Assembly: GCA_951812855.1 (NCBI GenBank)
Contig: OX638337.1
Span: forward strand, 1,290,001 to 1,322,000
Reading direction: 5' to 3'
DNA: 32,000 nt
Origin: an uncultured Lentisphaeria bacterium
Lineage (GTDB): Bacteria; Verrucomicrobiota; Lentisphaeria; JABSQK01; JAJFLO01
Positions within the stretch are counted from its first letter, which is position 1; each line of letters begins with the position of its first letter. The position numbers and the translations under genes were made by a program. Of the stretch, positions 1 to 32,000 are shown piece after piece. A model generated the notes under the pieces. The model worked only from the letters and a program-made list of their open reading frames with translations. It did no database searches and was not told where the DNA came from.

Positions 1-242
1 ATGACCGAAAAATTAACTGATTTATCGTAAAAACTGATCAATCCGGTTGAACTGATTTAAGGAGAATCTAATGTAAAGGCAATCCCGGAATGGCAAAGAG
101 CACAAGAAATGGAAATTCGGCTCAGGAGTATCGATATACAAAAGAATATCGCAGCTGCCAATCCTATCATTTTAGTGTGAATTATTGAATAGAAGAAAAA
201 GCACGAAACCCCGGCAATAGAAAAAGCATGTCTTTGTTTCTT

Positions 243-543
243 CTATTTAATAAAATTCTCAAGTTCATCGAACATCTGTAGAGTTGTCTCAAGGTGCTGA
301 TCCTTCATATATCCGAATACATTAAATTCCCGAATTAAAATATTGATTAAACGTGGGTTCAAAGACATTAGTAAAATCATAAAGGCTTGATCTATGAGTA
401 AAAACCATATATTGGGAATATTCAAATTCATCGTATTGTAACGGGTTTTGGTTCTGGATAAAATCTTTACTAAGATTGTACTCATATCGGTAAGTATTCA
501 ATGCATAGACGTTTTTCCCGAGTGAGAGACAGTTCTCGTCCAT
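243..543 (-). pseudogene. Possible frameshifted small hypothetical gene (two overlapping minus-strand ORFs, 322..543 then 243..485)
   Basis: ORF 322..543 stops at ...TFNQYFNSGI*. A second frame continues across the same point (...IREFNVFGYMKDQHLETTLQMFDELENFIK*). I recognise no family. Confidence 0.2.
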
Positions 544-646
544 CAGAGATAAACAGGAAACGTTTCTCTTATAGACTTTCTAAAAGTGTAATTTTCTCAA
601 AATAAAACACCTGCATATATTATTTATAACGAATTCAGGGTGCGTA

Positions 647-1939
647 ATGAAAATAATTAATATCGGCTTAATCGGTTGCGGAAATGTTGGTGCCGGCGTT
701 GTAAAATGGGTTCAAAAGAATTCAAATTTAATAGAAGCACGCTGCAATATAAAACTCCGGATTGCAAAAATTGCGGTTAAGAATCTAAACAAAGATCGGG
801 GATTGGGCCGTGATAGTGCATTATTGACTACTGATGCAGAGAGCCTTGTAAATGATTCTGATATCGATGTTATTATTGAGTTGATTGGTGGAACTGATGA
901 CGCCGGGTCACTCGTTGTTTCTGCTCTGAAACAGGGGAAACCCGTTGTTACTGCGAATAAATCATTACTTGCGTTTCATGGGGATGAATTATTTAAACTG
1001 GCAAAAGATAACGACACCGATATATATTTTGAAGCCAGTGTTGCCGGCGGAATCTCGATTATTAAATATTTAAAAGAGGGACTTGCTGGAAATCATATCA
1101 ACTTGATATACGGGATATTGAACGGGACCTGTAACTATATCCTCACTCGAATGGCTCAAAATGGTGAGGATTTTAACGATGTATTAAAGGACGCACAGCG
1201 TCTGGGCTTTGCAGAAGCAGACCCCGGGTTAGATATTGACGGTCATGATGCAGCTCATAAAACGTGTATATTAGCCTCATTAGCCTACGGGGAATGGTTT
1301 GATATCGATTCAATTCATGTAGAAGGCATACGCAACCTGGAGTTACAGGATATTCATAACTCAGCCGAAGCAGGCTATACCGTTAAATTATTAGGTATCA
1401 TAAAACTTGATTCGGGAAGAATTCAAATGCGGGTCCATCCAGCCCTGGTCCCCTCAACCTCATTGATCGCAAGAGTCGATAACGAGTTTAATGCCGTGTG
1501 GGTTCACGGTGATGTTGTCGGTGATACAATGCTGTATGGACGGGGTGCCGGACAAAATCCGACAACAAGTGCAGTAATTGCAGATATCATTGATGTTGCC
1601 CTCAATATCAAATGTAATTCTGCCAATCGGGTTGCTGCATTTCAACCTCACCAGTCCTATGACAATGTTTTAACAATGGCTGAAATTTCAAGTCGTTATT
1701 ACTTGCGTTTGTCGTTGGAAGACAAACCAAATGTATTAGCGAAAATCGCCTGCATATTAGGTGACACAAATATAAGCATTGCCAGTGTCGTACAAAAAGA
1801 ATCTGACTCAAACAGGCTGCCTGTTATTTTAATCACTCATACAGCAAAAGAGTCCGATATTAATACCGCAATTAAAAAAATCAAGGAATTACCAGTTGTT
1901 CACGACAAACCGGTTATTCTCAGGATTGAAGATATTTAA
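647..1939 (+). CDS. hom: Homoserine dehydrogenase
   Basis: N-terminal NAD(P)-binding motif IGLIGCGNVGAGV. Conserved core includes AGGISIIK, LNGTCNYILT and LGFAEADPGLDIDGHDAAHK. C-terminal ACT-like regulatory domain. The 430-aa length is typical. Confidence 0.9.
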   Translation: MKIINIGLIGCGNVGAGVVKWVQKNSNLIEARCNIKLRIAKIAVKNLNKDRGLGRDSALLTTDAESLVNDSDIDVIIELIGGTDDAGSLVVSALKQGKPVVTANKSLLAFHGDELFKLAKDNDTDIYFEASVAGGISIIKYLKEGLAGNHINLIYGILNGTCNYILTRMAQNGEDFNDVLKDAQRLGFAEADPGLDIDGHDAAHKTCILASLAYGEWFDIDSIHVEGIRNLELQDIHNSAEAGYTVKLLGIIKLDSGRIQMRVHPALVPSTSLIARVDNEFNAVWVHGDVVGDTMLYGRGAGQNPTTSAVIADIIDVALNIKCNSANRVAAFQPHQSYDNVLTMAEISSRYYLRLSLEDKPNVLAKIACILGDTNISIASVVQKESDSNRLPVILITHTAKESDINTAIKKIKELPVVHDKPVILRIEDI

Positions 1940-2016
1940 CCGGAAGAAAATTCGAATTATCTCCTTAAACTAAATTTTATCCGTACTGAAATTACTATCG
2001 AAAGGGAATAAAAAAA

Positions 2017-3600
2017 GTGGAAGATAGAGTTGCAATATATGATACCACCCTGAGGGACGGTACACAGGGTGAGGGTGTATCATTTTCGAAGGTGGACAAA
2101 GTGCGAATCGCAGAATGTCTCGACAGCTTTGGGGTTTCCTACATCGAAGGCGGGTGGCCGGGTTCAAATCCAAAGGATATGGCCTTTTTTAATGAAGTAA
2201 AAAATAAAACGTATAAACACGCAAAGATTGCTGCATTCGGCAGCACGCGCCGGGCATCAAATAAGGTTGAAAATGATCCCAATATTACAGCATTACTTGA
2301 GGCCGAGACTCCAGTTACGACAATCTTCGGAAAAACCTGGATGCTTCACGTCACAGACGTCTTGCGTATTAGTCCAGATGATAATCTCAAAATGATCGAA
2401 GATTCTTGTGCTTATCTGCACGATCAAAAAAAAGAGGTTATATACGATGCGGAACATTTTTTCGATGGCTGCAAAGATAATTCAGAGTATGCCTTATCCA
2501 CACTTGAAAGTGCAGTTTCCGGTGGTGCTTCGGTTATTGTGCTGTGTGACACAAATGGCGGAACAATGCCGACGGAAATCAAAACAATTACAGAAACAGT
2601 TGTGAAACGGTTCAGCAGCAGAGTAACCGTTGGAATTCATACTCACAATGATTGTGGAATGGGAACAGCCAATTCAATTGTCGCTGTTGAAACCGGTGCA
2701 CGTCATATACAGGGAACAATAAATGGTATCGGTGAGCGCTGCGGCAATGCAAATTTATGCTCAATCCTTCCGAATATTGAACTAAAGTTAAAATTGAGTG
2801 CGTTACCTGAAGGAAAACTCAGTCGCCTAAAAGAGGTCAGTGAATTTGTTTTCGATCTGGCCAATTTAAGACTTGACAACCGGCTTCCTTATGTCGGGAC
2901 AAGTGCCTTTGCTCACAAAGGCGGTATCCATGTTAATGCGATGCAGAAAACGGCAGTCTCATATGAACACATCAAACCTGAAGCTGTTGGCAATAAAACT
3001 CGGGTATTGATATCTGATTTATCCGGAGGCAGCAATATTTTAATGAGAGCTGCAGAGCATAATATTGACATCAACAGTAAAAGTCCTGAAGTTCGAACAA
3101 TCCTTAATGAACTCAAAACCCTGGAAAGTGAAGGGTATGAATTTGAAGCGGCCGGTGCATCATTTGAACTGCTCATGCAAAAAATACTAAAAAAACACAA
3201 ATCATTTTTTTGCCTGGAAGGGTTCCGGGTTATCGTTGAAAAGCGAGGCCATGACAGCCCGTGTATAAGTGAAGCTACGGTTAAAGTAAATGTAAATGAT
3301 GACATTGAAATATGTGCAGCTGAAGGCGACGGTCCCGTGAATGCTTTAGATAAAGCATTGCGAAAAGTACTCGTTCGGTTTTACCCTCAAATCGCAGATA
3401 TTGAACTCAGAGATTACAAAGTCAGAATCGTGGATGGTGAAGCGGGAACGTCAGCAAAAACACGCGTTTTAATTGAATCTACCGATGGAAATAAGTTTTG
3501 GGGAACGGTTGGCGTCAGTGAAAATATTATTGAAGCGTCCTGGCAGGCACTTGTAGATTCAGTAGAACACAAACTTTATTCTCAGGAAAAACAGGAATAA
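2017..3600 (+). CDS. cimA: Citramalate synthase (LeuA/CimA family, long CimA-type)
   Basis: GTG start preceded by aaaggga. N-terminus IYDTTLRDGTQGEGVSFS..DKVRIAECLDSFGVSYIEGGWPGSNPKDMAFF is characteristic of the CimA branch of HMGL-like aldolases. HTHNDCGMGTAN metal site and a C-terminal LeuA-dimerisation-like domain are present. CimA versus LeuA is assigned from remembered subfamily signatures. Confidence 0.8.
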   Translation: MEDRVAIYDTTLRDGTQGEGVSFSKVDKVRIAECLDSFGVSYIEGGWPGSNPKDMAFFNEVKNKTYKHAKIAAFGSTRRASNKVENDPNITALLEAETPVTTIFGKTWMLHVTDVLRISPDDNLKMIEDSCAYLHDQKKEVIYDAEHFFDGCKDNSEYALSTLESAVSGGASVIVLCDTNGGTMPTEIKTITETVVKRFSSRVTVGIHTHNDCGMGTANSIVAVETGARHIQGTINGIGERCGNANLCSILPNIELKLKLSALPEGKLSRLKEVSEFVFDLANLRLDNRLPYVGTSAFAHKGGIHVNAMQKTAVSYEHIKPEAVGNKTRVLISDLSGGSNILMRAAEHNIDINSKSPEVRTILNELKTLESEGYEFEAAGASFELLMQKILKKHKSFFCLEGFRVIVEKRGHDSPCISEATVKVNVNDDIEICAAEGDGPVNALDKALRKVLVRFYPQIADIELRDYKVRIVDGEAGTSAKTRVLIESTDGNKFWGTVGVSENIIEASWQALVDSVEHKLYSQEKQE

Positions 3601-3604
3601 AAGA

Positions 3605-4612
3605 ATGGTCATTATTACTGGAGGTGCCGGTTTTATAGGCAGTGCTGTTATCTGGGGATTAAATAATCGTGGTGTTGACGATATCGTTGTGGTTGATCAT
3701 CTGGACTGTGACGAAAAGTGGAAGAATTTACGGGAGTTATCGTTTGAAGATTATCTGGAAAAAGACGATTTTCGTGACTTGATAAAACGGGACTTGATAA
3801 AACGGGGTCGGTTTTCTTCGGATAATACCAGTGCAATTATTCATATGGGTGCCTGCTCCAGCACTGCCGAACTGAATGCATCTTACCTGGTCGATAACAA
3901 TTATCAATACTCAAAAGAACTTGCGTCATTTGCAATTGAACATAATATTCGATTTGTTTATGCATCAAGCGCAGCTACTTATGGTAACGGAGACCGGGGA
4001 TACAATGACGATCGGAGTCAATTAACCTCACTGATCCCGCTGAATATGTATGGATACAGCAAACAAATGTTTGATTTATGGGCATATCGCCATAATCTTC
4101 TCGACAAAATTGTTGGACTTAAGTTTTCTAACGTATTCGGACCAAACGAGTATCATAAAGATGATATGAGAAGTGTACCCCATAAAGCATTTGTCCAAAT
4201 ACAAGATTCCGGAAAAGTTCAATTATTTAAATCATATAAAGACGAATACAATGACGGCGGGCAGATGCGCGATTTCATTTATATAAAAGATGTCGTAGAC
4301 ATGATTATTTTTTTCCTCGAGAAACAGAATATAAATGGCATCTACAATATTGGTTCCGGAAAAGCGAGAACATGGAAGGATTTAGTTACATCAATTTTTT
4401 CTGCTCTTAAAATTGCCCCTGAGATTGAGTATATAGACATGCCCGAAGGGCTTAAAGATAAGTATCAATATTTTACAGAGCTGAATATGGACAAGCTCCA
4501 TAAAGCCGGATATTCAAAATCGATGATGACTCTTGAAAAAGCAACGGAAGATTATGTGTTGAATTATTTAATCCCGGACCGGTATCTGTCTTCATCATCA
4601 AAAGGCTCATAA
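3605..4612 (+). CDS. hldD: ADP-L-glycero-D-manno-heptose 6-epimerase
   Basis: Collinear with E. coli HldD/RfaD: IITGGAGFIGS, HMGACSST, DNNYQYSKEL, YASSAATYG, YGYSK. Starts 4 nt after the cimA stop, with aggaa upstream. Confidence 0.9.
   Translation: MVIITGGAGFIGSAVIWGLNNRGVDDIVVVDHLDCDEKWKNLRELSFEDYLEKDDFRDLIKRDLIKRGRFSSDNTSAIIHMGACSSTAELNASYLVDNNYQYSKELASFAIEHNIRFVYASSAATYGNGDRGYNDDRSQLTSLIPLNMYGYSKQMFDLWAYRHNLLDKIVGLKFSNVFGPNEYHKDDMRSVPHKAFVQIQDSGKVQLFKSYKDEYNDGGQMRDFIYIKDVVDMIIFFLEKQNINGIYNIGSGKARTWKDLVTSIFSALKIAPEIEYIDMPEGLKDKYQYFTELNMDKLHKAGYSKSMMTLEKATEDYVLNYLIPDRYLSSSSKGS
3776..3805 (+). repeat. Perfect 15-bp tandem duplication (gacttgataaaacgg x2) inside hldD, encoding DLIKR-DLIKR
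   Basis: Read directly: ...cgt gacttgataaaacgg gacttgataaaacgg ggt... It is in frame and lies in the segment that varies between HldD homologues. Confidence 0.9.
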
Positions 4613-4636
4613 GAGTTTTAACTCTATCTCGATATC

Positions 4637-5731
4637 ATGAAATGGTGGATTATCTATTTTTTTATTGGCGTCTGTGCCACAGGCATCACACTCATTACCA
4701 CGCCAATTTGCCGCAATATAAGTTGGAAACTGGATATTCTCGATATTCCACTTGGTGAATTTCATAAGAAACATGGCCAATCGACGCCATTGCTCGGTGG
4801 AATCGCCATGTTATCAGGTTGGATCATCACAGTTTATGGCGGGTTATTATATTGCGTAAAATTTCAGCATATGCTGCCGGATGAGCTTATCCATCGCATT
4901 CCCGGAATATTGAGTGTGCAATCATTATTATATGTCATTACTGCCGGGGCAATTGCCTTGACGATAATGGGACTTATTGACGACAAGAAACCCCTGGGGC
5001 CTTTGGTAAAATTTATCATGCAATTTGTCATATGTTCCATTGTCGCAAGTTATCCTAAAATACGTGTAACTATATTTGTTGAGACACCGATTATTACCTG
5101 GGCCATTACCGTTTGCTGGTTTATGTTTATTATCAATGCCTTTAATTTCTTTGACAATATGGATGGACTTGCATCAGGTACGGCCTTTATTGCCGCAGTT
5201 TTATTTACACTGGTCGCTGCATTTGGAAATCAGATTTTTGTTGCAGCACTCGGAGCAGCAACTGCCGGAGCAGCGTCAGGATTTTATTTTTATAATCGGT
5301 ACCCCGCGTCTATTTTTATGGGCGATTCCGGGAGTTATTTTCTAGGATATATGCTTGCAGTCATAGGTACATTAACGATGTTCTACCACCCGGCAACATC
5401 ACCGACACCGGCACCACTTCTCATACCGATTTTAGTTCTGGCAGTCATTATTTTTGATACATTTGCTGTCGTTATAATCCGCCTCAAAAAAGGCGTACCA
5501 ATCTATTATGGCGATCATAATCACATCTCCCATCGATTTCACGATATGGGAGTAAGTAAAAAACAGGCCGTTTTTATTGTTCATATGCTGGCACTTTCAA
5601 TCGGGCTTGGTGCGATTACATTAATGTGGTTGGACTCAAAAGGTGTCGTGCTGGTGTTGATTCAGTCATCAGCAATGTTATTGCTTGTTGTTATACTCCA
5701 TCACATCAAGAAACGTGATGATGAAAAATAA
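4637..5731 (+). CDS. Glycosyltransferase family 4 polyprenyl-phosphate HexNAc-1-phosphate transferase (WecA/MraY family)
   Basis: Polytopic membrane protein with MGLIDDKKPL, NAFNFFDNMDGLASG and IFMGDSGSYFLGY motifs typical of the MraY/WecA family. Adjacent to hldD, consistent with envelope glycan synthesis. Confidence 0.85.
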   Translation: MKWWIIYFFIGVCATGITLITTPICRNISWKLDILDIPLGEFHKKHGQSTPLLGGIAMLSGWIITVYGGLLYCVKFQHMLPDELIHRIPGILSVQSLLYVITAGAIALTIMGLIDDKKPLGPLVKFIMQFVICSIVASYPKIRVTIFVETPIITWAITVCWFMFIINAFNFFDNMDGLASGTAFIAAVLFTLVAAFGNQIFVAALGAATAGAASGFYFYNRYPASIFMGDSGSYFLGYMLAVIGTLTMFYHPATSPTPAPLLIPILVLAVIIFDTFAVVIIRLKKGVPIYYGDHNHISHRFHDMGVSKKQAVFIVHMLALSIGLGAITLMWLDSKGVVLVLIQSSAMLLLVVILHHIKKRDDEK

Positions 5732-5797
5732 AAACTCTAAATCCATCGAAAATATTAATAATAAACCAAACACCTGTTCAGTTAATTACGATATAAA

Positions 5798-6691
5798 ATG
5801 AACGATACGATCCATCTTAACCCGTCAATGATGACCAACCTTTGCCGTGAAGCACTCGCTGAAGATATCGGGAGTGGCGATGCAACAACCCTTTCAGTGA
5901 TACCGGATTCCATAAATGTATCCGGTCAACTGATCACTCGTGAATCATGTATTATCGCCGGTCTTCCTCTGGTCGAAAAAGTGTTCCATGTTCAGGATTC
6001 ATCATTGACCTTTGAATCCAAAATTGCTGACAGTCAACGCTGTATCAATGGCCAGGTCATCGGTACGGTTTCAGGGCAGGCCCGCTCAATATTAACCGCA
6101 GAGCGAACGGCTCTAAATTTTATTCAGCACCTCTCAGGAATAGCAACTCTGACAAATAAATATGTTGATGCTTTATCAAATTCAAAAACAAAGATTTTGG
6201 ATACGAGAAAAACAACACCCGGACTGAGGCTGTTAGAAAAATATGCAGTATCAATGGGCGGGGGCACTAATCATAGGCATGGGCTGTATGATCGGATCAT
6301 GATAAAAGATAATCATCTATTTATCGCATCACTCTCAGGTGTAGGCGGAATAAAAGAAGCGATCACGACATGCAGGTCAACCTATCCCAATCTGGAAATT
6401 GAAGTTGAAATTGATACCCTTGATCAATTGGAGGAAGCACTGATGTCAGGCACAGATTACATTCTCCTGGATAATATGTCTGCTGAAGAAATGATTGAAG
6501 CAGTCAAACTAAGAGATCAGTTATGTGCAAAAACGCTACTTGAAGGCAGTGGCGGAATTACACTTGAACGTATCCCTGAAATCGCATCCATTGGGCTGGA
6601 TTTTATCTCTGTCGGGGAATTAACACATTCTGTAAATTCTATTGATATTGGATTAGATTTCCAATGCGGCGAAAGTAAGCCATTTAAATAA
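5798..6691 (+). CDS. nadC: Nicotinate-nucleotide pyrophosphorylase (quinolinate phosphoribosyltransferase)
   Basis: TAERTALNFIQHLSGIATLT, ILDTRKTTPGLR, KYAVSMGGGTNHRHGLYD, IMIKDNH and SGGITLE motifs. Typical length of 297 aa. Confidence 0.9.
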   Translation: MNDTIHLNPSMMTNLCREALAEDIGSGDATTLSVIPDSINVSGQLITRESCIIAGLPLVEKVFHVQDSSLTFESKIADSQRCINGQVIGTVSGQARSILTAERTALNFIQHLSGIATLTNKYVDALSNSKTKILDTRKTTPGLRLLEKYAVSMGGGTNHRHGLYDRIMIKDNHLFIASLSGVGGIKEAITTCRSTYPNLEIEVEIDTLDQLEEALMSGTDYILLDNMSAEEMIEAVKLRDQLCAKTLLEGSGGITLERIPEIASIGLDFISVGELTHSVNSIDIGLDFQCGESKPFK

Positions 6692-7275
6692 AGCGAACTC
6701 ACACTTTACCCCATTTTTCACATCCGGACGATAGATTTTGTCAACACATTGATACCAAAGAGTGTGAAAAAAAACGAATCGATGCACCGGTGCACCTTGA
6801 AATCTATTCGTTTGTCCGGCATGAATTCAAAGCAAGGGTCAGCGGTTTGTCAGCCCGTTGTATTTGCGGTAACTGAATCAATGAGCGTATCATCTTCTGG
6901 GCAATCGTCTGAAAGTCCTGAATATTCGTTGCTGTAGCGTCCGAGACAAGATTGTGTCCGATTTCAACTCGCCGAGTGTTTCCTATACTTGCACCCGGGA
7001 AGTTTTTAACGGGAAGCGATGCCCCTGAAGCAGAAGCCGATGAACGGCCGCGTCGGTCCATATTTGTTGATGGATATTAAATGACCTAAACTTGATTCCT
7101 CGGAATAATGGAATCGATGCATTATTTAATTTAGGCATTATTAGCGGGCTGACAATTCAGAAAAGATCGGGTAAATAATTTGATAAGTATTTATAGGCAC
7201 TCATTAATATAAATTGTTGAATCCGTTAATTAGATCGATATTAAGAAAACCGCATGAGCGTGAAAGGAACTGTCT

Positions 7276-9261
7276 GTGACAGAGATACCCTACTTACATG
7301 ATATTGTCATTCTCTTCGGGTCGATTCTTGTTGTAATCGTTGCAAGTTATCGACTAAAAGTCCCCGCTATTATCGGATTCCTCGTGACTGGAGTTTTAGT
7401 CGGACCTCATGGCTTGAAACTTGTTCACGATTCTGAACATGTTGAGGTTTTTGCTGAGTTTGGTGTTGTGTTTTTATTATTTGTTATTGGAATTGAGCTT
7501 TCTTTTAATCAACTTAAAAAACTATGGCATTTTTTTATTATTGGCGGTTTTGTTCAGACAGTTGCAACGGTAAGCATAACAACGATAATTTGTATTAAAT
7601 TAGGTCATCCATTACCTCAGTCTATTTTTTATGGACTCTTAGTTGCGTTAAGCAGTACAGCAATTGTTTTAAGACTCTATTCGGATAAAAGAGAGTTAAA
7701 TTCTCCTCAGGGTAAGGTGTCAACAGCGATTCTATTATTTCAGGATCTGTTAATTGTTCCATTACTTTTGACTGTTCCGATTCTGGGCGGAACCGTTTCG
7801 GCAACATCTCCGGAACTAATCACCCGATTTGGCGGAGGTCTTGCGGTGGTTGCATTAACGTTTATAATCGGACGCAATGTTCTGCCTGTTTTATTAAAAT
7901 TAATCATCCAGACCGGGGTGCGCGAAATTGTTGTTATCGTATGTTTGTTTACGTGTCTGGGAGCCGCACTGTTAACCGAATCGTTTGGCTTCTCACTTGC
8001 CCTTGGTGCCTTTTTATCAGGAATCTTAATTTCAGAATCAGATTATCGATCACAGTTACTCGCTGAAATCACACCATTTCGTGACGTCTTCAACAGCATG
8101 TTTTTCATCTCGGTAGGCATGCTTCTGCACTTAGATTTCTTTTTTGAACACCTTTTTCCTGTCCTCTTCCTGGTTTTATGTATAATTCTATTAAAAGCAG
8201 TGATACTTATCGTCACGGTAGTTTTATTGAAATTTCCAATCCGAACAGCAATTATTGCAGCCATGGGATTAGCCCAGGTCGGTGAGTTTTCGTTTGTCCT
8301 TATTCGAGCCGGGTCCGTTCACGGTCTGTTTAATGATTATCATTATCAGATGGCTATAGCCTCTGCTGTATTTACCATGATTCTTACGCCACTGCTTTTC
8401 CGTATTGCACCAAAGATTGCAGCCATTTTCGATTCATTGTCGGGAACGAAAACGACTCCGATAGATTCAGAGACCTCCTCTTCGGCAACCGAGACCAAGG
8501 TGGTCGTATGCGGCTACGGTTTGAATGGCCGTCATTTAGCCAGAGTTTTAAAGACATCGCACGTTCCTTATATAATCATTGACTTAAACGGTTACAAAGT
8601 TGAACAGGCATTAAAAACAGGTGAACCGATAATATATGGCGATGTCACACGCCCGGAAATATTAATACACGGCGGTATCAAATCAGCATCCGTTGCAGTA
8701 TTGTCATTTCCGGATCCGCCGGCATTAAGACACAGTATACGACTCATGCGGCAGTTAAATCCTAATTTATACATTATTGTCCGATCGCAGTATCTATCTG
8801 AATGGGAAGAGTTACGCGATTGCGGTGCGGACGAGGTTATCGCACAAGAGTTTGAAACCTCTATTGAAATTGTAACAATGGTTTTGTCAAAATTACATTT
8901 GCCCGGTAATTTAATTCGGACACAATCCCGTATTCTGCGAGAAGATGGCTATGAAATGCTGCGTGCCCCATCTCCGGTTATCGGTATTTCAGAGAAGGTA
9001 TTCCAGGCATTGTATCAGGGGACAACAGACTCCTTTTTCCTTTCAGAGACCCATTTTGCTGTCGGTAAATCAATTTCAGAACTCCGGTTGCGAAAGGAAA
9101 CAGGGGCATCTGTTATTGCGATTGTTCAAGGGAATAATACTCTCACAAATCCGCCACCTGAACATGTCTTCAACAGTGGCGATGTTTTAGTAATGGTCGG
9201 CAGTCATGCTGAAATTGATAATGCATTTATTTTTCTTGAAAAAAGCAGGACAAGAAAATAG
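7276..9261 (+). CDS. Kef-type monovalent cation:proton antiporter (CPA2) with C-terminal RCK/TrkA-N and TrkA-C domains
   Basis: GTG start with aaagga 8 nt upstream. About 390 aa of Na+/H+-exchanger-like TM helices. Then a Rossmann motif VVVCGYGLNGRHLARVL and a TrkA-C-like end (GKSISELRLRKETGASVIAIVQG...GDVLVMVGS). Confidence 0.85.
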   Translation: MTEIPYLHDIVILFGSILVVIVASYRLKVPAIIGFLVTGVLVGPHGLKLVHDSEHVEVFAEFGVVFLLFVIGIELSFNQLKKLWHFFIIGGFVQTVATVSITTIICIKLGHPLPQSIFYGLLVALSSTAIVLRLYSDKRELNSPQGKVSTAILLFQDLLIVPLLLTVPILGGTVSATSPELITRFGGGLAVVALTFIIGRNVLPVLLKLIIQTGVREIVVIVCLFTCLGAALLTESFGFSLALGAFLSGILISESDYRSQLLAEITPFRDVFNSMFFISVGMLLHLDFFFEHLFPVLFLVLCIILLKAVILIVTVVLLKFPIRTAIIAAMGLAQVGEFSFVLIRAGSVHGLFNDYHYQMAIASAVFTMILTPLLFRIAPKIAAIFDSLSGTKTTPIDSETSSSATETKVVVCGYGLNGRHLARVLKTSHVPYIIIDLNGYKVEQALKTGEPIIYGDVTRPEILIHGGIKSASVAVLSFPDPPALRHSIRLMRQLNPNLYIIVRSQYLSEWEELRDCGADEVIAQEFETSIEIVTMVLSKLHLPGNLIRTQSRILREDGYEMLRAPSPVIGISEKVFQALYQGTTDSFFLSETHFAVGKSISELRLRKETGASVIAIVQGNNTLTNPPPEHVFNSGDVLVMVGSHAEIDNAFIFLEKSRTRK

Positions 9262-10042
9262 TATAGACAGATCCAATACCGTGATTAAAGTTACCCAATA
9301 TACCCTGCCCGGATTCTACAAATCCATTCAGCTGATTGTCAACATACAAAAAAAATTCAAGACTTTAATCCGGACTTTGTACTATTTTCCTGTCGGCATC
9401 TTTTTTTTGCTTTATCATTTGGAATCATATCAATTCTTGCGAAATTGTGTGCGGGCATTCCCGGCTGTTTTCTTTGTCGCAATGTGCTTCCGGACGGACA
9501 CTCATTTATCGACAGACTTTTACTTAAAATTGCATTTTTTAATACCCGGGCATTCATTCCCCATAGCGAAGAAGATTGAGTCAATGCCCAAAGAATTAAA
9601 CCGGGAATCCGTTCCTATCAAAATCCACATCCCCAAAATATTTTGAGAATTTGCATTTTTGACTAATTTTATTACGCAAAAGCAGCTGCGGAATTATTCT
9701 TTTTGCGGGGTTTATTGCAAACACCGAATATTCTAATTCAAATTGTGAAATCAGAGTAGTGTGCTTTGGTAAGGACTGAATTGCCTTATAAACATTAATA
9801 TAACGTTTTTTTATTGATCTAATATTCAGCTTTAATTCGAGTTTATTAAAAAAAATCAGGCAAAATACCCTGTCACAATTCCTTCTTTTTCCCGCTTATT
9901 TTTCCTGTCCCGCCATGTGTTTTAGATAAAATACAGGTCATCGCTGGAAGTTTCTGCATCTAATCGTTATCGTTCAGGCTTTCTCTAATTTGTTTGTTTA
10001 GATATTAATTACATTCAATTCGCAACCCTTGTTCACGATGTT

Positions 10043-12553
10043 ATGATTGGCAGCGTTTCTTTTTTCAATTCAGTTTACAGGCCTCTTATCACCCGATATC
10101 CAAGAGTTATTTTAGGGTGCCTGACAGCGGTATTTCTGTTTTTGGGTTACCAGGCTAAAGAGTTCAAACTTGATGCATCCGCAGATTCCCTGACTCTTGA
10201 AAATGATAAACATGTCGAACTCTATCGAAAGATAAGTAAACGTTATAGTAGCAATAGTTTTCTATTAATGACATATCGGCCAAATCACGGCAGAGTCTTT
10301 GGCCAGAAGAATCTCGATGAATTAAAACAATTGCGTAACGAATTACAAGAGTTGGATCGTGTCGAAAATGTCATAACTATTTTAGACGTGCCTCTATTAA
10401 GAAACCCGCCAGTCCCCATTAACAAACTCCTTGATAATATAAAGAATCTGGAAGATACCGAAACGAATCTCGAACTTGCAGCTGAAGAGTTTGCCTATAG
10501 TCCGATTTACAAAAATCTACTTATCAGCGAGGATCTAAAGACTACAGCACTGAAGATTGATTTTCTCAGAGATGAAAAATTTGACAAGCTGATAACCAAA
10601 CGAAATGACCTGAGAGAAAAAGAACGAAACGGCACGATAACATCTGCTGAGTTAACTCAATTAGAGAACACGATCAGGGAATTTGAAATCCACAAAATCA
10701 AAGCTGATAAAGAACGTCATGAGGATATAATCAGTGTCAGAGAAATAATGAACAAATATAAGACAAATGCAAAACTGTATTTGGGCGGAGTTCCAATGAT
10801 CGCTGATGATATGATCACATTTATTAAAAATGATCTTCAAATATTCGGCTGCGGCATGCTTTTTTTCATCACACTGATTCTCGGTCTCATATTTAGGAAA
10901 AAACGCTGGGTTGCCATATCCATTTTGTGCTGTTTTTGCTCAACGCTATCCATGGCAGGGATATTAGGAATATTTGGTTGGAAAGTTACGGTTATCTCAT
11001 CAAATTTCATTTCCCTGCAGCTTATTATGACAATGTCACTGGTCATACACCTGATTGTGAAATTTAACGAACTTAGTCATAACAATCCGGCCTGGTCTCA
11101 AAACGATCTGGTTTTTGAAACTGTGTCTTCTAAATTGCAACCCTGTATTTTTGCTGCACTCACTACAATTGCCGGATTCAGCTCTCTTCTGGTATGTGAT
11201 ATTTTACCCGTCATCACATTTGGCTGGATGATGATTATGGGACTGGTCGTTTCATTAATTGTTACCTTTTCCATGTTTCCAGCAATCCTGATATTATTGC
11301 CAAAATTTGACGAAAATATCGGAAATAATTTTGGACAACTCTTTATAAAAAAAATGATGTTTATCACTCAAAATCGTGGAAAGATGGTTTATTTCGTGAC
11401 GATAGCAATGGCCGTTTTAATTGGTATAGGAATCTCAAGAATCAGTGTCGAAAACAGCTTTATCAATTTTTTCAAAAAGACCACTGAAATCTATAAAGGC
11501 ATGAAAGTGATCGACCAGACGATGGGTGGAACGACTCCTCTTGATATCCTCATTGAATTTGAGACGGACCCGCAGTCTCCCGATCCCGGGAACGCCCCCG
11601 TTCAGGCAGTTGACGAATTTAGTGAATTTGACGAATTTGACGAAGCTGAAGACGACGACCGTTACTGGTATACTATGGATAAAATCGCTCTATTAAGCGA
11701 TATCCATGATTACATCGATGAATTGCCTGAAACAGGGAAAGTATTGTCACTGGAAACAATGATAAAAATTGCAGAAAGTTTTAATAATGATCAACCCTTA
11801 AATAACTTTCAGCTGGCATTGCTTTATTCTGAAATACCAGACTACTACAAGACAATGATCCTTGATCCATATGCCTCAATAGAAGATAATCAGGCCAGAA
11901 TAAACGTTAGAATAAGGGATTCAATGGAATCCCTCAAACGCAGTGAACTACTGAAGAAGATAGAGTCAGAAGTTCAAAGTAAATTTGGATTGAAAGATCA
12001 CCAGGTACAGTTATCCGGTATGATGGTCCTTTATAACAATATGCTCCAGAGTTTGTTTCAATCACAGATTAAGACAATGGGAGTGGTTCTCTTATTGTTA
12101 GTCATAATGTTTCTGATCTTATTCCAATCACCGAAATTAGCATTAATCGCGATTATTCCCAATCTCCTTTCAGCTCTGTCAGTATTGGGAGTAATGGGGC
12201 TTGCAGGTGTATCACTGGATATGATGACAATCACCATTGTTGCGATCAGCATAGGTATTGCAGTCGACGATACAATTCATTATATTCACCGGTTCAGAAA
12301 AGAGATTGTTATTGACTATTCGTATACAAATGCGATGAATCGATGTCATAATTCAGTCGGTAATGCTATGGTGTATACATCATGCACAATTATAGCTGGA
12401 TTTTCAATCCTGGTGTTTTCTAATTTTATCCCAAGCATTATTTTTGGTATTTTGACCGGTTTTGCAATGTTTACAGCCTTACTCGGTGCGTTGACTTTAT
12501 TACCATTATTAATCATGACATTTAAACCATTCGGGACCTCAGCATCCTGCTAA
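10043..12553 (+). CDS. RND-superfamily exporter of the MMPL/HpnN-like type (two sterol-sensing-like 6-TM bundles)
   Basis: 836 aa with a duplicated architecture: TM1, a large loop, then five TM helices, twice. The conserved second-half motif VAISIGIAVDDTIHYIHRF is typical of MMPL/HpnN-like RND exporters. Substrate is unknown. Confidence 0.8.
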   Translation: MIGSVSFFNSVYRPLITRYPRVILGCLTAVFLFLGYQAKEFKLDASADSLTLENDKHVELYRKISKRYSSNSFLLMTYRPNHGRVFGQKNLDELKQLRNELQELDRVENVITILDVPLLRNPPVPINKLLDNIKNLEDTETNLELAAEEFAYSPIYKNLLISEDLKTTALKIDFLRDEKFDKLITKRNDLREKERNGTITSAELTQLENTIREFEIHKIKADKERHEDIISVREIMNKYKTNAKLYLGGVPMIADDMITFIKNDLQIFGCGMLFFITLILGLIFRKKRWVAISILCCFCSTLSMAGILGIFGWKVTVISSNFISLQLIMTMSLVIHLIVKFNELSHNNPAWSQNDLVFETVSSKLQPCIFAALTTIAGFSSLLVCDILPVITFGWMMIMGLVVSLIVTFSMFPAILILLPKFDENIGNNFGQLFIKKMMFITQNRGKMVYFVTIAMAVLIGIGISRISVENSFINFFKKTTEIYKGMKVIDQTMGGTTPLDILIEFETDPQSPDPGNAPVQAVDEFSEFDEFDEAEDDDRYWYTMDKIALLSDIHDYIDELPETGKVLSLETMIKIAESFNNDQPLNNFQLALLYSEIPDYYKTMILDPYASIEDNQARINVRIRDSMESLKRSELLKKIESEVQSKFGLKDHQVQLSGMMVLYNNMLQSLFQSQIKTMGVVLLLLVIMFLILFQSPKLALIAIIPNLLSALSVLGVMGLAGVSLDMMTITIVAISIGIAVDDTIHYIHRFRKEIVIDYSYTNAMNRCHNSVGNAMVYTSCTIIAGFSILVFSNFIPSIIFGILTGFAMFTALLGALTLLPLLIMTFKPFGTSASC

Positions 12554-12609
12554 GTTCCAAACTCCATTTTGAATTTGGAAAGAGCACTGTCATTAACAAC
12601 ACCATCCCC

Positions 12610-13067
12610 TTAATCTGAACCATAGGTGATGTTAAAACAAGTTGCGGTATTGCAGTAAAATGCCTTATAATCATCCCGTCTGTAATTGGGATATGTCCAG
12701 AACTGAGCCTGCCAGGTTTTACGAGTATAAGTTAAAGTAATCTCACCAAATATTCCGTCGTCGCTTTTCGTTATACCTGTCTGTATCAGCTAATTTCTGT
12801 TCCAGATTCTTCGTTTGATTTTGATACCCGGAAGGTATGTTGGTAAAATTCTGTCAATAAATGCCGCCAGGGCAATATACAGGACAGGTCTTCACCCATA
12901 GATGGTTCATAATAATTTGTTTCTTCAAAAGAAAAGAGTTCACTCTTTGTTAACAATGGACCCCATTTACTAATACTTTGATCAAGCCCCCATTCTATTG
13001 CGTCCGGATAACGACTGATAAATCCGGTAATCAATATCACAGGTTTATGATTTGAAATTGTCCCCAT
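12610..13067 (-). pseudogene. Decayed DUF4416-family gene (frameshifts plus an apparent internal deletion)
   Basis: ORF 12786..13067 matches the N-terminal half of DUF4416 as I remember it (KPVILITGFIS...FSFEETNYYEPSMGEDL) and then loses similarity. Other minus-strand frames downstream read GIKIK.., ..TKNLEQKLAD.. and ...DDGIFGEITLTYTRKTWQAQFWTYPNYRRDDYKAFY...*, which is the family's C-terminal WTYPDY region. The central NLDPGY segment is missing. Confidence 0.55.
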
Positions 13068-13072
13068 ACCGA

Positions 13073-14177
13073 TTAATTCATCCTCGGTTTTAACGATGTT
13101 ATTGAATATTTCAATTTCCCCAACGTTATCAATTCATATATAATTTCAGCCGTCACAAATCCAGGGGCCGGGCTTACTTTATAATGTCCTCCAGTCATAA
13201 CCAGCCCGGAAATTTCCGGAATCGGTTCAATATACGGTTTCGATCTGTACTTACCGGACGAAGCCCCGCCCATTGATTGATCACCTTGCTATTCGCAGAC
13301 ACCGGAAGAATTTCTGCAATGTTATTTAACAAATGAACTCTCACTTTATCCGTTAATGATAAGTCAACCGATCTTTTGAGTTCTGTTGTTGAGCCTATTG
13401 CAAGCTGATTATTATTCAAAGGCCGGACAAAGATACGTTTCCAGCGGATAACCCGATCAATACGCTTTTTCTGCATTCGAAGAATAATTGCCTGCCCTTT
13501 AACAGGATTTACCCGGGTATACTTTTGTAAAGCGGAAGCTTGAATAACCCGAAGCCACAACAACACCTTCAGATAAAAGTTCTCCGTTTTTCGTCTTCAC
13601 ACCGATTGCCTCATCATTATCGATTAACAGATCAGTTATCCGGCAGTTTTCTAAAATGCCAACACTGAGCTTTCTGCAGGCGGCATTTAATGCGTTCAGC
13701 AGTAAATGAACATCAATTTGAGCATAAAATGAAGAACTGATCGCACACAAATCCTGTCCCTGAAATTTCAGGGACTATAAAGTTCAATTCTTTATCACTG
13801 ATTACTGAAAGTGTAATTTGTTAATTGCTTAACTCTGATTTCTGGAAGAACGCAGCCTCCTTCTTTGTTATCTCCGGCTGTGTGTGATGATCTGGATAGT
13901 ACTTTAATCCCGCCACATCGCCAGAACCCAACGCCAATTCCCGAAAAAGATTCCAGTTCCTGTATGTAGTTACTGAAACACAGTAATCCTGTATTATGAA
14001 TAAAATTAAATTCAGCGGAGATGGCGGTCACAGCACTCCCAGTGCTGAACCCGTGGCACCGGGCCCACAGAATTTATTTTCCGGAAGTGTAACCGAAATG
14101 TTGTTTTTCGCCAACTGGAAAGCGGTGCAGAGTCCTTTAATTCCATCTCCAGCGACGCTAAAACGCGGATTATTGGT
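13073..14177 (-). pseudogene. Decayed FAD-dependent oxidoreductase (DAO family, glycine oxidase ThiO-like), split over at least five frames
   Basis: Consecutive minus-strand fragments are collinear with DAO/ThiO proteins. (1) ..NPRFSVAGDGIKGLCTAFQLAKNNISVTLPE..GATGSALGVL*, a degenerate GxGxxG FAD fold. (2) ORF 13795..14031, YIQELESFSGIGVGFWRCGGIKVL. (3) ORF 13499..13750, QIDVHLLLNALNAACRKLSVGILENCRITDL...IGVKTKNGELLSEGVVVASGYSS. (4) ORF 13195..13566, NPVKGQAIIL...AIGSTTE...WAGLRPVSTD. (5) ORF 13073..13273, LVMTGGHYKVSPAPGFVTAEIIYELI. No single frame is open. Confidence 0.75.
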
Positions 14178-14180
14178 TTT

Positions 14181-15170
14181 TCAATTTTCAGGAACATCAT
14201 GGAGTAATTTATCAATCATATTTTCAGTCGTAATACCTTCAGCATCTGCGTGAAAATTCGTGATGATTCTATGACGTAATACGGGTTTGGCCAGGGCCCT
14301 GATATCTTCACATGCAACATTGTAGCGCCCATACAGAAGTGCTCGTGCTTTTCCAGCTAAAACCAATGCCTGTGACGCCCGACTTCCGGCTCCCCATTTA
14401 ATCATCTCTTTGACATATTTTAGAGAACTCCCGGTATTCCGTGTCGCTGACACAAGACGGACTGCATAAGAAACAACGTTTGATGAAACAGGCACTTCTC
14501 TTACCAGTTCCTGAATTTCAGTAAGTTCTTCACCCGTGAAAACTTTTTCAAGAGTCGGGTTATCAGGATTTGTCGTTCTCTGAACCATTTCTTTTTCCTG
14601 TTCTGCTGATAAATAATCCATTACAACGTTAAAAATAAAACGGTCAAGTTGTGCTTCAGGCAAGGGATAGGTCCCTTCAAGTTCGATTGGATTTTGTGTT
14701 GCCAAAACAAAAAAAGGCTTCTCAAGGGTATAGGTTTTTCCCCCTGCAGTAACCTGCCTTTCTCCCATTGCTTCAAGCAGTGCGGCTTGAGTTTTTGGTG
14801 GTGTACGATTAATTTCATCTGCCAGAATGATGTTTGCGAAAATTGGACCCTTGTTAAATGTAAATATTCGTTTTCCTGTTGCAGAATCCTCTTCAAGGAG
14901 TTCAGTTCCGCAAATATCTGCCGGCATTAAATCCGGTGTAAACTGAATTCGTTTACAGGTCAGCGAAAATATTTCAGCAATACTTTTTACAAGCAACGTT
15001 TTGCCCAGCCCCGGTACGCCTGTCATCAGACAGTGCCCCTGTGTTAATAGAGCGATAATCATCTCTTCAATAATCGTTTCCTGACCAATAATGACCTTTT
15101 GCAGCTCATTGGCAATTTTGTCCCTGGTTTTAGAAACTTTCGATATAATTTCTGAACTGTCCTGTTCCAT
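14181..15170 (-). CDS. MoxR-family AAA+ ATPase
   Basis: VIIGQETIIEEMIIALLTQGHCLMTGVPGLGKT (Walker A), FTPDLMPADICGTE, ILADEINRTPPKTQAALLEAM (Walker B/sensor) and FFVLATQNPIELEGTYPLPEAQLDRF. 329 aa, typical of the MoxR AAA_3 family. Confidence 0.9.
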   Translation of the reverse strand: MEQDSSEIISKVSKTRDKIANELQKVIIGQETIIEEMIIALLTQGHCLMTGVPGLGKTLLVKSIAEIFSLTCKRIQFTPDLMPADICGTELLEEDSATGKRIFTFNKGPIFANIILADEINRTPPKTQAALLEAMGERQVTAGGKTYTLEKPFFVLATQNPIELEGTYPLPEAQLDRFIFNVVMDYLSAEQEKEMVQRTTNPDNPTLEKVFTGEELTEIQELVREVPVSSNVVSYAVRLVSATRNTGSSLKYVKEMIKWGAGSRASQALVLAGKARALLYGRYNVACEDIRALAKPVLRHRIITNFHADAEGITTENMIDKLLHDVPEN

Positions 15171-15188
15171 GTTATTGAATACTTTCTG

Positions 15189-16322
15189 TTAATGAGTTAA
15201 TGCATACATAAATATATTTGTCCCTAACCGGGTGTAGAACACATGAGCAAAATCACTGATTTCCCTGCTTTGATAATAACGAAATACACGCCACCGATTA
15301 TGCGGTTCGTTAACCCATGCAGGCAACGCATCGTTTTGACAATAAATTACATCCCTGCCTCCATCCTCACGGGTAGACTCATATCGGTCCCCTGAGTAAG
15401 CTGCTGTTCCAAGATAATCTGATAATCCTGTCGTGCTTTCTCGAATTCTAAATCGAATGGTGGTTGACCAGTTTCCCAGATGATTCTTACCCCAGCCCAT
15501 TGAAATAATTGGTGTTGCAAGAACAGCAATACGACCTTTCACGGACATCGCCACCGCAGAATAAGTTCCCTGAGGCCACTTTTCTTCAATTACAAAATCT
15601 CGGACTGAATCGGGAAGATTACCGGGATCGGGTAATCCGCTGTAAAATGATTTAAACAAGGCGTGCGTGCGTTTTAACGGAAGGAACTTTTTTCCCGGAA
15701 AAACCTGCTTAAATGCGTCTTTAATTACCGGCGATGCCTCCCAGTCCGCAAAACTATGATGTTGTCCATGACTTCTGTTCTTGCGAAGAAATTCCGCATT
15801 AATTCCGGCATCAATATAGATAAACCCTCCCCGTTCCAAATATTTCCTTAAATTTCGTTTTTCCATCTCTGAAAGAGTCCAATCTTTTCGATCTCCAAAA
15901 TTGACAAAAATAAACGGGTGCTGAAAAATTATCGGATCTTCAAACGATGAAATGATCACCGGGTCCTTATTTATTTTTACTGTGGTTCTGTCATTGATCG
16001 CAGATAATAATGTCGGCAATGCATTCGGATAGTTCCGATGAATACTCTTCCCCTGTATCAGTTGAACGATTGATACATTCGGGAGACCTGATTTTTTAAT
16101 TGACAACTGACGTTGAGCATCGTGTGAATTGACCGGGTTTATCGCAAGGCAATCTGATTGCACTGTTATCGATGCAATAAAGATGATCAATAAAAATGAT
16201 TTTTTAAGATAAAATGAAAAATCTCGACTTCCGTTAAGCTCAAGACGGGTTATGTCATGTACAACTGAATTATTATCAGGATTACCGTCAGCTTTATTTA
16301 ATTTCACCGATAGCGTTGTCAA
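15189..16322 (-). CDS. DUF4159 domain-containing membrane-anchored protein
   Basis: Single hydrophobic segment (SFLLIIFIASITVQS) after a roughly 40-aa N-terminal tail. The core ALPTLLSAINDRTTV...IFQHPFIFVNFG...LSEMEKRNLRKYLERGGFIYIDAG...FKQVFPGKKFLPL...HALFKSFY matches the DUF4159 pattern I recall. That family commonly neighbours MoxR/Bat-type genes. Lies 18 nt upstream of moxR. Confidence 0.65.
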   Translation of the reverse strand: MTTLSVKLNKADGNPDNNSVVHDITRLELNGSRDFSFYLKKSFLLIIFIASITVQSDCLAINPVNSHDAQRQLSIKKSGLPNVSIVQLIQGKSIHRNYPNALPTLLSAINDRTTVKINKDPVIISSFEDPIIFQHPFIFVNFGDRKDWTLSEMEKRNLRKYLERGGFIYIDAGINAEFLRKNRSHGQHHSFADWEASPVIKDAFKQVFPGKKFLPLKRTHALFKSFYSGLPDPGNLPDSVRDFVIEEKWPQGTYSAVAMSVKGRIAVLATPIISMGWGKNHLGNWSTTIRFRIRESTTGLSDYLGTAAYSGDRYESTREDGGRDVIYCQNDALPAWVNEPHNRWRVFRYYQSREISDFAHVFYTRLGTNIFMYALTH

Positions 16323-16497
16323 TTTTACTCTGTTTATTATTTAATTTTAATCCGTAACCAGGGAATACTTAAAAACGTTCCGGATATAATCTGCTGTAAA
16401 CCAAAGAAATAATGTAGGGATATCTGAATTTATTCCAGTCTATGTCACAACTTAACTGTGCTGCGAAGCGGTGTCAGGTCTATTTTCCAGTTTACTT

Positions 16498-18048
16498 CTA
16501 CCTGCGATGTATCACTGCCGGGTGTTGAAATCTATTATGGTGGTTTAGAATGTCCAATAATTTCTTATTCTCAGATATTTCCAATATTCCTCTGACAAAT
16601 GCAATCGTCTCCTTATTATTTGAAACCCGGATCATTCGAACCATTTCTCCACCAATTTCATCTTCATCATCCATTAAGGTTTGTGCTAAAAGTTCCTGCC
16701 AGTTATCAAGTCTTCTATTAATAATTTCCATAAGTGCTTTAATACGAATGCTATTGTCATCATCAATGATCAAGTCGATTAATAAACGCATTGCTCCTAC
16801 ATTATCCAATCTCTTACTGTATGTAATGACGAACTCACGTATATCACTGTAGTGACTCATTGACAATCGCTGAAGATCCCTCATATCCAGTTTGCCATTG
16901 CGTAACAAAACATAGGTAACTCGACTTCTGATTTGCTGAAGTGGATCGTCGAGCAAATCAATAAGCAAATTAAGATTTGCAGTCTTCCAAAAATAATCTC
17001 CATAAGTCTGTAGTGCCAATTCACGAAAACCAATGTTTTTATGAGAGAAAAGTGCGATCAATTCCGCTTCACCGCCGTCCTTCATAAAACCGAGTTTTCG
17101 GATAATTTTAGTTCCGGAAATTTGGCTTATCCGATGATTACTCAGTCGCTTTTTTAATTCCGGATAATATGAAAAATTATTATTCTCAAACAAAATTATA
17201 AGTGCTTCAGTAGATATTTCAAAATCGTCATCGTCGGTCATTGATTTCAAAATGTTTATTGTTAATGTTATATTTAACCGGGCAAGGATCTTTACGTAGT
17301 GAAGTCGCAATGTTTTATCCGAGTCATTTTCAAGAAATTTAGTTTGGTTGACAAACTCCGCATGATTCAGTGAACTGCTAATCGCATTTAATGCCAATAT
17401 TCTAACATCCCTGTCCGAATCATGTAACAAGCCCAATATCGTGGAATTGTCAATAATTCCCTTGAAATGCTGATAGCCTGTAATCATATTCTTCCTCACA
17501 ATACTGTCATTGTCTGTAAATGCCTTTTTTATTATTAACTGCAAGTCCGGTGGAAATTGATGGGTACGAATCTGCCCGCGAATTCTTATAAATGTTCGAC
17601 CAAATCCCATTATATCCGGTATATAAGAGGACGCAATCCGTCTAATATGAACGTCTTCATCCCCAATCATAGTCAGAACTTCGTTACGAGAATTCTCTGG
17701 AAAAGGCCTGGTTTCGGTCATGGACACCAACGCAGACCGCCGTATACTTGCATCATCATCTCGCAGAGATCTTATGATCGCACTTTTCGCTGCAGAATGT
17801 GAATATTTTCCCAATATCAATACTGCACGTTTACGAATATCCACCGATGAGGATGTTAGATCTTCCAGACATTTTGTTATTGTCTGAATTTCTGATTCGT
17901 ATTTGTCATTCCCGCTTACCGACTGTATCACAATTGGAGACATTAGAAAAAACACCATTAGACAGGCTGAAAGGGCAGTAAAGTTGTTTGATTGAGTCAT
18001 GATGTATTGAGCTGTGTGACAAAAACAGAGGATTGTCTGGCAAGACAT
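16498..18048 (-). CDS. HEAT-repeat protein with N-terminal signal peptide or membrane anchor
   Basis: Repeated HEAT/PBS-lyase-like units (DIRKRAVLILGKY, DASIRRSALVSM, DVHIRRIASSYI, DSIVRKNMITGY, DRDVRILALNAI, QQIRSRVTYVL, NSIRIKALMEI). The N-terminus has a hydrophobic stretch, FTALSACLMVFFLMSPIVIQSVSG. The more likely start is the second Met (about 18000, MTQSNNF...). Confidence 0.7.
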   Translation of the reverse strand: MSCQTILCFCHTAQYIMTQSNNFTALSACLMVFFLMSPIVIQSVSGNDKYESEIQTITKCLEDLTSSSVDIRKRAVLILGKYSHSAAKSAIIRSLRDDDASIRRSALVSMTETRPFPENSRNEVLTMIGDEDVHIRRIASSYIPDIMGFGRTFIRIRGQIRTHQFPPDLQLIIKKAFTDNDSIVRKNMITGYQHFKGIIDNSTILGLLHDSDRDVRILALNAISSSLNHAEFVNQTKFLENDSDKTLRLHYVKILARLNITLTINILKSMTDDDDFEISTEALIILFENNNFSYYPELKKRLSNHRISQISGTKIIRKLGFMKDGGEAELIALFSHKNIGFRELALQTYGDYFWKTANLNLLIDLLDDPLQQIRSRVTYVLLRNGKLDMRDLQRLSMSHYSDIREFVITYSKRLDNVGAMRLLIDLIIDDDNSIRIKALMEIINRRLDNWQELLAQTLMDDEDEIGGEMVRMIRVSNNKETIAFVRGILEISENKKLLDILNHHNRFQHPAVIHRR

Positions 18049-18120
18049 TATTTAACTGATTCAACGGAAAAAAGTCAATATTATGACGTGATATATCAAA
18101 TCCTGAAAACGGACTGTTAT

Positions 18121-19221
18121 CTATAGCTTCCCAATCCGTTTTAGTACGTTGAGAACCTCATCTCCTTCAGTATGCGATTCCCTCCAAACCTTTTCAGCCT
18201 CATTGGTAAGATCAACTTCCAGCCTGGAGAGCGTAACATATTGATCCAGTGATTTTTCAACCCGATTTCGTTTATGTCTGCCTGAAATCGCATTAAAATC
18301 ATCGACTAATTCTAAAGGCTTTCGAGAATAAAGTAAAGACACGGTAATCAGCGGTTTTTTCAGTTCGGGATTGTGCAGTACCGAATACATTGGAGAAACA
18401 TCGTCTTCAGCAAAATAGTCAAGTATACTGTAAAAACTGTTTGTTAAATCCGGATTAGGGAGTTCAAGGAGAAAAAGAGATTCAATCGTCCCTTCTGGAT
18501 CAAGAAGTAATTCATTGTAATTTGCCTTTAACTGTTTACCAAACGGTACGTCCTGATCATACTCAAATTGGCAAAAATGATTGAAATATGGTTTCGTTTT
18601 ATAAAGACAAAAATCTTCATAATCGATATTTCCATCAAGCTGTTTTAACTCTTCGCCTTTAATTGGAATATGCAGGAAATGATTTAACGACTCAATAATC
18701 ATTTTATTAAATGTTTTTTCAGGGATGCGTTGTTCAAATTTCACCTTATTCGAGAATACAATTAAATTACCTGTGTTACCCGCATCAATCGCCTTCGAAA
18801 CAGGTCCTTCCAGAAAACTAATGGTATTATCAACAAAATCAGATGATTCCCGCTGTGCATAAGGAACAACAAACACAAATACGGTTTTATTTGTTATGGA
18901 TATCGAATCTAATGCGGACAGATGTTCTAACATTACCGAACAAAGTCCGTTTCCAGTTCCCCCTCCGGTTGAACAGAATACGGTCTGTCCCTTAATGAGG
19001 TCAAGTGCCTTGTTTTTTACAGACTGGAATGCCTGTCTTCCAATTTCCGGATCCTTTCGTGAACCTTTAAGCTGTGCTTTACTTGAATGTGCAACCGCAC
19101 GAATTTTAGAACATGCTTCAACCTTATCAAGCTCCACTCCGGAAACATCAAATATTGTTGCACTCCCTTCGTCTAATAAACTGGCCAGTTTGCTTCCGGC
19201 CCCGCCAACTCCAACACTCAT
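18121..19221 (-). CDS. Divergent FtsZ/tubulin-superfamily GTPase (TubZ-like or FtsZ-like, 366 aa)
   Basis: GVGGAGSK at aa 4-11 (T1/G-box; FtsZ has GVGGGGxN). KGSRKDPEIGRQAF at aa 52-65 (compare the FtsZ GAGxNPxxGxxAA region). STGGGTGNG at aa 84-92 (tubulin/FtsZ signature GGGTG[ST]G, about 18946..18966). VFVVPYAQRE and LIVFSNK strands sit in FtsZ-like order. NIDYED at aa 198-203 (T7 NxDxxD, about 18613..18630). I cannot assign the C-terminal 160 aa or so. The GGAGGG Shine-Dalgarno lies inside the last codons of the upstream ORF. Confidence 0.75.
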   Translation of the reverse strand: MSVGVGGAGSKLASLLDEGSATIFDVSGVELDKVEACSKIRAVAHSSKAQLKGSRKDPEIGRQAFQSVKNKALDLIKGQTVFCSTGGGTGNGLCSVMLEHLSALDSISITNKTVFVFVVPYAQRESSDFVDNTISFLEGPVSKAIDAGNTGNLIVFSNKVKFEQRIPEKTFNKMIIESLNHFLHIPIKGEELKQLDGNIDYEDFCLYKTKPYFNHFCQFEYDQDVPFGKQLKANYNELLLDPEGTIESLFLLELPNPDLTNSFYSILDYFAEDDVSPMYSVLHNPELKKPLITVSLLYSRKPLELVDDFNAISGRHKRNRVEKSLDQYVTLSRLEVDLTNEAEKVWRESHTEGDEVLNVLKRIGKL

Positions 19222-19222
19222 A

Positions 19223-19546
19223 TTAACCCTCCAGGAAATTAGATGGTTTTATTGAATATATATTCTGACTGTAAAGCAGTTCTAACACCTTTGCCCCGTA
19301 ATTGGTAATGTAGAGATTTTTTCGATTATGTTCCTCAACCATACTGAGAAAACACAGCGTGGTTAACGACTCTATATAGGCAACAGCACTCTGCTTGGTC
19401 CGCGTAATTCTATGGTATTTTAAGTCATCATATGCGTTCGTTATATTATACTTAATATGCTGGCTTTCAGCTTTGGCTGCCCAATATAATATAAGGAAAT
19501 GATAATCCCTTAATGACGCGACCTGTTTATCAAATAGATCTTTCAC
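19223..19546 (-). CDS. Small winged-helix-like putative DNA-binding protein (TubR-like in size and position)
   Basis: 107 aa with a GTG start; aggaag lies 12 nt upstream. The segment ITRTKQSAVAYIESLTTLCFLSMVEEHNRKNLYITNYGAKVLELL has the helix-turn-helix plus beta-wing pattern of MarR/PadR/TubR-type wHTH proteins. The stop codon is 1 nt before the ATG of the FtsZ/tubulin-like gene. Assignment rests on pattern, not strong identity. Confidence 0.5.
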   Translation of the reverse strand: MKDLFDKQVASLRDYHFLILYWAAKAESQHIKYNITNAYDDLKYHRITRTKQSAVAYIESLTTLCFLSMVEEHNRKNLYITNYGAKVLELLYSQNIYSIKPSNFLEG

Positions 19547-19649
19547 ACTCGGTAATGATACTTCCTGTTTATTAAGAATATAAGTTAAAAATCAAATAAA
19601 AGCACAAAAAACCCCTCTAAAACCCGTTTCTACAGACGGATTCCCGGCA

Positions 19650-19682
19650 CTTAAAGCATAGTATACTATACTATGCTTTAAG
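19650..19682. promoter_or_regulatory. Perfect 16-bp-arm inverted repeat with 1-nt spacer (cttaaagcatagtata c tatactatgctttaag); candidate operator or centromere-like site
   Basis: Read directly. Located about 105 bp upstream of the wHTH gene start in the divergent intergenic region. The core contains TAGTATA half-sites. Confidence 0.55.
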
Positions 19683-19811
19683 ACAAGCAGTTTTTTAGGT
19701 TTTAGACAAATTTTTTACTGATAATATTCGAAAAATTACACAACCACCGAAACAGAATATACATAATACGCCTTGAACAAGCTTGTTGCGAGCTGCACGC
19801 ATATCTGTATT

Positions 19812-19833
19812 CTACTATAGTGTAGTATGGTAG
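19812..19833. promoter_or_regulatory. Imperfect inverted repeat (ctactatag tg tagtatggtag) sharing ACTATA/TAGTAT half-sites with the 19650 palindrome
   Basis: Read directly. ctac...gtag termini with internal actatag/tagtatg. The motif is related to the half-site of the 33-bp palindrome about 150 bp away. Confidence 0.35.
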
Positions 19834-20055
19834 AATGCTGGCTGTAAATTTGCGTGTTTCCTATCATAAAACATTTTATAGCAGCAGTATTTTTACAAAA
19901 TTTGTTATACATTGGATAAATCAAAACAAAATTTGTATGAATTTTATGTATCATTTTTATATTACGCTGGTTATAAAATATTTATTCTTAGAAAAATTGA
20001 TGGAAACAAAAAAGAAGGCAATCTGAATGCCGGATGTATAAAATACTCTATCTTC

Positions 20056-20078
20056 TTATATAACAGCATGTTATATAA
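20056..20078. promoter_or_regulatory. Perfect 10-bp-arm inverted repeat with 3-nt spacer (ttatataaca gca tgttatataa)
   Basis: Read directly. Lies about 165 bp upstream of the MazG-like gene start. The AT-rich stem has no adjacent T-tract, so an operator-type site is more likely than a terminator. Confidence 0.35.
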
Positions 20079-20240
20079 TTAAATTTGAGAGTAAAAATTC
20101 TTCAATGTAAATTTTGATAAAACTTTTTCTTAAATTTTAGGTGAAAATGGGTACTCTTCGGTAATAACATTCTATATGTATTATTAAATCTATAACATTG
20201 AAATTTGTGCATCCGTTCTAAAAAATAATCGGAGTAAATA

Positions 20241-20657
20241 ATGAGTTATACAAAAAAAGTTCGTGAGTTTTCACAAGTATGTAATGGTTCTTTAACATCT
20301 AAACCGATATTAATTTCTAAGGGGGCTGTTGAATTCATTCGCAAAATGGTCAATGATGAACTTGATGAATTGGAAGAATCCGAATCCATTGTGGAACAGG
20401 CTGATGCATTGGTTGATGCAATATATTATATTTGCGACTGTGCAGTAAAACATGGTATGAATCTTGATCCATTATTTGACATAGTCCATGAAGCAAATAT
20501 GGGAAAAGTAGTTGATGGAAAGGTAATTCGTCGGGATGATGGAAAAATCCTGAAGCCTGAAGGGTGGACAGATCCACATCCTTTGTTAGAAGCAGAGGTA
20601 CAGAAACAGCTTAGTGAAGGTTCATTTAGTGAAATTCCCAGTGATATTTCCTGGTAA
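20241..20657 (+). CDS. MazG-like all-alpha nucleoside triphosphate pyrophosphohydrolase family protein
   Basis: Pattern DELDELEES....EQADALVDAIYYICDCAVKHGMNLDPLFDIVHEANMGKVVDGKVIRRDDGKILKPEGW matches the small MazG/HisE-like NTP-PPase family common in bacteria and phages (E-x-x-E/D metal ligands, VH.sNMsK...DGKi.Kp). ggag lies 9 nt upstream of the ATG. Confidence 0.65.
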   Translation: MSYTKKVREFSQVCNGSLTSKPILISKGAVEFIRKMVNDELDELEESESIVEQADALVDAIYYICDCAVKHGMNLDPLFDIVHEANMGKVVDGKVIRRDDGKILKPEGWTDPHPLLEAEVQKQLSEGSFSEIPSDISW

Positions 20658-20677
20658 ACAGGTTTAAGACGTCATTG

Positions 20678-21667
20678 TCACCAAATATTTATCAATTTTA
20701 CCTCTGGAAAATATTTTTTAATGGTATTGCTGTCTTTTTTATCAAAAATCAATTTAATATTGGGTCCTGCATCTATCGTAAAATAAACTGAAATTCCATT
20801 TTCACGTAAATTCCAGATTTCCCTCATATACTGTACAGTTTCCGGCAGCCAATATAATATTGGCGGCTTTGTATCTAACATCGTTGCATGCATACTCAAC
20901 GCATTTGATTCGGTAATTTCACCAAAACGTTTCATATCTTTTTCTTTTAGCGAACCGAGTAGACTTTTTAAATCGTGACTAATCCGTTCTGACCAATTTT
21001 TATAGAGTAATGATGTTTTAGAGGTAAGGGACATTGCTTTTCGTGATGAAATTACTTTTGGCTTATCAGATACTGTAAGAATTCCGATCGTAAGTTCAGA
21101 CCACTTATACGATAATGTTTCACCATAAGAGTCCATACCGTCTTGCTGTTTACCCGCATGCCAATATACAAATCCATTTTCGATTGATCGACATGCACTT
21201 CCGCTCCCCAGGCGTGCAATTATTGACATGTGTTGATGATCTAAATTCCATGAAAAGAGTTTATTCAAAGCATTTGTTAATGCACAAAATCCTGATGCGG
21301 ACGATGCAAGACCGGCGTTAGTCGGTATATCGTTTTTTGTTTTAACGGTAAAATAAAATTCCGGATCGGGTCTGAATAAATCAACGAAATTCACGATCCG
21401 GTTAAAAAAGTCCGAGTGTTCATCTATTTTTTTGTCGTTTAGAAACACTGTGTCTTTATTATTATTAACTGATAATTCAGTTGTCGTACCCAGATTTGTT
21501 AATGAGATTGACAGACTGTCGGTAACGGGTAGATTGAGGATCTCATTCCGTTTTCCCCAATATTTAATTAATGCGATATTAACCGGTGCAAATGCCGTTA
21601 CGGTACCATAATAATCGCTGCTCTTATTTTTACCCAAAATCTGATTAATTACATCCTGCTTAGTCAA
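20678..21667 (-). CDS. mvaD: Diphosphomevalonate decarboxylase
   Basis: APVNIALIKYWGKRNEILNLPVTDSLSISL, TNAGLASSASGFCAL and ARLGSGSACRS are hallmark MVD motifs. 329 aa. Confidence 0.9.
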   Translation of the reverse strand: MTKQDVINQILGKNKSSDYYGTVTAFAPVNIALIKYWGKRNEILNLPVTDSLSISLTNLGTTTELSVNNNKDTVFLNDKKIDEHSDFFNRIVNFVDLFRPDPEFYFTVKTKNDIPTNAGLASSASGFCALTNALNKLFSWNLDHQHMSIIARLGSGSACRSIENGFVYWHAGKQQDGMDSYGETLSYKWSELTIGILTVSDKPKVISSRKAMSLTSKTSLLYKNWSERISHDLKSLLGSLKEKDMKRFGEITESNALSMHATMLDTKPPILYWLPETVQYMREIWNLRENGISVYFTIDAGPNIKLIFDKKDSNTIKKYFPEVKLINIW

Positions 21668-22586
21668 TCGTGAACCCCTTATTCGTTATATCGACTGAAA
21701 TAATTTCAAAAGGAAATGAGTTATCATTAACAGCTCCAATACCGATCACGCAATCGCCTAATCCAGAGCCCGAGATTTTTGCCCCGGAAATGGTCGGCAT
21801 TTGTCTCAAAGCATAAATGATTTCATTCAATTTCAAATTACTGAGTTCCATTGCTTCCATGAGTCCATGGTTCAGCGTTAATATTTTACCAAATGTGTCC
21901 CATTGTTTATTTTCTAAAGCATTCAATGCTTCGCAACAACTCCTGTCCATTAAATCAAAGATAGAATTATATAATTCAGTAAATTTACTATACGATTTAT
22001 TTACCCGGTCTATAACCTGTGTTGTTGGTATTTTGTTCCCGGAATTTATCACGGTAATGGGCATGTCACATTCAACTTTTTTAACACTAAACGGTTCAGC
22101 TCTGTAATATAATAAACCACCATACACACTTGCGGCAACATCCGCACCGGATCCCTTTCCCTGAACCGCTTTTACTGCTGATAAACTACTCTTGAAAATG
22201 GCGTTTAAATCAACCGTTTCATTGAGTAAATAGTGAATCGCTCCGACCAGGGCTGCGGTGACAGCAGCTGATGATCCGAAACCAAGACTGTCTGAAAATT
22301 CAGATTCGATTCTTATATCCATTCCTTTTCCCCGGATTTCATTAAACCGGGTAATGGCTGAATATACAAATCGAAAGATTCTATTGTCATTCAAATCAGT
22401 AATTGATCCATTGTAGTGACCCAATTCTGACCGTATTGAAATCGTTTTATTCGAACTAAAATTGACAGACACTGTTATTCTTCTGTTGATCGCACATACC
22501 AAAGCGTGTTTGCCATGCAATACTGCATGTTCTCCGAGGATCATTAATTTCCCGGGTGCTGAAACCTTAACAGCATCGTAAACCAT
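21660..22586 (-). CDS. GHMP kinase, probable phosphomevalonate kinase
   Basis: APGKLMILGEHAVL N-terminus, GFGSSAAVTAALVGA ATP-binding motif and QGKGSGADVAASVYGG, which resembles the bacterial ERG8-type PMK pattern I recall. SGSGLGDC is near the C-terminus. Overlaps mvk by 20 nt and mvd by 8 nt. PMK versus a second MK is not certain. Confidence 0.6.
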   Translation of the reverse strand: MVYDAVKVSAPGKLMILGEHAVLHGKHALVCAINRRITVSVNFSSNKTISIRSELGHYNGSITDLNDNRIFRFVYSAITRFNEIRGKGMDIRIESEFSDSLGFGSSAAVTAALVGAIHYLLNETVDLNAIFKSSLSAVKAVQGKGSGADVAASVYGGLLYYRAEPFSVKKVECDMPITVINSGNKIPTTQVIDRVNKSYSKFTELYNSIFDLMDRSCCEALNALENKQWDTFGKILTLNHGLMEAMELSNLKLNEIIYALRQMPTISGAKISGSGLGDCVIGIGAVNDNSFPFEIISVDITNKGFTID

Positions 22587-23583
22587 CGTTATCTCCTTTT
22601 ATTGGCAATAGTGCATAATTATATTTTTTACATAGTCTTTTTAGGTCTTTTTTACCAACGACCATAACAATTCCGGCACTATCACCTGAAACCGAACCCG
22701 CACCAGAAATTTTTGCAGCTCCCCCAATATGTTCAATCTCTCTGATAAATGACTGAACCCGATCCGGCACAACACCTATATCACATAATAATCTATGATT
22801 TTCACGGATAGTACTTGCGAATCCGGATACGTCATTTTCAGTCATCACTGTCATCATCGTTTCAGTGATATTTTCAATCTGGTCCCAAACTAACTGATTT
22901 TTTACTTTCTCCCGAACACTCATCACGCATTGACCTGTTGACGATTGGGGTTTTCCGGTAAATACCAGGAAAAATTCCATATTCGGCATCGCTAACTTTT
23001 TCTGATCATTCTTCGTATATTTTACCAGACCGCCGTGTAAACATACAAATGGATCCAGGCCGCTCGACTGACCATGTTTTAAATGTTCACATTGAAGTGC
23101 AAGTTGAAACAGTTCCGAATGATCAGGAGTTACATTTAGCTGAACTGAAAATGCCTGAAGAACACCCAGGGAAACCGATGCAGATGACCCCATTCCACAA
23201 CCAATAGGTATTGTTGTTTCAATTTTAATAGATACACCATGTTTCATTGTCATACCGTATTTTTTCAATAACAATCCACAGGCATATGGGAAAAGTTGAA
23301 GTGTCTCGGGTAAAACAGATGAGACTGCTATCTTTTTATCGATAAATTCTTGATAACGGTTATTTGTGCAATCAATAATTTGGTGAATTTCATCGATGTC
23401 ATAACTCAGGCTGGAGCCTGTAACTAAATCTGAAAATTCAAATTCGATTCGTTTTGATATAATTGATTTTGATTCAGCAACAGTATACCGATTGACCGCC
23501 ATAGCCAATGCCGGCTTATTATAAACCACACTGTGTTCACCACTTACTATAATTTTTCCTGGAACTTTGACCGAATATATCAT
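22567..23583 (-). CDS. mvk: Mevalonate kinase
   Basis: VPGKIIVSGEHSVVYNKPALAMAV, PIGCGMGSSASVSLG, EHLKHGQSSGLDP (MK-type HG.pSG.D) and KISGAGSVSGDS motifs. First gene of the mvk-pmk-mvd operon. Confidence 0.75.
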   Translation of the reverse strand: MIYSVKVPGKIIVSGEHSVVYNKPALAMAVNRYTVAESKSIISKRIEFEFSDLVTGSSLSYDIDEIHQIIDCTNNRYQEFIDKKIAVSSVLPETLQLFPYACGLLLKKYGMTMKHGVSIKIETTIPIGCGMGSSASVSLGVLQAFSVQLNVTPDHSELFQLALQCEHLKHGQSSGLDPFVCLHGGLVKYTKNDQKKLAMPNMEFFLVFTGKPQSSTGQCVMSVREKVKNQLVWDQIENITETMMTVMTENDVSGFASTIRENHRLLCDIGVVPDRVQSFIREIEHIGGAAKISGAGSVSGDSAGIVMVVGKKDLKRLCKKYNYALLPIKGDNDGLRCC

Positions 23584-23727
23584 ATTAAATCAGCCCTGTA
23601 CACAACGATATTTCCCTTCAATCAAATCAATATTTTATCTCGATATTGACATAAAGGTAAAGTATTCTTATAACCTTGATAATTACAACGAATCAGGTCG
23701 CTTAAAAATTGAGAAAGGATAGAAATC

Positions 23728-24155
23728 ATGATTCCCGAACAGTGAATTGAATAAAACAATCATACAGCAACGTTCGTGGGAGAGTTTTTCAAAGCAGGTA
23801 AAGAAGCGATGAAACAAAAGAATTACGATCGTGCTGAACAAAAATTCAATGCACCATTAGAGGCTGCCAACAAGTTGGGTAAGGATGACCCACGGCTTGG
23901 AAATATTCATAGTGCCATTACTGAAATTTATTTTTAAAAGGCAATTTAGAAGCATCTGCTGACAGCTGCCAGAAAACCGTTGAGATCCGGGAGAACACGT
24001 TAGGCGAAAACTATTCCGGGCTGATCGCCATCCTTACAAGCTGCGCACAAGTCCCTGGTAAAATGAAGAAAAAAGATGAAGCGGATAAGATTATTAAACG
24101 CCTGAGGATATCAAGAAAAACAATGAAGCATCCCATCAGTAATCTTTTAACATAA
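23728..24155 (+). pseudogene. Decayed small TPR-like protein gene (two in-frame stops near the 5' end plus one frameshift)
   Basis: aaagga lies upstream, then ATG at 23728: MIPEQ*IE*NNHTATFVGEFFKAGKEAMKQKNYDRAEQKFNAPLEAANKLGKDDPRLGNIHSAITEIYF*. After a frame change it reads KGNLEASADSCQKTVEIRENTLGENYSGLIAILTSCAQV...*. The TPR-type pattern (A/G/Y positions, LG..HP-like turns) is continuous only across the breaks. No ORF of 60 aa or more remains. Confidence 0.55.
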
Positions 24156-24165
24156 TGAATTCTTT

Positions 24166-26868
24166 TTACTTACTGTCTGCAATTCCTTGCTGAGCAGCAG
24201 CGAGTCGTGCAATAGGCACCCTGTACGGTGAACAACTCACATAATTCATTCCGATTCTGACACAAAATTTTACACTTTCCAATTCACCGCCATGTTCTCC
24301 ACAAATCCCAATTTTCAGATTCTTCTTCGTTGAACGACCTTTTTTAATTCCAAGTTTTACGAGTTGTCCGACTCCTTCTTGATCCAGGACTTGAAATGGA
24401 TCATTCTTAAAAATACCCGCTTTTTTCTCATCGACATAATCAGGAAGGAATCGGCCTGAATCATCGCGTGACAATCCCATTGTTGTCTGGGTTAGATCAT
24501 TCGTCCCAAATGAGAAAAATTCAGCTGTTTCAGCGATTTTATCAGCCGTTAATGCTGCCCGCGGTATCTCGATCATTGTCCCAATTAAGTACGGAATTTT
24601 AGATTTTGACAATTTATTTTCTTTTAAAACTGAATTTGCGACTTTCCGAACGCGTTCGGAAAGTATTTCCAACTCCCTGCCTGCCATGGTAAGCGGAATC
24701 ATGATCTCAGGTTTTACTTTAATGTTTTTCTTCGTCACAATACAGGCAGCTTCCAAAATTGCTCGAACCTGCATATCCAGTATCTCGGGATAAGTAATTG
24801 CTAAGCGGCAACCTCTATGACCCAGCATCGGATTGAATTCGTGTAACAATTCAACACGCTGCTTTACTTTCGTATATGGCACTCCAATCTTTTTCGCCAA
24901 ATCACGTTGCCCCTTGTCATCATGAGGAACGAACTCATGCAACGGCGGATCAATCAGTCGAATTGTTACCGGGTATCCTTTCATTGCCTTAAATATACCG
25001 GCAAAATCATCCCGTTGAAACGGTCTTAATTTTTCAAGTGCCTTTATCCGGGCTTCGATTGTTTCTGCCACAATCATTTCGCGGATTGCATCAATGCGTT
25101 CCTGAGTATCGAAAAACATATGTTCAGTTCGACAAAGCCCAATGCCTTCTGCTCCCATTTCAATCGCTTTACCGGCATCTTCCGGAGTATCCGCATTTGT
25201 TCGGACACTAACAGTTCTAAACTTATCCGCCCACTTCATTATCTGTGTATATTCTTTTGGTAATCGAGGATCAATAAGTGGAAACTCACCCTTATAAACA
25301 TCGCCGCTGGATCCGTTTAAGGTGAGAAAATCACCTTCTTGCAAGACCGTCCCCTTTACTGACATTTTTTTATTTTTATAATCAATTTCCAAATGTTCGC
25401 ATCCGACAATGCAGCATTTTCCCCAACCTCGGGCAACAACAGCTGCGTGACTTGTTTTCCCGCCTGTTTGGGTAAGAATACCCCTGGCCGCATGCATTCC
25501 ACCAACATCTTCCGGACTGGTTTCCTTACGGACCAAAATAACCCGTTCTCCATTGTTTGCTGCCGTTTCAGCAACAGTAGCGGAAAAATAAATTTTCCCC
25601 GCAGCCGCCCCCGGTACAGCATTGACACCAACAGTCAACAACGCATCAGATAGATCTTGCCTGGATATTGATGTATCAATTTCAGGATAAAACAGTCGTT
25701 CAATATCATCCGGAGTAATTCGTGAGACAGCTTCCTGTTCAGTAATCAGACCTTCTCTGACCATATCATATGCAATTTTGAATGTTGCTGCAGGTGTTCG
25801 TTTTCCGCGTCGGGTCTGGAGCATATACAACGTGCCTTCGTCAACCGTAAATTCGAGATCCTGCATATCTTTATTGTGTTTCTCAAGTTTACTGCGAACC
25901 TTCAAAAGCTGGTTATAAACCTTTTTATTCTTTTTTTGCAATTCGGCAAGTTTCACTGGAGTACGTATTCCCGCAACCACGTCTTCGCCTTGTGCATTAA
26001 ATAGATAATCGCCATAAAATTCGTTCTTTCCGGAATTCGGATCACGTGTAAACGCGACACCGGTTCCGGATGTTTCACCTTTATTCCCAAATACCATCGT
26101 ACAGATATTTACAGCTGTCCCGCAGACTTCGTTTTCACTGATTTTTTCGACACGCCGATAGGTTACCGCCTTATCCGCCATCCAGCTGTTGAATACAGCA
26201 TTGATTGATCCCTCCAATTGAGCCCATGGATTTTGGGGGAATGGTTTTCCAACCATCTTTTTATATTTTGCTTTCAACTCCTCACAAAGCTGTTTTAATT
26301 CATCACCTGTGACTTCAGTGTCGAGAACAGATTCCCCTTTTTTCCGTTTAAGACGCTTTGCGACCACAGTTTCTTTAAACTGATCAAATGCACTTTCGAA
26401 TTCTTCCTTACTCAATCCCATTGCTGTTGATGCATACATCATAATGAACCGACGATACCCATCGTATGCAAAACGTCGGTTATTCGTCTTTTCTGCCTGT
26501 CCTTCAACAGACTTGTCATTTAATCCGAGATTTAGAATCGTTTCCATCATTCCCGGCATTGACAATGCTGCACCTGAGCGTACTGAAACCAGTAAAGGGT
26601 CGTTTGGATCTCCTAACTTTTTTCCGGTTAATTTTTCCAGTTTAGCGAGTTGAGCCTGGACTTGTTTTTTTAATCCTGACGGCCATTTTCTGCCGTTTTC
26701 ATAGTACTCACCACATGCAGTTGTTGAAACAGTGAATCCCGGGGGAACAGGCAAGCCAATATTCGTCATTTCTGCCAGACCAACGCCTTTACCGCCGAGC
26801 ACCATTTTTTGACTTGGTTTTCCCTCTGCTTTTCTTCCTCCAAAAAAATAAACATATTTCTTAGCCAT
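24166..26868 (-). CDS. ppdK: Pyruvate, phosphate dikinase
   Basis: 900 aa, collinear with PPDK. It has LGGKGVGLAEM, the phospho-histidine region GGKTSHAAVVARGWGK, and PEP/pyruvate-domain motifs GLCRTEHMF, FFSFGTNDLTQ and ICGEHGG. A strong GAGGAG RBS lies upstream. Confidence 0.95.
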   Translation of the reverse strand: MAKKYVYFFGGRKAEGKPSQKMVLGGKGVGLAEMTNIGLPVPPGFTVSTTACGEYYENGRKWPSGLKKQVQAQLAKLEKLTGKKLGDPNDPLLVSVRSGAALSMPGMMETILNLGLNDKSVEGQAEKTNNRRFAYDGYRRFIMMYASTAMGLSKEEFESAFDQFKETVVAKRLKRKKGESVLDTEVTGDELKQLCEELKAKYKKMVGKPFPQNPWAQLEGSINAVFNSWMADKAVTYRRVEKISENEVCGTAVNICTMVFGNKGETSGTGVAFTRDPNSGKNEFYGDYLFNAQGEDVVAGIRTPVKLAELQKKNKKVYNQLLKVRSKLEKHNKDMQDLEFTVDEGTLYMLQTRRGKRTPAATFKIAYDMVREGLITEQEAVSRITPDDIERLFYPEIDTSISRQDLSDALLTVGVNAVPGAAAGKIYFSATVAETAANNGERVILVRKETSPEDVGGMHAARGILTQTGGKTSHAAVVARGWGKCCIVGCEHLEIDYKNKKMSVKGTVLQEGDFLTLNGSSGDVYKGEFPLIDPRLPKEYTQIMKWADKFRTVSVRTNADTPEDAGKAIEMGAEGIGLCRTEHMFFDTQERIDAIREMIVAETIEARIKALEKLRPFQRDDFAGIFKAMKGYPVTIRLIDPPLHEFVPHDDKGQRDLAKKIGVPYTKVKQRVELLHEFNPMLGHRGCRLAITYPEILDMQVRAILEAACIVTKKNIKVKPEIMIPLTMAGRELEILSERVRKVANSVLKENKLSKSKIPYLIGTMIEIPRAALTADKIAETAEFFSFGTNDLTQTTMGLSRDDSGRFLPDYVDEKKAGIFKNDPFQVLDQEGVGQLVKLGIKKGRSTKKNLKIGICGEHGGELESVKFCVRIGMNYVSCSPYRVPIARLAAAQQGIADSK

Positions 26869-26996
26869 TTACTTATTCTCCTCAGATATTTTGCACTATA
26901 GCAGTCAGTCGTTAACCTGATCGATTCAGGCCTCAGTGTAAATGAAATAAATTTTGCGTAACGCGAAGCGCTGAAACTAATTAAGAAAAATGAACG

Positions 26997-27441
26997 TTGC
27001 AAGTAGTTTTACCAAAAAACTGTGATTTACAGAAACAAAATCTTGCCGGACGTCGTATTCTTGTTGTTGACGATCTTCCCATCAATATCGAGGTCTTGGC
27101 AGAAACTCTCCAGTCAGAGCGTTTTAATGTGTTTAAGGCATCGAATGGCAAGGTTGCCCTCGAAATTGCTGCAATACAACCCTGACCTAATATTATTAGA
27201 TATCATGATGCCCGGGGAAAATGACTTTGAAACTTGCCAGACCTTAAAATAAATGGAGGATATTAAGTTAATTCCAGTAATTTTTATCAGTGCTGAATTC
27301 GATGGTGAAGAAATTGGAAAAGTGTTTTTCGCAGGAGGCGTGGATTATATTAACAAACCGTTTTGACAAATAGAGATACTTTCCAGAGTAAGAACACATC
27401 TTTTACTGCAAAAATTCTTGAATGATAAACCAATTTCGTAA
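26997..27441 (+). pseudogene. Decayed CheY-like response-regulator receiver domain (one frameshift, in-frame TAA and TGA)
   Basis: Frame 1 reads GRRILVVDDLPINIEVLAETLQSERFNVFKASNGKVALEIAA..*. The shifted frame reads ..NPDLILLDIMMPGENDFETCQTLK*(TAA, 27250)MEDIKLIPVIFISAEFDGEEIGKVFFAGGVDYINKPF*(TGA, 27364)QIEILSRVRTHLLLQKF. The canonical DD...D...T/S...K receiver motifs are present but interrupted. Confidence 0.75.
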
Positions 27442-27610
27442 AATGGAAAACCAGCCGGTGAACCTGGACTTGCTAACCAGGCACGGAAATTTCAAAGCAA
27501 GTTGAAAACTGTAATTCATTGACAATTAAATCGTATTATTTTTAATAATCGGCCATCAATATCAGAATTTACTGGATTGTCGAAAATAAAATACTCGGTA
27601 TGACCCTAAA

Positions 27611-28720
27611 TTAACTTCCCGGTAATTCGTATCCTTTCAAAAAGCATTGTTGAAATTCCCGGAATGTATTATCCTCAATATGAAATCTTATTCTCTTCAT
27701 AAGATTTTTATAAAAATATAAGTTGTGGACAGTTAACAAACGCAATCCCAATATTTCATTGACATTTAATAAGTGTCTGATATAAGCTTTGGTAAAATGT
27801 CTACAGGCATAACATTCACACCCTGCTTCGATCGGGCTAAAATCGGATTTACATTTTGCTCCTTTTATTTGTTTCATTCCGGTTTCGGTATAGGCACATC
27901 CATTTCGGCCAACCCGTGTTGGCAGTACGCAGTCAAACATGTCAATTCCATTTGCAGCCGCCGTTACTATTTGCGGTGGCGTTCCCACGCCCATTAGGTA
28001 TCTGGGGCTGGAAGTTGGCATAATTGGCCCCAGCCATTCGATAACCTCAAACATGACGTTGTCTGGTTCGCCTACACTGAGTCCGCCAATCGCAAATCCG
28101 TCAAAGTTCATTTCAACCAATGCCTCCAAACATGAAATTCTAAGATCCTTAAAAATTGAGCCTTGTATGATACCAAAATAGAACTGACCCTCTGCACGAT
28201 CCTGATTTTGACATTCTCTCGCCCATTTCAAGGTACGTGTCAATGATTGTTCAGCATCGTTACGGCTACACGGATATGGAGGACAATCGTCAAAAACCAT
28301 TGCGATATCCGACCCGAGCTGTTTCTGAATGGCCATAGCCTCAACTGGGCCGAGAAATAATTTTTGACCATCAATATGCGACTTAAATTCAACACCATTT
28401 TCTTTAATTTTTCTAAGACTCGACAAAGAAAAAACCTGGTATCCGCCACTATCAGTAAGGATTGGGCTGTCCCAATTCATGAATTTATGGAGTCCACCTG
28501 CCTTTATTATAATATCTATTCCCGGCCGGAGAAATAAATGGTAGGTATTCGAAAGAATAATTTCGATATTGAGTTCATGCAGTTCTGTTGGAGTCACAGC
28601 CTTGACAGTTGCTTTTGTTCCAACCGGCATAAACACAGGTGTTTTGACAATACCATGAGCCGTATTAAGTATACCTGTTCTGGCTTTGGTTCGTGAATCG
28701 TGGTGAGAAATAGAAAACAT
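27611..28720 (-). CDS. tgt: tRNA-guanine transglycosylase (queuine tRNA-ribosyltransferase)
   Basis: ARTGILNTAHGIVKTPVFMPVGT, LTDSGGYQVFSL, DDCPPYP, GGLSVGEP, YLMGVGTP and the zinc site CxCxxC...H (CECYACRHFTKAYIRH). Confidence 0.95.
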   Translation of the reverse strand: MFSISHHDSRTKARTGILNTAHGIVKTPVFMPVGTKATVKAVTPTELHELNIEIILSNTYHLFLRPGIDIIIKAGGLHKFMNWDSPILTDSGGYQVFSLSSLRKIKENGVEFKSHIDGQKLFLGPVEAMAIQKQLGSDIAMVFDDCPPYPCSRNDAEQSLTRTLKWARECQNQDRAEGQFYFGIIQGSIFKDLRISCLEALVEMNFDGFAIGGLSVGEPDNVMFEVIEWLGPIMPTSSPRYLMGVGTPPQIVTAAANGIDMFDCVLPTRVGRNGCAYTETGMKQIKGAKCKSDFSPIEAGCECYACRHFTKAYIRHLLNVNEILGLRLLTVHNLYFYKNLMKRIRFHIEDNTFREFQQCFLKGYELPGS

Positions 28721-28915
28721 TATTAAAATCTCGGTGTTTCTTATTTACCATACTAAATTGTAGAAATTAGAAATTCAGAAAAACACACACTGTTAACTAA
28801 AAATTCCGGAACAACAAAAACCGCCACAATAACTAAATTTTTTAACGTCGAATGAATTTACAGGTTATAAGGCTTGTTCTTAATCCTTTAGAATTAAATA
28901 ATACTGATAATGGAA

Positions 28916-30124
28916 TTATTTATAAATCAGACAGCGTGTTGATTTTTGTTTAAACTCAACCAATTTTTTCTGCCATTTTGCAATTATACTCTGAACCGGT
29001 TTTCCACTAATAATATCGTGCCTTATATGGCTTGTCCCCATCGCTTTATCAAACGATTGAATTCTATCATGTCTCCATATAGACCTGCCGGGATAAAATT
29101 TTTGCAGATAGTAAAGGATGTATATCTCCGTTGTTGCAGGAAGAAACTGTCCTGGTTTTTTTACGTTCAATTTAATTGCTTCAACGGTTTCACCCCGGTA
29201 TAAACCAGCAGAAGGAATAAAAGAAAATGCTTCAAAAACAACACCGGGAAGTTCGCATTTATTCAAATAATCTGCTGCGTGCTGCCCGGCCAGCCACGGA
29301 GTACCGATTATCTGAAAAGGAAATTTTGTAGCAATTCCAATGTGAATGGTCCCCAGAGTGCCAATCGTACCGGTTGCCGGAAAACAAATTGCAGACTCCG
29401 GCGTCGGAATATTTGGTGACGGGGGCGTCCAGACCAATTCCAAATCATTCCAGGTTTGATTACGACTGTATGATGCCATGGGAATAACAACTAATTGACA
29501 CTGAAGATGATGTTCGAGATTGAAATACCTGGCGAGTTCACCCACGGTGAGGCCATAAACTCTCGGGATCGGCCATATTCCTAAAAATGATTGCCATTTA
29601 TCTTCCGTAACCGGACCATCGATTTGTCTTGCACTCAACGGATTTGGGCGGTCAAATACGATAAAGAGTTTATCATTGTCCCCAGCCGCCGCCATTGCCT
29701 CTGCCATACTCCAAATATAGGTATAAGCCCGACTTCCGACATCTTGAATATCATATATGAGAACATCAAGTCCTCCCAATGCGACATCCGAGGGGCGCTT
29801 ATCATTTCCCCCGTATAATGAATGAATTGGCAATCCAGTTTTTGTGTCGACGGATTCCCGAATTAATTTACCGGCTTTAATTACTCCCCGAATACCATGT
29901 TCAGGTGCAAATAGTGCCACAAGGTTGACGTCAGGATGCTCATACAGCAAATCTATAGTTGTTAACCCGCGTCCATTTTTACCGGTTTGATTGGTAATCA
30001 AACCAACGCGCTTATTCTGGATTAGGTCAACATAACCTTCAAGAAAAACATCTACACCAAGTTTAACTGTCGAAGAATTTGCTGTGCTTAAAAGAATGAA
30101 AAGAAGAAAAATACTGAATCGCAT
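28916..30124 (-). CDS. DUF1343 family protein (exo-beta-N-acetylmuramidase NamZ-like), secreted
   Basis: Signal peptide MRFSIFLLFILLSTANS. VGLITNQTG....LVALFAPEHGIRG, DVLIYDIQDVGSRAYTYI and IVFDRPNP motifs are typical of DUF1343. Confidence 0.8.
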   Translation of the reverse strand: MRFSIFLLFILLSTANSSTVKLGVDVFLEGYVDLIQNKRVGLITNQTGKNGRGLTTIDLLYEHPDVNLVALFAPEHGIRGVIKAGKLIRESVDTKTGLPIHSLYGGNDKRPSDVALGGLDVLIYDIQDVGSRAYTYIWSMAEAMAAAGDNDKLFIVFDRPNPLSARQIDGPVTEDKWQSFLGIWPIPRVYGLTVGELARYFNLEHHLQCQLVVIPMASYSRNQTWNDLELVWTPPSPNIPTPESAICFPATGTIGTLGTIHIGIATKFPFQIIGTPWLAGQHAADYLNKCELPGVVFEAFSFIPSAGLYRGETVEAIKLNVKKPGQFLPATTEIYILYYLQKFYPGRSIWRHDRIQSFDKAMGTSHIRHDIISGKPVQSIIAKWQKKLVEFKQKSTRCLIYK

Positions 30125-30338
30125 AATTTCGATTGGGACTACTTTTTAAAATATCATATAAATTTTGGTTCAAAATAACAACTAAAACTGAGTTTTAGCC
30201 GAGTTGTACTCAATCGTGATGAGGCGGCTTTAAGTTAAAGAAGATGTAAACAATCAGTTTAAATAAAATATTCTCAAAGGGATTATACTGAGTTGATCTG
30301 TGTATTTATTATTTCAAATAACTGATAAATTAACTTTT

Positions 30339-30755
30339 TTACGCGATAACCGGAACCCGAACCCTTTTGCCGTGCGGAGTAAATTTAGAACCGAATACGT
30401 CATTAAAATCAAAAACATCATCAAAGTCTTCGACGGTATCTTCTTCCCGAGCACTGAGTAATTTAGCATCAATCATGTTAAAAACGATATTTCCAAAGTC
30501 CCTGGTACAACGAATTCCCCACTCATCAAACATGTCAATTGCCACAGGTCCAAATTGATCAATGCTGTACTTCTGAATTCCATCCAGTAATTCACCTCCG
30601 GTAACATGTCTCAATCCCTCTCCTTTATCTTTAAGAAGCTCGAGTGTGTAAGAAACTGCTTCCTGAATGAAGACATAGGCATCAAGGGAGTAGCGCGGAT
30701 CATTTTCAATGATATTATTAAGAATGACAAGATAAGAATCTGATGTAATCATCAC
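30339..30755 (-). CDS. Conserved hypothetical protein, resembles the PVC-group 'Minf_1886 family'
   Basis: HVTGGELLDGIQKYSIDQFGPVAIDMFDEWGIRCTRDFGNIVFNMIDAKLLSAREEDTVEDFDDVFDF matches my recollection of a conserved hypothetical family restricted mainly to Planctomycetes, Verrucomicrobia and relatives. Start codon overlaps the HIT gene stop by 4 nt. Family assignment is from memory only. Confidence 0.5.
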   Translation of the reverse strand: MMITSDSYLVILNNIIENDPRYSLDAYVFIQEAVSYTLELLKDKGEGLRHVTGGELLDGIQKYSIDQFGPVAIDMFDEWGIRCTRDFGNIVFNMIDAKLLSAREEDTVEDFDDVFDFNDVFGSKFTPHGKRVRVPVIA

Positions 30756-31177
30756 AACTTTTTATTTTTTAATCGGTTGACAATGTTATCGACCAATTCC
30801 AGTTTCACATCGTCATTTTCATACTCCTTAGATCGCCACCCCCAGGAAAAACCATCTACGGGTGACCGGGGTATTATATGAAGATGTGAATGGAGGACGA
30901 TTTGTCCGGCACATTGGCCGTTGGACAAATGCAGATTAAATCCATCTGCATCAGCTTCTCGAACAATAGCCTGTGCAATTATTGGAGCCATGATCATCAT
31001 TCGACTGAGTATTTCGGAGGGAACAGTTGTTATACTTGGATGGTGTTCATTTGGTATGATGAGTGCATGCCCGGGATTGATTGGTGCAATATCTAAAAAA
31101 CAGGTAACATGATCATCTTCAAACAATTTTTGCGACGGTAATTCTTCAGATACAATCTTACAGAAAATACAATTCAT
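30752..31177 (-). CDS. HIT (histidine triad) family nucleotide hydrolase/transferase
   Basis: CIFCKI N-terminus, DIAPINPGHALIIP and the histidine triad HSHLHIIPR. ATG overlaps the rplU stop (ATGA). Confidence 0.85.
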   Translation of the reverse strand: MNCIFCKIVSEELPSQKLFEDDHVTCFLDIAPINPGHALIIPNEHHPSITTVPSEILSRMMIMAPIIAQAIVREADADGFNLHLSNGQCAGQIVLHSHLHIIPRSPVDGFSWGWRSKEYENDDVKLELVDNIVNRLKNKKL

Positions 31178-31488
31178 GGTTTTTTAATTTCTTGAATCTT
31201 TATCCGTGATAAATTCTGTCTATGTCCCTGTTTTTTACGGTAACCTTTACGTCGTTTCATTTTGAAGACTGTGACTTTCTTTCCCTTGAAATCCTTTACA
31301 AGATCAGCTGTAACAACCGCTCCATCAATCATTGGAGTTCCAACTTCAATATTACCGCCATCTCCAATTGCTAAAACGTGATCGAAATTTACTTTGGATT
31401 CTTCAGCAGAATTCAATCGCTCAATATCCAAAACATCACCTTGTTGTACTCGGTATTGTTTACCGCCTGTTTCAATTACAGCATACAT
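31174..31488 (-). CDS. rplU: 50S ribosomal protein L21
   Basis: MYAVIETGGKQYRVQQGDVLDIE... and KVTVFKMKRRKGYRKKQGHRQ are near-universal L21 sequences. An aagggg RBS lies upstream. Confidence 0.95.
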   Translation of the reverse strand: MYAVIETGGKQYRVQQGDVLDIERLNSAEESKVNFDHVLAIGDGGNIEVGTPMIDGAVVTADLVKDFKGKKVTVFKMKRRKGYRKKQGHRQNLSRIKIQEIKKP

Positions 31489-32000
31489 AGTTATACCCCT
31501 TTCAAATTCGTAAATTTATTAAAAACAGCTTGTAAGATACCCGTATTTTCTGGACTATCAATGACTGAACCGCAGGGAATTTGAGGAATTTACATTATGA
31601 TTCAGATTCAGTCTGCAACTTTGGCTAACCCGTTTTCATCCGTCCATACTATTGGATTGTTTTCAATGTCTAACTGACACCATAATCCACTACTGTGTTT
31701 TGTATTATTTGACCGCGGAACATTAATATTGTGTGCAACAACAGCAATGATATTGTTGTCGACATAGTTTTTTCCTTGAATTTATTATTATAAAATCAAC
31801 AACCTTCAAAAACGTCCAACCTGATATTAGTCATGGATGAACTAATTTTGTTAACTGATGAGTTACTCCTGACAGCCGGTATCGTTACTCCCGAAAAACA
31901 TTCCCGGAAACAACATCCAAAGCAGGACTTATGAGTTTTAGATTGCCAAGATAAAACTATGCCTTTGCATACTCCTCCAGATGAACAACATTTTTAGCGA

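Follow-up and report, generated by a model that had tools for sequence, protein, structure and literature searches.

A chromosomal cassette of a TubZ-like GTPase, a TubR-like winged-helix protein and tubC-like repeat DNA in Lentisphaerota and Kiritimatiellota

Bacterial chromosomes are thought to depend on ParABS, SMC and entropy, and tubulin-based DNA segregation in prokaryotes is, to our knowledge, known only from plasmids and phages (Bacillus/Clostridium). A gene for a tubulin/FtsZ-superfamily GTPase that lies next to a gene for a DNA-binding protein, among chromosomal housekeeping genes, raises the question of what such a pair does on a bacterial chromosome. The locus was analysed within a 32-kb stretch of DNA, here called the window. 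The reading that we favour, at somewhat better than even chances, is that the two genes and the repeat DNA upstream of them make up a chromosomal, vertically inherited type III-like (tubC-tubR-tubZ) system whose target is its own locus. The cassette would mean either that tubulin-driven DNA movement extends to bacterial chromosomes or that a new cytoskeletal system has been domesticated. Some 300 'hypothetical proteins' and their unannotated partners gain a concrete annotation, and the proposal is directly testable, given cultured carriers, small proteins and candidate binding sites defined to the base. The interest rests mostly on the repeat DNA and the phylum-wide conservation, both unseen in the preliminary description of this DNA.

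The larger gene occupies exactly positions 18121..19221 (stop codon included) and encodes a protein of 366 amino acids, as first described; its strand, left unstated at the time, is the minus strand, and the plus-strand translation of 18121-19221 is full of stops. The four motifs T1, T3, T4 and T7 are all at the residues originally assigned to them. The T1 loop, or G-box 1, GVGGAGSK (residues 4-11; 19189..19212, minus strand), does begin at residue 4 and aligns with FtsZ GVGGGG, and the T3 element, KGSRKDPEIGRQA, covers residues 52-64. The T4 tubulin signature STGGGTGNG (residues 84-92; 18946..18972, minus strand) aligns with FtsZ GGGTGTG and, reading GGGTGNG, carries N at the [ST] position of GGGTG[ST]G. 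The T7 loop and start of H8, GNIDYEDF (residues 197-204; 18610..18633, minus strand), within which NIDYED spans residues 198-203, is the predicted catalytic loop for the next subunit. Conservation was scored in a 43-sequence family alignment, where G4, G6, G7, G9, K11, G53, G86-G88, G90, G92, N158, G197, D200, D203 and F204 are invariant, conservation reaches 90% or more at K56, P58, G61, T89 and N91, and the N198 position of T7 is usually H. A loop before S6, IDxGNTGN, is invariant in the family and unique to it.

Membership of the FtsZ/tubulin superfamily, proposed in the preliminary description together with a search for the Pfam Tubulin/FtsZ GTPase domain (PF00091), was borne out by that search, by matches to FtsZ in the PDB and by the modelled two-domain fold. 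PF00091 matches the 366-residue protein at E=3.9e-7 and 31 bits, slightly below the gathering score of 33 bits, and is present in the precomputed annotation of most of its homologues. A phmmer search of the PDB retrieved FtsZ chains (E~2e-4) whose T1, T3 and T4 line up with those of the protein position by position, and the family profile found FtsZ there at E 7e-7, the identity between the protein and FtsZ being about 18-20%. The motifs are not chance matches.

The AlphaFold2 model of the protein (pLDDT 86.5, pTM 0.80) predicts a complete two-domain FtsZ/tubulin fold in the order H7(168-191)-T7-H8-S7-H9-S8-H10-S9-S10, T7 joining H7 to H8 just as it does in FtsZ and tubulin. Foldseek comparison of the model, another check put forward at the outset, found the FtsZ-type GTPase domain present and matched FtsZ, TubZ and CetZ structures, with E-values down to 4e-17 (S. 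aureus FtsZ) and with alignments to FtsZ and TubZ that span more than 315 columns. The highest TM-score was that of TubZ 4ei7_B, with a TMq of 0.71 over 381 columns. This alignment to the B. cereus protein (gaps counted) exceeds all other PDB matches in length, the FtsZ matches by about 60 columns, and, to judge from its length and not from residue-level correspondence, it probably extends to a long C-terminal helix predicted at residues 302-327 (18241..18318, minus strand; DSSP on the model), which is H11-like as in TubZ and tubulin. The roughly 160 residues after T7, initially considered unrecognisable, are modelled as the canonical activation domain S7-H9-S8-H10-S9-S10 and this helix. Nor did the supposed lack of a C-terminal linker or peptide hold: a low-confidence variable linker (residues ~328-353) leads to a C-terminal peptide (residues ~354-366, EVLNVLKRIGKL) that is conserved in the family, the two together at 18124..18240 on the minus strand, with pLDDT of 49-69. 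The linker varies in length across the family and carries Pro/Glu-rich inserts in members P0033, P0049 and P0120; the terminal peptide ...VLxVLKRLGKL is conserved, with L360, R362 and K365 invariant. [quoted passage not shown]

Within the superfamily, the nearest relatives of this protein are TubZ-type proteins, on the evidence of profile search, profile-profile comparison and best TM-score. When 1.84 billion representatives were searched exhaustively with the family profile, the top non-family matches were proteins of 340-413 amino acids, ahead of the far more numerous FtsZs, and the Pfam domain TubZ_C_3 was found in 11 of the 20 among them that were scanned. In hhalign comparisons the family aligned with TubZ-type proteins over residues 2-320 with a probability of 99.6% (E 1.1e-23), T7 being aligned with the TubZ-type GNiDxxE, and with FtsZ, represented by a profile of four sequences only, with a probability of 97.4% (E 1.4e-11). 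The TubZ-type relatives are themselves about as near to FtsZ (E 1e-21). The family profile also matched RepX/TubZ 4ei7 (E 5e-6 over residues 19-168), and neither TubZ_C_3 (PF22340) nor any other TubZ_C model matched the 366-residue protein at E<=1. Phage tubulins were also compared: a PHROG search gave a weak match to PhuZ (E 1e-3), Foldseek TMq values ranged from 0.53 to 0.70, and identity is at most 14%. PhuZ and other phage tubulins share with the family a tubulin/FtsZ fold, which in them serves to position DNA-containing structures; PhuZ is not known to have a TubR/tubC adaptor system, and the TubZ-like gene is not phage-borne. Of the placements first entertained, a TubZ-like protein, a member of the FtsZl families or an undescribed clade, the first and the last both stand, as the protein is TubZ-like and its family forms a tight clade, isolated in sequence, whose members all carry the source name 'hypothetical protein'.

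Two other placements within the superfamily have to be weighed. It is very improbable that the protein is a highly divergent division FtsZ that stands in for the canonical protein of these PVC lineages or exists in addition to it. Unusual division machinery is a known trait of PVC bacteria, the best Foldseek E-values belong to FtsZ structures, plain sequence comparison finds FtsZ as the best match for the N-terminal motifs, and the layout of core, variable linker and short conserved terminal peptide is FtsZ-like, both domains of the fold and the T1, T3, T4 and T7 elements being shared. Against this, and in agreement with the earlier statement that this is not a canonical division FtsZ, the NCBIfam ftsZ model (TIGR00065) gave 14.1 bits against a cutoff of 295.2 bits, FtsZ_C (PF12327) did not match the protein at E<=1, and in profile-profile comparison the E-value for TubZ-type proteins is better than that for FtsZ by 12 orders of magnitude. 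The dcw genes, whose absence from the surroundings had been remarked on, do not occur in the window and are not recurrent neighbours in any of 79 loci. An extra long C-terminal helix, an obligatory DNA-binding partner and upstream repeats are not FtsZ traits, and canonical FtsZ and dcw genes are reported in Lentisphaerota and Kiritimatiellota (PMC12283558, PMC5148204, PMC5147048). Membership of FtsZl1 or FtsZl2, which are membrane-remodelling systems, is still harder to credit, and this part of the earlier proposal was rejected on architecture, in which published descriptions set those families apart. [quoted passage not shown] The resemblance lies in the divergent, long-overlooked nature of these FtsZ-superfamily proteins, PVC members included, in the weak PF00091 match, and in a kinase, fused to FtsZl1 in places and a frequent neighbour of the TubZ-like gene. 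The protein described here differs in size, domain architecture, motif completeness and gene neighbourhood: it has 366 residues with a complete T7 and activation domain, no Pfam match to Tubulin_2, no vWA, OmpA or GTPase gene beside it and no extra domain, and its family is restricted to the PVC group.

The partner of the GTPase, noted in the preliminary description simply as a DNA-binding protein, is encoded at 19223..19546 on the minus strand by a gene with a GTG start, and its product of 107 amino acids is a TubR-like winged-helix protein by profile, AlphaFold2 model and Foldseek. Its stop codon lies one base ahead of the ATG of the TubZ-like gene, and the two genes are translationally coupled. 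Family members are 107-109 amino acids long, and the family profile matches TubR 4asn_A over its full length at E=3.2e-4. The model (pLDDT 95.4) predicts a wHTH topology and places TubR 4asn_A at rank 2 among Foldseek matches (TMt 0.80), with TubR 3m8e also matched; the TubR profile match is modest, and generic MarR/PadR winged helices score about equally with TubR by Foldseek. In 85 of the 85 loci examined, the TubR-like gene is directly upstream of the TubZ-like gene on the same strand, and the distances within the two families are correlated (r=0.77), which means that the two proteins co-diverge. A distant TubZ-type gene (L088) has an 83-aa partner as well; homology of this partner with the TubR-like family was considered and was dropped when no similarity was detected.

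Repeats with a 5-bp period, of the form (TAGTN)n/(NACTA)n, lie upstream of the TubR-like gene, at this locus in two blocks 153 nt apart, neither of which has an assigned strand. The proximal tubC-like block (19650..19682), found by inverted-repeat search and built of TAGTA/TACTA pentamers, is a perfect 16+16 palindrome, CTTAAAGCATAGTATA-g-TATACTATGCTTTAAG, with a DNA hairpin z-score of -5.96; its promoter-proximal end is 103 nt upstream of the TubR-like start. The distal block, TTCTACTATAGTGTAGTATGGTAGAA (19810..19835), about 265-290 nt upstream of that start, contains four in-phase pentamers with inverted arms TTCTAC/GTAGAA. Strict TAGTNTAGT sites occur only twice in the 32 kb, both of them in the intergenic region upstream of the TubR-like gene. 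In comparison with the closest relative (L013), both blocks are conserved islands, and conservation is also much higher in the ~67 nt that immediately precede the GTG than in the spacer separating the two blocks. This leader (19547..19613, minus strand) may, as a weak assignment from its conservation, hold the promoter of the tubR-tubZ operon; a promoter consensus scan of the same segment returned no site above chance. Searches of the 700-bp intergenic region with Rfam and for tRNAs gave no match, and an RNA element was rejected; two ORFs of 63 and 72 amino acids in this region are AT-rich and have no support.

The repeats are specific to this position across the loci compared. By k-mer enrichment, 7-mers such as TACTATA were present in 48-52 of 78 upstream regions against about one expected, and strict tandem pentamers in 52 of 78 against 9 of 2441 control windows. 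At least one block of at least three in-phase pentamers was found at 61 of 76 loci and at least two blocks at 34 of 76, with a median spacing of 113 nt; the background was 0.0098 per control window, an enrichment of about 130-fold, and under the motif definition used the block was absent in 15 of the 76 loci. In many loci the arrays reach up to ~300-900 nt upstream. The pentamer array is the common feature, and the idea of a universal palindrome was dropped, long perfect palindromes being present in few loci. Tandem Repeats Finder missed the arrays and reported only an unrelated 13-nt repeat. In the known systems tubC, situated upstream of tubR, consists of separate blocks of short direct repeats (in c-st, pentamers such as TTGAC) and also serves as the operator (PMC6009700). 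The repeat blocks described here match this rule and constitute a candidate tubC-like site.

The cassette is a conserved chromosomal feature of Lentisphaerota and Kiritimatiellota, vertically co-inherited in both phyla. Loci were collected from about 92 species genomes, in which it is apparently single-copy, and the TubZ-like family is 46-90% identical across these species, with all catalytic residues invariant and a tree that follows taxonomy. Cultured carriers include Lentisphaera marina, Oligosphaera ethanolica and a Pontiellaceae isolate. The chromosomal housekeeping context recognised earlier was upheld, the 32 kb of the window being housekeeping DNA in which no integrase, transposase, replication or phage genes were found; elsewhere the housekeeping contexts vary, and neighbouring genes differ between loci and lineages without hallmarks of mobile elements. 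No relative of the cassette was found in PLSDB (72,556 plasmids), INPHARED (50,697 phages) or IMG/VR (2.9 million viral contigs). PADLOC gave no match for either protein, and a defence system was rejected. A literature search found no published description of a chromosomal TubZRC-like feature in the two phyla.

The comparison was drawn with what we take to be the relevant TubZRC systems, those of B. thuringiensis pBtoxis, B. anthracis/cereus pXO1 (RepX), B. megaterium pBM400 and the C. botulinum prophage c-st. The cassette resembles them in the order of repeats, small wHTH gene and tubulin-like GTPase gene, in the tight coupling of the genes, and in a small protein that matches TubR by profile and fold. 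Its large protein likewise has its best TM-score with a TubZ (4ei7), sequence relatives that carry TubZ_C_3, and a predicted long C-terminal helix with a flexible tail, and the repeat site is upstream of tubR, in split blocks of very short iterons as in c-st. The differences are that the cassette is chromosomal and found in PVC bacteria, whereas TubZRC is known from Firmicutes; that it forms a tight isolated clade inherited vertically across two phyla; that its GTPase is unrecognised by the Pfam TubZ_C models and has the IDxGNTGN loop; that its iterons have a 5-bp period, mixed orientation and sometimes palindromic form; and that no TubY-like gene was seen at the cassette loci, a Ser/Thr kinase gene lying downstream instead in about 30 of them. 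In view of the chromosomal context and the lack of relatives in the plasmid, phage and viral collections, the cassette is therefore classed as homologous to TubZRC and TubZRC-like in its working, and not as plasmid partition.

From these parts (repeat blocks, TubR-like protein, TubZ-like polymerising GTPase) we infer a mechanism of DNA binding, polymerisation and DNA transport. Judging by the homology to TubR and by the position and conservation of the motif, TubR-like dimers would bind the split blocks cooperatively and form a nucleoprotein complex there, acting at the same time as repressors of their own operon. The invariant motifs and the fold suggest that the TubZ-like protein would bind GTP via T1-T6 and polymerise head to tail, D200 and D203 of T7 completing the active site of the neighbouring subunit, so that hydrolysis would be coupled to assembly. 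By analogy with TubZ, the C-terminal peptide on its flexible linker may dock the filament onto the TubR-DNA complex. Filament dynamics would then move or position the chromosomal locus that carries the repeats, and the target would therefore be the host chromosome (its segregation, orientation or positioning) and not a plasmid. We know of no precedent for a plasmid-style pushing or pulling machine that works on a single chromosomal locus. A repeat site beside its own promoter is also to be expected of a plain autorepressor, which speaks against the partition reading.

Two alternatives concern the function and origin of the cassette. That it is a partition module, still active or in decay, of a plasmid, prophage or other mobile element that has integrated into this chromosome would accord with the characterised TubZRC systems, all of which are plasmid- or prophage-borne (PMC6009700), and with the distant TubZ-type relative at L088, whose neighbours are HTH and Mrr-type genes of the sort typically found in mobile DNA; the housekeeping DNA on all sides, the empty searches of mobile-element collections, the conservation of the family and its taxonomic tree, and flanks that differ between lineages make this origin quite unlikely. 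A better candidate, if still one to which we give less than even chances by some way, is a domesticated cytoskeletal filament that does not transport DNA and acts instead in the choice of division plane, in cell shape or in the positioning of a structure, the TubR-like protein being only an autorepressor on a repeat operator. Plasmid-type partition is not obviously needed for an apparently single-copy chromosomal cassette kept across two phyla, the repeats are operator-like in lying immediately upstream of the operon, generic wHTH regulators and TubR match the model of the small protein about equally well, and the downstream kinase, together with HEAT or ankyrin repeat and FHA proteins near the cassette in other loci, hints at protein-level regulation or scaffolding. 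Carriers are mostly coccoid, the cultured members of these groups being cocci. What favours the type III-like partition system over such a filament is the presence in many loci of at least two separated multi-pentamer blocks, which exceeds the need of a simple operator and is a hallmark of split tubC, as well as the strict pairing, coupling and co-evolution of the two proteins and the retention of a tail-on-linker layout suited to adaptor docking.

The kinase gene, of the Hanks type, is directly downstream in about 40% of the compared loci, close relatives of the window's organism not being among these, and suggests control of the type III-like system by phosphorylation in those loci. A wider proposal, to be read as tentative and on balance doubtful, is that Lentisphaerota and Kiritimatiellota segregate or orient their own chromosome with a tubulin-family filament, its dedicated DNA adaptor and repeats that resemble a centromere, a machinery that would go back to the common ancestor of both phyla and be under Ser/Thr-kinase control in many lineages. 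If true, it would be the first type III (tubulin-based) segregation machine on a bacterial chromosome. A special chromosomal position of the cassette (ori/ter) was also considered; the GC skew flips within 5 kb of the cassette in only 4 of 37 loci and does not do so at L012, and the idea was therefore dropped. At L012 the cassette lies at 51% of a 3.08-Mb chromosome record, and in the window gene strands converge and the GC skew changes sign at ~9-13 kb.

The window carries the three parts of a TubZRC (type III partition) system in canonical order, two of which show homology to TubZ and TubR proteins of solved structure. The cassette is most likely a new chromosomal variant that works like TubZRC, a description that rests on the lack of plasmid or phage carriage and of recognition by Pfam TubZ_C models. 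The evidence supports a three-part, phylum-wide chromosomal TubZRC-like system, more than an odd FtsZ-like gene.

The TubZ-like gene (18121-19221) lies on the minus strand and encodes 366 aa in the ORF listing; stops occur throughout the plus-strand translation of the interval. The preliminary description had seen four FtsZ/tubulin motifs here, and all are present: GVGGAGSK (T1, residues 4-11), KGSRKDPEIGRQA (T3, 52-64), STGGGTGNG (T4, 84-92) and NIDYED (T7, 198-203). The Pfam Tubulin/FtsZ GTPase profile matches residues 23-121 (E=3.9e-7) with 31 bits, just missing its gathering score of 33 bits, and a phmmer search of PDB sequences picks up FtsZ chains (E~2e-4) in which T1, T3 and T4 line up residue by residue. 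The NCBIfam ftsZ equivalog gives 14 bits against a cutoff of 295 bits. On these three results the motifs are real and statistically supported, and the protein is, as first proposed, not a canonical FtsZ.

The protein's relatives number 297 in a set clustered at 90% identity; the best 120 are nearly all full length (364-401 aa, query coverage 93-100%) and, one identical entry excepted, 50-87% identical to it. Sources that name them (Lentisphaeria, Victivallales, Kiritimatiellales, Pontiella and 'Verrucomicrobiota' MAGs) call them 'hypothetical protein'. An alignment of 43 family members (mean column identity 63%) shows invariant residues in T1 (G4, G6, G7, G9, K11), T3 (G53; K56, P58 and G61 at least 90% conserved), T4 (G86, G87, G88, G90, G92; T89 and N91 at least 90% conserved), the T5 region (P120, E125), T6 (S157, N158) and T7 (G197, D200, D203, F204), position N198 being mostly H. 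A further invariant loop between H5 and S6, I145-D146-x-G148-N149-T150-G151-N152 (IDxGNTGN, window 18766-18789), is specific to the family, with no counterpart in FtsZ or in TubZ-type relatives, and may be a filament-interface or regulatory loop.

An AlphaFold2 model built on this alignment (pLDDT 86.5, pTM 0.80) has the canonical order of predicted secondary structure (S1-H1...S6-H6-H7-T7-H8-S7-H9-S8-H10-S9-S10), then a 26-residue helix (residues 302-327), a low-confidence stretch in which about ten residues (328-337) lack predicted secondary structure, and two short terminal helices. The last 160 or so residues had been thought to resemble nothing known; they are modelled as a normal activation domain and an H11-like helix. 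Nor are a C-terminal linker and peptide missing, as had been stated: in the alignment, members differ in how long the segment beyond the long helix is, three homologues (P0033, P0049, P0120) carrying Pro/Glu-rich inserts there, and this segment closes with a conserved peptide, ...VLxVLKRLGKL, in which L360, R362 and K365 are invariant. Foldseek gives the model 606 PDB matches at E<=0.001, including FtsZ-, TubZ- and CetZ-type structures, in keeping with the original superfamily assignment. The best E-values belong to FtsZ structures (S. aureus FtsZ, 3.8e-17, TMq ~0.62), and the best TM-score and longest match to B. cereus TubZ (4ei7_B; TMq 0.71, TMt 0.68, 381 columns). Phage tubulins, PhuZ included, reach TMq 0.53-0.70 at no more than 14% identity.

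The family is compact and isolated in an exhaustive HMM search covering 1.84 billion representatives at 50% identity: only three full-length clusters and fragments score better than 1e-10, and proteins beyond it (340-413 aa) match at E~1e-7 or weaker. When 20 non-family proteins from this search were scanned for domains, 11 carried Pfam Tubulin and TubZ_C_3 (PF22340) and four were ordinary FtsZs with FtsZ_C; TubZ-type proteins rank higher than FtsZs despite the far greater abundance of FtsZ. By hhalign, the family alignment matches 17 TubZ-type proteins with a probability of 99.6% (E 1.1e-23, 284 columns, residues 2-320), GNIDYED aligning with their GNiDxxE, and a set of four FtsZs with 97.4% (E 1.4e-11). 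The TubZ-type set is itself about as close to FtsZ (E 1.2e-21), so the sequence comparisons make the family a long branch with TubZ as its nearest neighbour. The family profile also matches RepX/TubZ 4ei7 (E 5e-6, residues 19-168, the longest sequence coverage among its PDB matches), and Pfam TubZ_C models do not recognize the family. The earlier suggestion of a TubZ-like protein or an undescribed clade thus holds in both its parts, the nearest relatives being TubZ-type and the clade isolated and unnamed.

The predicted DNA-binding partner is likewise upheld. The TubR-like gene (19223-19546, minus strand, 107 aa, GTG start) ends one base ahead of the TubZ-like ATG and contains, in its 3′ end, the Shine-Dalgarno sequence GGAGGG of the larger gene. 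Its product matches nothing in Pfam or NCBIfam and belongs to a conserved family of 107-109 aa with the invariant pattern YNIT..DDLK....TRTKQ...NRK..Y. The one solved protein that its profile matches convincingly is TubR of B. megaterium pBM400 (4asn_A, E=3.2e-4, end to end). The AlphaFold2 model is a winged helix (pLDDT 95.4) for which 4asn_A ranks second in Foldseek, with the highest target-normalised TM-score (0.80); pBtoxis TubR (3m8e) is also matched, and MarR/PadR-type winged helices have similar E-values. The gene (see also L085-L087) is uncalled in the source-assembly predictions (ENA ERZ18545485 contigs), and a collection of 15 billion proteins holds none identical to it (best match 87%); such small partners are probably under-annotated in many MAGs.

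Upstream of the TubR-like gene lie 700 bp of intergenic DNA with two repeat blocks 153 nt apart, at 19650-19682 (core TAGTA-TAGTA-TACTA) and 19810-19835 (TACTA-TAGTG-TAGTA-TGGTA). The only two occurrences of TAGTNTAGT in the window fall in this region. Comparison with L013, the closest relative (90% protein identity), shows a diverged spacer between two conserved blocks; the ~67 nt directly ahead of the start codon are conserved too. Across homologous loci, inspection reveals pentamer arrays of 5-bp period, (TAGTN)n or its complement (NACTA)n, often in both orientations. Of 78 unique 300-nt upstream regions, 48-52 contain 7-mers such as TACTATA, AGTATAG and ACTACAC, where 2441 control windows from these loci predict about one (p~1e-78); strict tandem pentamer pairs are present in 52/78 against 9/2441 controls. 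Under a relaxed core definition, at least one block of three or more in-phase pentamers lies within 400 nt in 61 of 76 loci, and at least two blocks are present in 34 (median spacing 113 nt), over a background of 0.0098 blocks per window. This layout agrees with published type III systems, in which tubC always lies upstream of tubR as short direct repeats split into blocks, such as the TTGAC-type pentamers of c-st, and doubles as operator, the complex of TubR and DNA being the target of TubZ's C-terminal tail (PMC6009700). The window holds no Rfam families or tRNAs. A perfect 16+16 palindrome also occupies 19650-19682; long palindromes are not general among homologous loci.

The TubZ-like family occurs in 92 genomes in a scan limited to one genome per GTDB species. 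Almost all of the 80 retrieved loci are labelled Lentisphaerota (Lentisphaeria, Victivallales, Oligosphaerales) or Kiritimatiellota (Pontiella, Tichowtungia, Kiritimatiellales), with Oligosphaera ethanolica DSM 24202, Lentisphaera marina IMCC 11369 and a Pontiellaceae isolate as cultured carriers. Two homologues' gene contexts share with the window only a ~108-aa gene abutting the large one; by tblastn, the TubR-like gene is directly upstream on the same strand in 85/85 loci, and clustering of 822 neighbouring ORFs gave no other universal neighbour. Nine of ten Kiritimatiellota-labelled sequences group together in a neighbour-joining tree and pairwise distances of the two proteins correlate (Pearson 0.77), indicating probable vertical co-inheritance. 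Three bins labelled Bacteroidaceae, Deltaproteobacteria and Anaerovoracaceae (L063, L065, L076) have sequences nested inside Lentisphaeria/Victivallales clades, and are probably mislabelled or contaminated rather than cases of horizontal transfer. A distant TubZ-type relative with TubZ_C_3 (P0205, L088:2142-3428) lies 13 nt downstream of an 83-aa, weakly wHTH-like gene, among HTH and Mrr-type genes, the mobile-element context expected for classical type III systems.

Plasmid or phage carriage is a defining feature of known TubZRC systems, for which the only carriers described are plasmids of Bacillus and Clostridium and a prophage (PMC6009700), and the window's cassette lacks it. A mobile-element relic is poorly supported: neither tblastn against 72,556 plasmids and 50,697 phage genomes nor a scan of 2.9 million viral contigs gave a relative, and the window, described as chromosomal from the start, has no mobile-element genes. 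Its genes (homoserine dehydrogenase, LeuA, NAD-dependent epimerase, QPRTase, Na/H exchanger, MMPL, MoxR, DUF4159, lower mevalonate pathway, PPDK, TGT, NamZ, HIT, L21) are housekeeping DNA. A divergent division FtsZ, for all the FtsZ matches, is also poorly supported; canonical FtsZ and dcw genes are reported in both phyla (PMC12283558; PMC5148204; PMC5147048). The same holds for the FtsZ-like families FtsZl1 and FtsZl2, raised as an option in the preliminary description, neither of which fits by size, architecture or context: FtsZl1 has ~1000 aa, a coiled coil, no clear T7 and a vWA/OmpA context, whereas the window's protein has 366 aa and a T7, and FtsZl2 is proteobacterial with an extra ~300-aa region (PMC2875224).

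The main rival is a filament domesticated for a non-DNA role, with the TubR-like protein as autorepressor only. Under the preferred TubZRC-like reading, the split repeat blocks with TubR-like protein bound to them would serve as both operator and segrosome, and TubZ-like filaments, driven by GTP, would use the conserved C-terminal peptide for docking and would move or position the chromosomal locus; we infer DNA binding, polymerisation, docking and transport alike. The initial interpretation is supported overall, with its C-terminal half corrected. No description of the clade was found in full-text literature on TubZ/TubR in these taxa, chromosomal TubZ and family surveys, which included few subscription journals, and within that literature it appears new; a 2023 FtsZ/tubulin survey treats TubZ as plasmidic and Firmicute (PMC9871819).

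One extra neighbour recurs, though not in the window: in ~30/79 loci, mainly of Oligosphaerales, Victivallales and Lentisphaeria lineages, the gene immediately after the TubZ-like one, in the same orientation, encodes a Hanks-type Ser/Thr kinase (L026:7190-8218, L038:7219-8631; Pkinase E 2e-28), which may regulate the cassette in those lineages. In Lentisphaerae bacterium GWF2_38_69 (L001:11262-12520), the genes that follow encode an ankyrin-repeat protein and one with a phospho-threonine-binding FHA domain, which hints at phospho-signalling or scaffolding. Downstream in the window (14181-18048, minus strand), beyond a 72-nt gap with no predicted terminator, are genes for a HEAT-repeat protein of 516 aa, a DUF4159 protein and a MoxR (AAA_3) ATPase. 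Co-transcription with the TubZ-like gene is possible; since only the window and two other loci share the HEAT-repeat gene, it is probably not part of the system.

Plus-strand (647-12553) and minus-strand genes (13195-31488) converge at ~9000-13200, where GC skew turns from positive to negative, terminus-like. This may be a mere effect of gene orientation, and other loci have no consistent skew switch near the cassette. The ~1.6 kb at 12554-14180 hold only small or fragmentary ORFs; the source assembly calls a 41-aa and a 93-aa (DUF4416) gene there, and a 123-aa ORF (13195-13566), whose match to the DAO oxidoreductase model (353 positions) is confined to positions 214-322, is likely a gene remnant. 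Three consecutive GHMP-family genes (20678-23583, minus strand), one diphosphomevalonate decarboxylase-like (MVD-like_N, MDD_C), indicate the lower mevalonate pathway, a minority isoprenoid route in bacteria; the other two would be mevalonate and phosphomevalonate kinases.

Follow-up and report, generated by a model that had tools for sequence, protein, structure and literature searches.

A chromosomal gene pair for a TubR-like winged-helix protein and a tubulin-fold GTPase with phased pentamer repeats upstream in Lentisphaerota and Kiritimatiellota

The 32,000-nt stretch of DNA analysed here (the window), which comes from a circular 1.94-Mb contig, carries blocks of phased pentamer repeats upstream of two adjoining genes, one for a small TubR-like winged-helix protein and one for a tubulin/FtsZ-fold GTPase. 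We consider it probable that the repeats, an adaptor/repressor and a filament GTPase together make up a chromosomal module of three parts, on the plan of a type III (TubZRC) partition system. To our knowledge, prokaryotic tubulin-based DNA segregation is known only for Firmicutes plasmids and phages and for jumbo phages, whereas the full three-part architecture found here is chromosomal and spans several orders of two PVC lineages that retain canonical FtsZ. Should this module move DNA, it would stand as the first centromere system of the tubulin type on a bacterial chromosome; should it move none, it would show a partition machine turned into an autoregulated host cytoskeleton. The two genes, and the Shine-Dalgarno sequence of the second, are as follows.

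19223..19546, minus strand: tubR-like gene for a 107-aa winged-helix protein, GTG start (ORF, 34 homologues, AF2, PDB profile match)
18121..19221, minus strand: tubulin/FtsZ-fold GTPase gene, 366 aa, TubZ-like in architecture (Pfam, AF2, Foldseek, 297 homologues)
19227..19232, minus strand: GGAGGG Shine-Dalgarno for the GTPase gene, within the final codons of the small ORF (sequence)

A sequence-only reading of this DNA had held that the small ORF stops 1 nt ahead of the GTPase ATG and contains the GTPase's GGAGGG in its final codons, and both statements were borne out. The minus-strand junction reads ...CTG GAG GGT TAA T ATG AGT GTT, with the TAA at 19223-19225, a lone spacer base at 19222 and the GTPase ATG at 19219-19221. 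The pairing was found in all 86 loci compared, which comprise the window, 80 GTDB species loci and 5 metagenome loci and belong to Lentisphaerota and Kiritimatiellota. In every one, the GTPase gene is immediately preceded on the same strand by the small gene, with a stop-to-start spacing of -4 to +4 nt, and in 85 of them a GGAG, GAGG or AGGA motif stands ahead of the GTPase start. The divergence of the two proteins also co-varies across loci (r = 0.81). With 86 of 86 loci in agreement, the coupling is not due to chance, and the pairing proposed from the single locus is kept in its homologues.

Blocks of a pentamer repeat strictly phased at 5 bp, A[C/G]TNN with the consensus ACTAT/ACTAC, lie in the DNA upstream of the pair. 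Runs of at least three phased units were observed 124 times as compared to 0.9 ± 1.0 in dinucleotide shuffles, and of the periods tried only 5 yields arrays, periods 3, 4, 6 and 7 giving 0 runs. The 41 kb of upstream DNA contains 126 runs, as opposed to 16 in 690 kb elsewhere, of which 10 are just slightly farther upstream. Hexamer-level enrichment agrees, with ACTATA, ACTATACT, ACTACACT and ACTATAGT 28- to 114-fold over-represented in the 400 nt upstream. At least one run is present in 76/86 loci; the other 10 have no run of at least three units inside 500 nt, some of them having incomplete upstream sequence or runs farther out. The longest arrays reach 11 units, and 37 of 78 loci have at least two blocks, spaced ∼150 nt apart. 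The upstream pentamer repeats are new here; neither the pair nor the pentamer motif was found described in the literature searched. In the window, the region 19547..19900, which had been proposed for binding assays, carries this conserved repeat element.

19547..19617, minus strand: proximal leader of ∼70 nt, conserved with the closest relative, L013 (alignment columns 401-478)
19650..19682: perfect 33-bp palindrome with 16-nt arms and a 1-nt centre, enclosing the proximal block (palindrome scan)
19660..19672: proximal pentamer block AGTATACTATACT, 3 units, beginning 126 nt upstream of the GTG
19814..19826: distal pentamer block ACTATAGTGTAGT, 3 units, beginning 280 nt upstream of the GTG, kept in L013

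As compared to the closest relative, the best-conserved stretches of the upstream DNA are the repeat blocks and the proximal leader, and the proximal block keeps both its position and its sequence despite diverged flanks. The palindrome around it is the longest perfect one in the window, of which 30 dinucleotide shuffles gave arms of 12 at most. The proximal leader is probably the promoter and 5' UTR. A weak sigma-70-like -10 hexamer overlaps the distal block (-35 at 19848, -10 end at 19819, minus strand) in a scan whose total is not above chance, and promoter and terminator scans alike gave counts no higher than chance.

The small protein has 34 homologues in a collection of 5.8 billion proteins (97-140 aa, most of them 107-109; 49-87 % identity), and an alignment of 24 of these contains 30 invariant columns, so the ORF is not a chance reading frame. 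AlphaFold2 (AF2) predicts a winged helix with a pLDDT of 95.7, with helices H3 (35-44) and H4 (51-63), a β-hairpin wing (67-80) and H5 (82-93). The recognition helix and wing that had been placed in the C-terminal half are recovered in the model, where the helix-turn-helix and wing are central to C-terminal and two N-terminal helices come first. Two elements of this fold stand out in the alignment of 24 homologues.

19358..19405, minus strand: codons for residues 48-63, the invariant TRTKQ motif and predicted recognition helix H4 (alignment, model)
19307..19348, minus strand: codons for residues 67-80, the β-hairpin wing (model strands 67-72 and 75-80)

T48, R49, T50, K51 and Q52 are invariant, as are N74, R75 and K76 at the wing tip. 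The best PDB sequence-profile match of the protein is TubR of the B. megaterium plasmid pBM400 (4asn_A; E 3.7e-4, full length), which is the sole significant one, the next having an E of 0.026. Aligned with hhalign to the pBM400 TubR family, the small protein scores 89.8 % (E 1.8e-6, 86 columns). TubR 4asn_A likewise gives the highest TM-score for the model (0.68/0.80, rmsd 2.6 Å), and three more TubR entries are listed among the matches. Searches of PHROGs and PADLOC with the small protein gave no match. An exhaustive profile search of 1.84 billion representatives yielded only 14 clusters, so the link to TubR rests on the PDB profile match, hhalign and the fold; 13 of the clusters are real, and the top one, P0161 (7727 aa), was rejected as a false positive whose score sums 58 repeats at 6.3 bits each. 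As judged from these profiles and the predicted fold, the small protein is distantly related to plasmid TubR. The structure and profile checks suggested by the sequence-only reading thus came out in favour of a DNA-binding winged-helix fold, and its proposal that gene order, sizes and coupling denote a TubR-TubZ-like pair is supported by that fold, by TubR as the top PDB profile match and by the pairing in 86/86 loci.

The GTPase, for which 297 homologues were found, scores 31 bits against Pfam Tubulin, slightly below the cutoff of 33, and its AF2 model (pLDDT 86) has the tubulin/FtsZ fold. Three features were located with 30 homologues and the model.

18946..18966, minus strand: codons for G86-G92, the GGGTGNG tubulin/FtsZ signature (T4) motif (30 homologues)
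18613..18630, minus strand: codons for N198-D203, a putative T7 loop N-I-D-Y-E-D (NxDxxD; model topology)
18124..18159, minus strand: conserved C-terminal peptide EVLNVLKRIGKL (30 homologues, model)

G86, G87, G88, G90, N91 and G92 are invariant and T89 is nearly so, and the motif aligns with GGGTGTG of FtsZ. D200 and D203 are invariant as well, and N198-D203 sits in the loop between an H7-like helix (168-191) and a helix at 201-208; from this topology we infer a T7 loop, the sequence alignments to FtsZ and TubZ ending before it. Towards the C-terminus, a long helix (303-327) leads into a linker, with a pLDDT below 60 past residue 330. This linker varies in length among the 30 homologues, with insertions of up to ∼20 aa, and the tail that follows keeps the consensus VLxVLKRLGKL.

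The affinities of the GTPase are divided between FtsZ and TubZ. FtsZ gives the top Foldseek E-value (4e-18, TMq ∼0.6) and the top PDB profile match (E 7e-7, versus 1.3e-5 for TubZ/RepX), and it shares with the GTPase the GGGTGxG motif, an NxDxxD-type motif past H7 and a short conserved C-terminal peptide after a variable linker. B. cereus TubZ (4ei7_B; Foldseek E 1.8e-15) gives the best TMq (0.71) and the longest alignment (382 columns). Profile alignments to either family span only the N-terminal 100-150 residues with similar scores; with hhalign, the GTPase scores 84.6 % against pBM400 TubZ and 92.4 % against E. coli FtsZ, both alignments being limited to the N-terminal 100-108 columns. The sequence of the GTPase is no nearer to TubZ than to FtsZ and does not allow it to be placed in the TubZ clade, and TubZ proteins are themselves highly divergent (PMC9871819). 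Assignment as FtsZ proper was rejected, as the score with NCBIfam ftsZ TIGR00065 is 14.1 bits where the cutoff is 295.2, and Pfam FtsZ_C has no match. Moreover, only the N-terminal ∼100 residues align with FtsZ, the gene lies outside the dcw cluster, and FtsZ is not known to be paired with a TubR-like gene. PhuZ and the phage TubZ of jumbo phages share the tubulin fold (PHROG 'tubulin PhuZ', a weak match at E 1.1e-3; BFVD matches, TMq 0.55-0.71), but identity is at most 15 %, and here there is no phage context and no relatives were found in phage collections. FtsZl1 (Pfam Tubulin_2), described by Makarova and Koonin in 2010, is likewise a divergent chromosomal bacterial GTPase of the tubulin superfamily (PMC2875224). 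It was rejected as an assignment because PF13809 gave no match at E ≤ 1; its operon partners differ from those here, and the 2010 paper does not mention these taxa (PMC2875224).

The architecture as a whole is most like that of TubZRC, in which repeats precede a gene for a ∼100-aa winged-helix protein and then the tubulin-like GTPase gene (pBtoxis, pXO1/pBc10987, pBM400 and the C. botulinum phage c-st). As far as we know, every characterised TubZRC with TubR partitions a plasmid or phage genome. The sizes are close: in pBM400-type DNA a 101-aa tubR overlaps a 374-aa tubZ by 4 nt with a repeat array directly upstream, whereas here proteins of 107 and 366 aa are encoded with a 1-nt gap. Homology between the small protein and pBM400 TubR is detectable, and in the GTPase, too, a flexible basic tail comes after a long C-terminal helix. 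In TubZRC, tubC is always upstream of tubR, with direct or inverted repeats split into blocks, and TubR has two roles, as repressor of the operon and as binding partner of the TubZ C-terminal tail (PMC6009700, PMC7762940); the repeats here also lie upstream, direct and inverted, in blocks. The c-st repeats are short, just 4-5 bp (PMC6009700, PMC7762940), and set a precedent for pentamers (PMC6009700). The repeats nevertheless differ in kind, being a 5-bp ACTAY pentamer in strict phase, while the pBM400-type control array has a period of 40 nt. The systems also differ in setting (chromosomal housekeeping contexts in Lentisphaerota and Kiritimatiellota as opposed to Firmicutes plasmids and phages), and no TubY-like gene is conserved near the pair.

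The working that we infer for such a module would combine repeat binding, autorepression, polymerisation, a tail interaction and DNA movement. Its DNA element would be the two pentamer blocks, A[C/G]TNN in 5-bp phase, upstream of the operon. The 107-aa protein most likely binds them through the TRTKQ start of the recognition helix and the NRK wing tip, and in doing so it probably forms a dimer or a larger oligomer. Bound there, it would repress its own operon, as in TubZRC. The translationally coupled GTPase most likely polymerises with GTP, and its basic amphipathic tail on the flexible linker is the likely contact with the protein-DNA complex or the membrane. The filament would engage the same nucleoprotein complex that represses the operon, again as in TubZRC.

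The alternative that survives best holds that there is no DNA cargo: the winged-helix protein would be an autorepressor only, the repeats would be its operator, and the tail-tethered GTPase would serve shape, division or membrane organisation. We regard this as possible, if on the unlikely side. The tail is compatible with it, since the hydrophobic moment of EVLNVLKRIGKL is ∼0.8 and one face of the peptide is basic, as in the membrane-targeting helices of MinD or FtsA; the C-terminal peptide resembles such an amphipathic helix as much as a TubR-binding tail. The repeat blocks fall 50-300 nt from the start codon, where an operator would be expected. Canonical FtsZ and the dcw genes are retained in these phyla (PMC12283558), so the GTPase is an extra paralogue, free for another role. 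Precedents exist as well. Some Clostridia carry a chromosomal tubulin-like TubZ with TubY that is thought not to segregate DNA, although TubR is absent there (PMC7762940), whereas here a TubR-like gene is always present and TubY was not seen. In archaea, CdrS-ftsZ2 is reported to pair a small DNA-binding regulator with a tubulin homologue (PMC7439475). Against a filament without DNA cargo, a simple operator would need neither as many as 11 phased units in an array nor two blocks ∼150 nt apart, the small protein has no detectable relative other than a centromere-binding adaptor, and translational coupling that is strict in all 86 loci suggests physical partners made in a fixed ratio. Known TubZRC systems combine operator and centromere functions, so the operator and centromere readings are not mutually exclusive. 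A chromosomally fixed cytomotive module and a regulator-plus-filament pair, the two options left by the sequence-only reading, both remain live.

Within the TubZRC-like module that we favour, a more specific assignment can be made, which is tempting but doubtful: the pentamer blocks would be a chromosomal centromere, with the TubR-like protein serving as its kinetochore-like adaptor, and the TubZ-like filament would be the motor for positioning or segregating that region, all vertically inherited in Lentisphaerota and Kiritimatiellota. If true, a bacterial chromosome would be handled by a tubulin homologue instead of, or besides, ParABS. With (ACTAY)n in 5-bp phase, the analysis supplies a DNA motif that can be tested, and the pair is carried by the cultured Lentisphaera marina IMCC11369, Oligosphaera ethanolica DSM 24202 and a Pontiellaceae isolate (Pontiella).

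A partition cassette from a plasmid or prophage that integrated into the chromosome and persists without serving the host would also account for an architecture that matches plasmid and phage type III systems (PMC6009700), and the flanking genes do vary, contexts being different in every sampled locus, with a tyrosine-recombinase gene immediately upstream at one (L003). We consider such a remnant very unlikely. The module is in a chromosomal, non-mobile context: its GC content is in line with that of its surroundings, and the absence of nearby replication, conjugation, phage or integrase genes noted from the sequence holds for all Pfam-scanned ORFs of at least 100 aa, every scanned neighbour in the window being a housekeeping gene (three ORFs of at least 100 aa, nested in or overlapping a longer opposite-strand ORF, were left out of the scan). 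Together with the circular 1.94-Mb contig, this is not the plasmid or phage carriage that characterises type III systems, and tblastn of the GTPase against 72,556 plasmids and 50,697 phage records gave no match, nor was a relative found in IMG/VR. The pair spans several orders in two phyla at 46-90 % identity with intact motifs and co-varying divergence, which fits long-term purifying selection.

That an unrelated MarR/PadR-type regulator merely chances to adjoin a divergent FtsZ paralogue is hardly credible: Foldseek E-values of the small protein are ∼1e-3 with TubR and with MarR-, PadR- and ArsR-type regulators alike, and the protein matches no Pfam or NCBIfam family at E ≤ 1, hence no MarR/PadR profile, but adjacency and coupling hold in 86/86 loci, the family has very few members and none outside these loci, and sequence-profile matches single out TubR.

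Other associations of the locus were considered. A link to oriC, the terminus, parAB or the dcw cluster was rejected, as the sampled loci all differ in context, and position within the circular contig is uninformative because the contig start is arbitrary. A role as a defence system was also set aside, PADLOC giving no match for the pair. Clustering of the flanking ORFs across loci revealed no TubY-like or other universal third gene; a Ser/Thr kinase gene lies downstream of the pair in 26 loci only.

The TubR-like gene and the GTPase gene share the minus strand and are separated by a single base, in the following arrangement.

19546 (GTG) to 19223, minus strand: small ORF, 107 aa
19227 to 19232, minus strand: GGAGGG, within the final codons of the small ORF
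19221 (ATG) to 18121, minus strand: GTPase gene, 366 aa

The junction reads CTG GAG GGT TAA T ATG. The sequence-only reading had the small ORF end 1 nt before the GTPase ATG and placed the GTPase Shine-Dalgarno motif inside its last codons, and both points were correctly described. It had also likened the two genes to a TubR-TubZ pair, and a survey of related genomes upholds their co-occurrence. When one genome from each GTDB species was scanned with the GTPase profile, 91 loci came up and 80 were retained; HMM searches then covered six-frame ORFs from these 80, five metagenome loci and the window (n = 86). Pairing is universal among these testable loci, with both genes on one strand and the small gene immediately 5' in 86/86. 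The stop-to-start distance is -4 nt in 47 loci, -1 in 4, +1 in 25 and +2 to +4 in 10, a Shine-Dalgarno-like motif precedes the GTPase start in 85/86, and identity to the window copy co-varies between the two proteins (r = 0.81). Most of the 80 loci are labelled Lentisphaerota (Victivallales, Oligosphaeraceae, Oligosphaera ethanolica DSM 24202, Lentisphaera marina IMCC11369), Kiritimatiellota (Kiritimatiellales, Pontiella, Tichowtungia) or 'Verrucomicrobia' MAGs, with a few oddly labelled bins. Complete pairs are also present in three loci with record labels outside the PVC group (L063, Bacteroidaceae; L065, Deltaproteobacteria; L076, Anaerovoracaceae), which points to mis-binning or rare transfer.

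The small ORF is a real gene, with no match in Pfam or NCBIfam and 34 homologues in a protein-collection search (97-140 aa, mostly 107-109 aa; 49-87% identity). Thirty alignment columns are invariant (n = 24), including T48-R-T-K-Q52 and N74-R-K76. The gene calls of the source assembly (L087, the same DNA as window positions 18121-19546 plus flanks) contain the GTPase and HEAT-repeat genes and miss the small GTG-start ORF, and the protein collection holds no 100% identical copy of its product. Annotation probably tends to overlook small tubR-like genes, and this would account for the 34 matches for the small protein versus 297 for the GTPase.

The small protein is predicted to be a winged helix-turn-helix, as the sequence-only reading had proposed. 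Its AlphaFold2 model, built on the alignment (pLDDT 95.7, pTM 0.89), comprises helices 2-10, 14-28, 35-44 and 51-63, a beta-hairpin (67-72/75-80) and helix 82-93. The invariant TRTKQ marks where the recognition helix begins, and the tip of the wing carries the invariant NRK. Against all PDB sequences, the family profile gave a single significant match, TubR of Bacillus megaterium pBM400 (4asn_A, E 3.7e-4; residues 1-93 aligned to 1-90), the next match having an E-value of 0.026. In a Foldseek search of the PDB, 4asn_A ranked second by E-value and had the top TM-scores (0.68/0.80, rmsd 2.6 Å); further TubR entries (3m8e, 3m9a, 6aht) were returned, and MarR/PadR regulators likewise had E-values of ~1e-3. 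Alignment with the pBM400 TubR family (five sequences) by hhalign gave 89.8% probability and E 1.8e-6 over 86 columns. Exhaustive searching of 1.84 billion representatives with the profile yielded 14 clusters, one of them a false positive: the top match, P0161 (7727 aa), was rejected as a relative, being a giant repeat protein whose score sums fifty-eight matches to profile positions 25-51, spaced 97 residues apart and worth 6.3 bits apiece. Taken together, these searches indicate a small, lineage-specific family whose sole detectable relative is TubR.

The GTPase falls just below the Pfam Tubulin cutoff (31 versus 33 bits). FtsZ proper was rejected (14 bits versus an NCBIfam cutoff of 295), as was FtsZl1/Tubulin_2, of which it is not a member in the Pfam scan. 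Because canonical ftsZ and dcw genes are kept by Lentisphaerota and Kiritimatiellota (PMC12283558), the GTPase is an additional paralogue. The best 120 of its 297 homologues have at least 50% identity, and GxGGAGxK, GGGTGNG (86-92), (N/H)xDxxD (198-203; both Asp invariant) and LYSRKP are common to the 30 aligned. Both domains of the tubulin/FtsZ fold are present in its AlphaFold2 model (pLDDT 86), together with a long helix (303-327) and a tail of low confidence. By Foldseek the best E-values belong to FtsZ (4e-18, TMq ~0.6); B. cereus TubZ (4ei7_B) aligns over the greatest length (382 columns, E 1.8e-15) and with the top TM-score (0.71). Only the N-terminal part was aligned by PDB profile search (FtsZ 7e-7, TubZ/RepX 1.3e-5) and by hhalign (pBM400 TubZ 84.6%; E. 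coli FtsZ 92.4%), and such profiles do not separate FtsZ from TubZ kinship. Beyond a variable linker with insertions of up to ~20 residues, the C-terminal peptide VLxVLKRLGKL is conserved (n = 30) and strongly amphipathic (hydrophobic moment ~0.8).

A new conserved DNA element lies upstream of the pair, represented in the window by the following features.

19650 to 19682: perfect 33-bp palindrome, the longest in the window
19660 to 19672: proximal pentamer block, inside the palindrome
19814 to 19826: distal pentamer block

The palindrome has a 16-nt arm, versus a longest arm of 12 nt in 30 shuffles, and palindromes built from the same words occur at orthologous loci. Across 80 dereplicated loci, the 400 nt preceding the small gene show a 28-fold enrichment of ACTATA/TATAGT and a 70- to 114-fold enrichment of ACTATAGT, ACTACACT and ACTATACT, with each word present in 35-70 loci. 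The repeat unit is a pentamer, A[C/G]TNN (consensus ACT-A-T/C), found in both orientations with a strict 5-bp phase. Runs of at least three units number 124, versus 0.9 +/- 1.0 in dinucleotide shuffles, and runs of at least four number 56 versus 0.1; periods of 3, 4, 6 and 7 gave zero runs in the same test. The 41 kb of upstream sequence contain 126 runs, versus 16 in the other 690 kb, ten of which sit 518-764 nt upstream of the small gene. At least one run is present in 76/86 loci, with arrays of up to 11 units, and 37/78 have at least two blocks (median spacing 150 nt). Between the window and its closest relative (L013, GTPase identity 90%), the best-conserved upstream stretches are the two blocks and a ~70-nt proximal leader. 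Farther upstream, ACAAAATTTGT occurs twice exactly (19895-19905 and 19926-19936, 31 nt apart), the copies forming an 18-nt imperfect inverted repeat outside the pentamer motif.

Every type III system described so far has its tubC 5' of tubR, as blocks of direct or inverted repeats, with units of only 4-5 bp in phage c-st, and TubR bound to tubC represses the operon and engages TubZ via the TubZ C-terminal tail (PMC6009700, PMC7762940). As a positive control, the array directly upstream of a bona fide pBM400-type tubR (L086:3678-3997) was recovered and ends 4 nt before the start codon; its period is 40 nt, whereas the blocks described here have a 5-bp phase. The module matches type III anatomy point by point but lacks one defining feature, carriage on a plasmid or phage. 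Some Clostridia are reported to carry a chromosomal TubZ with TubY and without TubR (PMC7762940), whereas the window module has a TubR-like gene. We consider it fairly likely that the pair and its repeats form a chromosomal TubZRC-like module, in which the TubR-like protein would bind the phased blocks, repress its own operon and, through contact with the conserved GTPase tail, couple block DNA and any cargo to a polymerising, GTP-driven filament. Alternatively, the TubR-like protein may be an autorepressor only, serving a cytoskeletal filament tethered to the membrane, perhaps by the amphipathic tail; we regard this as the main rival reading, and as less likely. The TubZRC-like module is of high interest because it puts all parts of a tubulin-type partition architecture on the bacterial chromosome, and it yields a precise motif and cultured organisms for testing. 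The superfamily surveys PMC2875224 and PMC9871819 mention neither Lentisphaerota/Kiritimatiellota nor the pair, and no description of it was found in the literature searched.

A mobile-element remnant is highly improbable. PHROGs gave a weak match to 'tubulin PhuZ', and BFVD matches were to phage tubulin/FtsZ-like proteins at no more than 15% identity. A tblastn search with the GTPase matched none of 72,556 plasmids or 50,697 phage records, IMG/VR yielded no relative, and PADLOC returned nothing for the pair. The source is a circular 1.94-Mb contig, and in GC content the region around the pair (0.34-0.37) resembles the neighbouring DNA. Window ORFs of at least 100 aa, scanned except for three nested in or overlapping longer opposite-strand genes, have housekeeping functions (homoserine dehydrogenase, LeuA-like enzyme, NadC, Kef-type antiporter, MMPL, MoxR, three mevalonate-pathway enzymes, PPDK, TGT, NamZ, L21) or no match. 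Across loci the flanking genes are ordinary chromosomal genes that vary, with no conserved third gene beside the pair, and beside so constant a pairing a chance neighbour is scarcely credible.

In 26 loci only, the GTPase gene is followed on its own strand by a Ser/Thr kinase gene (~570 aa), as at L080:5152-6855 (Pfam Pkinase E 1.6e-24, start within 65 nt of the GTPase gene). The kinase may be a clade-specific regulatory partner, and kinase genes also lie near the pair in L001-L004. In L003/L004 (8440-9447), a tyrosine-recombinase gene (Phage_integrase family, 335 aa) adjoins the pair upstream, after ligA and a gyrB-like gene; its product may resemble XerC/D and not be the integrase of a mobile element. 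In the window, genes for a 516-aa HEAT-repeat protein (PADLOC model HEAT-ARM_XIII, E 5.6e-13), DUF4159 and a MoxR AAA+ ATPase follow directly downstream (14181-18048, minus strand), beginning 72 nt past the GTPase stop; this trio is absent from the conserved flanking-gene clusters. GC skew flips from positive to negative within ~8000-13000, near 9-13 kb, where long-ORF orientation also switches from plus to minus, 7-10 kb from the pair; this could be replication-related or just a coding-strand effect. A 123-aa ORF on the minus strand (13195-13566) aligns to no more of the 353-position DAO (FAD oxidoreductase) profile than positions 214-322 and is probably a gene fragment or pseudogene.
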